Below the pieces are notes generated by a model. That model ran no database searches, was not told the origin of the DNA, and saw only the letters and a program-made list of their open reading frames with translations. DNA of 52,937 bases from Bacteroidota bacterium (GTDB lineage Bacteria; Bacteroidota; Bacteroidia; Bacteroidales; FEN-979), in assembly GCA_037141915.1 (NCBI GenBank), contig JBAXBP010000003.1:1-52937 (forward strand). The letters run 5' to 3'. The position numbers were made by a program, and so were the translations under genes. Positions within the stretch are counted from its first letter, which is position 1, and each line of letters begins with the position of its first letter. Of the stretch, positions 1-52,937 are shown one piece after another.

Positions 1-2236
1 GTTTTTCCTGGGTCATATCCATGGCCACCCCAATATATCCCGCAATGGAACCGGAACTATCCCTTATTGTCGAAATCGTTAGTTTAACCGGAAACCTGCT
101 GCCGTCTTTCCGTATATAGGTCCATTCCCTGGTAGCAGATTCGAGCATATGGGTGATGGTCGAAAATACTTTGAAATCAGGCGTGATATTATCTCCTGTA
201 ACAACCGAAAGTTCAGCTGCCTGACTGGCGAGGTCATCCGGATCGTGAAAAACCACCGGTGCGATCTTTCCAATTACCTCATCCGCAGTATAGCCAAGCA
301 TTTTTTCCGCCGCAGCATTGAATGTACTGATTGTTCCGTTTGGCAATGTTGAGATGATGGCCAGTCCTGCATTATTAAGTATGGCCTGCTGCAGGCCCGA
401 AAGTTGCATAATCTCGCGGGTCCTTTCCTCTACCTGCTTTTCAAGTCCTGAGGTATAGGCCTGCAGTTTGATATTAAGTTCCCGTTTGTGGAGGTTAAGG
501 GATATTTGGGAGGCAATATCTTCGGCGATCTGCAGGTGCTCGGGAATAAAACTGTCGGGTTCAACGGCAAGAAGGATGAACAATCCGACAACTTTTTTGT
601 GATCCGAAAGCGGAGTACTTATAACCGAATGATATCCCTTTTCCAGCATCATTTGTTCAACCGGACTTTTTACAGTTTCTGGGGAAACTGTGCTGAAATC
701 GTTTTTCCCTTTCTCAAACATGGAAATATCAAACAGGTTCAAAGGGAATCTCCGGTTCATATTACTGCTAAATATGCCATTCAGCATCCGTGATTCAAAT
801 ACAGCCTCATCTTTGTCAAAATCGAAAGTGATCAGCAGGATTTCCTGGCAGGGTATCAGGCCTGTGATACTTTTCATGGCTATCTCATCTACAGCACTTT
901 CAAAAAGGTCTGACTGCATAATCGCACGATCGACCCTGCGCAGAATTTCAAGCCTCTCATTTGCCCGGTTGATCTTTGAGAGAGTGGACTTTAATCCTGT
1001 CACATCCTCGAAAGTTGTGAAGACCTGGAAAGGAGTTGTTTCGCCAGGCCTGAACAATGGTTCAGCGCTTACATTGATCCAGTTATACTGTTCTGTTGAT
1101 GGATTGAAAACCCCTATAACAGCGAAATCCTGCTTTCCGGTTTTCAGGCTAATCATCGCAGGGTGCGTGTCTCCGGGGAAAGGAGATCCGTCTTCATGAA
1201 TTGCATGCCAGCGTGGATCGATCGAAGCTCGTCCTTTCATCTGGTCTATTCTCAGTCCGAGTATCCTTTCGGCAGCCGGGTTCGCCTGGAATATGTTTCC
1301 ATCGGCATCCTGGTATACCACGCCCTGGGCCATGGCAGTAAAAAGAGTTCTGTATTGTTCTTCGCTTTCTTTAAGTAATTGTTCCGACGCTTTCTTCTCC
1401 TCCTCGGTTTTCAGGCGCTCGGTAATATCCCTTACCAGGTTTACCATTCCACGCTGGTTCTCGAAACGGAACAAACTGGCATGGATCTCAACCGGGATAA
1501 TGTTACCGTTTTTGGCACGGTAGGAACTTTCATAAATGACAGATTCCCCTGCTGCCAGTTTTTTGTGAAAATCACGCAACTCATCATCCTCAACCGTTCC
1601 CCCGATATCCTTGATCGACATTTCCAGGATTTCATCGCGGGTATAGCCAAGCATCCTGCAGGCAAAGTCATTGACTTCAATAAAATCGCCGAAGGTTCCG
1701 TCGCCACGCAACACGTTTACAAGCAAGCCGTCTTTAATGGCTTTATACAGATCAGAGTATTGCACCTTTGGCAATGAACCAATACCATGAATCTCTTTTG
1801 CCAGCCTCAGTAACCTGAAAACTATCATCACGGCAGCTATCTCGGTATTTTGAACCTGGTTGATAACATTTGCCTCAAGCCAGAGCCAGTTTTCCTGCAG
1901 GTGTTTGCCGCGTACATGACAGACCTCTGTGGATTCGGGTTCCAAACCAACCCTGTCAATAGATTTCCTGATCAGAGGTATATCCTGGGGGTGAATGAAA
2001 AAATCAAAGCCCTTGCCGGTTAATTCCGCGGGTGAATATCCCATTAAAACTGTAACCGAGGATGAAACCGAAAGCATCTCCCCCGATCCACTCAGTGTTA
2101 TGATAAATTCAGCGTTATGCCTGGCCCACCAAAGCAGTTCCGGGTTTTGCAAATTACTGTAAAGCCCCTGCAGTGTCCTGTTTTCTTTCTTGAGGTTTTC
2201 GATTTCCTCCAACAGGGATGCTCTGCTTTGTCTCAT
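1..2236 (-). CDS. Multi-PAS/PAC + GAF sensor protein, probably a histidine kinase; 3' end runs off the left edge (at least 745 aa)
   Basis: Absent from the ORF track because it has no stop in the window. Manual translation from ATG 2236 gives MRQSRASLLEEIENLKKEN...MGYSPAELTGKGFDFFIHPQD (PAS). The same frame was spot-checked at ~1447 (NLVRDITER, PAC end), ~550 (FIPEHLQIAEDIASQI...LEKQVEERTRE, GAF end plus coiled coil) and the edge (EWTYIRKDGSRFPVKLTISTIRDSSGSIAGYIGVAMDMT, PAC). Confidence 0.88.
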   Translation of the reverse strand, partial: MRQSRASLLEEIENLKKENRTLQGLYSNLQNPELLWWARHNAEFIITLSGSGEMLSVSSSVTVLMGYSPAELTGKGFDFFIHPQDIPLIRKSIDRVGLEPESTEVCHVRGKHLQENWLWLEANVINQVQNTEIAAVMIVFRLLRLAKEIHGIGSLPKVQYSDLYKAIKDGLLVNVLRGDGTFGDFIEVNDFACRMLGYTRDEILEMSIKDIGGTVEDDELRDFHKKLAAGESVIYESSYRAKNGNIIPVEIHASLFRFENQRGMVNLVRDITERLKTEEEKKASEQLLKESEEQYRTLFTAMAQGVVYQDADGNIFQANPAAERILGLRIDQMKGRASIDPRWHAIHEDGSPFPGDTHPAMISLKTGKQDFAVIGVFNPSTEQYNWINVSAEPLFRPGETTPFQVFTTFEDVTGLKSTLSKINRANERLEILRRVDRAIMQSDLFESAVDEIAMKSITGLIPCQEILLITFDFDKDEAVFESRMLNGIFSSNMNRRFPLNLFDISMFEKGKNDFSTVSPETVKSPVEQMMLEKGYHSVISTPLSDHKKVVGLFILLAVEPDSFIPEHLQIAEDIASQISLNLHKRELNIKLQAYTSGLEKQVEERTREIMQLSGLQQAILNNAGLAIISTLPNGTISTFNAAAEKMLGYTADEVIGKIAPVVFHDPDDLASQAAELSVVTGDNITPDFKVFSTITHMLESATREWTYIRKDGSRFPVKLTISTIRDSSGSIAGYIGVAMDMTQEK

Positions 2237-2307
2237 AACCTATCTTGTATATAACAGAGGAGGTAAAATATCATAATGTAAATATAGGTATTGGCATTAT
2301 ATCGTAT

Positions 2308-2373
2308 TGTAGGATAATCAATAATTAATATGTAGTTGCTTCCACCTGTTTTATTGTAGTTGTTTAACCTACA
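2308..2373 (+). promoter_or_regulatory. Triple TGTAG(G/TTG) motif array, candidate response-regulator binding sites
   Basis: TGTAGG at 2308, TGTAGTTGC at 2331 and TGTAGTTGT at 2355, with an inverted CCTACA at 2368-2373. Spacing is 23/24 nt, mirrored at 5676-5731. Confidence 0.5.
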
Positions 2374-2559
2374 TCAAATTATTATAATCCTCATTATGCA
2401 GCTTTTACATTTATGCTTATGTTAAGCCTAATGAACAATCTGCTGGTTCGTGAAACGGGATTTCAAAAACCCTTATGTCTACATTCGGGAAAAAATATTA
2501 ATATTACCTGTGAAATAATCCTGTCATTGATTCCGCCACATAAAGTAATTTCTGGCCGT

Positions 2560-3603
2560 ATGAGACCCTTGCTTTCCAGGTATGAAGCCTTGTTTGATCT
2601 CGCCCCGGTAGGATACATTATCCTGAATGCGAATTATATTATCCTGGATGTAAATCCTTTTTGTGCCCGATTGCTTGGCGCAGATCAAAAACTGATCATC
2701 GGACAGATTTTTCGCAGGTTTGTTTCCGATGAATCCTGGCCCGTGTTTTCTGCCGGACTTATTACTAACACTCCCCTATCAGAGAACAAGGAGTTTGAAC
2801 TTACCCTGAAAACGGCAGACGGGGCCTTGCTTTCTGCACAGGCTAATGTTTTAAGTCTCGTCTATCCGGACGAATATCTCATTTCAATCCTTGACATGAC
2901 CTACCGCAGGCAAACCGATGACCGCATGCAGGGGCTGACCCAGAAGTTGCGTGATCTCTCGGCTCATATTGAAGCGGGTATGGAGCAGGAAAAAAAGCGC
3001 ATCGCGCGCGAGATCCACGACGGGCTTGGATCATCCCTTTCAGCCCTGAAGATGGAACTGTCGTTGCTACGCCGGCGGCTTGAACCCGGTAATCCTGACC
3101 CTGAAATTGAGAAGCAAATCCGTTCCATGTCGGCGCTGGTTGAAGGAACAGTTGACCTGGTTCGAAAGCTTGCAACCGAATTGCGCCCGGAGGTACTTGA
3201 CGAGTTGGGGCTTATTGCAACCCTGCGCTGGTATACCAGGGATTTCGGGGAACGTGCGGGTTTTACCACAGGGTTCACGGTATATCCTAAAGACTTCAAA
3301 CTCGATCCGGCTCTTTCCACGGCTATTTTCAGGATATTCCAGGAGATCATGAATAACGTAGCCAAGCATTCAGCTGCCGGCAGGGTTACGGTTTTCCTGC
3401 GCAAGCAACAGCATCAGTTCCTCATGCGGGTGCGGGATGACGGGATCGGCATCCGTGAAGAAGAACTGAATCATAAACGCTCATTCGGGATCATCGGGAT
3501 GCAGGAAAGAGTGAAACTTCTGAAAGGCCAGATGAAAATTACAGGGATCAAAGGGAAAGGAACAACCGTTTTGCTTGAGATACCCATTCAAACTAATCCA
3601 TAA
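2560..3603 (+). CDS. PAS-domain sensor histidine kinase, HisKA_3 (NarX/UhpB-like)
   Basis: PAS (LFDLAPVGY), H-box EKKRIAREIHDGLG, and HATPase (QEIMNNVAKHS, DDGIG, GIIGMQER). The ORF is open from 2413, but ATG 2560 is preferred because the upstream sequence is AT-rich and intergenic-like. Confidence 0.92.
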   Translation: MRPLLSRYEALFDLAPVGYIILNANYIILDVNPFCARLLGADQKLIIGQIFRRFVSDESWPVFSAGLITNTPLSENKEFELTLKTADGALLSAQANVLSLVYPDEYLISILDMTYRRQTDDRMQGLTQKLRDLSAHIEAGMEQEKKRIAREIHDGLGSSLSALKMELSLLRRRLEPGNPDPEIEKQIRSMSALVEGTVDLVRKLATELRPEVLDELGLIATLRWYTRDFGERAGFTTGFTVYPKDFKLDPALSTAIFRIFQEIMNNVAKHSAAGRVTVFLRKQQHQFLMRVRDDGIGIREEELNHKRSFGIIGMQERVKLLKGQMKITGIKGKGTTVLLEIPIQTNP

Positions 3604-3614
3604 TCATTAATATT

Positions 3615-4244
3615 ATGATTGAGATACTGATTGTCGATGACCATGCAATTGTGCGTGAAGGTTTACAAGCCATCCTGAAGCTTGAAGAAGGAATATCGGT
3701 AGTGGGGATGGCAAAGAATGCGGCAGAAGCCCTCAAGGTTGTTACTTCGCACAAGGTTGATGTGATTATCCTGGATATCTCACTGCCCGGCCGCAATGGT
3801 CTTGAGATCATAAAAGAAGTGAAAAAGGTGCAGCCGAATGTGAGGATAATCATGCTCAGCGTTTATCCCGAGGACAGGTGTGCGATCCGTGCTTTTAAAG
3901 CAGGGGCTTCGGGCTACCTCACCAAGGAGATGGCGCCGGAGATGATTGTAGAAGCGATCCGCAAAGTCAGTTCCGGGGGTAAATACATTACACCGGCCAT
4001 AGCCGAAAAACTTGCCGATGAACTGAATGAGCTGAACGATAAAACACCGCATGAAAGGCTTTCCGACCGTGAGTTTGACGTGATGTGCATGGTAGGATCG
4101 GGGAAATCGCTCATCGAAATAGCCGAAAAGCTCGGCATCAGCGACCGCACCGTCAGCACCTACCGTACCCGCATCCTCAAAAAGATGAACCTGAAAAACA
4201 ATTCAGAGATTATTCATTACGTGATTGACAACGGGCTTATTTAA
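3615..4244 (+). CDS. NarL/UvrY-family response regulator (REC + LuxR HTH)
   Basis: ILIVDDHAIVREG, phospho-Asp in ILDISLPG, and HTH LSDREFDV...ISDRTVSTYRTRILKKM. Starts 11 nt after the cognate kinase. Confidence 0.95.
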   Translation: MIEILIVDDHAIVREGLQAILKLEEGISVVGMAKNAAEALKVVTSHKVDVIILDISLPGRNGLEIIKEVKKVQPNVRIIMLSVYPEDRCAIRAFKAGASGYLTKEMAPEMIVEAIRKVSSGGKYITPAIAEKLADELNELNDKTPHERLSDREFDVMCMVGSGKSLIEIAEKLGISDRTVSTYRTRILKKMNLKNNSEIIHYVIDNGLI

Positions 4245-4315
4245 TCCTTAAAATCATGAAACCATTTCAGAAATTATTCCTGTTTTTTCTGCTGATGATG
4301 CCTGAAGGCGCATTG

Positions 4316-5602
4316 TTAAACCGAGGATGAACAAACCAGCGACAACGGCAAATGCACCACGAATACCGATCCATCATCGGGACTACTGCTAAAAGTAATG
4401 CCCCCTCCGTGAAGTTTTACCGATTCCATCGCAATATTCAGTCCCAAACCATTTCCTTCAATTCCTGAAGTGTTGCCTGCCCTGAAATAAGGCCTGAAAA
4501 GCTGTTCCTGGTCCTTCAGCGGGATTCCGATTCCATGATCCCGTACACTCAGTAATATGGATTCAGCATCCTGGTATAATCTCACAACCACCGCCTGGCC
4601 GCCTTTGGAATATTTAACAGCGTTTGAGACCAGGTTGTCAACTACCTGGTGGATCAGGCGGATGTCAAGTGACATGGTGAGTTCTTTAAACTCATTCCTG
4701 AATTGTATTTTATTTACAAGCCAGGGATCTGCATTGAAATTATTAATGGTGGTGTTGCAAAATTCAGGCATATCAATGTTTTCCTGAACAACCGGCACCT
4801 TTCCTTCCTGAATTTTCGAGACCTGAAATACCGAATCGACAACTTTGGCCAGGTGCAATGATTGTTCTTTGATATTTAAAACCTTCGCTGCAATTTGTTT
4901 CCTGTCAAGCTTATCCCAATATTCAGCCAGAGATTCGGCCGAGAACAGTATGGATGTGAGAGGTGTCCTGAATTCATGGGAAGTCATTGAGACAAACCGG
5001 GATTTAAGCTCGTTTAGTTCTTTTTCTTTCTGATAATTAAGCAGCAGGCTTTCTTCCAGCTGCTTTCTCTCGGTTATATCCCGCAGGGTTCCGTAGGTCC
5101 CGGTTACTTCATCATTTTCGTTCAAACCCAGCCTTGCAAATACTTCAACCCACTTAAACCCTCCGGATTTTGTGAGGTATCTTATTTCATGCCTGCAGTA
5201 ATCTTTTTTCCTGTTAATCAGGGGGGCAAACAGCTCCATGTTTCTTTCCCTGTCTTCGGGATGAACATAGTTAACGAATAACAGGCCCAACGACTCGGCT
5301 ACGCTGAACCCCGTGATCTCTTCCCATGATTTGTTCAGGAAGATCCACAGTCCCTCGGTATCGGTCTGAAAAATTATTTCCTTTACATTCTCAACAATGG
5401 ACTTGTAAAGTGCTTCACTTCCCCTGAGGACTTCTTCAATCCGTTTACGCTCTTCTATCTGGCATTGCAAGTCATGGTTTGTTCGCGAAAGTTCGGATGT
5501 CCTTTCTGCAATTATAGCTTCAAGGTCCAGGTTGTGAATTTCCCGGTCATCCGACGGTGAGGCCGGGCCGTCCTTTTTGCTGTCTTTAGAATTTGTATTC
5601 AT
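4316..5602 (-). CDS. Cytoplasmic PAS/PAC sensor histidine kinase (HisKA)
   Basis: PAS (FVNYVHPED), PAC (GTLRDITERK), H-box SHEFRTPL, N-box NLVSNAVKYS, DHGIG, GNGLGL. No TM segment seen. ATG 5602 is preferred over TTG 5629. Confidence 0.93.
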   Translation of the reverse strand: MNTNSKDSKKDGPASPSDDREIHNLDLEAIIAERTSELSRTNHDLQCQIEERKRIEEVLRGSEALYKSIVENVKEIIFQTDTEGLWIFLNKSWEEITGFSVAESLGLLFVNYVHPEDRERNMELFAPLINRKKDYCRHEIRYLTKSGGFKWVEVFARLGLNENDEVTGTYGTLRDITERKQLEESLLLNYQKEKELNELKSRFVSMTSHEFRTPLTSILFSAESLAEYWDKLDRKQIAAKVLNIKEQSLHLAKVVDSVFQVSKIQEGKVPVVQENIDMPEFCNTTINNFNADPWLVNKIQFRNEFKELTMSLDIRLIHQVVDNLVSNAVKYSKGGQAVVVRLYQDAESILLSVRDHGIGIPLKDQEQLFRPYFRAGNTSGIEGNGLGLNIAMESVKLHGGGITFSSSPDDGSVFVVHLPLSLVCSSSV

Positions 5603-5675
5603 GCAATCTGTGGGTGAAAACATTAGCAAGTTACAACATTAAGTGAACACCGGACGTAGCGGCTGTGTCATTTAT

Positions 5676-5731
5676 ACAACTACGCAAATACTATCGCACA
5701 CCCTTACATGATTTCTTCAAATGCAACTACA
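5676..5731 (-). promoter_or_regulatory. Second TGTAG motif array
   Basis: Read on the minus strand: TGTAGTTGC (from 5731), TGTAAGG (from 5708), CGTAGTTGT (from 5684). Spacing is 23/24 nt. Confidence 0.5.
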
Positions 5732-5752
5732 TCTTGTTGTATTTCATTAGTT

Positions 5753-5760
5753 TAAATTTG
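5753..5760 (+). promoter_or_regulatory. Bacteroidota sigma-A -7 element for the HU gene
   Basis: TAAATTTG matches TAnnTTTG, 29 nt before ATG 5790. Confidence 0.65.
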
Positions 5761-5789
5761 GTGCGTTCATTTTACTAATTATAAAAGTT

Positions 5790-6086
5790 ATGACAAAAGC
5801 AGAGATCGTATCGGAAATTTCAAAGAATACCGGGATCTTAAAACCCGCAGTTGAAGACATAGTGAACACCTTTATGTCGAGCGTGAAACAATCCATGATC
5901 AAAGGAGAAAATTGCTATTTCCGTGGTTTTGGCAGTTTTATCGTTAAAAAACGTGCACAGAAAACTGCAAGAAATTTATCCTTGAAAAAACCATTGGTAC
6001 TCCCGGCTCACTTTACTCCTAAGTTCAAACCGGCCAGGGATTTTGCAAGCAATGTTAGTGCGAACGTAGCTGTCAGGAAAGGGTAA
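5790..6086 (+). CDS. hup: HU/IHF-family DNA-binding protein (Bacteroidota type)
   Basis: MTKAEIVSEISKNTG...RGFGSFIVKKRAQKTARN...PAHFTPKFKP. Confidence 0.93.
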   Translation: MTKAEIVSEISKNTGILKPAVEDIVNTFMSSVKQSMIKGENCYFRGFGSFIVKKRAQKTARNLSLKKPLVLPAHFTPKFKPARDFASNVSANVAVRKG

Positions 6087-6090
6087 ACAC

Positions 6091-6339
6091 ATGTTAGTGA
6101 TTTTCGAAACGATTTTCATCCCTGTCGTTCTTCTTTTCCTTTTATTGTTCCTCCGTAATGTGCAGGTCAATAAATTCAGGAAGCGCCTTGAAAAAGGAAA
6201 GATCTGCACATTTTATATCGGTGAGATCAGATGGATGGGCGAGATCATCGATTTCTTAGAAGGAACGGTTAGTATCCGTTACTTTGACGGGGAACGTCAG
6301 GAAGTGACCGAGCGGTCTGTAGGAGAACTTTATCCCTGA
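6091..6339 (+). CDS. Small single-pass membrane protein with a YajC-like architecture
   Basis: Hydrophobic N-terminal helix, basic linker and small predicted beta domain. Starts 4 nt after the HU stop. Confidence 0.7.
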   Translation: MLVIFETIFIPVVLLFLLLFLRNVQVNKFRKRLEKGKICTFYIGEIRWMGEIIDFLEGTVSIRYFDGERQEVTERSVGELYP

Positions 6340-6446
6340 CCGGGTCTTATTCCTGAACCGACATTTCATTATACAATCCCGGTTCATACCAGGGGGCTGA
6401 ATCCATACAGGGTTTCATTACCAGTATTCATCATCAAATATTTTTT

Positions 6447-6454
6447 TAACTTTG
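6447..6454 (+). promoter_or_regulatory. -7 promoter element of the tRNA gene
   Basis: TAACTTTG lies 10 nt upstream of the tRNA 5' end. Confidence 0.75.
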
Positions 6455-6464
6455 CACCCCCATT

Positions 6465-6539
6465 GGCCCCGTAGTTCAATGGATAGAATGGAAGTTTCCT
6501 AAACTTTAGATGCAGGTTCGATTCCTGCCGGGGCTACCA
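6465..6539 (+). tRNA. tRNA-Arg(CCT), CCA encoded
   Basis: Acceptor stem GGCCCCG/CGGGGCT, D arm GTTC-AATGGATA-GAAT, anticodon arm GAAGT-TTCCTAA-ACTTT, T arm GCAGG-TTCGATT-CCTGC, discriminator A plus CCA. Confidence 0.97.
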
Positions 6540-6571
6540 AAACCCACTGACTATCAGTGGGTTTTGCTTTT
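6539..6571 (+). terminator. Intrinsic terminator after the tRNA
   Basis: Perfect 12-bp inverted repeat AAAACCCACTGA-CTA-TCAGTGGGTTTT followed by GCTTTT. Confidence 0.8.
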
Positions 6572-6789
6572 CCAGTATCTTATTCGGTGTCTTTATTGGA
6601 GAATCCGCACATATTGACCCCACCTATACGTTTTAACAATCAACCTGTTAAAAATTTAGGATTTTAGCCCTTGATTCACATTAAAAATTATTAATTTGGT
6701 GCTTTATTTCTTAATCCATTTAAATTTCAGACAAAAACAAAACCCAGGTAAGTTTAATAAATGGTAGTTTGAACTTAAAAACATCTGTC

Positions 6790-7488
6790 ATGAAAAAATT
6801 TTTACTCATTTCCGGCATTCTGATATTTCTTTATGCCTGTTCTTCCGATGTAGCGACTTTTAGCCAGTTGCAGGATCGTAATGGCGTTTTTTACCTTGCT
6901 AACAAAGATAAACCCTTTACGGGGGAGGTAGTAGAATACAATAACGGCAAGGTCGCCATGCAAGGAAGAATTGATAAAGGTTTGCGTGAAGGCTTATGGG
7001 TCCATTATTACCCAAATGGACAAAAGAAAATGGAAGGGAACTTCAAAGAAGGAGTCAAAGATGGTACATGGACTTACTGGCAAGACAACGGTCAGCAACA
7101 AGCTGTTGAAACATATAAATATGGCAAGCTGCTTTCAAGTGAAGGAACCTTAGTTGATTCCGTTAAACCAGCTGCAACTCCTGCGCCGGCAGCAGTTCCC
7201 GCAGCAGTCCCGGAAAAGAAAGCTGCCGTGACACCAAAACCGGCAAAATCTCATGAAGCCCGTGCCCCGGAAGCAGTTGTGGAGAAAGCACCGGAACCAA
7301 TACCCTGGACAAGATTGAAGGGCGGTTCAATAAAATTCCTTGACGGGGCTCCTTATACCGGGCCGGTGGTAGGTTATCATAAAAACGGGCTGAAGGACTT
7401 CGACGGATATTTAACCAACGGGAAAAAAAGCGGGAAGTGGACTTATTATGACAACAAGGGAAATCCCAAGGTTGATAAATACTATTAA
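6790..7488 (+). CDS. Lipoprotein with MORN-variant (YwqK-like) repeats and a Pro/Ala-rich linker
   Basis: Signal peptide MKKFLLISGILIFLYA-C (lipobox). Repeats GLWVHYYPNGQKKMEGNFKEG, GTWTYWQDNG and GKWTYYDNKG. Linker PAATPAPAAVPAAVP. Confidence 0.85.
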   Translation: MKKFLLISGILIFLYACSSDVATFSQLQDRNGVFYLANKDKPFTGEVVEYNNGKVAMQGRIDKGLREGLWVHYYPNGQKKMEGNFKEGVKDGTWTYWQDNGQQQAVETYKYGKLLSSEGTLVDSVKPAATPAPAAVPAAVPEKKAAVTPKPAKSHEARAPEAVVEKAPEPIPWTRLKGGSIKFLDGAPYTGPVVGYHKNGLKDFDGYLTNGKKSGKWTYYDNKGNPKVDKYY

Positions 7489-7579
7489 ACTTCTTTTATT
7501 TTTTTCACTATATCCCTGTTTATAAGTTCTCGCATAAAGCTGGTGCCCTTATAAAGCTTTGCTTTTACTTTGCAAAGTA

Positions 7580-9604
7580 ATGACGCAATACTTTATCCCT
7601 GCGGCGGTTTTACTTTCGTTTCTTATCCTGGTGGTTCCCGGGAAAGTGCGTTACTATTATACCCTTACCCTTATCCTGTTTATAATTCTGGTGACATCAA
7701 CCCCAGCTGCCATCCAGTTTTTTTCCCCATTTTTAGTTTCTGATTTCCGGCCGGGTTCAGAATTCACGACAAGCCTGACTTCAACAAACTGGATTTTCAA
7801 AGGCTACCTTGGCGAACTCAGGTTCACCATCGACGGTCTGAGTTCATTTTTTATACTTGTCACCAATTTCACGGTACTAACCGGGATCCTTTATTCCAGG
7901 GGATATCTCAAAGCCTATATCGGTATCAAGAACCCTGCCCAGTTCGCACTTCATAATTTCAGCTACATCTGGCTTCATTTTTCAATGCTTGCAGTGCTCA
8001 CTTTGCGCGATGGGCTTTCATTCCTTATTGCCTGGGAACTGATGGCAGTGTCGTCTTTCATGCTGATACTGTTTGAAGCTGAAAAAAGGGCCACATTAAA
8101 AACCGCCGTCAATTACCTGGTACAGATGCATATCGGTTTTATGCTCCTGCTCTTTGCTTTCCTGATAACAGAATCAGGGACCGGGCAGATGTGCTTTGAC
8201 TCCCTGCCTGCATATTTCTCAAACCACTCGAACATCGGGCTCTTCCTGCTGTTCTTTTCGGGCTTTGCTGTCAAGGCAGGATTCATGCCGTTCCACACCT
8301 GGCTTCCCGAAGCCCATCCTGCAGCGCCTTCCCACGTTTCGGGTGTAATGTCGGGAGTGATGATCAAAATGGGGATTTACGGGATCTTTCGTGTGCTCAC
8401 CTCCATACACACCGAATGGTATACAATCGGCCTGGTCCTGCTGATCATTTCGGCTATGACAGGGATACTGGGAATTTTATTCTCAACTGTTCAGAAAGAC
8501 CTGAAAAAAATCCTGGCTTATTCAACCATAGAAAATATAGGGATCATCGGCCTTGGGATCGGCCTTGGATGTATTGGCATGGCCCTGCACAACCCCGTTC
8601 TTGCTGTTCTTGGCTTCACAGGAAGCCTGCTGCATGTGCTCAACCATTCATTGTTTAAATCACTGCTTTTTTATGGGGCAGGATCGGTTTACAGGGCAAC
8701 CCATACAAGGAACATTGAAGAACTGGGCGGGCTTGTTCATTCCCTTCCCCGCACTGCAGGTTTGTTCCTGTTCGGAGCTGTCGCAATCTGCGCACTCCCT
8801 CCCCTGAATGGTTTTATCTCGGAATTCCTTTTATATGCCGGCTTTATCAAAGGGCTTAGCGCTGGTAATGAATACCTTTCAATTTTGTTCCTGCTGATCA
8901 TCATCACGCTTACGCTGATCGGTGGAATGGCTGTCTTCAGTTTCTCAAGGGCCTATGGGATCAGTTTCCTAGGAAGCCCCCGCAAGGAAATTCAGGTACA
9001 TCCTGAAACAATTACCAATGATATGATTTTCCCCCAGATCCTGGTTGCTTTTATGATCCTGGGGATAGGCCTGATGCCGATGGCAGTAATTGCACCAATC
9101 GCAAGCCTGGTTGAAAACACCTTCCACCCCGGCCCCCTTCCTTCAAACCTGTTTTTTACAGAGGCCCTCAATAAGCTCAGCCTTTTCGGCCTCATCCTCA
9201 TCAGCCTGGTAACAGTGATCCTCCTTCTCAGGATGCGCCTGCTTAAAAACCGCAGGCCCGAATACGGGCCCACCTGGGGATGCGGCTATACCGAAGGTAC
9301 GGCCAGGCAGCAATATACAGGAGCTTCGTTTGCCGGCAACCTTTCGGAACTGGCCCAGCCTGTTCTTCAGAACCGCGAGGAATTCAGAGCCATTGCGGCC
9401 GAAGATATCTTTCCGAAGAAACGTTCACTGCATCTTCAGACTAACGATATTTTCGGTAAAGGCCTTGGAATACTCACCGATCTCTCATGGCTGGTCCTGA
9501 AAAAACTGGCGCGCCTGCAAACCGGGAACATCCGCCATTACATACTTTATGCCTTTATTTTCATTCTTCTGATTTTTGCACTTTTATACCTTAAACTCAT
9601 ATGA
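7580..9604 (+). CDS. hyfB: Ehr/hydrogenase-4 component B-like antiporter subunit (NuoL/MrpA family)
   Basis: WELMAVSSF, KAGFMPFHTWLPEAHPAAPSHVSG, LAYSTIENIG, HSLFKSLLF, PPLNGFISE, TWGCGY, and many TM helices. Confidence 0.93.
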   Translation: MTQYFIPAAVLLSFLILVVPGKVRYYYTLTLILFIILVTSTPAAIQFFSPFLVSDFRPGSEFTTSLTSTNWIFKGYLGELRFTIDGLSSFFILVTNFTVLTGILYSRGYLKAYIGIKNPAQFALHNFSYIWLHFSMLAVLTLRDGLSFLIAWELMAVSSFMLILFEAEKRATLKTAVNYLVQMHIGFMLLLFAFLITESGTGQMCFDSLPAYFSNHSNIGLFLLFFSGFAVKAGFMPFHTWLPEAHPAAPSHVSGVMSGVMIKMGIYGIFRVLTSIHTEWYTIGLVLLIISAMTGILGILFSTVQKDLKKILAYSTIENIGIIGLGIGLGCIGMALHNPVLAVLGFTGSLLHVLNHSLFKSLLFYGAGSVYRATHTRNIEELGGLVHSLPRTAGLFLFGAVAICALPPLNGFISEFLLYAGFIKGLSAGNEYLSILFLLIIITLTLIGGMAVFSFSRAYGISFLGSPRKEIQVHPETITNDMIFPQILVAFMILGIGLMPMAVIAPIASLVENTFHPGPLPSNLFFTEALNKLSLFGLILISLVTVILLLRMRLLKNRRPEYGPTWGCGYTEGTARQQYTGASFAGNLSELAQPVLQNREEFRAIAAEDIFPKKRSLHLQTNDIFGKGLGILTDLSWLVLKKLARLQTGNIRHYILYAFIFILLIFALLYLKLI

Positions 9605-10569
9605 CGGGAGCACTGCTGGCCATAGTATCTGCAATTTTCTTCCCGGGGATCATCCTCAGGGTGAAAAGCATTTCCGGCGGTCGTAAAGGTCCGGGGATAC
9701 TGCAACCCTGGAAAAATATCTTCCTGCTGTTCAGGAAAAGCAGCGTTTTCAGCACAACAACCAGTTTTATTTTCAGGCTTGCTCCTGCAGTATATTTCGC
9801 CACTATCTGCTGCGCCCTGATGCTTCTGCCATTCCCGGGCATGCCGTCCGTCATGGGTTTTGAAGGAGATTTCATCCTCTTTGCCTACCTTCTCGCACTG
9901 GGCAAACTGCTGTTTATTCTTGGCGCACTGGATACCGGGAGCAGCTTCGAAGGCATGGGAGCCAACCGCGAAGCCCTTTACTCCATGCTCTCCGAACCGG
10001 CTTTCTTCATACTGTTTGGAACACTGGCACTGCTTTCGAACCACCTCTCAATGCATGACATTTTTTCACATTTCCAGTTTGCCGGAGAATTTTCACTCAT
10101 CACCGGCGCTATCGCAATCTACCTGCTGGTGCAGATTGCAATGATAGAAAACAGCCGCATGCCCGTGGATGATCCTAAAACACATCTCGAACTTACCATG
10201 GTCCACGAGGTGATGATACTCGATTACAGCGGAGTCGACCTTGCCCTGATCCAGACCGGAACAAACCTGAAATTTGTGTTATACGGCGGACTGATCGCGA
10301 ACTTCTTTATGCCGGCCAACAGTGAGTGGTTACAGGTTACTGCAGCCATTCACGGTTCACCATTCACGGTTCATGTGTTGGCAACCTTCCTGAATGTTTC
10401 TATCTTCCTGGCAGTCCAGGCTATATTCGCTGCTGCCATCGGGCTTATGGAATCATTCCGCGCAAGAAAGAAACTGGCTAAAAACCCACAGTTCATCGTG
10501 ACCCTGAGTTCCATCGCCCTCATAGGATTCATACTTGTTTTGTTATTAACCCGCAACCTCATCCGCTGA
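9601..10569 (+). CDS. hyfC: Ehr/hydrogenase-4 component C (NuoH-like membrane subunit)
   Basis: GRKGPGILQP, LDTGSSFEGMGANRE, ENSRMPVDDPKTHLELTMVHEVMILDYSG. ATGA overlap with hyfB. Confidence 0.93.
   Translation: MTGALLAIVSAIFFPGIILRVKSISGGRKGPGILQPWKNIFLLFRKSSVFSTTTSFIFRLAPAVYFATICCALMLLPFPGMPSVMGFEGDFILFAYLLALGKLLFILGALDTGSSFEGMGANREALYSMLSEPAFFILFGTLALLSNHLSMHDIFSHFQFAGEFSLITGAIAIYLLVQIAMIENSRMPVDDPKTHLELTMVHEVMILDYSGVDLALIQTGTNLKFVLYGGLIANFFMPANSEWLQVTAAIHGSPFTVHVLATFLNVSIFLAVQAIFAAAIGLMESFRARKKLAKNPQFIVTLSSIALIGFILVLLLTRNLIR
10318..10375 (+). repeat. Heptamer (TTCACGG-type) repeats with an inverted 5' arm inside hyfC
   Basis: TTCACGG-TTCACCA-TTCACGG-TTCATG at 10349-10375. AACAGTGAGTGG (10318-10329) pairs 11/12 with CCATTCACGGTT. 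Confidence 0.7.
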
Positions 10570-10570
10570 C

Positions 10571-11188
10571 ATGACCCTGATGCTCATCATCGTTTTTGCG
10601 ATCAGCCTGATCTACCTCAGTGTTACCGAGAGGTTCAGGATATATGCAGGGCTGGTAGGGCTGCAGGGACTTTTGCTTTTCGGCATCTCCTTCATGCAAC
10701 TCGACCGAATCACCCTTGCAACGGTATTGTTTGTAGCTATAGAAACCCTGCTGTTCAAAGTGATCATCGTCCCTTACCTGCTGTTTACCGTGATAAGGAA
10801 AACCGGTGTCGCAAGGGTTCATGAGAAAGCGCTGCCTTCCTTTTATTCACTGCTGATGGTGACTCTCGGACTTCTGCTCAGCATCGTGGTCTCCTTTTCG
10901 ATGAACACCACCCCCTATAACCTGATGTTCTTTATTGTTTCATTTTTTGCTGTGTACACAGGCCTGTTCATGATCATTTCGCACAGGAAAATTTTTTCGC
11001 ACCTGGTGGGTTTTCTTGTAATTGAAAATGCAGTCCTTCTGCTCTCACTGGCAATAGGAAGCGAAATCCCTATGCTTATCAACCTGGGGATACTGCTGGA
11101 TATCTTTGTAAGCGTGCTCATCCTGGGTATCTTCGTGATGCGCCTCAGGCAGCAGACTGATGATTTAACAATACTGAAAGACGATTGA
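10571..11188 (+). CDS. hyfE: Ehr/hydrogenase-4 component E (NuoK-like C-terminus)
   Basis: Highly hydrophobic, with KVIIVPYLL, VGFLVIENAV and EIPMLINLGILLD. Position in the operon fits. Confidence 0.9.
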   Translation: MTLMLIIVFAISLIYLSVTERFRIYAGLVGLQGLLLFGISFMQLDRITLATVLFVAIETLLFKVIIVPYLLFTVIRKTGVARVHEKALPSFYSLLMVTLGLLLSIVVSFSMNTTPYNLMFFIVSFFAVYTGLFMIISHRKIFSHLVGFLVIENAVLLLSLAIGSEIPMLINLGILLDIFVSVLILGIFVMRLRQQTDDLTILKDD

Positions 11189-11205
11189 CAACCATGAATA
11201 ATTAT

Positions 11206-11237
11206 TTCGCTACTTCACTACTTCGCTACTTCGCTAT
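11206..11237 (+). repeat. Octamer tandem repeat TTCGCTAC x4 between hyfE and hyfF
   Basis: TTCGCTAC-TTCACTAC-TTCGCTAC-TTCGCTAT. Confidence 0.9.
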
Positions 11238-11244
11238 TTAATAT

Positions 11245-12684
11245 ATGCTCAACGCCACCAACATATTTGTTGTCTTCTTCGCCACATCCCTGTTGCTGGG
11301 ACTGCTGGTCGGCCTGATCCATTCCAAGTCCCTGGCAAGATCCCTGACTTCGTTTTATGTGGTCGTACATATAGCATTTACGGTATACTGCTGGAGTCAC
11401 AGGGGTGAAACCGTTCTGGATTATTTTACATTTGACACACTGGGACTTTTACTCCAGTCGGTGCTTTCCATACTAACGGTAACCACGGTATTTCACGGGT
11501 TTATATACGTCCGTAACAATTCTCCAAGGACCTATGCCATTTATCATGCGGCATTGATAGCGCTGATCGCTTCGATGACAGGCGCATATTTCGCCAACGG
11601 GATGACCACAGTCTGGATATTCGTGGAAGCCACGACTCTTTCGGTTGCAGCCCTTATCTACCATGACCGAACGGCTATGGCTCTTGAAGCCACCTGGAAG
11701 TACGTCTTCGTATGTTCAGTGGGTATCGCCCTGGCATACATCGGAATTCTTTTCCTGGGCTTCACCGTTCGCGATGCCCGTTTGCTTCACCTTTCATTTT
11801 CATCCATCACCGAGATCGCAAAGCTTGCCAACCCTCTTTACCTGAAGATCGCTTTCGTATTTGTACTTGTAGGCTACAGCACCAAAATGGGGCTCTTCCC
11901 AATGCATACCGTGACTGTGGATGCGCATACAGTAGCCCCACCGCCTATCAGCGCATTCATCTCCACAACCCTGATGAACGTCGGCTTCCTGGCTATTTTC
12001 CGCATCTATGCCCTGTTTTCGGCAACCCCGATACTGCCGTTTATGAACCATGTGCTGCTTCTCTCGGGTTTCCTGTCCCTGCTGATCTCAGCCGGGTACA
12101 TGCTCAAAGCCAAGCACAACAAACGAATGCTTGCATACTCCAGCCTCGAGAACATGGGTATCGTCGCAATAGCGCTCGGAATGGGTGGCATTGGATATTA
12201 TGCTGCTATACTGCATATCATCCTGCATTCTTTTGCAAAAGCAGGGCTGTTTTACCAGATGGGCCAGTCGTACAAGATCATGGGGTCTTATAACCTGGAT
12301 GAATCGGGCAATTACATGAACCTCTACCCGGCTGGAGCAACGGCCCTTTTGCTGGGCCTGGTCTGCATTACGGCCATCCCTCCTTCGGGGATGTTTATTT
12401 CGGAACTGCTCATGTTTAAAGCAATGGTCGCAAACGGCAATTACTTTTTTATGGCAGTTGCTGCAATACTTCTTTGCTTCGTGCTCTATGCCCTGCTCAC
12501 AAGAGTCCTACATATTGTTTTTTCGCAACCAAGGACTCAAAGCCTGAAGCCGCCTGAAAAAGTAAACCCCTGGCAAACCGTTTCACAGTTCGTACTTTTC
12601 GGGATCGTGATCTTTATCTGCTTTACCCAGCCTGCATTTTTCAGGGACCTCATCAATGATATCATTCAAAATCTGCCAAGATGA
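11245..12684 (+). CDS. hyfF: Ehr/hydrogenase-4 component F (NuoM/N, MrpD-like antiporter subunit)
   Basis: WIFVEATTLS, LEATWKYVFVCSVGIA, GYSTKMGLFPMH, KRMLAYSSLENMG, HSFAKAGLF, PPSGMFISE. Confidence 0.93.
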   Translation: MLNATNIFVVFFATSLLLGLLVGLIHSKSLARSLTSFYVVVHIAFTVYCWSHRGETVLDYFTFDTLGLLLQSVLSILTVTTVFHGFIYVRNNSPRTYAIYHAALIALIASMTGAYFANGMTTVWIFVEATTLSVAALIYHDRTAMALEATWKYVFVCSVGIALAYIGILFLGFTVRDARLLHLSFSSITEIAKLANPLYLKIAFVFVLVGYSTKMGLFPMHTVTVDAHTVAPPPISAFISTTLMNVGFLAIFRIYALFSATPILPFMNHVLLLSGFLSLLISAGYMLKAKHNKRMLAYSSLENMGIVAIALGMGGIGYYAAILHIILHSFAKAGLFYQMGQSYKIMGSYNLDESGNYMNLYPAGATALLLGLVCITAIPPSGMFISELLMFKAMVANGNYFFMAVAAILLCFVLYALLTRVLHIVFSQPRTQSLKPPEKVNPWQTVSQFVLFGIVIFICFTQPAFFRDLINDIIQNLPR

Positions 12685-14237
12685 GTGAAGAACGTGATAA
12701 TCGTAATGACGTGATGGTCGTGATGAAATCCAATCCATTCATTGTTCAGATTAAAGATATTCCTGTCCTCGATTATCCTGAATTCAGGGATAAAGTAAAT
12801 GATCTGATGGCGGATGAGGGATTCCACTGCGTTACCTATCACGCGGTCCCGCTGGGCGCAGCACTCAGGTTTTTCTGCTGCATCGCCTCCGACAACGAGC
12901 ATACAATGATCCTGCTTTCGCATGTACAGAACTCCTCTCCCCTGCCGGTACTCGACTCACTTACTGCTTCCCATCCTTCATTTCATCTGTATGAACGAGA
13001 AATCAGTGAACAGTATGGAGTGATATTCACAGGGCATCCGTGGATGAAGCCGGTGCGCACTCACAGTTCGCGATTCACGGTTCACGGTTCACGGCTCACG
13101 GGCTCTTCCGTAGATGAATTTCCTTTTTATTCCATAGAGGGTGAAGGCATTCATGAGGTGGGTGTAGGCCCCATTCATGCAGGAGTCATTGAACCCGGGT
13201 ATTTCCGTTTCAGCTGTAACGGGGAAAAGGTCCTGCATCTTGAAATACAACTGGGGTTCCAGCACAGGGGTATTGAGAAACGTTTCATTGAAAAGCAATC
13301 GGGAATACAGCGTGCAGTTCTCTCCGAAAGTATTGCAGGCGATTCCGCTGTCGGCCATTCCATTGCTCATGCCCAGCTTATGGAAGCCCTCTCGGGAAAT
13401 GCATTTTCTCCTGCCCTGCAATGTGAACGTGTAATAGCCCTCGAACTGGAGAGGATTGCAGTTCACATCGGCGATTCCGCAGCCCTTTGCACCGACATCG
13501 CATACCAGTTCGGGCAGGTAGTGAATGAAGCCCTGCGTACCGTAGTGATCAACACAACCCAGTCGTGGTGCGGGAACCGTTTTGGGAAAGGCCTTGTAAG
13601 GATGGGGGGCAGCCATTATCCTTTAACAACAGGGTTAAGCAAGACCCTCCTGTCAAACCTGAAAGAGGTTGAAGAAAGATATGGGCAGATAACGCATGAA
13701 ATGTTTACAAACCCCAGTGTACTCGGCCGTTTCGAGGGGATAGGAAAAGTAAGCGCACACCAGGCCGGTATGATAGGCGCTGTTGGCATGGCATCGAGAA
13801 GCAGCGGGGTGAAACGCGATATCCGCTGGTCGCATCCCTTCCAGGCTTTCAGCATTTATTCTTATGAACCGGTGACACTCCACCAGGGAGATGTGTGGGC
13901 AAGGGCAATGCTGAGGAAACTTGAAGTGGAGAAGTCAATTCTGCTTATCAGGAAAATCCTTGAAACGATGGGTCCTGAAGGAACAGCATCAGTACCGGTT
14001 TATGATCTTAAATTCCGGGCTTCAAGCTTTGCCTTGTCCCTGGCCGAGGGATGGAGGGGCGAGATAATGCAATCGGCAGTCACCGACGAAAAAGGGAACA
14101 TCATCCATTATAAAGTCAAGGATCCTTCATTTCATAACTGGATGGCCCTGGCCCTGGCTGTTCGCAACCAGGAGATCTCGGATTTCCCGTTATGCAACAA
14201 AAGTTATAATCTTTCGTACTGCGGGTTTGATTTGTGA
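12681..14237 (+). CDS. hyfG: Ehr large subunit (NuoC+NuoD/HyfG-like) without NiFe-binding CxxC motifs
   Basis: YEREISEQYG...GHPWMKPVR, VGVGPIHAGVIEPG, HRGIEK, EGWRGE, KDPSFHNW. The L1 site reads ESIAGDS and the C-terminus reads NKSYNLSYCGFDL. Confidence 0.93.
   Translation: MSEERDNRNDVMVVMKSNPFIVQIKDIPVLDYPEFRDKVNDLMADEGFHCVTYHAVPLGAALRFFCCIASDNEHTMILLSHVQNSSPLPVLDSLTASHPSFHLYEREISEQYGVIFTGHPWMKPVRTHSSRFTVHGSRLTGSSVDEFPFYSIEGEGIHEVGVGPIHAGVIEPGYFRFSCNGEKVLHLEIQLGFQHRGIEKRFIEKQSGIQRAVLSESIAGDSAVGHSIAHAQLMEALSGNAFSPALQCERVIALELERIAVHIGDSAALCTDIAYQFGQVVNEALRTVVINTTQSWCGNRFGKGLVRMGGSHYPLTTGLSKTLLSNLKEVEERYGQITHEMFTNPSVLGRFEGIGKVSAHQAGMIGAVGMASRSSGVKRDIRWSHPFQAFSIYSYEPVTLHQGDVWARAMLRKLEVEKSILLIRKILETMGPEGTASVPVYDLKFRASSFALSLAEGWRGEIMQSAVTDEKGNIIHYKVKDPSFHNWMALALAVRNQEISDFPLCNKSYNLSYCGFDL
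13060..13101 (+). repeat. Six heptamers (TTCACGG consensus), 42 nt, in frame inside the Ehr large subunit
   Basis: CTCACAG-TTCGCGA-TTCACGG-TTCACGG-TTCACGG-CTCACGG, encoding THSSRFTVHGSRLTG. Confidence 0.9.
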
Positions 14238-14265
14238 GAAAGGGAATATCGAATATTCAAATTAA

Positions 14266-15024
14266 ATGGCACTTAGTATTATAAAAATTTTCCGCCGCCA
14301 CGGCAGGCAGTACATCAAGGACCTTCGAAAAGCGGTTATTCCTGAAGGCTTTCGCGGCCGCCCGGTGATAGCTGCAGATATTACCCAGGCTGAACAGGAG
14401 GCCGCCATTTCAATCTGCCCCACAGGAGCAATCCTTGCCGGGCCTTTCCGTCTCGACCTGGGGAAATGCGAATTCTGCAATGAATGTGTTTTTGCTGTTC
14501 AGGGGAAGATCAGGTTTACCAATGATCACAGGCTTTCGGTGAGCAAACCTGAAGATCTCATCATTAATGCAGGTGAGGACAAGGCCCTGGTTGTTGACCA
14601 GGCTGCGGTGAGAAAAGAGATACGGTCTTATTTCGGGCATGCATTAAAGCTCAGGCAGGTCTCTGCAGGAGGTGACAATGCAAGCGAAATGGAACTCAAT
14701 GCAGCAGGAAATGTGAATTTCGACATGGGACGTTACGGCATAGAATTCGTAGCATCACCCAGGCATGCAGATGGTATTGTAATTACCGGACCGGTTAGCG
14801 GCAATATGGCTGAAGCCCTTCAGATCTGTTACGATGCGGTGCCTTCCCCAAAAATCGTGGTACTTGCAGGGACCGCAGCCATAAGCGGCGGAATATTCAG
14901 TGACAGTGCTGAACTCCAGAGGAAATTCATTGAGACTATCAGGCCTGATCTTTATGTACCGGGCAATCCGCCCCATCCCCTGACGTTCATCAACGGGATA
15001 CTCGATCTGACAGGGAGAAAGTGA
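14266..15024 (+). CDS. hyfI: Ehr small subunit: N-terminal ferredoxin-like domain fused to a NuoB/HyfI-like domain
   Basis: FRGRP, ICPTGAI, LDLGKCEFCNEC, FVASPRHADGIVITGPV, DLYVPGNPPHP. Confidence 0.92.
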   Translation: MALSIIKIFRRHGRQYIKDLRKAVIPEGFRGRPVIAADITQAEQEAAISICPTGAILAGPFRLDLGKCEFCNECVFAVQGKIRFTNDHRLSVSKPEDLIINAGEDKALVVDQAAVRKEIRSYFGHALKLRQVSAGGDNASEMELNAAGNVNFDMGRYGIEFVASPRHADGIVITGPVSGNMAEALQICYDAVPSPKIVVLAGTAAISGGIFSDSAELQRKFIETIRPDLYVPGNPPHPLTFINGILDLTGRK

Positions 15025-15032
15025 TAAACAGT

Positions 15033-16253
15033 CTATTCGTATCTTAAAGCATCGATAGGGTTGAGGCTTGCTGCCTTGCGGGCAGGATACCATCCGAAAA
15101 ATATTCCGATTGCTGTTGAGAAAAGGAACGACAGTATGATTGATTGGGTCGTGATGGTAACGGGCCAGCTCATCAGGCTGGCGATTATGCCTGAGGCCGC
15201 TATTCCAATCCCCACACCAAGAAAACCTCCGATAAGGCTGATCATCAGGGCTTCGATAAGGAACTGTAACAACACATCCCTTCCCCTGGCGCCAACGCCC
15301 ATGCGGATCCCGATCTCTCTTGTCCTTTCGGTTACCGAGACGAGCATGATGTTCATGATACCTATACCTCCCACGAGCAGGGAAATACTTGCTATACTGG
15401 CCAGCAGTGCGGTTAATATCCCTGAAGTGGCAGTGGCAGTGCTTGCAATATCGGCCTGGGAACGGATTGAAAAGTCAGGTTCCTCCGATGGCCCCAGCCT
15501 GTGTCTTTCCTTTAGCACCTGCGTGATCTCGTCTGTTGCTTCAGGGATCTGTGTTTCGGATGTTGCCGACACCATGATACTCTGGATATACTGGACTGTG
15601 AGCATACGCACCTGAACCGTATTGAAGGGGGCGATCACGATGTCATCCTGGTCCTGGCCCCATGCATTCTGTCCTTTTGCTGCTATGAGCCCAACCACCT
15701 GGAAAGGAATCTTGTTTATCCTGATCATTTTCCCGGTTGGGTCCTGGCCTTCGCCGAATAAATATTTGTTGACCGTTTGCCCTATGACGCAGACTTTATT
15801 TGCAGTGCGGTCATCCATCAGGGTATAGATAGCTCCTTTGTCAATAGTAAGGTTCCTGATGTTGAAATAATCGGGATATACACCCCATACGGTAGTCCTC
15901 CAGTTCTGGCCTCCGGCGATAAGCTGCCCGCTGGTCCTCACGGTCGGAGTTGAATACATAACGGCAGGGCAACGGCTGGCAACAGCTTTATAGTCATCTA
16001 TCGTCAGCTTGATGCTTGAGCCCGCTTCCATTCTCACACCTCCTGTCATGCTGGCCGAAGGGTAGACAGTAAGCAGGTTGGTGCCCAGGCTGGCGATCTG
16101 TTTTTGAATGCTTTCCTTTGAACCCTGGCCTATTGCAAGCATGGCAATGACAGACCCGACGCCGATAATGATCCCCAGCATTGTCAGGAATGTCCGCATC
16201 TTGTTCTTGGCCAAAGACCTCAGAGCAGCCTTTAACTGGTTTTTAAGTTTCAT
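15033..16253 (-). CDS. macB: MacB/FtsX-like ABC transporter permease
   Basis: RTFLTMLGIIIGV, GGIGIMNIMLVSVTERTREIGIRM, YPARKAASLNPIDALRYE. Confidence 0.95.
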   Translation of the reverse strand: MKLKNQLKAALRSLAKNKMRTFLTMLGIIIGVGSVIAMLAIGQGSKESIQKQIASLGTNLLTVYPSASMTGGVRMEAGSSIKLTIDDYKAVASRCPAVMYSTPTVRTSGQLIAGGQNWRTTVWGVYPDYFNIRNLTIDKGAIYTLMDDRTANKVCVIGQTVNKYLFGEGQDPTGKMIRINKIPFQVVGLIAAKGQNAWGQDQDDIVIAPFNTVQVRMLTVQYIQSIMVSATSETQIPEATDEITQVLKERHRLGPSEEPDFSIRSQADIASTATATSGILTALLASIASISLLVGGIGIMNIMLVSVTERTREIGIRMGVGARGRDVLLQFLIEALMISLIGGFLGVGIGIAASGIIASLMSWPVTITTQSIILSFLFSTAIGIFFGWYPARKAASLNPIDALRYE

Positions 16254-17005
16254 ATGGTTTCCTCCTCTTTAAAAACCGGCATGGTTAAAAGCTCTGCCGC
16301 TGCATTCCTGGGTTTTTCCACTATGAGATCCTTCTGGATCCGTCCATCCCTGAACGATATATTCCTGTTGGTATAGGCTGCAATATCCGGTTCATGGGTG
16401 ACAATGATAACGGTAATCCCTTTTGTATTCAACTGCTGGAAAATACTCATCACCTCCACGCTGGTGCGGGTGTCGAGGTTCCCTGTCGGTTCATCGGCCA
16501 GGATCACAACAGGGTCGTTAACCAGGGCCCTGGCAATGGCTACCCTCTGCTGTTCACCTCCCGAAAGCTGGCTGGGAAAATGATGCGCACGGCTTGCCAG
16601 TCCTACTGATTCGAGCGCCCTTATCGAACGTTCTTTCATGTCCTTTGAACTGATCTTGCTGTTGTACATCAGGGGTAGCTCCACGTTCTCCAATGCTGAA
16701 GTACGGGAAAGCAGGTTGAACGACTGAAACACAAAGCCAATCTTTTTATTTCTCAGGTTGGCTAACTGGTCCTTGTTCATCTTTCCCACATCCACTCCGT
16801 CGAGCAGGTATTCCCCTTTGGTAGGTATATCAAGGCATCCGACAATATTCATGAAGGTTGATTTGCCTGATCCGCTTTTCCCCATGATGGCAACGAAGTC
16901 GCTCTTATGGACGTCCATGCTGATCCCTCTCAAAGCATGCACCTCAAGGTCTCCCATTTTGTAGACCTTCACAAGATGCTTTACCGAGATAATTGTTTCC
17001 TTCAT
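16250..17005 (-). CDS. ABC transporter ATP-binding protein (MacB/LolD type)
   Basis: Walker [10 protein letters not shown], signature [15 protein letters not shown], Walker [12 protein letters not shown]. Start moved to ATG 17005 (MKETIISV), just after the macA stop. Confidence 0.95.
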
Positions 17006-17006
17006 G

Positions 17007-18482
17007 TTAACGGCCTCCTCTTCCACCTGCTCCACTTGCCCCACCGCCCTGGGGACGGCCCATCTGCGGTGCAAACGGACTTTGCTGCTGGGTAGTCGTC
17101 TGTGATGGATTTGTGTTCACAATACTGGTGATCACTTCATCACCTTCCTTAACTGAGCCATCAATTTCGGTATAGCTGTTATCGGAGATTCCCGTTTTTA
17201 CCCTGTGGGGATAGATGAGGTTCCCTTGTTTTACCCAGATCATTCCCATTTTCTGACGGTTAAAGCCTCCCCATCCCTGTCGGCCCTGTCCCGCTCCCGG
17301 CTGAATGCCGGCTGCAGATTGCTGACCACCGGATGCTGACTGACCGCCCTGGCGGTTAAACCCGCCCTGGCCGGCCGGCTGCTGGCCACCGGCTTCTGAC
17401 TGCCGGCCGCCAGCTGTCTGGCCGCCGCTTCCCGCCTGCATCCCGGAACCCTGCTGGCCGCCGCTGCCACTCTGGCCTGACTGCCTGCGGGCCATAAATT
17501 TCAGCGCCCGCTCTATCATCTTCTGGGTGGAATCAGGATATTCCTTAAGGTGTTTGTCAAAGTATTCCTGGGGTGGCCAGAATCTCAAGGCCGCCGAAGG
17601 GGTTTTGAATACATTAAGCGCTTCCTGTGTCTTAATCGTCAGATTGGCTGTCATCCCCGGCATCAGTTTCTTGTCAGGATTGGGCACATCAATAACCACC
17701 GTATAATTAACAACATTCTGCACCGTTGTTGGCTGAAGCCTTATCTGCCTTACAACACCTCCGAAAGACTGGTCCATATAAGCATCAACCTTGAAGGTAA
17801 CGTCCTGTCCAACCTTGATCTTGCCAATGTCAGCCTCATCAATACTTGCCTGGAGCTGCATCTTGGTCAGGTCATTGGCAATAGAAAACAGGGTCGGGGT
17901 GCTGAAACTGGATGCCACTGTCTGACCTATATCCACATTCCTTGAAATGACAACTCCTGATACCGGGGCTACGATAGTAGCATAACGCAGGTTTATAAGC
18001 GCCCTGTCAAGAGCCGATTTAGCCGACCTTTCGTTGGCCTGGGCAGTCTCATAATCGGTCTGGCTCTGGTCAAAATCAGACTGGGCAATGACTTTTTCCT
18101 CAATCAGGGTCTTGTTGCGCTCGAAATTTCTTTTAGTCAGCCTCGTCTGGACCTGGTTCCTCATAAGGCTGGACCTTGCATCTTCAACAGACGCAGCCAG
18201 GAAAGTGGTGTCAAGCACAGCAATGATCTGTCCTTTGCGGACCACCGAGTTGAAATCCACATTGATCTTCGTGATGATCCCCGAAACCTGTGTCCCAACT
18301 GCAACAGTAGTATCGGCGCTTAAAATACCGGTTGCTGTTACAAGCACCTGCAAGTCACCCCTCTCGATCTTCCCGGAACGGAATTCTATGATCTTTTCCG
18401 ATTTCTTTCCGAATATGAAATACGCCCCTACAGCCAGGGCAATAATTACAATAACGAGGATGATCCAATAAGTCTTTTTCAT
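17007..18482 (-). CDS. macA: MacA/HlyD-family periplasmic adaptor with a long Gly/Gln-rich insert
   Basis: N-terminal TM, VGTQVSG, APVSGVVISRNVDIGQTVASSFSTPTLF, DEADIG, LMPGMTA. Confidence 0.93.
   Translation of the reverse strand: MKKTYWIILVIVIIALAVGAYFIFGKKSEKIIEFRSGKIERGDLQVLVTATGILSADTTVAVGTQVSGIITKINVDFNSVVRKGQIIAVLDTTFLAASVEDARSSLMRNQVQTRLTKRNFERNKTLIEEKVIAQSDFDQSQTDYETAQANERSAKSALDRALINLRYATIVAPVSGVVISRNVDIGQTVASSFSTPTLFSIANDLTKMQLQASIDEADIGKIKVGQDVTFKVDAYMDQSFGGVVRQIRLQPTTVQNVVNYTVVIDVPNPDKKLMPGMTANLTIKTQEALNVFKTPSAALRFWPPQEYFDKHLKEYPDSTQKMIERALKFMARRQSGQSGSGGQQGSGMQAGSGGQTAGGRQSEAGGQQPAGQGGFNRQGGQSASGGQQSAAGIQPGAGQGRQGWGGFNRQKMGMIWVKQGNLIYPHRVKTGISDNSYTEIDGSVKEGDEVITSIVNTNPSQTTTQQQSPFAPQMGRPQGGGASGAGGRGGR
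17305..17420. repeat. Two blocks of degenerate heptamers (CTGCYGR consensus on +) encoding the MacA G/Q-rich insert
   Basis: 17305-17346: ATGCCGG-CTGCAGA-TTGCTGA-CCACCGG-ATGCTGA-CTGACCG. 17372-17420: CGGCCGG-CTGCTGG-CCACCGG-CTTCTGA-CTGCCGG-CCGCCAG-CTGTCTG. Confidence 0.65.
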
Positions 18483-18503
18483 TGTATCTGAAAAGTTAAA
18501 TGT

Positions 18504-19844
18504 TTAAAATGTAATATTCTTTCCCTGGTAAAAATCAAGGATCTTCGACTGGAAAATAAAATTGTATTTCGCCTGGATTAAATTCGACTGGGATGAAACA
18601 TAGTTGTTCTTCTGAATTAAAAAATCCGTTGCGCTCATAACCCCAACGGTATATTTCCTTTCAGCATTTTTATAAGTCATTTCTGTAGAGTTTAACTGGA
18701 TCTTCACCGCTTCAAATGATTTTGCAGCAGCTTTAAAGCTGGTAAAGGTCTGTTCAATGTTCATCCTCAGGGTCTGCTGGGTGTTGAGTTCATTGAGTTC
18801 AGCAGTTTTTGAATTGACTTTGGCCCTCTCAATGCTGCTCTGAATAGACCTGTTGCTGTAAATAGGGATGCTCAGGCCAAGGCTCGTCGATTGTCCCACG
18901 TTATTCCATACCTGGGTATACCAGGGATACCCATCTGCATTCACATCAGGGTTCCTGCTGCTGGAAGCATAGTTTGAATTAAGCCCTGCCGAAAAAGTAA
19001 GCCTTGGCCACCTGGCGCCTGTAGCAACCTTTATAGCCATCATGGAACTGGAAGTCCTGATCGCTGCAGACTGGATCTGTGGCATGGCGGCAAGCGCTTT
19101 CTGGTAGATCACATCTTTGCTTTGCAGCAGGTCAAGCCCGGGTTCAACAAGCTTCGGAACTTCGACATCAAAATTATCTATAACCGGTATCTGCATCAGC
19201 TGCATCAGCGTAACCCTGGCTATGTCAAGCTGGTTCTGTGCATTGATATATTGGAGGTAATCTGTTGCAAGCTGCGACTGGATCTGAAGCAGGTCACCTT
19301 CAGCAGCTTTCCCCACTTCGAGTTGTTTCCGGGTTCGGTTTACCTGCACGGAATCAGCTGAAAGCTGGTTGAAAGCAGTCCTCAGGATCTCATATTGCTG
19401 AAGTATCTGGAGATACCCTGTGGTGACACTGAGTATCACTGCATTCTTTGCCGTTTCAACATCGTATTTCCCGGCATCAATATTCAGCTTGTATTGCCTG
19501 ATGGTGTTGTTGTTCTGAAGCCCGTTAAACAGATTGTAACTGAGGCTCAATCCGTAATTTCCCGAATGAAACGATCCGATAACGAACTGGTTGGTTGAAG
19601 AATTAATGTTCTTCCCGAAGTTAAAGGATTCACCCACGTTGGCGTTCACACTGGGAATGCGGTTGGCCCTGGACTGTTCCAGGCTGATCTTGTTAAGTTC
19701 GTTTGAAAGCATGCTCTGGTTTACCGAAATGTTCCTTCTCAGGGCGGTATCGAGGCATTGCTGGAACGTCCAGGGCTTGCTCTGTGCCCATCCACCGAAG
19801 GTGAAGTAAATCAGAAAATTCAGTAACAGAATATTACGCTTCAT
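18504..19844 (-). CDS. tolC: TolC-family outer-membrane efflux protein
   Basis: Signal peptide, WTFQQCLDTALRRN, two OEP-like halves, and C-terminal QAKYNFIFQSKILDFYQG. Lies upstream of macA. Confidence 0.92.
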   Translation of the reverse strand: MKRNILLLNFLIYFTFGGWAQSKPWTFQQCLDTALRRNISVNQSMLSNELNKISLEQSRANRIPSVNANVGESFNFGKNINSSTNQFVIGSFHSGNYGLSLSYNLFNGLQNNNTIRQYKLNIDAGKYDVETAKNAVILSVTTGYLQILQQYEILRTAFNQLSADSVQVNRTRKQLEVGKAAEGDLLQIQSQLATDYLQYINAQNQLDIARVTLMQLMQIPVIDNFDVEVPKLVEPGLDLLQSKDVIYQKALAAMPQIQSAAIRTSSSMMAIKVATGARWPRLTFSAGLNSNYASSSRNPDVNADGYPWYTQVWNNVGQSTSLGLSIPIYSNRSIQSSIERAKVNSKTAELNELNTQQTLRMNIEQTFTSFKAAAKSFEAVKIQLNSTEMTYKNAERKYTVGVMSATDFLIQKNNYVSSQSNLIQAKYNFIFQSKILDFYQGKNITF

Positions 19845-19861
19845 ATTTTAGTTTTTTTCTC

Positions 19862-20584
19862 TTATTCCATGATCTTGTTCTTCTGAACAAGGGAAAGAAA
19901 GTTGTCTTTATAATGGTCACTGAGCGGAATTTCTTTCCCTTTTACAGAGATGAAACTCTTGTGAATGAAATCTATCTTGTCGAATGCAACGATAAAGGAA
20001 CGGTGAACCCGTATAAAATCATGATCGGGCAGCTTTTCTTCTATCGCTTTCATGCTCATCTGCGTGAGAAGGGGTTTCTCCCCGCAATAAATCTTTACAT
20101 AATCCTTCAGTCCTTCGATATAAAGGATATCCTTAAGATCTATCTTGACCAGCTTGTAATCGGCCCTCACAAAAAGATAATGGGAGCCGAACGAGGAATC
20201 CTTCCTGCCTTCTTTTGCCCTCCCCTGTAATTCGAGAAATTCATGAGCTTTGTTGACAGCCTTCAGGAAACGCTCAAATGAATATGGCTTTAACAGGTAA
20301 TCTATTACATCAAGCTCAAACCCTTCGAGGGCATATTTCGAGAATGCAGTGGTGAAAATAACCATGGGTTTCTGCTTCAGGCTTTTCAGGAATTGTATTC
20401 CGTTTATATCAGGCATCTGGATGTCGAGGAACAGCAGGTCAACCGTCTGATCATTCATCAAATTAAGGGCATCAAAGGCATTGGTGAATTTGCCGGCAAG
20501 CTCAAGAAACGGGATCTTGCTTACATTGTCCTCTATAAGTTCAAGCGCAAGCGCTTCATCATCAATTGCAATACACCGTATCAT
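19862..20584 (-). CDS. LytTR-family response regulator
   Basis: CIAIDDE, FLDIQMP, DYLLKP, ILYIEGLKDYVKI, FIRVHRSFIV. Confidence 0.95.
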   Translation of the reverse strand: MIRCIAIDDEALALELIEDNVSKIPFLELAGKFTNAFDALNLMNDQTVDLLFLDIQMPDINGIQFLKSLKQKPMVIFTTAFSKYALEGFELDVIDYLLKPYSFERFLKAVNKAHEFLELQGRAKEGRKDSSFGSHYLFVRADYKLVKIDLKDILYIEGLKDYVKIYCGEKPLLTQMSMKAIEEKLPDHDFIRVHRSFIVAFDKIDFIHKSFISVKGKEIPLSDHYKDNFLSLVQKNKIME

Positions 20585-21612
20585 CAGGATTTTATTTTTA
20601 GCTTGACAGAGTAGAGATTGTCCAGGTCTTGTATTTCGAGCTGATGCTTCCCGGGGTACAGCAGCTCAAGCCTGCGGCTTACATTTTTTAGCCCTATGCC
20701 AGGTTCTTCAAGCTTTAAGGTGTCTTTTCCCGAAGGTTTCGAATTCTCAACACTGAACGACAAATCCCCTGAACCTGTTTTCAATTCGATGCTGATCCTG
20801 GACTTTTCGTTATAACTGATCCCGTGTTTGAATGCATTCTCAACAAACGGGATGAGAAGCAAAGGTTCCAGGTGAATAACCGAAAGATCCCCTTCAATTT
20901 TAAAACTTATATCAACCCTGTCGGCCAGCCTGATCTTCTGAAGTTCTATAAAATTATTAAGGTAATCCATTTCTTCTTCAAGGCTCACTTTGTCCTGCCT
21001 CGAATCGGTTATCATATATCGCATCATCTGGGAGAGCTTTATGATGGCCGGCTCGGTGTCATCCGATTTTTTCCTGGCAAGCGAGCAGATGTTATTCAGG
21101 GTGTTAAATAGAAAATGCGGATTGACCTGTGATTTAAGGAATGCAAGTTCTGAAAGCAGTTTTTCGGCCTGCAGCTCCCTGCGCTCCTTTTCATTTCTCG
21201 CCCATTCCCTGGCAAGCCTGATACTGATGCCTATTGCAAGTCCTGTAAGCAGCGGGAACAATGGCACCCACATACCCCGGCCAATAAACATGCCGGGGCG
21301 GTGGTGCCAGTTCTGGGCTACGGATACATAAAAATAAAAATACAGGTTAACAAGAATGCATGAAATTACAAGTGTTCCAAGTACGACAAGCATGTAGGCC
21401 AGGAATTTTTGAGTAAACAGGTATCTTGGTATCAGGTAAAGGAAGTTGAAGTAGTAAAGGATGACTGTCAGCACTGAGGTCATTGCGATCCTTTGCAGAT
21501 ACGGGGTTATCCCATCCCTGGGTTCCAGTAAGAGGAACGGAATGAAGAATAGAAAAACCCAGATCACGCAATTGATCAGAACAGTAACCCAGAAAGGACG
21601 ATCCGTGTTCAT
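20584..21612 (-). CDS. LytS/YehU-type membrane sensor histidine kinase
   Basis: About 4 TM helices, LKSQVNPHFLFNTLNNI, PFVENAFKHG, GIGLKNVSRRLELLYP. Confidence 0.95.
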   Translation of the reverse strand: MNTDRPFWVTVLINCVIWVFLFFIPFLLLEPRDGITPYLQRIAMTSVLTVILYYFNFLYLIPRYLFTQKFLAYMLVVLGTLVISCILVNLYFYFYVSVAQNWHHRPGMFIGRGMWVPLFPLLTGLAIGISIRLAREWARNEKERRELQAEKLLSELAFLKSQVNPHFLFNTLNNICSLARKKSDDTEPAIIKLSQMMRYMITDSRQDKVSLEEEMDYLNNFIELQKIRLADRVDISFKIEGDLSVIHLEPLLLIPFVENAFKHGISYNEKSRISIELKTGSGDLSFSVENSKPSGKDTLKLEEPGIGLKNVSRRLELLYPGKHQLEIQDLDNLYSVKLKIKS

Positions 21613-21670
21613 AACGATACTTGTTTCATCGCTGCGAAATTATACAATATGCAGGGAGGTATTTTGAATA

Positions 21671-21720
21671 ATAGACGGAACAGCTTAATTAATCGATATT
21701 TATAGTTTATTTGCCGATAA
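21671..21720. promoter_or_regulatory. Candidate LytTR binding repeats (21-nt period) upstream of the lytS-lytTR-tolC-macAB operon
   Basis: ATAGACGG (21671), ATCGATAT (21692), GCCGATAA (21713). A near-consensus -7 element TAATTTCG lies on the minus strand at 21635-21642. Confidence 0.45.
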
Positions 21721-21746
21721 GGCATACATTCTGTACAAGCGGATAT

Positions 21747-21762
21747 TATTTTTGTATTTTTG
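21747..21762 (+). promoter_or_regulatory. Tandem TATTTTTG -7 elements immediately upstream of rpoN
   Basis: TATTTTTG at 21747-21754 and 21755-21762, with ATG at 21767. Confidence 0.6.
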
Positions 21763-21766
21763 TCTT

Positions 21767-23266
21767 ATGCTTCATCAACGACAACAACAAAAACTACTCC
21801 AGAAACTCTCGCCTCAACAGGTACTTGTGATGCGGCTGTTGCAACAACCCGTGATATCGCTTGAACAAAGGATCAAACAGGAAATCGAAGAGAATCCTGC
21901 CCTTGAAGAAACTACCGATATAAACGATTTAGACGAAATTGACGACGAAAATGAGCCGGAGTCTATCGACGCCGATGAGGACACATTCTCTGAAGAGGAT
22001 GAAGACCACTCAGAACTGAAGGTCGACAATGAATTTTCTTTTGAAGATTACTTTGACCTGGATGATATTCCCGATTACAAATTAGTCTCGAACAACCGCA
22101 GCCCCGATGAAGAAGCCTGGGAGACACCGGTGGTTTCTGGTACCAGCTTCCAGGAATACCTGCTAGCCCAGATGGGAGTCCAGAAGATACCCGACAAGCA
22201 ATTTATCATCGCTTCCACAATCATCGGGAACCTTGATGAAACCGGGTATCTTACCCGCGAGGTTCCGGCCCTTATCAATGACCTGGCATTCAACCAGAAT
22301 TTAGACGCCAGTGAAGCTGAAATATTGGAGGCCCTTCAGCTTGTGCAGGGGTTTGACCCTCCCGGCATTGCTGCAAGAACTCTTCAGGAATGCCTTCTCC
22401 TGCAATTGATCAGCAAGCCCGACAGGACCTATGCCACCGACCTTGCCGAAGTGATAGTACGTTACTATTTTGAAGAATTCTCAAAGAAGCATTATGAGAA
22501 GATCCTTCAGAAAGCACATATTACCGAGGAGGAGCTGAAGGAAGCAGTTGAAGAGATTACCAAGCTGAACCCGAAACCGGGCTTTACCATCAGCGAGGAG
22601 GTCAGAAGCAGCCAGTATATAATCCCTGATTTCCTTATTACTATCAATGACGGCGAAATTGAACTTACCCTGAATTCAAGGAATGCTCCAGAGCTTTCAA
22701 TAAACAGGGAGTATATCGACATGCTCCAGGGGTATAATCATAAGAAAAAGAAGATCAACAGCAACGAGAAAGCTGCCCTCTCTTTCATAAAGCAGAAGAT
22801 CGACTCGGCAAGGGGTTTCATCGATGCTATCAAGCAGCGGCAGGAAACGCTGTATGTAACTATGAGAGCGATCATGGACTACCAGAAGGAGTATTTCCAG
22901 ACCGGGGATGAGACAAGGCTTAAACCAATGATACTTAAAGACATTTCAAATAAGGTAGGCCTTGACATCAGCACCGTATCAAGGGTTGCAAATTCAAAAT
23001 ATGTCCAAACTCCCTTCGGCACATTCCTGCTTAAAAGTTTCTTTTCCGAATCCCTTCAGAATACAATGGGTGAAGAGATCTCAACAAGGGAAATTAAGAA
23101 AATACTTTCCGACACCATTGAAGCAGAAAATAAATCAACTCCACTTACCGATGAGGAACTGGAGGAAATCCTACTGAAAAAAGGTTACAACATTGCAAGG
23201 CGCACTATAGCCAAATACCGCAAACAGCTAAGAATACCTGTTGCCAGGCTGAGGAAGGAACTCTGA
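21767..23266 (+). CDS. rpoN: RNA polymerase sigma-54 factor
   Basis: Gln-rich N-terminus (QKLSPQQ...EIEENPALE), PMILKDI...DISTVSRVANSKY, and the RpoN box ARRTIAKYR. Confidence 0.97.
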   Translation: MLHQRQQQKLLQKLSPQQVLVMRLLQQPVISLEQRIKQEIEENPALEETTDINDLDEIDDENEPESIDADEDTFSEEDEDHSELKVDNEFSFEDYFDLDDIPDYKLVSNNRSPDEEAWETPVVSGTSFQEYLLAQMGVQKIPDKQFIIASTIIGNLDETGYLTREVPALINDLAFNQNLDASEAEILEALQLVQGFDPPGIAARTLQECLLLQLISKPDRTYATDLAEVIVRYYFEEFSKKHYEKILQKAHITEEELKEAVEEITKLNPKPGFTISEEVRSSQYIIPDFLITINDGEIELTLNSRNAPELSINREYIDMLQGYNHKKKKINSNEKAALSFIKQKIDSARGFIDAIKQRQETLYVTMRAIMDYQKEYFQTGDETRLKPMILKDISNKVGLDISTVSRVANSKYVQTPFGTFLLKSFFSESLQNTMGEEISTREIKKILSDTIEAENKSTPLTDEELEEILLKKGYNIARRTIAKYRKQLRIPVARLRKEL

Positions 23267-23276
23267 TAGTTATACC

Positions 23277-23891
23277 ATGAATAACCACATCTCCGTGGCA
23301 AGGATCGTCTCCGGCCTTTTTCATCCTGTACTGATGCCTTTCTTCACGCTGATCCTCATGCTTCAGTCTCATGCTTTTTTTTCGGGCATCCTGCCCCTGA
23401 GGGAGATCCTGGTTTTAATGGCCTCTGTGCTGCTCACCACAGTATTTTGCCCTTTCCTGACAATATACATCCTTTACAGGACAAAATTGGTGACTTCTTT
23501 ATTTATGGAAAAACGAGAGGAGAGGGTATTGCCTCTTCTGGCAACAGCGGTGTTTTATTACCTGACCTATTACCTTTTAAAAGGCATCAGTCTTTCGGTG
23601 CTGTTCAGTTATTTCATGCTGGGTTCAACCCTGCTGATCATCATCTGCATGTTGATTAATTTCTTTTTCAAGATCAGCCTGCATATGGCAGGAATAGGGG
23701 GCGTAACGGGGTTCTGGCTTGGACTGAACATACGCCAGGGAACTTCTCATGAGCTGTTCCTTTCTTTTCTTTTCCTTCTCTGCGGATTGCTTGGCTATGC
23801 AAGGCTGGAAGAGGGACAACATACCCCCAAAGAAGTTTATACCGGCCTGTTTCTGGGAGCCGGTATACTGTTTAGCCTGATGATGCTTTGA
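23277..23891 (+). CDS. PAP2-like integral membrane protein
   Basis: About 6 TM helices, KISLHMAGIGG and ARLEEGQHTPKEVYTG. Follows rpoN directly. Confidence 0.8.
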   Translation: MNNHISVARIVSGLFHPVLMPFFTLILMLQSHAFFSGILPLREILVLMASVLLTTVFCPFLTIYILYRTKLVTSLFMEKREERVLPLLATAVFYYLTYYLLKGISLSVLFSYFMLGSTLLIIICMLINFFFKISLHMAGIGGVTGFWLGLNIRQGTSHELFLSFLFLLCGLLGYARLEEGQHTPKEVYTGLFLGAGILFSLMML

Positions 23892-24599
23892 TCAGAAAGG
23901 ACGGATGAAGAACCCGACCGTGATAGGGTAGATATTCGGGCCTTTCCCTTTTACGAAAATGGATGAGAGCTGGTAATACCCAAAAACATGGAACCACTTA
24001 TAACCTATCCTGAGTGTCGGTCCGTATTCAAACTTGTCAAGATTCAGAACATTGCGGTATTTGATCCTTAACTCGGTATTCCCGGGCTGGAGATCGGCCT
24101 GGTATTCAGCCCCAACATATTTCGTATGGGCCGGTAACATATACCCGACTTTAAAACCCAGGCCAAGCGCAAACTTTGCTTTATTGACATAAGCGAATTC
24201 AATGGGAAGCTCGATGTATGGCATGACCAGTTTTGACCTCTTGTAGCTAACAGTATCAGGGATTTTCATGAGATGAGCGGAATCGGCATAGCTCTTTACT
24301 ATGAAATCCCCGAACATGTTGTGTATCGATACCTGGATCCCGACACCGAAACCAAAATTACTTGTACCGAAAGGTACTTTGTAAGCGACAAGCGCTGTGA
24401 AACCCTGGTTTATAGTCCTGGTTTTCATCCCGGACGGTACATTCATGTAAATGTCGGTAAACATTCCGATTCCCACATGGATCTTTTTCTTCGTTTTCTC
24501 ATTAAGGATTTGTGATTTGGCAGTCATTGGGGTCACCAGGACTGAGGCAGTCACAATAATGAGTGCCAGGAAGGTATTTCGGTGCAACTTCATATTCAT
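23892..24599 (-). CDS. Outer-membrane beta-barrel protein (PorT/OMP_b-brl_2-like)
   Basis: Signal peptide, YIELPIEF, alternating beta strands and terminal Phe. TAATTTTG at 24612-24619 places the start at ATG 24599 or 24593. Confidence 0.8.
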   Translation of the reverse strand: MNMKLHRNTFLALIIVTASVLVTPMTAKSQILNEKTKKKIHVGIGMFTDIYMNVPSGMKTRTINQGFTALVAYKVPFGTSNFGFGVGIQVSIHNMFGDFIVKSYADSAHLMKIPDTVSYKRSKLVMPYIELPIEFAYVNKAKFALGLGFKVGYMLPAHTKYVGAEYQADLQPGNTELRIKYRNVLNLDKFEYGPTLRIGYKWFHVFGYYQLSSIFVKGKGPNIYPITVGFFIRPF

Positions 24600-24643
24600 T
24601 GATTTATCCAGCAAAATTAACGCTTTTTTCCCTCATCCATTGT

Positions 24644-25552
24644 TCAGCCCCATAATTTTTGGGGATAAATACCCTTGCGGACCAGGGCCCTGATACTTTC
24701 CACAACAAAAGCCCTGTCTTCCTGGTAGGTCATTCCGAACCATTGTTCGTCGCAGGAAAGTACATTCACACCGGCTTCTCCGGCCTGGATCAGCCTGTTC
24801 ACCACCGAAGGGATATAAAATTCGGCCCTGGGATTTTCATAATTATTCTTGATGAACTCTTCAAACCCGGTTTTCAGGTACCCGAAAAACGAGGGAGTGA
24901 ATCCCCAGCAGTTCATCGAAACAGTGGAGTCAGGGGAAATAACAACAGGAGCTTCATTGGCTTCCCTGTAAACTATTCCCTGGGCAGTCCTTTCGATATT
25001 AGTCCTTTCAACCACATCCGTGAGCTCCTTGTTTTTATTGGCGCTGCATATTCCCCTGGAAACAGATCCGAAGTCCGACAAGGTCTTATCAATGCGGTAG
25101 CCGACCATACAATAATCATTTTTCCTTTCCGGCGTCCAGTCCTTATAATGGCCGGCAAGGGCCTGGTATGCTTTCCTTCCGTAAAAATCATCTGAATTGA
25201 TCACTGCAAATGGCTGGTCGATGCGGTTTTCGGCCATAAGCACGGCATGCCCGGTTCCCCAGGGTTTCTGCCTTTCGTCGGGAACCAGGATACCTTCGGG
25301 GACCATCCATATCTCCTGGAAAACATAATCGACCTCCACATGATCGCGAAGCCTGTTGATAAACATCTCCTTGAACCCGGCTTCAAGGCTTTCCTTGATG
25401 ATAAATACCACTTTGCCAAACCCTGAATTAATGGCATCATAAATTGAATAATCGAGAAGGGTTTCGCCGTTCGGGCCTATGCGGTCGAGCTGCTTGAGCC
25501 CTCCATAGCGGCTGCCGACACCGGCGGCAAGAATCAGTAAAGTTGGTTGCAT
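24644..25552 (-). CDS. Sugar-phosphate nucleotidyltransferase family protein
   Basis: LLILAAGVGSRYGGLKQ, KPWGTGHA, VINSDDFYG, EFYIP, WFGMTY. A -7 element TAATTTTG lies at 25571-25578 on the minus strand. Confidence 0.92.
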   Translation of the reverse strand: MQPTLLILAAGVGSRYGGLKQLDRIGPNGETLLDYSIYDAINSGFGKVVFIIKESLEAGFKEMFINRLRDHVEVDYVFQEIWMVPEGILVPDERQKPWGTGHAVLMAENRIDQPFAVINSDDFYGRKAYQALAGHYKDWTPERKNDYCMVGYRIDKTLSDFGSVSRGICSANKNKELTDVVERTNIERTAQGIVYREANEAPVVISPDSTVSMNCWGFTPSFFGYLKTGFEEFIKNNYENPRAEFYIPSVVNRLIQAGEAGVNVLSCDEQWFGMTYQEDRAFVVESIRALVRKGIYPQKLWG

Positions 25553-25631
25553 TGTTCAGTAAGTTTAATGCAAAATTAGTCTATATTTTATTGTAAGGAA
25601 CGGTTTGTGCGATATGCTTCGCTCCCAATAA

Positions 25632-25678
25632 TTTCGCCTTTCGCCTTTCGCTATTTCGCTACTTCGCTACTTCGCCAC
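25632..25678. repeat. Heptamer-to-octamer tandem repeat (TTTCGCC x2, then TTCGCYAY x4) overlapping the gluP stop codon
   Basis: TTTCGCC-TTTCGCC-T-TTCGCTAT-TTCGCTAC-TTCGCTAC-TTCGCCAC. It encodes WRSSEVAK* on the minus strand. Confidence 0.9.
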
Positions 25679-27018
25679 TTTCTTATTTTATGTCCCCTCA
25701 CCGCGTAATAAAGAATATACGCATAGCAGGGAACCGTAATCCAGTATGCCTCTGCCTGCCCGAAAACATCGGCCAGCCTGCCGTATGCCAGGGGTAACAA
25801 CGCCCCTCCTGCAATGCCCATGATGAGCAGGGATGAGCCTATTTTGGTGAATTTTCCAAGTCCGTCAATAGCCAGCGGCCAGATTGCAGGCCACATAATG
25901 GCATTTGCAAGCCCGAGTAAAGCGATAAAGAATACGCTCAGGTCGAACGGCAGGGTAAGGGAAAAGCTCCCGATATTGATCAGGAGGGATGACTGGTAAG
26001 GGGCTTTGGTAGCCAGCATAGCGCAGACCACGAAAAGTATTCCGAATAAGGCGGAGGCTGCAAGCACGAATTCCTGTTTAAGGTATTTAGGGATGGTAAT
26101 GATCCCGATGATATAACCTATCACCATGGCTGCCAAGGTATAGGAGGCGAAATACTTTGCCTGCACGAAACCAATTCCCTGCGATTTACCGAAATTGATG
26201 ATGGTATCCACGGCGATGACTTCGACTCCCACATACAGGAATATCGCCACGACCCCGAGCACAAGCTGGGGGAACTGGAAAACGCTCGTTTTGTTTTGAT
26301 GCGAGACGGCATCCCCGACTTCCTCCGCATCGGTATCTATATCTGGCAGGTTGGAATACCTGAGCAGGATCGCCAGCAGAAAAAGAACCACTGCCATTAC
26401 AATATACGGCACGATGATCCTCCCGGCCAGGGCATTAAGGGTAAGATTGCGGTTTATCTCATCCAGTGATGCAAGATATTGCTTATCGAATTTGTCCATA
26501 CCCGCCAGCACTATTGCACCCAGGATAAGCGGGCTGATCACACCGGCTATTTTGTTGCAAATCCCCATAATGCTAATCCTCTTGGCTGCACTTTCAATGG
26601 GGCCCAGGATTGTTACATAGGGATTGGTTGCCGTTTGCAGGATGGCCAGTCCTGTACCCTCGATAAAAAGCCCGGTAAGGAACAGGCCGAACATCCTCGT
26701 GTAGGCTGCAGGTATAAAAAGCAGGGCGCCCAGTGCCATCACGATAAGCCCCAGCGACATTCCGTTTTTGAATCCAACCTTTCGAAGCAGGAATGAAGAA
26801 GGAATAGCCATCACCAGATATGAAATATAAAATGCAGAAGCTACAAAGTAAGCCTCAAAATTGTTCTTTTCGCAGGCCACCTTGAGAAATGGAATAAGGA
26901 CTGAATTAAGCCAGGTAACAAATCCGAAGATAAAAAAGAAGATCCCTATGATGAAGATCGAAAAAATGTACCGGGATTTGCCTGGATTCAGGGATGAGGG
27001 TTGGGGGGTTTGGGTCAT
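25651..27018 (-). CDS. gluP: Glucose/galactose MFS permease (FucP/GluP family)
   Basis: [56 protein letters not shown] -7 element TATTTTTG lies at 27037-27044 on the minus strand. Confidence 0.92.
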
Positions 27019-27103
27019 TTGGGAGAAATTTCAGGGCAAAAATAAAGGAATTCTGAATTTCACCAAATTATCCTATTTTTGTTGTTACAAGAACTACGGC
27101 AGA

Positions 27104-29131
27104 ATGGAACCTAAGGCTGAGAAATTTAATATCCTGATAGTTGATGACAGAAAAGAGAATCTGATTACACTCGAAACTATCATTGACAGCCCTGAACTGA
27201 AGATAATCAAGGCACTTTCGGGCAATGAGGCCCTCGCCCTCATGATTGAACATGAAATCTCACTGGTGTTGCTCGATGTGAACATGCCGGGAATGGACGG
27301 TTTTGAAACAGCTGAACTGATGCGCGGGAGCGAAAGGACCAAGAGCATCCCCATCATCTTCATCACTGCCACCTACCGCCAGCCAAAACAGATTTTCAGG
27401 GGGTATGAAACAGGGGCTGTGGATTATCTTTATAAACCGCTTGACCGGAAGATACTGCAAAACAAGATCAGGGCATATATCGATTTCTTCAAACAGAAGC
27501 ATGCCCTGCAGATTGCAACCGTTACACTCAAAAGCACCATTGCCGAACTCGACAAGGCAAAGAAAGCAGCTGAAGTGGCAACTCTTGCCAAAAGCTCCTT
27601 TCTGGCCAACATGAGCCATGAAATCAGGACACCTTTAAACGGGATCATAGGTATGACTGACCTCATGCTGATGGATGACGACCTTCAGCAACATTATAAG
27701 GAACAGTTGTCCGACATAAAGCAAAGCGGTGAATCACTGCTGGAGATCATTAACGAGATCCTTGATATATCTAAAATAGAAGCTGACAAGATAGAGATAG
27801 AGATCATTGAATTCAGTTTAAGGGAACTCCTTGAATCGGTCATTCGCCTGCTGTCAGTAAAGACTTACCAGAAAAACCTGGCTTTTTTCTGTGAACACCC
27901 TGCCAACCTCCCCGATATGTACCTGGGCGATCCAACAAGGATAAGGCAGGTACTGATAAATCTCATCGGGAATGCCTTGAAATTTACTGAAAAAGGGAAT
28001 ATCTGCCTTAGCATCAGCATTATTGAACAACTTGAACATGGTTACGTCCTGGATTTTACAGTAAGTGATACCGGGATCGGAATTCCTGCCGATAAACTGG
28101 AAGTATTGTTTGAATCATACAGCCAGGCCGATAAATCAACCACCCGCACCTATGGAGGAACAGGTCTTGGCCTTACAATTTCTAAAAAACTTGTGGAGTT
28201 GATGGGAGGTAAAGTCAGTGTAAGCAGCAAAGTCGGCAAAGGCAGCACTTTCGGGTTCAACCTACCGCTTTTCATCCCCGACACTCCCGATCATGCTTTC
28301 GTTCTTGAGTTACCCGGGGAAATCATGGGATCAAAAATCATCATTGCAGATGCCGAACCAAAGCATTCCTTACAGCTTACAGAGTTCCTGACTTCATGGG
28401 GCTTCAGGCCTGTTATAGTGAAATCCCCGGGTGAATGCTTGGAGGAGATCCGCGCAGCAGGCATTGATGGGGTAAAAGTAGTTTTTATAGACCAGGCCTT
28501 GCAGAATGGGAATACCGGGAATTTTTACGGGAAAATCCTTGAGGCCAGTCCTGAAGGGAAGAAACCCGAAAGAGTTGTCATGCTATCCAATAAATCAGTG
28601 CAGGCCACCCGTAAACTTGTTGCGGAAGGTATCACCCATTACCTCTTTAAACCCGTCCTGCATATGGATCTCCTGCATATGATGGAAAGGATACTGGGGC
28701 TTAAAACAACCCAGGCAAGTACAGATTCACATATCCAGTCATTCAGTAAAACGGGGCCGAAACTACATATCCTGGTTGCTGAAGACCAGCCAATTAACCA
28801 ACGGATCATGGTGCAGCTGCTTGGGAAAAAAGGCTGGGACGTGACCACTGCCAATAACGGCCTTGAAGCCATGCATAAGGCACATGAAACAGAGTTCTCC
28901 ATTATACTCATGGATGTGATGATGCCCGAAATGGACGGTTTTGAATGCACCCGGATGATTCGGCAGGATACCGAGGGGAAGAACTTCAATACTCCGATCA
29001 TCGCCCTTACTGCCAATGCCATGAAAGGTGACAGGGAACAGTGTATTGCCTCCGGAATGAATGATTATATTTCAAAACCTATCAATCCGGAAGAAGTATT
29101 CCAGATCATTGAAAAATATTATTCAAAGTGA
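27104..29131 (+). CDS. Cytoplasmic hybrid histidine kinase (REC-HisKA-HATPase-degenerate REC-REC)
   Basis: [66 protein letters not shown] at 27074-27081 supports ATG 27104. Confidence 0.94.
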
Positions 29132-29144
29132 AATCCCAAGGATT

Positions 29145-32100
29145 ATGACAAACCATACCTGGAAAAGGATCAAACTTGCATTCCTTAATTTTGATTACAG
29201 TACCCTTAAAAATATCGGCATAGGCAAGACCATGCTCCTGTATTTCCTCGCCATTTCACTTATCCCCCTAAGCATACTCAGCTACATCAATTTCAGGAAT
29301 TATTACATGGGCCTCACCATCATGGCCAAGAAAGCCCTCTTCACAACATCCCAGCTGAGGATCAATTATCTCAACACCTACTTTACCGACCTGAACACTT
29401 ACATTGATGAAATGGCCAGGGATCAGGATCATATTTATTTCCTCGAACATCTCTCGGCAGCTCCCGAAAAAAACAACAAATCATATACAGGGACAGCTAG
29501 CAGTAAGTACGAGGAATTTGAAACAAGCCTCCGCACCGAGATCCAGAAAAGCTGGATCCCCGACGGCATTCATAACATTTACTTCATCGACCTGAAAGGG
29601 AATATTGTTTTTGAGCTCAACCAGGCTGATGATTTCGGCAAGAACCTGTTTACTTCAGATCTTTCAGGTACTAAGTTTTCGAGGATGACCAAAAAGATTA
29701 TCTCCGACGGGAAGCGGCAGTTCTCCGACCTGGAATTTTATCCTCCGAAAAGCCAGACTGCATATGGATTTCTTGGTTGCCAGGTAAGAAACCTTGAAGG
29801 AAGGAAAATAGGTGTTCTGGTTATCCAGCTTTCTACTGAGAAAATAGACAAGATCATACAGTATGGTGTTGGTTTCGGCGCTTCCGGCCATGTTTACATT
29901 GTGGGTGTTGACATGGTTATACGTTCAAACAGCACCATCAGCGGGGTCAGCCCGATTCTCAAGGTTGCCGAGGTAAATGACAAGACCAGTACCTGGCAGC
30001 AGTATAAAGCCAATAACCTTATCCTTCAACCCGACGGGAACCCGATACGGGAGGAGGTGACTATATATCCCACAAGTTCCGGGAAGATCGTGATCGGGAT
30101 CTACAGGAACCTCGATATCATTGAGGAACTTGGAGTGCACTGGGCCCTTGTTGAAGAGATAGACCAGGGGGAGGCTCATGCCATAGCCCAGGAGCTGTCA
30201 TTCTTTGCCAAGGTCGCATTGATCGTGACAACCATTCTTGTTTTCATCCTTTCGATCCTTGTTACCAGGAAGTTTGTCAATCCTCTGAAAGTCCTTTCGG
30301 AATGGGCAAAGCAGGTCGGCAGCGGGCAGCTGATCATACGCGACGTCAAAGTTTCAAAAGATGAAGTCGGTGAAATGAAAGATCAGTTCATCCGCCTTGT
30401 TATCTCCCTGAAATCCATGGCCGACGTAAGCCAGGCCGTTGCGCTTGGCGATTACAGCAAATCGGTCCAGATACGCAGCGAAGATGATATCCTCGGCAAA
30501 TCCATGAACCAGATGGTCGAAAGCTTCAAGAATGTTGTGAAGCAGGCCAAGTCTATTGCCAGCGGGGATTATTCTTCGAACATCGTGCCCAGGAGCGACG
30601 GTGACACTCTCGGGATCGCCCTTTATGATATGACCAACAGGTTGAGGGAAGCCCATATCGAGATCTCATACCAGGACTGGCTCAAGACCGGACTGAATGA
30701 ACTCGGGATAAAGATATCCGGAGAAAAAAAGATAAAGGAATTATGTGAAGAGGTGGTCACTTTCCTCAGCCATTACCTCGAAGCCCAGATCGGGCTGTTG
30801 TATACGCACGAAGATGACAACCTTCTGCACCTGACTGCTACCTATGCTTATTCAGGTGATCCTGCTTCGGCCAAACCCCTTGCTCCCGGAGAAGGGCTGA
30901 TAGGACAGGTTGCCAAGGAAAGGAGGAAGATGATGTTCTTCTCAGCTTCGGAGGTGCTGCCTAATGTGATTGTGGGCCCCGACAACCTCCAGCCGCAGAA
31001 TTTCGTTTTGGCTCCCATCGTTTTCGAGAACGTTCTTTCAGGTGTGATCGAGCTGGGTTCATTCAGACCCTTCGACGAACAGAAGCAGAAATTCCTCGAA
31101 ACATCGCTTGAGAACATTGCTGTCGCATTAAATACGTCCCGTTCAAGGGAGCGTGTGGTACAGCTGCTGATGAAGACCCGGGAACAGGCCAACGAAATGG
31201 CTGACCAGAAAGAGGAACTCAGGCAGATCAACCAGGAGCTTGAAGAACAAACCAAAGCCCTTCGCTTATCAGAAGAAAGCCTGCAGCACCAGCAGGAAGA
31301 ACTCAGGGTGATCAATGAGGAACTTGAAGAACGGACCAAGGTATTGGAACTGCAACGCGATGATATCCGCAAGAAAAACCAGGCTCTTGAACTGGCCCAG
31401 GAAGAGATCAGGCAGAAAGCCGAAGCCCTTGAGATCGCCAGCAGGTACAAATCGGAATTCCTGGCGAATATGTCGCACGAGTTAAGAACCCCTCTCAACA
31501 GCATCCTGGTCCTCTCGGAGATACTGTCCACAAATAAAAACGGGGTGATGACCAAGGACGAAATTGAATTTGCCAAGATAGTTCATTCCTCAGGGACAGA
31601 CCTTCTAGAGCTCATCAACGACATCCTTGATCTTTCGAAAGTCGAGGCCGGGAAAATGGAACTCGAGATTGAATCTGTAAGTCCTGAAAACATACAGGAT
31701 TACGTGGTCAGGTCTTTCACACCCCTCACTCAATCAAAAAATATCGAACTTAAGACCGTTCTTGATAAAGACATTCCCGAAACAATCGAAACTGATATCC
31801 AGCGATTGCTTCAGATTATCAAGAACCTCATGTCGAATGCAATAAAATTCACTGAGCAGGGAAGCGTGACTCTTAAAATAGCAAGAACTGCATCAGGTAC
31901 CCGTTTCAATAACCTTTCACTTAATGCGGGAAATTCTCTGGCAATCATGGTCACTGATACAGGCATCGGGATACCAGACGATAAAAAGCATGCGATCTTT
32001 GAAGCATTCCAGCAGGCCGACGGGACTGTGAGCAGGAAATTCGGAGGCACCGGGCTTGGCCTTACCATCTCGAGAAGCCTTGCCCGCCTGCTCGGAGGAG

Positions 32101-32681
32101 AGATACAAATGAACAGCCAGATTGGAGAAGGCAGTACATTTATAATCTATATCCCGGTTAACTACCCCCCTCCGCATCAGGGCGTGCAGGAAACTGCTGA
32201 ACTTCCTCCTGTCACTTATAAAAAACATGTTGAGGATGTGATTGAAAATCCGCCTGCAGAAGAAGAGCATCAGCACGAAAGTTCCGGCTTTCTTCCCGAT
32301 ACTGTATTCAGAGGGAAAAAGATCCTTGTCGTGGATGACGACATGAGAAATGTGTATGTGCTTTCAAAGATCCTCGAAGAGAAACACGTTGAAATCGTTA
32401 TTGGCCGAACGGGAAAAGAAGGCATTGAGAGGCTTCAGCAGCATCCCGATATCAACCTCGTCATCATGGATATCATGATGCCCGAGATGGATGGATATAC
32501 TGCAATGCAGCTGATCAGGAAAGAAGAGAGGTTTGCGGCACTGCCTATTATTGCATTGACCGCCAAGGCCATGAAAGGCGACCGTGAGAAATGTATTGAA
32601 GCCGGCGCAAATGATTACATGTCAAAGCCGGTGCAGACCGAGAAACTGCTCAGCCTTCTGAGGGTGTGGCTTCAGAAGTAG
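29145..32681 (+). CDS. Membrane hybrid histidine kinase (Cache-like sensor, multiple HAMP, GAF, long coiled coil, HisKA, HATPase, REC)
   Basis: Two TM helices, HAMP motifs (DEVGEM, RSEDDILG, RSDGDTLG), GAF (GEGLIGQVAKE, GVIELGS), QQEELRVINEELEE coil, [29 protein letters not shown]. Confidence 0.94.
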   Translation: MTNHTWKRIKLAFLNFDYSTLKNIGIGKTMLLYFLAISLIPLSILSYINFRNYYMGLTIMAKKALFTTSQLRINYLNTYFTDLNTYIDEMARDQDHIYFLEHLSAAPEKNNKSYTGTASSKYEEFETSLRTEIQKSWIPDGIHNIYFIDLKGNIVFELNQADDFGKNLFTSDLSGTKFSRMTKKIISDGKRQFSDLEFYPPKSQTAYGFLGCQVRNLEGRKIGVLVIQLSTEKIDKIIQYGVGFGASGHVYIVGVDMVIRSNSTISGVSPILKVAEVNDKTSTWQQYKANNLILQPDGNPIREEVTIYPTSSGKIVIGIYRNLDIIEELGVHWALVEEIDQGEAHAIAQELSFFAKVALIVTTILVFILSILVTRKFVNPLKVLSEWAKQVGSGQLIIRDVKVSKDEVGEMKDQFIRLVISLKSMADVSQAVALGDYSKSVQIRSEDDILGKSMNQMVESFKNVVKQAKSIASGDYSSNIVPRSDGDTLGIALYDMTNRLREAHIEISYQDWLKTGLNELGIKISGEKKIKELCEEVVTFLSHYLEAQIGLLYTHEDDNLLHLTATYAYSGDPASAKPLAPGEGLIGQVAKERRKMMFFSASEVLPNVIVGPDNLQPQNFVLAPIVFENVLSGVIELGSFRPFDEQKQKFLETSLENIAVALNTSRSRERVVQLLMKTREQANEMADQKEELRQINQELEEQTKALRLSEESLQHQQEELRVINEELEERTKVLELQRDDIRKKNQALELAQEEIRQKAEALEIASRYKSEFLANMSHELRTPLNSILVLSEILSTNKNGVMTKDEIEFAKIVHSSGTDLLELINDILDLSKVEAGKMELEIESVSPENIQDYVVRSFTPLTQSKNIELKTVLDKDIPETIETDIQRLLQIIKNLMSNAIKFTEQGSVTLKIARTASGTRFNNLSLNAGNSLAIMVTDTGIGIPDDKKHAIFEAFQQADGTVSRKFGGTGLGLTISRSLARLLGGEIQMNSQIGEGSTFIIYIPVNYPPPHQGVQETAELPPVTYKKHVEDVIENPPAEEEHQHESSGFLPDTVFRGKKILVVDDDMRNVYVLSKILEEKHVEIVIGRTGKEGIERLQQHPDINLVIMDIMMPEMDGYTAMQLIRKEERFAALPIIALTAKAMKGDREKCIEAGANDYMSKPVQTEKLLSLLRVWLQK

Positions 32682-33411
32682 GGAGATCCGTGCTTTCCTT
32701 CAAAGGATCTCCTTCTGAGAGTGGCGAGGGCTCTGCTCCTGCCTGAGATTCGAAATTCTTTTTCTTGTGCTTTAATATCGTTCCATTGACGATAAACACT
32801 ACCGATTCGGCGATATTGGTCGAATAGCCGGCAATCCGTTCGATGGATGTAAGAACCACGATGAGGTTTGTCGCGACAACTATCACCTCGTTTTTATGCA
32901 TCATTTCCTCTATGATCCTTGTATTCACCGCTTCCACCTTTTCCTCTATCGCCGTGGCAAGAGCGAAAATATCCTTGACGAAAGTCGTATTCCGTGAATT
33001 CAGGATAGTATTCACATCATTCACTATCATATCGGTCATGTTTACTATTTCTCCGATTTGAAGTTCATTCAGGATCTCAGGGTATTCACTGATCCCTTCT
33101 ATCTTCTGTGCAATGATCACTGCATGGTCACCCATACGTTCCAGGTCGTTGTTCATCCTGAGCGACGACATGATAAGCCTCAGGTCAGTTGCTACAGGCT
33201 GGGTCAACGCAAAAATTGTCTGGCAAAGCTTGTCGATCTTGTTGTCAAGCTTATCCACTTTCCTGTCTTTCTCAATGATCTGCCTTGCCAGTTCGTTGTC
33301 GCCCCTTAGCAGGGCGTCAAACGAGTTATGGACCTGCTCGGCTACCAGGTTTCCCATTTTAAGTATCCGCTTTTTCAGCTTTTCCAGTTCCAGTTCAAAA
33401 TGACGTTCCAT
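32650..33411 (-). CDS. phoU: Phosphate transport regulator PhoU
   Basis: QPVATDLR, NDLERMGDHA, ERIAGYSTNIAESV. Last gene of the pst operon. Confidence 0.95.
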   Translation of the reverse strand: MERHFELELEKLKKRILKMGNLVAEQVHNSFDALLRGDNELARQIIEKDRKVDKLDNKIDKLCQTIFALTQPVATDLRLIMSSLRMNNDLERMGDHAVIIAQKIEGISEYPEILNELQIGEIVNMTDMIVNDVNTILNSRNTTFVKDIFALATAIEEKVEAVNTRIIEEMMHKNEVIVVATNLIVVLTSIERIAGYSTNIAESVVFIVNGTILKHKKKNFESQAGAEPSPLSEGDPLKESTDLPTSEATPSEG

Positions 33412-33451
33412 ATGTTTCTTTTTTTGTGTATGTGGATGGCATTATCCGGGA

Positions 33452-34210
33452 TCAACCGAACCTCCCGGTAATATATTCCTCGGTGTGCTTTACATCAGGA
33501 GCTGTAAAGATCTTCCGTGTTTTGCCGAATTCGATCAGTTCTCCCAGGTAAAAAAATGCAGTATAATCGCTTACGCGGGCGGCCTGCTGCATATTATGGG
33601 TCACTATCACAATGGTGTAACTCTTTTTCAGCTCGAATATAAGTTCTTCTATTTTGCCTGTGGATATCGGATCGAGTGCGCTGGCGGGCTCATCCATGAG
33701 AATGATCTCAGGTTCAACGGCCAGGGTCCGTGCAATACAGAGCCTCTGCTGCTGCCCCCCCGAGAGGCCAAGTGCCGAATCATGCATGCGGTCTTTCACT
33801 TCATCCCAGATCGCCGCATTCTTAAGAGATCTTTCAACAATCTCCGTCAGTATCTTAAGATTATTGATACCGTTGATCCTTGGGCCATAGGCAACATTTT
33901 CAAAAATAGATTTGGCAAATGGGTTCGATTTCTGGAACACCATGCCGATCTTTTTCCTCAGATTTACGACATCGATTTTCTTCTGATAAATGTTAAGGCC
34001 GTCAATGAGTATCTCGCCGGTGATCTTTACACTTGGAATAAGATCATTCATCCGGTTCAGGCTTCTCAGGAAGGTTGATTTCCCGCATCCTGACGGGCCT
34101 ATAAAAGCAGTGACTTCTTTTTCAGGGATCTGCATGCTGATCGAATTCAGGGCCATTTTCTGGCCATAGTGCAGAGTGAGATCCCTGGTTACAATTTTGG
34201 CTTCTTTCAT
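33452..34210 (-). CDS. pstB: Phosphate ABC transporter ATPase
   Basis: [47 protein letters not shown]. Confidence 0.97.
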
Positions 34211-34218
34211 AATTCAAT

Positions 34219-35124
34219 TCATTTCATTCTTCTTCTCAGTCTTGACCTGATCAGGACAGCTGTAAGATTGAGGGAAAAGGTAAGCATTAGCAAAACAAGA
34301 GTGGTTGCAAACTGAATGGGCATGGCCTGGTCGACGTTCGCCGATTGGGTCGACATCACATAGATATGGTAACCCAGGTTCATGAACTGGTCCGAGACTG
34401 ATGTCGGTAATGTTGCCAGGTAATAAGCTGCCCCGGTAAAAAGTATGGGTGCGACCTCTCCTGCCCCGCGACCTACCGCAAGAATGGTGCCTGTCATGAT
34501 ACCCGAAACCGATCCGGGAAGGACTACTCTTTTGATGGTCTGCCATTTGGTTGCTCCAAGTGCAAGACTTGCCTCACGCAGCTCCCTCGGCACAGTCCTG
34601 ATCGCCTCTTCCACCGAAACAATTACAACAGGAAGTGTGAGCAACGCCATGGTGAGGCTCCCCCAGAGCAGGTTCGGCTGGGCCCATTTTAGATGGCCCC
34701 CGAGAAACCAGTTGTCCATGCCGGCCCCCACAAACTTGATAAAAAATCCTAAACCGAATAAACCAAAAATGATAGATGGGACTGTTGCAAGTGTTCTTAC
34801 CGCGAAACGTATGGTCTGGGCAATCCAGGACTTTTCATGGGCATATTCGGTAAGGTAAATGGCAGTGATGGTCCCGAATGGTACTGCAGCTATCGACATG
34901 ATGATAACCAGCAGTGCAGTGCCATAGATGGCAGGGAAAATTCCCCCTTTCATCATCCCTTCTTCGGGAAAGGTCGTGAGAAATTTCCAGGTCAGGGTAT
35001 CCTTGCCTCCGATAAAGGTGACGACAAGCATGATAACTATTATGCCAAGGATCAGAATGACCGACAATGCTGATGCGGCAGTAACTGTACCTCCGATGAT
35101 CTTATTTTTCAGCCTTATCTTCAT
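34219..35124 (-). CDS. pstA: Phosphate ABC transporter permease PstA
   Basis: GGIFPAIYGT, VPSIIFGLFGLGFF, REASLALGATKWQT, GEVAPILFTG. Confidence 0.95.
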   Translation of the reverse strand: MKIRLKNKIIGGTVTAASALSVILILGIIVIMLVVTFIGGKDTLTWKFLTTFPEEGMMKGGIFPAIYGTALLVIIMSIAAVPFGTITAIYLTEYAHEKSWIAQTIRFAVRTLATVPSIIFGLFGLGFFIKFVGAGMDNWFLGGHLKWAQPNLLWGSLTMALLTLPVVIVSVEEAIRTVPRELREASLALGATKWQTIKRVVLPGSVSGIMTGTILAVGRGAGEVAPILFTGAAYYLATLPTSVSDQFMNLGYHIYVMSTQSANVDQAMPIQFATTLVLLMLTFSLNLTAVLIRSRLRRRMK

Positions 35125-36335
35125 TTCCCCTGGATTTTTTTAACAAGTTTACCTTTAACATAAAACTCAGCTACTGCATTGATGGAGAAATTAAAGATAA
35201 ACAGCATGGAGCCTATAAGGAAAAGGACCCCGTAATGCATGTCACCAAAAACCACTTCGGCCATTTCTGCACCGATGGTTGCAGCAAGGGTACGTACCGA
35301 TTCAAAGGGGTTTAGTCCGCTTAAAGCAGCATTCCCGGTAGCCATCAACGCGATCATGGTTTCTCCGAAAACACGGCCGACACCCAGCAGGACCGCTGCG
35401 AAAATACCAGGAGTCGCAGCCGGCAGGGTGACAAAAACTGCAGTCTGCCATTTGGAGGCTCCAAGGGCCAGGCTGGCTTCTTTATATGATGCCGGTATTG
35501 CCGTAAGCGCATCCTCAGTGATTGTAAAAATTACAGGTATCGCAGCAAGAGCCATCGCAATCCCTCCCACAAAAGAGTTCAGCCTTGTTTCGTAGCCGAA
35601 CAGGTTCTGAAGGAAAGTGGCCATGACCATCAGAGCAAAGAAACCTATTACAACCGATGGAAATCCTGCCAGTAGTTCTATGGCCGGTTTGATCCATTCC
35701 CTTAACCAGGCAGGTGCAAAGGAAGAAGAGAACAAAGCAGCAAAAATAGCAATGGGGGCGGCAAACAACATCGCAATAAGAGTCACTTTGAGTGTGCCAA
35801 CAAATAACGGGATCAGGCCGTACCTTGGATTCTCCGAAACCGGGAACCATTCATTACTGAATAAGCTGCTGAGAGAACCTTCGCTTTCAGGTTCCGATGA
35901 AGGCCTGAGGCTTGCATCCGGGTTGACCTCATCAGCGCTGATGGAAGTGTCTTTCACAAGCCCGTACGATTCAGGCTTATTTGCAGCTGCAGGCTCCGAA
36001 CCGGTATATGTTTCAGGTTTATTTTCACCTGCAGATGCTTCTGCTCCGCCATATGTTTCAGGCTTCTGGCTGCCTGCTTCAGTGTCGGAACTTCCATAGC
36101 TTTCAGGTTTGTTACCGTCAGTAATTTTTTGTTGTTCGGTAGTGGCTTTTGGCCTGTGTTTAAACGCAGGAAGACTTTCCCGGAATACGAAAAAGAAAAT
36201 CAGAATGATAAGTGCAATGGAAAGAAATGCAACCGAAGTAATCAGTTTCTCGGCAAAAAATTCTGAAAATCTGAATTTCTTCCTTAATGATTCAGCGGTA
36301 AAACTTAAACCGGGTGTTGCCTGGTTGGAATTCAT
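35121..36335 (-). CDS. pstC: Phosphate ABC transporter permease PstC with a repetitive extramembrane insert
   Basis: KPAIELLAGFPSVVIGFF, EASLALGASKWQT, GRVFGETM. Confidence 0.95.
   Translation of the reverse strand: MNSNQATPGLSFTAESLRKKFRFSEFFAEKLITSVAFLSIALIILIFFFVFRESLPAFKHRPKATTEQQKITDGNKPESYGSSDTEAGSQKPETYGGAEASAGENKPETYTGSEPAAANKPESYGLVKDTSISADEVNPDASLRPSSEPESEGSLSSLFSNEWFPVSENPRYGLIPLFVGTLKVTLIAMLFAAPIAIFAALFSSSFAPAWLREWIKPAIELLAGFPSVVIGFFALMVMATFLQNLFGYETRLNSFVGGIAMALAAIPVIFTITEDALTAIPASYKEASLALGASKWQTAVFVTLPAATPGIFAAVLLGVGRVFGETMIALMATGNAALSGLNPFESVRTLAATIGAEMAEVVFGDMHYGVLFLIGSMLFIFNFSINAVAEFYVKGKLVKKIQGK
35962..36110 (-). repeat. Four KPE(S/T)Y(G/T) peptide repeats in PstC (45/45/42-nt spacing)
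   Basis: Units at 36094-36110, 36049-36065, 36004-36020 and 35962-35978. Confidence 0.85.
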
Positions 36336-36347
36336 TGTAATCTATTT

Positions 36348-36387
36348 AAAAGTGAAAGGCAACATTTTTGCAAATGCTGCCAATCAC
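36348..36387 (-). terminator. Hairpin between pstS and pstC (terminator or mRNA-stabilising stem)
   Basis: Minus strand GTGATTGGCAGCATTT-GCAA-AAATGTTGCCTTTCAC followed by TTTT. Confidence 0.65.
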
Positions 36388-36412
36388 CTACACACAATTA
36401 CTAACAAAAGTA

Positions 36413-37252
36413 TTACTTAACGGGAAAATAACCAATTTCATTGACGACTTTCTGTCCATCAGCGCTGAGAATCCAGTCAATATAGGCCTTGGTCTCGCCT
36501 GTTGGCCTGTTTCTCATATACATATAAAGGTAACGGGTGATGGGATAATCGCCTTTTGCAATTGATTCAGCTGTTGCATTGAAAGCCGGGCTTTTATCGT
36601 CCTTCTTTACCTTGCAATGCTTTACACCGCTTGCATAAGCTGCTCCACCGTAACCTATACCGTATTTATCCTTGCTCACTGCGTTAACAACAGCTGCAGT
36701 TCCCGGAAGGGTCTGGCAACTCGGTGCATAATCTCCTTTTACCACTTTCTCCTGGAAGAATACATAGGTACCTGAACTGTTCTCACGTCCGTAAAGCTTG
36801 ATCTCTGCATCCGGTCCGCCTACTTCTTTCCAGTTCCTGATCTTTCCGCTGAAAATACCACCAAGCTGTTTTATCGAAAGTTCGCTTACCGCATTGCTTT
36901 CATTTAAAAAAATGGTGATACCATCTTTGGCGCAAGGGATCTCGATGCCCAGTGATCCGTAACGCTCTTTCAGTTTGTCCATTTCCGATGATTTAAGAGG
37001 ACGGCTTGAGGTGCAGATATCGGTTGAACCATTGATCAGGGCCGAAATTCCGGTTCCTGAACCGCCTCCTGTCACCTGGATAATTACATCCTGGTGGGAT
37101 TTCATATAGATCTCAGCCCATTTCTGTGCAAGGATCACCATGGTGTCGGAACCTTTAACAGTGATCTTCTTAGGAGCCGGCATGAATGCAAACCCAATTA
37201 CTGCCACCAGGACAATACTTGCAATCAGTGCTAATTTTTTTCTGGTTTTCAT
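36413..37252 (-). CDS. pstS: Phosphate-binding protein PstS
   Basis: ITVKGSDTM, GGGSGTGI, RENSSGTY, YPITRYLYMY. Confidence 0.95.
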   Translation of the reverse strand: MKTRKKLALIASIVLVAVIGFAFMPAPKKITVKGSDTMVILAQKWAEIYMKSHQDVIIQVTGGGSGTGISALINGSTDICTSSRPLKSSEMDKLKERYGSLGIEIPCAKDGITIFLNESNAVSELSIKQLGGIFSGKIRNWKEVGGPDAEIKLYGRENSSGTYVFFQEKVVKGDYAPSCQTLPGTAAVVNAVSKDKYGIGYGGAAYASGVKHCKVKKDDKSPAFNATAESIAKGDYPITRYLYMYMRNRPTGETKAYIDWILSADGQKVVNEIGYFPVK

Positions 37253-37296
37253 TTTCTTTATTTTATGTTTTTTATATCTTTATCTTTTCTGAAATA

Positions 37297-37352
37297 TTTC
37301 GCTTTTCGCTTTTCGCTTTTCGCTTTTCGCTTTTCGCTTTTCGCTTTTCGCT
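37297..37352. repeat. Perfect heptamer tandem repeat TTTCGCT x8 (AGCGAAA on the mRNA)
   Basis: Eight exact copies, 2 nt after the porin stop and upstream of pstS. Confidence 0.97.
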
Positions 37353-37354
37353 TT

Positions 37355-38890
37355 TTAAAATTTCACCTGCAATCTCAGGGTCAGTACATTCTGGTGTATC
37401 AGCTTGCTGTAATCGTAAGTACTGGCAACACCATTCACAGTGTACGATGAAGTCACGTTACCGTTACCGGTTGTTGAATTCACTGTTCCTACCTTTTTAT
37501 TCAGAACGATATCGTAATCGATCATGAATTTGATGTTATCAGTAAAATAATAGGTGTAAGCAATATCCCAGGTTCCATAAGGAATATCAGAAACTCCGCT
37601 CACCAGTTTGCTGGCTAATACGTTGGTGGTTTTGGTAACGGTAGCAATCGTTGGTGTGCCGTTTGCATAGGTCGTTACCGGTTTCGGGTCAGGAGTTGTT
37701 GATGAAACATCATATTTTGCTGTACCGATCTGGTCGGCGCTAAGCTTGGTGTTGGGATTGTACCAGTCGTATCTTACGCTGATCTGGTTACGTTTGCCAA
37801 TGTTTTTGATCAGGTATACATACCAGCCGCTGAAATTCTTGCTGATGGACGGTGTACTTGTCGTGGTTTTGGTGGTCGTGGTGGTCATAAACAGAGTGTC
37901 ATTTTTGATCAGGTTTGCTGTTGCAACTGAACTGCCGGTAAAGGTGGCTCCGGGTGTTGAATTGACACCCATGATGTATTCGCCTTTAATGATCAAACCG
38001 CCAAGAACGTCCATCGACAACTGGGCTTCAAAACCACCCCATTGCTTGGGAGCTGATTTTCCAAGATTGGAAAGGGTGCTTTTCACGGTATAGTCAGAAC
38101 CTAATACGGTGGTGTTGTTGGCTTTGATAGCACCATAGTAACCATGGGCTCCAATGGTAAGTCCACCGAAGTTGCCAAGTTTAAACGTATAGGTCAAACG
38201 GGCCATCAGGTCTTTGTAATTATCATAGTCTGTATTCTGAAGAATGGTGGTTGATCCATCGGCATTCACCGTTGCAATACCATCATTCCCGTTGAAAATT
38301 GCCAACTGGAACTTCAGGGGAAGTTTAGGGGGATGAATTTCAAGTTTTGCTCCGATTGCGCGCTCATCCGGGTAAATGGCCCTGATCACGCGGGAACGTT
38401 CGGCCACTTCACGGTTACTCGAAGAATATTCAACTTCGTAGTTGGGACGGTTGAATTTACCAACCCATAACGAGAACATTTTCAACCAGGGGTCGTTAGC
38501 CTGGGCATATGCATCTTTAATCGTAATATTGCCGGGCTGGAAATCGGGCTGTAATACAAATACGATCCCGTCAATCGGTTCGTAAGTGAATTTTATTCTT
38601 GCCCTGCGTACCATGAAATAATTGTTGGGAAACACGTTGGAGGCTTCGTAATTAATCCACTGTGACTGGATATAACCCGATAACTTGATCTTGGTCAGCT
38701 TGGCCAGGTCGCCTTCGGCCGTTGCAAGTCTTTCTTCAACACCGGCTACTTTATCGTTGATGGTCATAACCTTCTGCTTTAAAGTGTCAACGTCGTGCTG
38801 GTTGCTCATTTGTGCTTTCATCGTGAGAGAAAGAAACAGGAACGGCAGCACAAAACCGCTCATCAGGATGATTCTTGTAAATTTCTTCAT
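37355..38890 (-). CDS. Phosphate-selective porin (OprO/OprP-like)
   Basis: Signal peptide, short coiled coil, KLSGYIQ, FMVRRARIK, terminal LRLQVKF. First gene of the pst operon. Confidence 0.85.
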   Translation of the reverse strand: MKKFTRIILMSGFVLPFLFLSLTMKAQMSNQHDVDTLKQKVMTINDKVAGVEERLATAEGDLAKLTKIKLSGYIQSQWINYEASNVFPNNYFMVRRARIKFTYEPIDGIVFVLQPDFQPGNITIKDAYAQANDPWLKMFSLWVGKFNRPNYEVEYSSSNREVAERSRVIRAIYPDERAIGAKLEIHPPKLPLKFQLAIFNGNDGIATVNADGSTTILQNTDYDNYKDLMARLTYTFKLGNFGGLTIGAHGYYGAIKANNTTVLGSDYTVKSTLSNLGKSAPKQWGGFEAQLSMDVLGGLIIKGEYIMGVNSTPGATFTGSSVATANLIKNDTLFMTTTTTKTTTSTPSISKNFSGWYVYLIKNIGKRNQISVRYDWYNPNTKLSADQIGTAKYDVSSTTPDPKPVTTYANGTPTIATVTKTTNVLASKLVSGVSDIPYGTWDIAYTYYFTDNIKFMIDYDIVLNKKVGTVNSTTGNGNVTSSYTVNGVASTYDYSKLIHQNVLTLRLQVKF

Positions 38891-38913
38891 AAACGTTAGT
38901 TTTTTGTTTGCGG

Positions 38914-38980
38914 CAAAATTAGAATTTGCCTTTACCGGCTATGTTACGCCAGTATTACCTTAATGTTAAATAATCGTTAA
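38914..38980 (-). promoter_or_regulatory. pst operon promoter: -7 element plus four 11-nt-period Pho-box-like repeats
   Basis: TAATTTTG at 38914-38921. TTAACG, TTAACA, GTAATA and GTAACA start at 38980, 38969, 38958 and 38947. Confidence 0.75.
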
Positions 38981-39038
38981 ATGGTTTTGCCTGTTAGCGG
39001 CAAGGGGAAGCAAATCCTGTAACAAAGATTTCTTTTTC

Positions 39039-41399
39039 TCAGGATTCCAGTGGGAAAATGATGGTGAATGAAGTTCCGTTATTTTGCTCAATCACCAGTT
39101 GGGCTTCAATCTGCTTGACAAGGATATCGACGACCTGCAATCCCATGGTCTTACTGCCATCCATTGAAAATCCATCTGGCAGCCCGACCCCTGAATCAGA
39201 GATAGTGAAGGCGAAAGAATTACCCGTAGCATGTTTTTCCAATATTATGGATATTTGTCCTTCGGAATTACCGGTAAAGGCATGACGGTATGCATTGCTG
39301 AGAAGTTCATTGAGGATAAGGCCAAGAGGAATTGCCGTTTCAATATTGATAATGATCGGTTCAAGCTGAAAATCCAGGTGAACATTCATCCTCCCATAAG
39401 TAGCTGAAATCACCGAAGCGACTGACCTCACATAATCAGGAAATGAGATCCTTTCGAAATCTTCCGAACGGTAAAGCATCTCATGTACAAGAGCCATGGT
39501 TCTGATCCTCAGCTGAAGGTTTGTCAGGGATTGTTTAAACTCTTCGTTCTGGCTTTGCGATTTCTGCATATTAATAAGGCTGACCAGGATAGCGAAATTG
39601 TTCTTTACGCGGTGATGTATCTCCCTCAGGAGGTTCTCTTTCTGCTTGGTTCCTTCAACAATTCCCATTTCTCTTTTTTTAAGTTCCTGAATATTTCTGG
39701 TTACCGAAACAAATTCCCTGAAATCACCGGTCTTTTGATCAAACACCGGGTTAATGGTGCTTTCTACCCAAACCGATTCATTTCCCTTTTTCTTTGCAAG
39801 GAAAGAGATCGAATGGGGCCGCCGGGTCGAAACGACCTCTGCAAGCTGCTGTTTAAGTGAGTCTATATAGCCTGTGACCACGAGGTCGAATAAGCTGACT
39901 GATATTAGTTCCTGGGGCTTATAGCCAAAGATGTCGGAGGCCGCAGGCGAAGTATATGAGAAATTATAATTTCTATCGATCCTTGAGATAATGTCAAGTG
40001 AATGTTCGGCAATGAACCTGTACTGTTCATCCTTCTCTACCGTCTTTTTCTGGACGAGTTTCCGTTCAGCCGCTTCATGCTGAAGCTTGATATTAAGATG
40101 TTCAATGTTTCTTTTTGACTTTCTATGACGAAGATTGATCCTCACGATGATACCTACCGCAACCAGGACGGCCAGCACGATTATCGCTAAAAGGAACTTG
40201 AAGATCTTTTCATTTCCTATAAGGAATCTCTGGCTAACATTCTGAAGCTCCAGCATCCTGTTCCCCTCCTTTAAGGCCTGCAAATTTTTCCCTGTCCTGA
40301 TAACGCTTATATCGGCATTCAGCCTTTCGGAATGTATGCTGTCATTCATGGCAACCATCAGCTTATAATTCTCCAGGGCATTCTCCATGTCGCCTTTTCT
40401 CAGGTAATACTCGTAGAGAATGGTATACCCGTTTTTCAGATAATAAACACGGTTATGTGTTTTTGCTTCCGCCAGGCCTGCATTCATATAAAATAAGCCC
40501 GAATCCAGTCGGTTTAACTTGAAAAAGTCACCTCCAACATTGATATATGAGCTGTTCAGGGCATCCGAATATTTTCCTTTTTTCCTTGCGGCCAGGGCTT
40601 TTTTGTTAAAGTATAATGCCTTCTGATAATCCTTTTTAAGATCATATACGTGAGCCATCCTGGTATACATAGTGCCTGCGATGGCAGGGTTAAGTGTATC
40701 GGCCGACAATGAAATAATATCATAGAGCCTTATAACCTCCGAAAATCGTTGTTGATCCAGGTAGATGCCACCTAAAGATAAATACACCTCAAGAATTTTT
40801 TGCTGGTTATGGATCTCATTGAAATATTTCAGGGATTCCATGTAATAATCAAGTGCTTTCGAAGTGTCTTTCTGCTCACGAAAAACATCAGCCATTTCTT
40901 CAAGGAATTCACCGGTCGCCTTAAGATCTTTTTTCTGCCTTGCCAGTTCAAGGCCTTGCTGGCAGGTAGAAAGGGCATTATCGGCATCCTTAAGATAGAG
41001 CTCGACAGTAAAAAGCGAATGGTAGGAGCTCAACATTCCTGAAGTATCCTTTAACGAATTGAAAAGCTGAGAAGCACACAGGAGAAAACCGACAGCGACT
41101 TTGTATTTCCGTTTATAAGCAAAATACTGCCCCATCTGAAGATATGCTTCGGCCTTTCCTTCCTTATATGAAAGTTTCATCGAATATTTTAATGCATCAT
41201 AAGCTATCGGGAACTCATCTTCAGGCCTGAGAACATTCTTCCTGAGTATGGTTAACATCTTATTTATATTGCGGATGGCACTGTCGTGCTGCTCATCGTT
41301 GCTGAGATGGCCATTTTTTGCAAGCAGCACTGATGGCAGGAAAACTGCAATAAACAGAAAGAAGAAAGATAAGCGGCGTGGTATTAAATCCATTCCCAT
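39039..41399 (-). CDS. TPR-repeat membrane sensor kinase with PAS and HisKA_2 domains
   Basis: Signal/TM, TPR-like helices, second TM, PAS (AEHSLDIISR), LLREIHHRVKNN, NELLSNAYRHAF, DSGVG. TAATTTTG at 41418-41425 places the start at ATG 41399 or 41393. Confidence 0.92.
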   Translation of the reverse strand: MGMDLIPRRLSFFFLFIAVFLPSVLLAKNGHLSNDEQHDSAIRNINKMLTILRKNVLRPEDEFPIAYDALKYSMKLSYKEGKAEAYLQMGQYFAYKRKYKVAVGFLLCASQLFNSLKDTSGMLSSYHSLFTVELYLKDADNALSTCQQGLELARQKKDLKATGEFLEEMADVFREQKDTSKALDYYMESLKYFNEIHNQQKILEVYLSLGGIYLDQQRFSEVIRLYDIISLSADTLNPAIAGTMYTRMAHVYDLKKDYQKALYFNKKALAARKKGKYSDALNSSYINVGGDFFKLNRLDSGLFYMNAGLAEAKTHNRVYYLKNGYTILYEYYLRKGDMENALENYKLMVAMNDSIHSERLNADISVIRTGKNLQALKEGNRMLELQNVSQRFLIGNEKIFKFLLAIIVLAVLVAVGIIVRINLRHRKSKRNIEHLNIKLQHEAAERKLVQKKTVEKDEQYRFIAEHSLDIISRIDRNYNFSYTSPAASDIFGYKPQELISVSLFDLVVTGYIDSLKQQLAEVVSTRRPHSISFLAKKKGNESVWVESTINPVFDQKTGDFREFVSVTRNIQELKKREMGIVEGTKQKENLLREIHHRVKNNFAILVSLINMQKSQSQNEEFKQSLTNLQLRIRTMALVHEMLYRSEDFERISFPDYVRSVASVISATYGRMNVHLDFQLEPIIINIETAIPLGLILNELLSNAYRHAFTGNSEGQISIILEKHATGNSFAFTISDSGVGLPDGFSMDGSKTMGLQVVDILVKQIEAQLVIEQNNGTSFTIIFPLES

Positions 41400-41443
41400 A
41401 TGCTGATCACAACCGGTCAAAATTAATAAAAACCCCGTAACCC

Positions 41444-43672
41444 CTAAGCAATTTTACGGTTTTTAAGAAGGAGGCTGTTGCTGACAACCGACACGGAGGA
41501 GAAAGCCATTGCAGCACCGGCTATCATAGGATTGAGCAGGAAGCCTGTAAAAGGGTATAGTATCCCGGCGGCAAGGGGTATGCTCAGAACATTATAAAAA
41601 AATGCCCAGAAGAGGTTCTGCCGTATGGTTTGCACAGTCTGTTTGCTGATTTTTAATGCCATGACCAGCTTTGAAAGATCGCCTTTCAGCAATATGATCT
41701 GAGCAGATTCAATTGCAATATCAGTGCCTGTTCCCATAGCAATGCCTACATCGGCAAGTGCAAGGGCAGGTGAGTCATTGATCCCGTCGCCTACCATTCC
41801 GACTTTCCGGCCCGATCCCTGTTTCAGGCTTATATATTCCGATTTTTCAAGAGGCGAGGCTTCAGCCTTGAAAAAATCAATGCCTGTTTTGGATGCAATC
41901 TGTGAGCTGATGGCAACGCTGTCGCCCGAAAGCATATGCACCTCAATACCCATTTCTTTCAGTTCTTTCACAGCGCCGGCCGATCCTGGCTTTATACTGT
42001 CGCTGATTGCGGCTACTGCCACCACCTTATGGTTACGTGCAATATAAACGACCGAAAAGGCCTGTTTCCTGATCATCTGGCTATACCCGGCCAGCTCCTC
42101 TGCAACCATGCAGCCGTTTCCAGTAAGATAAGTGGGGCTGCCGATATGATAAAGGTTCCCTCCGTAAGAGGCCGAAACACCTTTTCCTGTTATGCTTTCA
42201 AAACCTTCGACAGTGTTTCCCGCCAGGGGTTCAGCATTGAAATATTCTATAAGCGCCCCGGCATAAGGGTGCTCCGAACGCCATTCAATGGCTGCAACAG
42301 CGGCAGAAATAAAGGGTATATCATCGGTGATCTTCGGAACGCTTTCATCCCATTTGACTTCACTTACCGTGGGTTTCCCCGTTGTTATTGTTCCTGTTTT
42401 ATCAAGCACAATGAGATCAACCTTGCAGAATGTTTCAAGACTTTGGGCATCCTTGATGAGAATTCCGTGCTCAGCAGCTTTCCCTAGTCCCACAATGATA
42501 GCTGTTGGTGTTGCAAGGCCGAGTGCGCAAGGACAGGCAATTATCAGAACGCTCACGGCAGTAGTGATGGCATGGATAAATCCCAGGCCCGGGAAGAACA
42601 TCAGCCAGGAGAAAAACGTCAGTACGGCAATGATCATTACAACCGGCACAAAGACTGATGCAATACGGTCAACCGTTTTCTGAACCGGGGCCCTGCTGCC
42701 CTGGGCTTCCTGTACCAGCCTTATGATCTGCGCCAGCACCGTCTGGTCTCCCACTTTTTCGGCAATCATCAGCAAACTTCCAGTCTGATTCATCGTTGCG
42801 CCGATCAACTGGTCACCGCTCCTCTTTACCACAGATACGCTTTCACCTGTGATCATACTTTCATCGATCAGGCTTTCACCTTCTGTAACATGCCCGTCAA
42901 CAGGGATTTTCTCGCCAGGGCGAATAATAACAACATCCCCTATCCTCACCTTTGATATCAAAACTTCTTTCTCTTCCCCGTTCCGTATCACCCTTGCCGT
43001 TTTCACCCCAAGGTTCATAAGTTTCCTTATAGCCGTCGATGTTTTTGACCTTGCCCTTTCTTCGAGGTATCGCCCCAGCAGGATGAATGAAATGATCACT
43101 ACGGCTGCTTCATAATACATGTTGGAGCCCATACCCATTACTTCATGAGACAGGGGGAACAAGGTATTATACAGGCTGAATAAAAAAGCTGTGCCGCTGC
43201 CCATTGCAACCAGGGTGTCCATATTGGTTGAAAAGAACCTGGCCCTTTTCCACGCAATGACAAAAAATTCCCTTCCGAACCAAAACATCACGGGGCATGA
43301 TAAAAACAGCATGATCCAGCTCCTGTATGGCAGATGGGGTATGAACATCGAAATGACAAAAACAGGTATAGCGAATGAAAAGGAAGCCACCAGGTTGATC
43401 CTTGCCTGCTTCAAACGCCGGGCCTCACGGGCGTCCTCATCTGCCATCAGATTTTTATCAGTAATAAGATTGTAACCGATTTTTGCGACAGCTTCCTCCA
43501 GCTTCTTTAGCGGGGCTATTTCGGGGTCAAACTCGATAAGTACCGTCTGGTTGGCAAAGTTCACATTGGCCGAACTAACACCATCAACGGCCGAAAGCAT
43601 GCTGTTCACGCTTGCTGCACATGCAGTGCATGACATTCCTTCAACCTTATATATTTCCTTGATTGCTTTCAT
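41444..43672 (-). CDS. copA: Copper-exporting P1B-type ATPase
   Basis: [45 protein letters not shown] and MAFSS Cu(I) motifs. Confidence 0.95.
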
Positions 43673-44522
43673 CAGGCAAAGGTGATGGGAAAATTAATGT
43701 CAAAACATCCTCGACCTTTGGGAATAACGAATTTAAAAGCTCCTGATTGCTTTTCATGATCTTATTTTTGATCAATTGAAGATGTTGCTGGTGTTCCTTG
43801 TCGAAGGTTTTTCTTCTGTGCAGAAAGCGGGAAATATAATCCATCAAAACCTGATTATCGTGCCATTCACCGATCAGCATTTCAGTTTGATTCAGCCTGC
43901 TCAGAATAGCATCCTGCTTGTCGTCGGTGAATACCATGGAAATAAGGGTCAGAATGGTAACCATGGCTTTCAGATGTTTTCTTATATCATGGATATTATC
44001 GGGATTTGAAGGATAATTGCGGAGAAGGCTTATTCTTTTCCCTTTTTTCTGTATAAATTTTTCAGATCTTTCTCTCAGGGTCTTAACTTTAATTTCTCCG
44101 CATAATTTTTTTAATGAACGTTCAGACTTTTTCAGTTTTTTCTCATCAAAATCCTGGACGATGTCAATGAATTGCCTTGAAAGTTTATTCTCCCTGTCTC
44201 TCAGGTATCTGATGAACAGAGCCCGTCCCTTTGTTTCGGGTCCGTATTTCTGAATTACCATCTGGTTAACCTGAAACTCCCTTATTTTTCCTGAGAAACT
44301 GAACAGGTTCCTGAACACATCGAAGGATTCCTGGCTGAATTTCTCAGGGTTAAGCATCTCGAACATCTCCAGGATGGCATTGATCCTCTTCATGTCGAGC
44401 CGGGTCCTGTGAATGTCCTTTTCGCTGCCTGTAATACTTGCCCTGTAAAGATTGGAGAGAAAAGAAGCAGTTCTTTTCTTGTAAAACCTCCAGTAAAATT
44501 CGCGGACTTTTGAAGAAGTCAT
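43647..44522 (-). CDS. CHAD-domain (phosin-like, polyphosphate-binding) protein
   Basis: [33 protein letters not shown]. Very basic and helical. Confidence 0.82.
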
Positions 44523-44537
44523 GTGCTGTCCCGGGTA

Positions 44538-45083
44538 TTATACTGTTGCCACTTTGGTTATTTCATCGGCAGCTTTAGCCACAGTTTCAGGTTTGAATTC
44601 AGGCACCGGTAGCTCATGAACGGCTGGTTCAGGAAAAGAAAGATGCGAATTGAACGCCAGCTTATAATGCTTATATACTTTATTCAATTCTTTAAGTAAT
44701 GCGACGCCCTGCTTCGCTTGTCTTTCTTTGCGTTCCCAGGAAACATGCATTTCAAGCATGTCTTTCATCATGATGTTCCTGTTGTTCTTCCATGTACGCA
44801 TTGAATCGATAAGGGTTGAAGGGAACTGCTCTTTTAAAACCGAATACCGTTCCCTTGTCTGCAACAGTTTGATCCTTTTCAGATGCTGTTCCATGCCTGA
44901 AGCGGCCCCTGGATTCATGCCTTCTGTCTGAATGATCATTTTCTTCAGCCTCATTTCCATGATCCCGGAAAGGATCCAGATGGCTTCGGTATAAAATCCG
45001 TTTTTCATTGCATTGCCTGCAGCAATGGTCATTTCCTTGACTGTGTTGCCCGGTTTTTTAAATTTTCCGGCTTTGATTTTCAT
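44538..45083 (-). CDS. Hypothetical helical protein, HEPN-like with a degenerate Rx4H motif
   Basis: NGFYTEAIWILSGIMEMRL ... WKNNRNIMMK. Ends 15 nt upstream of the CHAD gene. Confidence 0.7.
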   Translation of the reverse strand: MKIKAGKFKKPGNTVKEMTIAAGNAMKNGFYTEAIWILSGIMEMRLKKMIIQTEGMNPGAASGMEQHLKRIKLLQTRERYSVLKEQFPSTLIDSMRTWKNNRNIMMKDMLEMHVSWERKERQAKQGVALLKELNKVYKHYKLAFNSHLSFPEPAVHELPVPEFKPETVAKAADEITKVATV

Positions 45084-45238
45084 AAGATATATTTTTCGGG
45101 ATGATCATCTCCGCTTCATTGCTGAATAGGCCGAATCACGACGTGTATTAAAACTTATGGTAAATATAGTCATTATTCCCGAATTCGTAATAAATGCCTA
45201 CTTTTGCCGTTGATTTCAATGAATTTAAACAACTGCTT

Positions 45239-46492
45239 GTGCTACGATTTTCAGGTTTAATAAGTTTGATCCTCTTACTAGGGGTGCTCAGCTGCACCAA
45301 GAAAAGTGAGAATACTGTGTTATCTTTTAATTCACTGGTTGCGGGTGGTGTAGGCCTTGGATCGGCTACAGCGTATAATGTTCCGTCAAATGCCACCATC
45401 GTTGCCACTATGACTTCCGCAGTTAATCCTGCCACAGCAAACAGCAATACTATTCTGCTCGTACGTGCTTTTGACACGCTTACAGTTGATCTTACGATTA
45501 CAGTGAATGGCAATACTATCACAATGGTTCCCAAGACAGATCTCGGCAGCGGGATCAATTACACACTGACTTTTACCAGCATATACGGAACCGACGGGAC
45601 CATAATGAGCTTTCTCTGGAGGTCTTTTACAACCAGTGGCAACTGGGGCCCCCCGGGACTTGTGGCTTACTGGAATTTTGAAGGGAACACCTATGACCAG
45701 CAAAAGAATTACACTGTTACATCGGTGACCGACCTGAATTATGCAAAATCTTTGAGAAATTCCCTGGGACAGTGTGCTGCTTTCAACGGAACCTCAACCA
45801 TGATCGAGGTTGCCAACGCCGATCAGCTTCTGAATACCACCGATTTCAGCCTTTCATTCTGGGTGAAGGCAAACTCCCAGTACCAGATCGACTCGCTTGG
45901 GAACCCCAAAAGGCAGATGGTTTTAGGCCTGGGTGATTATAAAGGGTTTGAGTTTGAGATCGCTTCAGACTACAGTTCATGCAAATTTCTTGCATCCTAT
46001 GCAGTTTCTAACGGCACAACGGTTACCGAGGAATTGTCTTTTGCCGGTGACGGAAAAACACAGAACAACGGTGGATTGCCCGGATGGATCTATTGCGAAA
46101 ACTTAACTACATCCGGAGGTGTTGCAGGCCAGATGAAAGATAAATGGGCTTTGGTAGCAATCACCTATAAAAGCTCTACCAGGATCGGCACGCTTTATAT
46201 CAACGGAGTCATCATGAAACAGCAGGACTTCAATCAATGGCCTGCCGGGGATCCGGCCAGGAATATAACTGGCATGAAGTATGGAGGCAGTGCGCCACAG
46301 CAGGAGAACATCTTAGCCATGGGCTTTTTCCATTCGGCCGGTTCAGAAGCATACTCAGGAACATCCTGGGGAAATTACTACTCTCCGTATGCTGATCATT
46401 TCAAGGGTTGGCTGGATGAGCTCAGGATCTTTCACAGTGCTCTCAGCAGCATCGAGGTCTGGCAAATGTTCCTTATCTCAAAACCTTATTGA
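45239..46492 (+). CDS. Lipoprotein with Ig-like (Big_5) and LamG/ConA-like domains
   Basis: Lipobox VLS-C, TITMVPKTDL...YTLT, LVAYWNFEGN, FSLSFWVK, FKGWLDELRIFHSALS. TACTTTTG at 45199-45206 favours GTG 45239 over ATG 45194. Confidence 0.85.
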   Translation: MLRFSGLISLILLLGVLSCTKKSENTVLSFNSLVAGGVGLGSATAYNVPSNATIVATMTSAVNPATANSNTILLVRAFDTLTVDLTITVNGNTITMVPKTDLGSGINYTLTFTSIYGTDGTIMSFLWRSFTTSGNWGPPGLVAYWNFEGNTYDQQKNYTVTSVTDLNYAKSLRNSLGQCAAFNGTSTMIEVANADQLLNTTDFSLSFWVKANSQYQIDSLGNPKRQMVLGLGDYKGFEFEIASDYSSCKFLASYAVSNGTTVTEELSFAGDGKTQNNGGLPGWIYCENLTTSGGVAGQMKDKWALVAITYKSSTRIGTLYINGVIMKQQDFNQWPAGDPARNITGMKYGGSAPQQENILAMGFFHSAGSEAYSGTSWGNYYSPYADHFKGWLDELRIFHSALSSIEVWQMFLISKPY

Positions 46493-47130
46493 TCTTTGTC
46501 TTCAACGAGGACTTTAATCCCTCTCATCACCTTCAGGGGAGTATCAACAATAACCATATTGTAAAGCCAGGAAGGAACATTTCCGCCGGGATCGACAAAG
46601 CCTTCGAGTACGGCAACCACGGTATTTTTACCGGTAGGCCTGAGCGTCCATTTCTGCCAGTAATTCTTTATCCTGACAATTTCTTTACGTTCGGGCACGA
46701 CATCAAGCAATGGCTTTGCCGATACAACTTTCTCCCCTGTTACCGGGTCAATGGTGATTCTGGCTTCAACACAAAGATCCCGGTCATTATATGGCCAGGG
46801 AACATGGTATAAAAGGTAATATTTCATATTTTTGTCAGGTTCTTTTGACAACACCCTGATCTCCCTTACATTTTTATCCCACCAGCTTACATTATCCACA
46901 TTCCCGATATACTTACTGAGCTTGGCCATGGTCGTATGAAATACGGTTTCTCCTTTAAAACATTTAAAGGATGAATTCTCAGCTTTCCTGGTGTATATTT
47001 TAATCCCGTCTTTTTCCTTTGAGAATTCCCAGGCCTGGGCATAAAGGCCTGACACTATCAAAACCATTACTGAAATCATTAAGAACCTGAACTGAATACC
47101 GGGTGTTAATCTTACCGACTGCCTCTTCAC
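46486..47130 (-). CDS. Exported START-domain (lipid-binding) protein
   Basis: WEFSKEKDGIKIYTR, PWPYNDRD, DPGGNVPSWLYN, and a signal-peptide-like N-terminus. Start uncertain (GTG 47130 or ATG 47079). Confidence 0.85.
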   Translation of the reverse strand: MKRQSVRLTPGIQFRFLMISVMVLIVSGLYAQAWEFSKEKDGIKIYTRKAENSSFKCFKGETVFHTTMAKLSKYIGNVDNVSWWDKNVREIRVLSKEPDKNMKYYLLYHVPWPYNDRDLCVEARITIDPVTGEKVVSAKPLLDVVPERKEIVRIKNYWQKWTLRPTGKNTVVAVLEGFVDPGGNVPSWLYNMVIVDTPLKVMRGIKVLVEDKDQ

Positions 47131-47233
47131 TGATGCTATTTTAATGTAAATTTTATGCAAAGTAACGCCAATCTGTTTAATTATAAAAACAGGGTTTTCA
47201 ATAAGAATTAACAAAATGTAAAATTGAACAGTA

Positions 47234-49273
47234 TCAGGGCTTTAGCATTTTAATAAACACACCTCCCACCACTGATCTGGCCTGGAACCCAACTTGTTTG
47301 CCGGTCCTGGTATCATACCAGTCGGTCATTGGAACGCGGTCGGGTGTTTCGTTCAGGAATTTATGCACAGGGCCTGTCAGCGCATTGAAATCATCCGCAT
47401 TTTCTGCCATGGAAGCAGTCCACAGTATCCAGTCAAGCTTGGTATAATCCTTGCGGTTATCGAGAGGAAGCCCGTAAATGTTCTGTTTCGTTTTGTAATA
47501 TTTTATTTCCTGCTCAGCGATTGAAGGATCAAAAAGCTTCAGCCCCAGCACTTTGTCCCAGACCAGGTTGTATTTCTGGCTCCAGCTGCCTCCTTTGTCA
47601 AAAGCAAGTTTGTAATGATCCCCGTCGGCAGCCATAGTTTTCCATTTCGAGGCAAAATCCGAAGCCGTTTTCCAGTATATCTTTGCCATATCGGGTTTCC
47701 CAGCCATATCGCAAAGCTTTGAATAACATCCCAGTGCAACAATCGCCTTGATTGAGAGATTGGTATTATGTGCAAGATGGCCTGCGAAATCATCGGTACA
47801 AAGCTGGTTTTCAGGATCAAGTCCCTTTTCTTTCAGATATTCCGCCCATTTCGAAACAGCCGGCCAGTATTTCACCACAAAATCCGCATTCCCTTCCTTT
47901 AAAGAAAGAGCGTACAGCATGATCAGCATATTCCCCGATTCCTCAACCGGCATCTGGTTTTCTTCGGTTTCTTCTCCCCCACCGTAAACCTGCCCGTTGG
48001 CGAGGGGATAAGTGCCAAGGTCATGCGGGGCAAACCTGAACTTCCATCGTTTCGAAGAAGAATAGATCATCAACGGTTCAAGCTGGGCCTTCAGAAGCAG
48101 GGGGTTACAGAAAAGCAGCACCGGGCATGCGGGGTAAATCACATCCACCGTAGATATACAGCCATTACTGAAATTCTCCTTGGGGAAGTACATGGGAGTG
48201 CCGTCGATGTCACCCGAAAGGCCGCAGGCGGCCAGTGACTGGCGATAGGCCGGTACCGCAATATCACAATAGGCCTGTCCCCCGGCCTGCAGCAGGGATT
48301 TCATCAGTTGCCCGTCGAACCTGGCACAACGTTCATTGATTTTCCGATAATCCCCGACGGCATCTTTTAACATCTGCGCAGTGGTAATTCCCTGGGCTTT
48401 CCAGTAAGGTAAAAGTTTCCTGTTCAGGAATTCGGTGCGGAAACCGTCGTCATACGCCAGAAGAATAAAACGTTCCAGAGGGCGGCTGAGAGAATCCAGT
48501 GAAAACACCGACGCCATCATGGGCCAGTCGTCACTTGCAGCCCTGGGCATCCTAAGGTCATCATCAGGCAAGTCTGCCGTATTATTTAAAAAGGACTTCC
48601 TGGCCGCATCGGCCCCGCATATAACATCGGCCTTAAGCTGTGAAGCAGGCGATACAAGATACAGGTAACCCCAGTCTATTCTAAGGTCATCCCCCGATTT
48701 TTTCAATACATCCTGGGAAACGGAACCCATTTGCATTATTTCCAGTCCTGCCACTTTCATCCTTGACCAGCTAACCGCCTGTTCATTGGAATTTACAACC
48801 AGCTCGGCCGAAACATCAAAATAAACCTTCAGCTGATGAATTTTCCCGTCAACAGCTTCCATCTTCCAGCTTACATAGGTGAGAGGCTCTGAAAGCAGCA
48901 CCAAGTCATCAGCAAGCAAAGGGCTTGTAAAACACATTTGTATCCTGATCCCTGATTCCTCAAAGGTATAGAGAGTTCGGGTTGGAGTGACCTCTGTCTT
49001 CTTCAGTGACATCACCGGCACAGCGGTATGGGTATGCCCCAGTAACCTGTAATCCTTGCCGTCTATCTTTGCAAAACAAGCCATGGCCTGAACGCTTCCT
49101 GTCCAGTGCCTGGGCCAGTCCTCGCCGGGATGATTGCTGAAACTCCAGATGCTGAAGTAAGGATTATTTGTGATAAGGGGTACTGCAGGAAGCTTGAAAC
49201 CCGCATCCTGGGCCGAAATATTACAGGCCAATAAATACAGGCCGGTTAATAAAAGGAATGATCTTTTAGTCAT
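47234..49273 (-). CDS. GtaA 'glutaminase A'-like (alpha/alpha)6-barrel protein (DUF5127/DUF4965/DUF1793 type), exported
   Basis: PAVPLITNNPYFSIWS, RIDWGYLY, KENFSNGCISTVDVIYP, PHDLGTYP, MPVEESGNM, QLCTDDFAG, FQARSVVGG. Confidence 0.88.
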   Translation of the reverse strand: MTKRSFLLLTGLYLLACNISAQDAGFKLPAVPLITNNPYFSIWSFSNHPGEDWPRHWTGSVQAMACFAKIDGKDYRLLGHTHTAVPVMSLKKTEVTPTRTLYTFEESGIRIQMCFTSPLLADDLVLLSEPLTYVSWKMEAVDGKIHQLKVYFDVSAELVVNSNEQAVSWSRMKVAGLEIMQMGSVSQDVLKKSGDDLRIDWGYLYLVSPASQLKADVICGADAARKSFLNNTADLPDDDLRMPRAASDDWPMMASVFSLDSLSRPLERFILLAYDDGFRTEFLNRKLLPYWKAQGITTAQMLKDAVGDYRKINERCARFDGQLMKSLLQAGGQAYCDIAVPAYRQSLAACGLSGDIDGTPMYFPKENFSNGCISTVDVIYPACPVLLFCNPLLLKAQLEPLMIYSSSKRWKFRFAPHDLGTYPLANGQVYGGGEETEENQMPVEESGNMLIMLYALSLKEGNADFVVKYWPAVSKWAEYLKEKGLDPENQLCTDDFAGHLAHNTNLSIKAIVALGCYSKLCDMAGKPDMAKIYWKTASDFASKWKTMAADGDHYKLAFDKGGSWSQKYNLVWDKVLGLKLFDPSIAEQEIKYYKTKQNIYGLPLDNRKDYTKLDWILWTASMAENADDFNALTGPVHKFLNETPDRVPMTDWYDTRTGKQVGFQARSVVGGVFIKMLKP

Positions 49274-49359
49274 AGGAGAATGCCTTTTGCGAAATTATTG
49301 CAGGAAATGAATTGCCCCCGCGAATGTATTAAAAACCTCAGCAACCTCCTGCCACAGCA

Positions 49360-50682
49360 TCAATTTTGCTGAAGGTACAAACTTACTTTTTCGCTGTAGA
49401 ATTTCAAAATCCCTGCAGCCCCGGTCGAAAGATTCACATATTGAATGCTTCCCGAAACCATTTCGGGCATCCCCTGCCTTGAGGCGATCCTGTTTCTCCT
49501 GAGGCTCATATGGCCCTCCGCACTAAGCGAACGTATCCCTTTCCCGCTCACTTTAAGGTTAAGCCCGTCAAACATTGCAGGGCCTCCCCCCGAAAATTCA
49601 AGTTTCACGCTCTTTATCGTGAAGCCTGTCTGGTATTTTGAATTAATGCTGAAGCCCAGTGTGCACTGCCTTATATACAAAGAATCACCATCATCCTCGG
49701 TAAGGCGGAACCCGTCGACGATAGAAAAATCCACCTTGCCGGCACTGACGTCAAATGGAAATTCATTTTTGACTACGATATCTTCAAACTCATATTCAAC
49801 AATGATCTTATTTACCTGGCTGTCGAAACAACCGTTGTACTCATAGCTTATTTTATTGGTGTCGGTGGATGAGGTGAATGAAAACGGGCCGGCACAGTTC
49901 GATCTGATAAGCGGTTTGGACGTGTAACGATAGGTCTTCCCCCCGGAAGTGAGGAAATATGCAAGCTTTCCGGGTACCGCCGAAACAGTTTTCAAGGAGA
50001 AGGACTTCAGCAGTCCCTGGTATTTTGCAAGGCACAGATGGGCAGCCCCTTTCACCGGGTCTTCCAGGTCGGGTATAAGGCTGAGCAGTTCACGGTACTT
50101 CTGCACGATCTCATCCAGGTTATTGCTCTGACCGGGAACCTGTGAAAGACTCATTACCGCCATTTCTTTTTCTTTCTGGTCCTTCTCGAAATCCATGATA
50201 ATCATTCCCAGCTCGGCTTCCGAAAAAGGATATTTGATATAATAGTTCACCCATGTTGCCCCGGATTTCTTATCACTTATCTTTTCCCAGTAAAAATCCT
50301 CAGCGTTGCTTGCCGAAATGCCTTTAACGAATGGCATTTTTGCCGTCCGGGTAAGGATTGCAGACTTATAGTCGGCTGTCAGCTGAAAATTATTCCCTGT
50401 CCTGGTTTCAACAGTGTTCTGCGAGGAGGTGGCGGTGATCTGCTCGGCAACCGACCTGATGATGGATTCCCTGATCTTATCCATGGCCTTATCCTTCGCC
50501 TCATCTGCCGTCAGACCTTTGCCCGTTTCAATGATGTAGCCTTTTGCAACAGAATTCACCCAGTCCGCTTTTTTACCGCTTTTTTCGATAACTTTCTCCT
50601 GGGCAGTCAGCCTGGGTAAAAAAGTTACCAGAAGCAGCATCAATATAGCCAACGGCATCAATAATCTTTTCATGATTCGCAT
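49360..50682 (-). CDS. Exported hypothetical protein with an LPP20-like N-terminal domain
   Basis: Signal peptide, EKSGKKADWV...GKGLTADEAKDKA...IIRSVAEQI, a helical middle and a beta-rich C-terminus. Confidence 0.75.
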   Translation of the reverse strand: MRIMKRLLMPLAILMLLLVTFLPRLTAQEKVIEKSGKKADWVNSVAKGYIIETGKGLTADEAKDKAMDKIRESIIRSVAEQITATSSQNTVETRTGNNFQLTADYKSAILTRTAKMPFVKGISASNAEDFYWEKISDKKSGATWVNYYIKYPFSEAELGMIIMDFEKDQKEKEMAVMSLSQVPGQSNNLDEIVQKYRELLSLIPDLEDPVKGAAHLCLAKYQGLLKSFSLKTVSAVPGKLAYFLTSGGKTYRYTSKPLIRSNCAGPFSFTSSTDTNKISYEYNGCFDSQVNKIIVEYEFEDIVVKNEFPFDVSAGKVDFSIVDGFRLTEDDGDSLYIRQCTLGFSINSKYQTGFTIKSVKLEFSGGGPAMFDGLNLKVSGKGIRSLSAEGHMSLRRNRIASRQGMPEMVSGSIQYVNLSTGAAGILKFYSEKVSLYLQQN

Positions 50683-50697
50683 GTTTAATAGGCTTGT

Positions 50698-51675
50698 TTA
50701 CCAAAGCCATCCTTTGAAATTATACACCTGCTGAGGCTGGTTTTCACCGTAGGCAATCCCTACGGCGCGGGCCGCCTCTATCCTCTGTCTTTCCAGGTCC
50801 ACATTGTCGTCGTGTACTTTCATCGTCCAGGCAATGTCGCGTTTTTCATCCTCCAAGACCTTCTGTGCAACCTGGGCCATCAACTGTTTTGCCTCAGGAT
50901 AACATGCTGCTTCGGGATCAATTGTTGCAAGACACCTTGCAGCTGATGCGGCACCTGAACTGTTCTGTTCCGACATCCATGCATTCTGCGCCTGGTTAAG
51001 AAGGGTCCTGCACTGGTTGTCAATGTAAAGCTTATAGACCGGTCCGACCAGTTGGGTCACTTTCATATAACAATCCTTGCAGATTTCAGGCACTGAAGTT
51101 AACGCATAAATTGCTTCCTTGTATTGCTTTTGCGAAATTTTTGATTCGGCGTCAGCGATGACAAAATCGCAATGCGAATTATAGAATTCAACGATCATGT
51201 TTTTCCCGTTCTCCACGAATTGTTTAAGCTCAGGATTGGTCTGCTTAATATTCTTAATGGCTTCAATAAATGCCTTTGTTTCATTGGTCCCCACACCTTT
51301 AACAGAAAGGCTTGCAGTGCTTAGCACTGTTTTTTGACGGTAGTCGGCGATATAAAAGGTAAATTCAAGGTTTTGCACGATCATTTGTGGAGGTCCTGCA
51401 ACAATGTCTTTAGTAAGCAACGCCACATTGGCGGTGATCACAAACCATGGATTATGTGTTTTACCTCCAAGCCCGTTCATTGTCGCTATTTGCTGAAGCT
51501 TGTTTACCAGGAAGCTCTTTGCTTCTGAAGGCAGGATTGTGATCTCATCGGAAACAACAGGAGTCAGTGATATCCTTCCCAGGTCCTCGGTCTTGCCCAG
51601 GGTATTCTGGGCTTGCAAATGCAGTATAGCAAATCGGGCTACCAGCAATATCATTATAACCATCTTTCTCATCAT
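50698..51675 (-). CDS. Exported conserved hypothetical protein (alpha/beta N-domain, Cys-containing TPR-like helices)
   Basis: Signal peptide, NKLQQIATMNGLGG, KGVGTNETKAF, six Cys in the helical half, and a C-terminus ending WLW. Confidence 0.8.
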   Translation of the reverse strand: MMRKMVIMILLVARFAILHLQAQNTLGKTEDLGRISLTPVVSDEITILPSEAKSFLVNKLQQIATMNGLGGKTHNPWFVITANVALLTKDIVAGPPQMIVQNLEFTFYIADYRQKTVLSTASLSVKGVGTNETKAFIEAIKNIKQTNPELKQFVENGKNMIVEFYNSHCDFVIADAESKISQKQYKEAIYALTSVPEICKDCYMKVTQLVGPVYKLYIDNQCRTLLNQAQNAWMSEQNSSGAASAARCLATIDPEAACYPEAKQLMAQVAQKVLEDEKRDIAWTMKVHDDNVDLERQRIEAARAVGIAYGENQPQQVYNFKGWLW

Positions 51676-51687
51676 AGTCTTTCTTTT

Positions 51688-52635
51688 TTACTTTTCTCCG
51701 ATATACAGCAGGCCTGCACCAAGCCCGTTCATATCTGCTTTGCAACTAAGGTTATAAGGGGGGTCTTTCAGGAATTTACGCAGAAGCTGAACAAAATCCT
51801 TTGAATCCTGCGACTTTCCCGATTCATTGTACAGGGGTATGCGGACCTGTTCGAAGAACATATAATTTTCGCTTGACTCCGATTTGCTGAACCTTCCTTT
51901 TACGGTATTGGCCGCCATCCATGCATCTATGATCTCATTGAGCTCTTTTCCGCCATACTCTGTTTCCAGGTCAGTCCCCAAGCCGTTATTCCACATCTGC
52001 ACCCTTACGGTGATCTCGCGCCCATTGGTAAAGAGGTCATCAAAATGTTTCTGAAGCTGAACGTTGAAATTGTCAAGATGGGCTACCACGGCTTCTTCCA
52101 GGAGTGAGGGCAATTCTGCCGAGAATGAAGGTTCGCCCGTACCCTGGGCTCCCGCCACCTGTTTCCCGGTGTAGGCATCTATCCCCTGCAAATTAAAGGT
52201 GACTGATTTTTTTGGACCTGTCTGGTTTATCGTATATGTCAGGTATATGATGATGTCGGCCCTTGCCGCTTTTTTCAGCTTATCCAGGGGACTTTCGGCG
52301 AGCGAAGAACCTTCTTTACTGGTCCTCACGTTATCCTGGGCCGACTGGTTCTCGTTGATTTTTATCACCGACTCAAGGTTTTTCAGCGGGAATCCTCTGT
52401 CGGTCATCAGGGTGTTAATCTTGCCGATGACCAGCAGAAGATCGGGGTCGTTTTGTAAGGCCTTTTTATAATCCGGCACCGACTGCTGGGTTCCCTGGTT
52501 ATCGTAAGTGGTCATAAAACCGTTCTTCTGGCACCAGACATCACTGAGCATAACCATGATGGTTGGTTTTTTAGCCTGTCCGTAAACAGCTGCCGATAAT
52601 GCTAAAAGCAGGATAACCGTTAATATTTTTTTCAT
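51688..52635 (-). CDS. DUF6175-like exported protein
   Basis: Signal peptide MKKILTVILLLALSAAVYG followed by QAKKPTIMV..SDVWC, RGFPLKNLE, ADIII, DAYTGKQVA, FEQVRIP. Family recognised from memory. Confidence 0.75.
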   Translation of the reverse strand: MKKILTVILLLALSAAVYGQAKKPTIMVMLSDVWCQKNGFMTTYDNQGTQQSVPDYKKALQNDPDLLLVIGKINTLMTDRGFPLKNLESVIKINENQSAQDNVRTSKEGSSLAESPLDKLKKAARADIIIYLTYTINQTGPKKSVTFNLQGIDAYTGKQVAGAQGTGEPSFSAELPSLLEEAVVAHLDNFNVQLQKHFDDLFTNGREITVRVQMWNNGLGTDLETEYGGKELNEIIDAWMAANTVKGRFSKSESSENYMFFEQVRIPLYNESGKSQDSKDFVQLLRKFLKDPPYNLSCKADMNGLGAGLLYIGEK

Positions 52636-52645
52636 TTTTCGGGAT

Positions 52646-52937
52646 TTAAAAACCATTATTCAGTGCTTTCACAATGCCTGCATTTTCCAGTTCCTTGCGG
52701 AGCTGGGAATACATGACCGAAACTACTATTGCCACCTTGTATTGTTTGCCCACCTTGACCCTTTCTTCCATACCGTCGCCGCTGAGCGCTACAAAATCAA
52801 GATACTTCCCTCCGTCCCTGAAAAAGTCATCGAAATAATCCTGGTTCTTTTCTTCCAGTCCGGGATCAGTTAACAGGGGTTCTGTTTTCGGACATTTTCC
52901 GGCATACACCCCTTTGAAGATCGCAGCATGTACTGCG
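52646..52937 (-). CDS. Conserved hypothetical protein, 5' end beyond the right edge
   Basis: The frame stays open to the edge: AVHAAIFKGVYAGKC...YFDDFF...LRKELENAGIVKALNNGF*. The stop lies 10 nt before the next ATG. Confidence 0.8.
   Translation of the reverse strand, partial: AVHAAIFKGVYAGKCPKTEPLLTDPGLEEKNQDYFDDFFRDGGKYLDFVALSGDGMEERVKVGKQYKVAIVVSVMYSQLRKELENAGIVKALNNGF

Follow-up and report, generated by a model that had tools for sequence, protein, structure and literature searches.

The window analysed here, a stretch of DNA of 52,937 nucleotides, carried an operon for a variant of the Ehr (Ech- or energy-converting-hydrogenase-related) complex with a single predicted iron-sulfur cluster. 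Judged from alignments, the cluster-less clade to which its small subunit EhrS belonged had lost eight ligands, precisely those of two clusters: the N2 (proximal) cluster and one cluster of the ferredoxin domain. The parent family was already known, since Ehr was first named in Geobacter sulfurreducens; what we read as new was a widespread one-cluster Ehr without N2, frequent among Bacteroidales of environmental origin.

The operon consisted of six co-directional and tightly packed genes on the plus strand (7559-15024), which were recognized as Ehr-type from their open reading frames and their Pfam, NCBIfam and PDB matches. Three of the junctions overlapped or abutted, and ehrS started 28 bases past the ehrL stop. 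The first gene, ehrA (7559..9604), encoded a HyfB/NuoL-like antiporter-type membrane subunit of 681 aa (Pfam PF00361, 1.4e-50), whose best NCBIfam match was hydrogenase 4 subunit B, under the cut-off of that model. It was followed by ehrB (9601..10569), encoding a NuoH/HycD/MbhM-like membrane subunit of 322 aa (Pfam PF00146, 7.2e-27; best PDB matches HycD 7z0s_D, 1.2e-19, and MbhM 6cfw_M, 8e-18), and by ehrC (10571..11188), encoding a HyfE-like small membrane subunit of 205 aa. The Pfam search gave no match for EhrC, and NCBIfam model PRK11492, a hydrogenase 4 membrane subunit, matched it at 1.6e-12, under the cut-off; ehrC was syntenic in 67 of the best 80 genome loci. The product of ehrD (11245..12684) was a HyfF/NuoN/MbhH-like antiporter-type subunit of 479 aa (Pfam PF00361, 4.3e-39) that matched the MBS subunit 6u8y_H (1.8e-24) and MbhH 6cfw_H (2.8e-22). 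A NuoC-like part and a NuoD/large-subunit-like part were fused in the 518-aa EhrL (ehrL, 12681..14237; Pfam PF00346 and PF00329; MbhL 6cfw_L, 1e-29; HycE 7z0s_E, 1.7e-29). Finally, ehrS (14266..15024) encoded the small subunit of 252 aa, in which a ferredoxin-like domain (approximately residues 1-110) preceded a NuoB/MbhJ-like domain (approximately 125-250), the protein matching Pfam PF01058 (Oxidored_q6) at 1e-18 with 67.8 bits against a cut-off of 27.

All six products belonged to the complex I/hydrogenase superfamily, and each of them stayed under the curated cut-off of every named equivalog in Pfam and NCBIfam. The composition was that of a group-4-hydrogenase-like cluster with NuoL-, NuoH-, HyfE- and NuoN-like subunits plus a large and a small subunit, and the large subunit had neither the L1 (RxCGxC) nor the L2 (DPCxxC) NiFe cysteines. 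By these sequence features, the gene set at 7559-15024 was assigned to the Ehr complex. Synteny of the full operon was retained in 62 of the 80 genome loci.

In the translation of ehrS, the segments that correspond to the N2 ligand motifs read GGDNASE (residues 135-141, 14668-14688), GTAAISGG (residues 202-209, 14869-14892) and PGNPP (residues 232-236, 14959-14973). All four N2 cysteines were replaced, namely by D137 (14674-14676) and S140 (14683-14685) at ligands 1 and 2, by A204 (14875-14877) at ligand 3 and by N234 (14965-14967) at ligand 4, all on the plus strand; the sister type had cysteine at each of these positions in 52 of 52 sequences. When EhrS was aligned by phmmer to the solved MbhJ chain 6cfw_J (E 1.4e-21), D137 and S140 lay under the CxxC pair, A204 under the cysteine of GaCp..G, and N234 under that of PGCPP, and the alignment with cysteine-bearing relatives gave the same four ligand columns. 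The NuoB domain had only one cysteine, C188, so it was unable to supply cysteine ligation for a cluster. Thus, although the Pfam domain itself was matched, the four N2 cysteines of a group 4 hydrogenase or NuoB small subunit were absent from EhrS. The neighbouring residues A163, S164, P165, R166, H167, A168 and D169 as well as G175 were invariant in both cluster-bearing and cluster-less relatives. An assembly error behind the cysteine losses was rejected, because contigs from four other public runs, some of them possibly from the same sampling campaign, were identical over the gene.

The replacements were not equally variable. Among the best 120 close homologues (59-86% identity), position 137 was D in all 120 and position 234 was N in 119, and N234 was also found in 107 of 107 cluster-less rows. 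Position 140 varied (A 93, C 15, S 5, T 5, V 1 and P 1) and was a cysteine in 43 of the 107 cluster-less rows of the wider clade; position 204 was D in 82 homologues, A in 35 and another residue in 3. When 107 cluster-less rows were compared with 52 cluster-bearing rows, only three of the 252 EhrS columns separated the two types at >=85%. Since these were columns 137, 204 and 234, the pattern of ligand loss was not due to chance.

The only complete cluster site of EhrS was located in the ferredoxin domain and consisted of C51 (14416-14418), C68 (14467-14469), C71 (14476-14478) and C74 (14485-14487), again on the plus strand. This set, C51(P) followed by C68-x2-C71-x2-C74, was kept in 120 of 120 close homologues and in 160 of 160 loci (80 genome and 80 metagenome loci). 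Positions 40, 44, 47 and 78 read T, Q, A and V. The sister type had cysteine there in 49-51 of about 52 cluster-bearing rows, and the cluster-less rows had none at 40, 44 and 47 and a cysteine at 78 in 7 of 107. Two-cluster ferredoxins are usually cross-ligated, and on this pattern we take one cluster to have lost exactly its four ligands and the other to have kept exactly its own four. The eight cysteines in two CxxCxxCxxxCP motifs that characterize ferredoxin subunits of the NuoI/HycF/MbhN type were therefore incomplete in EhrS, the N-terminal domain of which had MbhN 6cfw_N as its best PDB match (E 0.0047). The sister Ehr operons encoded EhrS proteins with 12 cysteines, enough for three clusters, next to a large subunit that was NiFe-less too. 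From this contrast at 40, 44, 47 and 78, together with that at N2, we concluded that an ancestor with three clusters gave rise to a clade with one.

The three altered motifs, the replacement of all four N2 ligands, the conserved flanking sequence, the intact frame and a ferredoxin domain with one four-cysteine site had been described in an earlier note on this DNA, and the translation of 14266-15024 together with both alignments agreed with it on each point. Its account of the extent of the loss held for N2 but had missed the three-cluster sister forms, in comparison with which the loss amounted to two clusters instead of a single one.

The genome scan covered the best 80 of 291 stretches encoding a relative, mostly MAGs of Bacteroidales with a few Marinilabiliales and Ignavibacteria, and all 80 of these species-level loci were of the cluster-less type. 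Relatives from Prolixibacteraceae and Draconibacterium were also represented among them. A second scan, of metagenomes, was seeded with the cysteine-bearing sisters and provided 80 loci, of which 52 had CCCC at N2, 26 were cluster-less and 2 were of other kinds. All intermediate cluster states were present among 60 distant representatives with both domains: some had three clusters, 12 had the retained cluster and N2, and 11 had the retained cluster only, which itself was almost never missing. With E <= 1e-40 as the threshold, 52 of the 201 evenly sampled genomes of the order were positive for an EhrS-like gene (49 of the 179 high-quality genomes), and the EhrS types in 20 of the 52 positive genomes were cluster-less in 17 cases and three-cluster in 3.

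A quick maximum-likelihood tree was built from 109 rows, after those with a gap at any ligand column or with less than 90% coverage of residues 125-245 had been dropped. The EhrS of the window was placed in a starred clade of 19 rows (SH-aLRT 96) nested among CCCC rows, and 16 of the 19 were without any N2 cysteine. Other cysteine-less rows fell elsewhere in the tree, so that it required at least six changes, of which starred branches forced four. Rows of other cysteine-less lineages read, for example, DSSD, DIDD/DVDS and DAAD at the ligand positions. A single cysteine-less clade gave a borderline result in the AU test (p 0.047, delta lnL 117.5), the group having been named after the tree was seen. 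This suggests recurrent loss of N2 elsewhere in the family. Going by the tree and these alignments, the Ehr of the window was a member of a monophyletic subclade, mainly from Bacteroidota, for which the loss of the N2 ligands was a clade trait.

The large and small subunits bind each other as a textbook pair, and EhrL had also departed from the hydrogenase pattern. Its four NiFe-ligand positions read A, S, S and G in the alignment, its L1 motif was ESIAGDSAVGH and its C-terminus was CNKSYNLSYCGFDL, so that it had none of the four NiFe-ligating cysteines of a group 4 [NiFe]-hydrogenase large subunit. The 147 related large subunits recovered from the 160 loci never had more than one cysteine at the NiFe positions (4 rows had one), and all of them were NiFe-less with ESIAGDT..GH and CNKSFNLSYCG.DL regardless of the type of small subunit. 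Since this was the case beside either small-subunit type, the NiFe site was lost before N2. Across both types, 75 EhrL residues were invariant, including E216, G220, D221, N506, K507, S508, S512, Y513 and D517 at the former NiFe (L1/L2) motifs. Only two EhrL columns separated the types, 49 (R to H) and 303 (R to K, both from cluster-bearing to cluster-less). Column 303 aligned without gaps to H170 of Thermus Nqo4 (2fug_4), a residue that presumably adjoins the histidine contacting N2. The change at 303 may reflect an adaptation of the large subunit to the empty N2 site, and a lineage effect would also be possible in a clade of single origin. Moreover, the cluster-less clade gained conserved EhrL cysteines and histidines (H49, C50, C66, C67 and C270), which may bind metal.

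The membrane arm was conserved throughout. The EhrA residues E160, K239, K270, K316, E325, H359, H363, K367 and E422 and the EhrD residues E128, K214, K332 and E387 were 100% conserved in both types, and EhrB E124, E132, E183, R186, D190, D191, H195, E197, H202, E203, D208 and E284, among them residues of the NuoH-like cytoplasmic loop, were conserved at 95-100%, likewise in both types. The TM5 Glu, TM7 Lys and TM12 Lys of EhrD were visible in the alignment with MBS/MbhH. Accordingly, both MrpA/D-type subunits had the TM5 Glu, TM7 Lys and TM12 Lys/Glu of Mrp antiporters (E160, K239, K367 and E422 in EhrA; E128, K214, K332 and E387 in EhrD), the charges being assigned to particular helices from the alignment and from what we take to be their usual positions. 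Because residues of the membrane arm, the NuoH-like loop and EhrL were conserved in both types, the coupling interface and the pump looked fully functional.

Selection on ehrS was purifying. Against a 96%-identical relative, the whole gene had a dN/dS of 0.15 and its NuoB domain one of 0.032; for this domain it was 0.045-0.081 against six of eight more distant relatives, those for which it was computable, and for ehrS it was 0.05-0.10 against relatives at 77-80% identity, where dS was saturated. The NuoB domain was the slowest-evolving part. Its rate relative to EhrD was 0.46 in the cluster-less type versus 0.44 in the cysteine-bearing type, so there was no relaxation in this domain, whereas the ferredoxin domain evolved somewhat faster in the cluster-less type (1.23 versus 0.80); in these comparisons the pairs were not independent and the cysteine-bearing sample was 13 genomes. 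In the AlphaFold2 model of EhrS (pLDDT 93.7, pTM 0.90), the former ligand loops had pLDDT values of 95-97, and the NuoB part of the model superposed on MbhJ in Foldseek with a TM of 0.83 and an rmsd of 1.9 A. Thus, the NuoB fold was intact as modelled.

The suggestions of the earlier note that the complex had no NiFe site, that its ion-translocating arm was preserved and that it represented a distinct subfamily were all upheld, the last of them by the nearly invariant D137 and N234, the SH-aLRT support of 96 and the purifying selection. It had proposed to tabulate the ligands of homologues on a tree with dN/dS; this was done, and the outcome that it had named as refuting it, homologues with the cysteines beside a relaxed copy, was not seen: the four-cysteine set proved to be absent clade-wide, with no sign of decay. 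The functions that it put forward, a redox-uncoupled or redox-gated transporter or a site with other ligation, are kept here as candidates. Its view that the system was undescribed may hold in part. The parent Ehr family was already known, but that Ehr small subunits can be without N2 ligands was not mentioned in the accessible text of the literature searched (PMC6349859, PMC4758237, PMC7894505, PMC7304191, PMC10284858, PMC4378227, PMC12342949, bioRxiv 10.1101/328856, PMC3144371 and PMC5492636), a set to which the original Ehr descriptions and the supplements did not belong. The same accessible text of the Ehr literature did not mention small-subunit clusters of Ehr, and the function of Ehr was still called unknown in the available parts of papers from 2023 and 2025 (PMC10284858, PMC12342949).

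The genomic surroundings of the operon were variable. No conserved flanking partner gene was found among the 62 full-operon loci, where the largest flank family occurred in only 16; the only recurrent flanking genes were a MacAB-type efflux set, present in at most 16 of the 62 loci, all of them from close relatives. Since no flanking gene was conserved with the Ehr operon, no dehydrogenase partner was indicated. Elsewhere in its own genome (3.9 Mb, 82.6% complete) there were two NuoB genes of the ordinary kind, complete in their N2 cysteines, as well as a 373-aa small subunit of the NiFe-hydrogenase type. The ordinary NuoB genes implied that Fe-S assembly and a normal complex I were present and that Ehr was an extra system. 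The DNA was known from freshwater sites, and the look-up of RNA runs for the operon gave none.

The relation to Mrp antiporters was also considered. None of the Mrp small subunits MrpB, C, E, F and G was found in the operon, which had the six Ehr genes only, and a search for MrpE (PF01899) gave no match in the 82.6% complete genome. Across the 201 genomes, 8 had both Ehr and MrpE, 44 had Ehr only, 45 had MrpE only and 104 had neither. The negative association was weak (odds ratio 0.42, p 0.044, uncorrected for relatedness), and we set the complementarity of Ehr and Mrp aside for this weakness. The co-occurrence of MrpE in 8 of the 52 Ehr-positive genomes counts against an Mrp-like reading of Ehr. 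Similarly, canonical Mrp needs no NuoB/C/D/H-like cap, yet Ehr keeps one, which counts against a plain antiporter.

By homology to MbhN and NuoI, the retained cluster (C51, C68/C71/C74) would be the middle one of an old three-cluster wire, and it would be left without a neighbour on either side. With both neighbours gone, electrons would be unable to reach the former catalytic pocket; the inter-cluster distances in MBH and complex I underlie this picture of a cut wire. From it we infer that the complex was probably not working as a hydrogenase or as a redox pump of the complex I type. Of the readings considered, the most likely was that it moves ions (H+ and/or Na+) with no redox drive of the canonical kind, acting as a secondary transporter like Mrp or driven by a gradient. 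On this reading, the peripheral cap would be a plug with a structural or regulatory task, and the one cluster left would stabilise the fold or sense redox state or oxygen. We assigned this main reading a probability of roughly 0.45.

The main rival, unlikely if far from negligible, was that the complex was still a redox enzyme, in which the retained cluster would pass electrons from ferredoxin or a docking dehydrogenase to a nearby acceptor, bypassing N2 and NiFe, and thereby drive ions. Pairing of Ehr with formate dehydrogenase modules has been proposed in the available portions of two publications (PMC6349859, PMC7894505). The ligands of the retained cluster were invariant at all 160 loci and kept by nearly all distant representatives, the other two clusters being dispensable, and both the NuoB domain and the NuoH-like coupling loop were under undiminished constraint; an unrelaxed NuoB domain beside such a cluster could fit an essential role that was still redox. 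However, neither a dehydrogenase nor any other partner gene was conserved beside the operon, and the cluster would lie one cluster off the pocket, which, at the distances we take to apply, would be too far for direct transfer. In addition, Nqo4 Y87 and H38, presumably the quinone-site tyrosine and histidine of complex I, aligned in 2fug_4 to EhrL G220 and I170, so EhrL had no counterpart of the NuoD Tyr and His.

Another possibility was that a conserved polar pocket runs or senses a non-redox event, such as ligand or ion binding, protonation or a conversion, coupled to the antiporter-like subunits. The logic would be like that of the CO2-hydrating NDH-1/CupA and of DabAB, which couple complex-I-type modules to non-redox chemistry. 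It would be consistent with the 75 invariant EhrL residues, many of them at the former L1/L2 motifs, with D137 and N234 being invariant and D204 common at the former cluster site, and with the substitution at EhrL 303 beside the presumed N2-contacting histidine. On the other hand, no ligand or catalytic motif was identified, the group-specific columns may be mere lineage markers of one clade, and the same pocket residues were conserved in the N2-bearing type, which leaves the loss of N2 unexplained. We regarded this explanation as improbable.

Still less credit was given to a cofactor at the old N2 spot held by the non-cysteine ligands D137, D204 and N234, and sometimes C140; it would be a mononuclear metal or a cation, and much less likely an Fe-S cluster. 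A [4Fe-4S] site without any cysteine is not known to us. D137 (120 of 120) and N234 (119 of 120) were as invariant as ligands would be, aspartate was frequent at 204 (82 of 120), cysteine recurred at 140 (15 of 120, and 43 of 107 in the wider clade), and the loops were modelled with the high pLDDT given above. However, the EhrS of the window, reading D, S, A and N, could offer at most one carboxylate and one amide, and positions 140 and 204 varied freely within the clade. Lastly, the selection and distribution data excluded, with hardly any residual doubt, that ehrS was a small-subunit gene of a hydrogenase or of complex I that had ceased to function and was decaying. The sole point in favour was that eight cluster ligands were lost; against it stood an intact frame, dN/dS of 0.03-0.15, substitutions fixed in 107 rows, an operon syntenic in 62 of 80 genome loci, the occurrence of the gene across the order (52 of the 201 genomes), and two normal NuoB genes elsewhere in its own genome, which made ehrS a separate paralogue.

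Beyond the main reading of ion movement without a canonical redox drive, we tentatively considered a bolder one, itself rather unlikely, in which Ehr would be a member of the complex I superfamily without redox function. A polar pocket formed by D137/D204/N234 of EhrS and K303, D221 and N506-S508 of EhrL would be the working site at which transport is coupled to an ion gradient or to a non-redox event, with the isolated [4Fe-4S] cluster as a gate that responds to redox state or oxygen. The NuoB/C/D/H interface, the E-channel loop and the two antiporter-like pumps were under strong selection. If this reading was true, the coupling mechanism of complex I can run without quinone or proton reduction, and the one-cluster Ehr would offer a minimal system from nature in which to study that mechanism.

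For complex I and the group 4 hydrogenases, the usual view is that electrons must pass N2, or the proximal cluster, as their last carrier and that ion pumping is triggered by the redox chemistry of this cluster. Here, a large conserved clade dropped N2 as well as the cluster upstream of the retained one, with an interface and pumps as conserved as in its sisters. Either the coupling parts function without electron delivery, or an unrecognised electron route exists; both options bear directly on the way in which the peripheral arm is coupled to ion translocation in the complex I family. The Ehr forms with three, two and one clusters provide a natural comparative series. The result also corrects the routine annotation of the one-cluster genes, which public records label 'NADH:ubiquinone oxidoreductase' or 'Ni,Fe-hydrogenase III small subunit'; judged by sequence, the one-cluster genes can be neither.

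By its predicted ligands, the complex of the window lay outside the definitions of group 4 hydrogenases, complex I and two-cluster ferredoxin subunits. Mrp (Mnh/Pha) has two MrpA/D-type subunits with conserved charges in common with Ehr and, like it, no evident driving electron path. However, Mrp includes MrpB, C, E, F and G as well and is without a NuoB/C/D/H-like cap, so that only the pump subunits were shared. The modules of the NuoB, C, D, H and L/M/N type are homologous to those of complex I (Nuo/Nqo), and the antiporter-like Lys/Glu chain was conserved in Ehr, but the Ehr of the window was without the N2 ligands, the NuoA/J/K set and the NADH module. The best solved homologues of its subunits were in formate hydrogenlyase of E. 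coli (Hyc, 7z0s), Hyf, and MBH (6cfw) and MBS (6u8y) of Pyrococcus furiosus, namely MbhJ/HycG, MbhL/HycE, HycD/MbhM, MbhH and MBS H, and MbhN. In these complexes a NiFe site (modified in MBS) and a proximal cluster are present, and the two-cluster ferredoxin is a subunit of its own; here the small subunit included the ferredoxin as a fused domain, and neither the NiFe nor the proximal site was left. The closest likeness was to the known Ehr, with the same six-gene layout and a large subunit without NiFe cysteines. In comparison to the sister Ehr with three cluster sites, the EhrS of the window had one cluster site and no N2 ligands.

Only two columns of the large subunit EhrL separated the cluster-less Ehr type, which lacks the N2 ligands, from its sister type carrying all four cysteines. 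One of them was column 303 (K303, window 13587-13589, plus strand), which was occupied by lysine in 93 of 94 cluster-less rows versus arginine in 36 of 38 cluster-bearing rows. Its alignment counterpart in Thermus Nqo4 was H170, which adjoins the N2-contacting histidine.

Several conserved histidine and cysteine residues of EhrL, encoded on the same strand, were gained in the cluster-less clade. Namely, H49 and C50 (12825-12830) were found in 89/89 and 85/89 rows, while the cluster-bearing type had arginine at the first position and leucine, methionine, or isoleucine at the second. The pair C66 and C67 (12876-12881) was present in 83 and 74 of the 91 rows, with alanine and valine as the respective counterparts, and C270 (13488-13490) in 93 of 94, with alanine in the cluster-bearing type. 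The column of M463 (14067-14069) contained cysteine in 82 of 98 clade rows and methionine in the window itself. These residues may represent a new metal site or simple substitutions in the protein core.

The sole recurrent neighbor of the ehr operon was an efflux set, and it was confined to close relatives. In the window, the minus strand between 15033 and 21612 encoded this set, made up of a MacB-type permease with an ABC ATPase, a HlyD-type adaptor, and an outer-membrane efflux protein, and after it a LytTR response regulator as well as a histidine kinase. The rpoN gene for sigma-54 was located next on the plus strand (21752-23266). Further along the window, the minus strand carried a phosphate uptake cluster (32650-38890) with PhoU, an ABC ATPase, two permeases, a PBP-like binding protein, and a phosphate-selective porin-like protein. 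Sensor kinases of the PAS/GAF/Cache kind, along with hybrid kinases, were unusually abundant in the window (2-5629, 26861-32681, and 39039-41420). A 756-aa ORF probably started downstream of its TTG at 26861, since from that codon it overlapped the end of an opposite-strand MFS gene (25651-27018).

The same genome (G000) also encoded two canonical NuoB genes with the full N2 cysteine set, suggesting two complex-I-type operons, and a cysteine-rich NiFe-hydrogenase-type small subunit of 373 aa (contigs C6:23599-23934, C4:42599-42925, and C28:20097-20534).

All N2 cysteines were also missing from fused small subunits of other, more distant lineages. Their representative proteins had DSSD (P0212/P0262), DIDD/DVDS (P0178/P0228), SEGD/DAAD (P0218/P0220), or TDES (P0169) at the four ligand columns, and P0212 seemed to retain both ferredoxin clusters with N2 absent. 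In source records, members of the cluster-less clade were labeled as "NADH:ubiquinone oxidoreductase" or "Ni,Fe-hydrogenase III small subunit"; both names are misleading for this clade because the predicted proteins lack the ligands.
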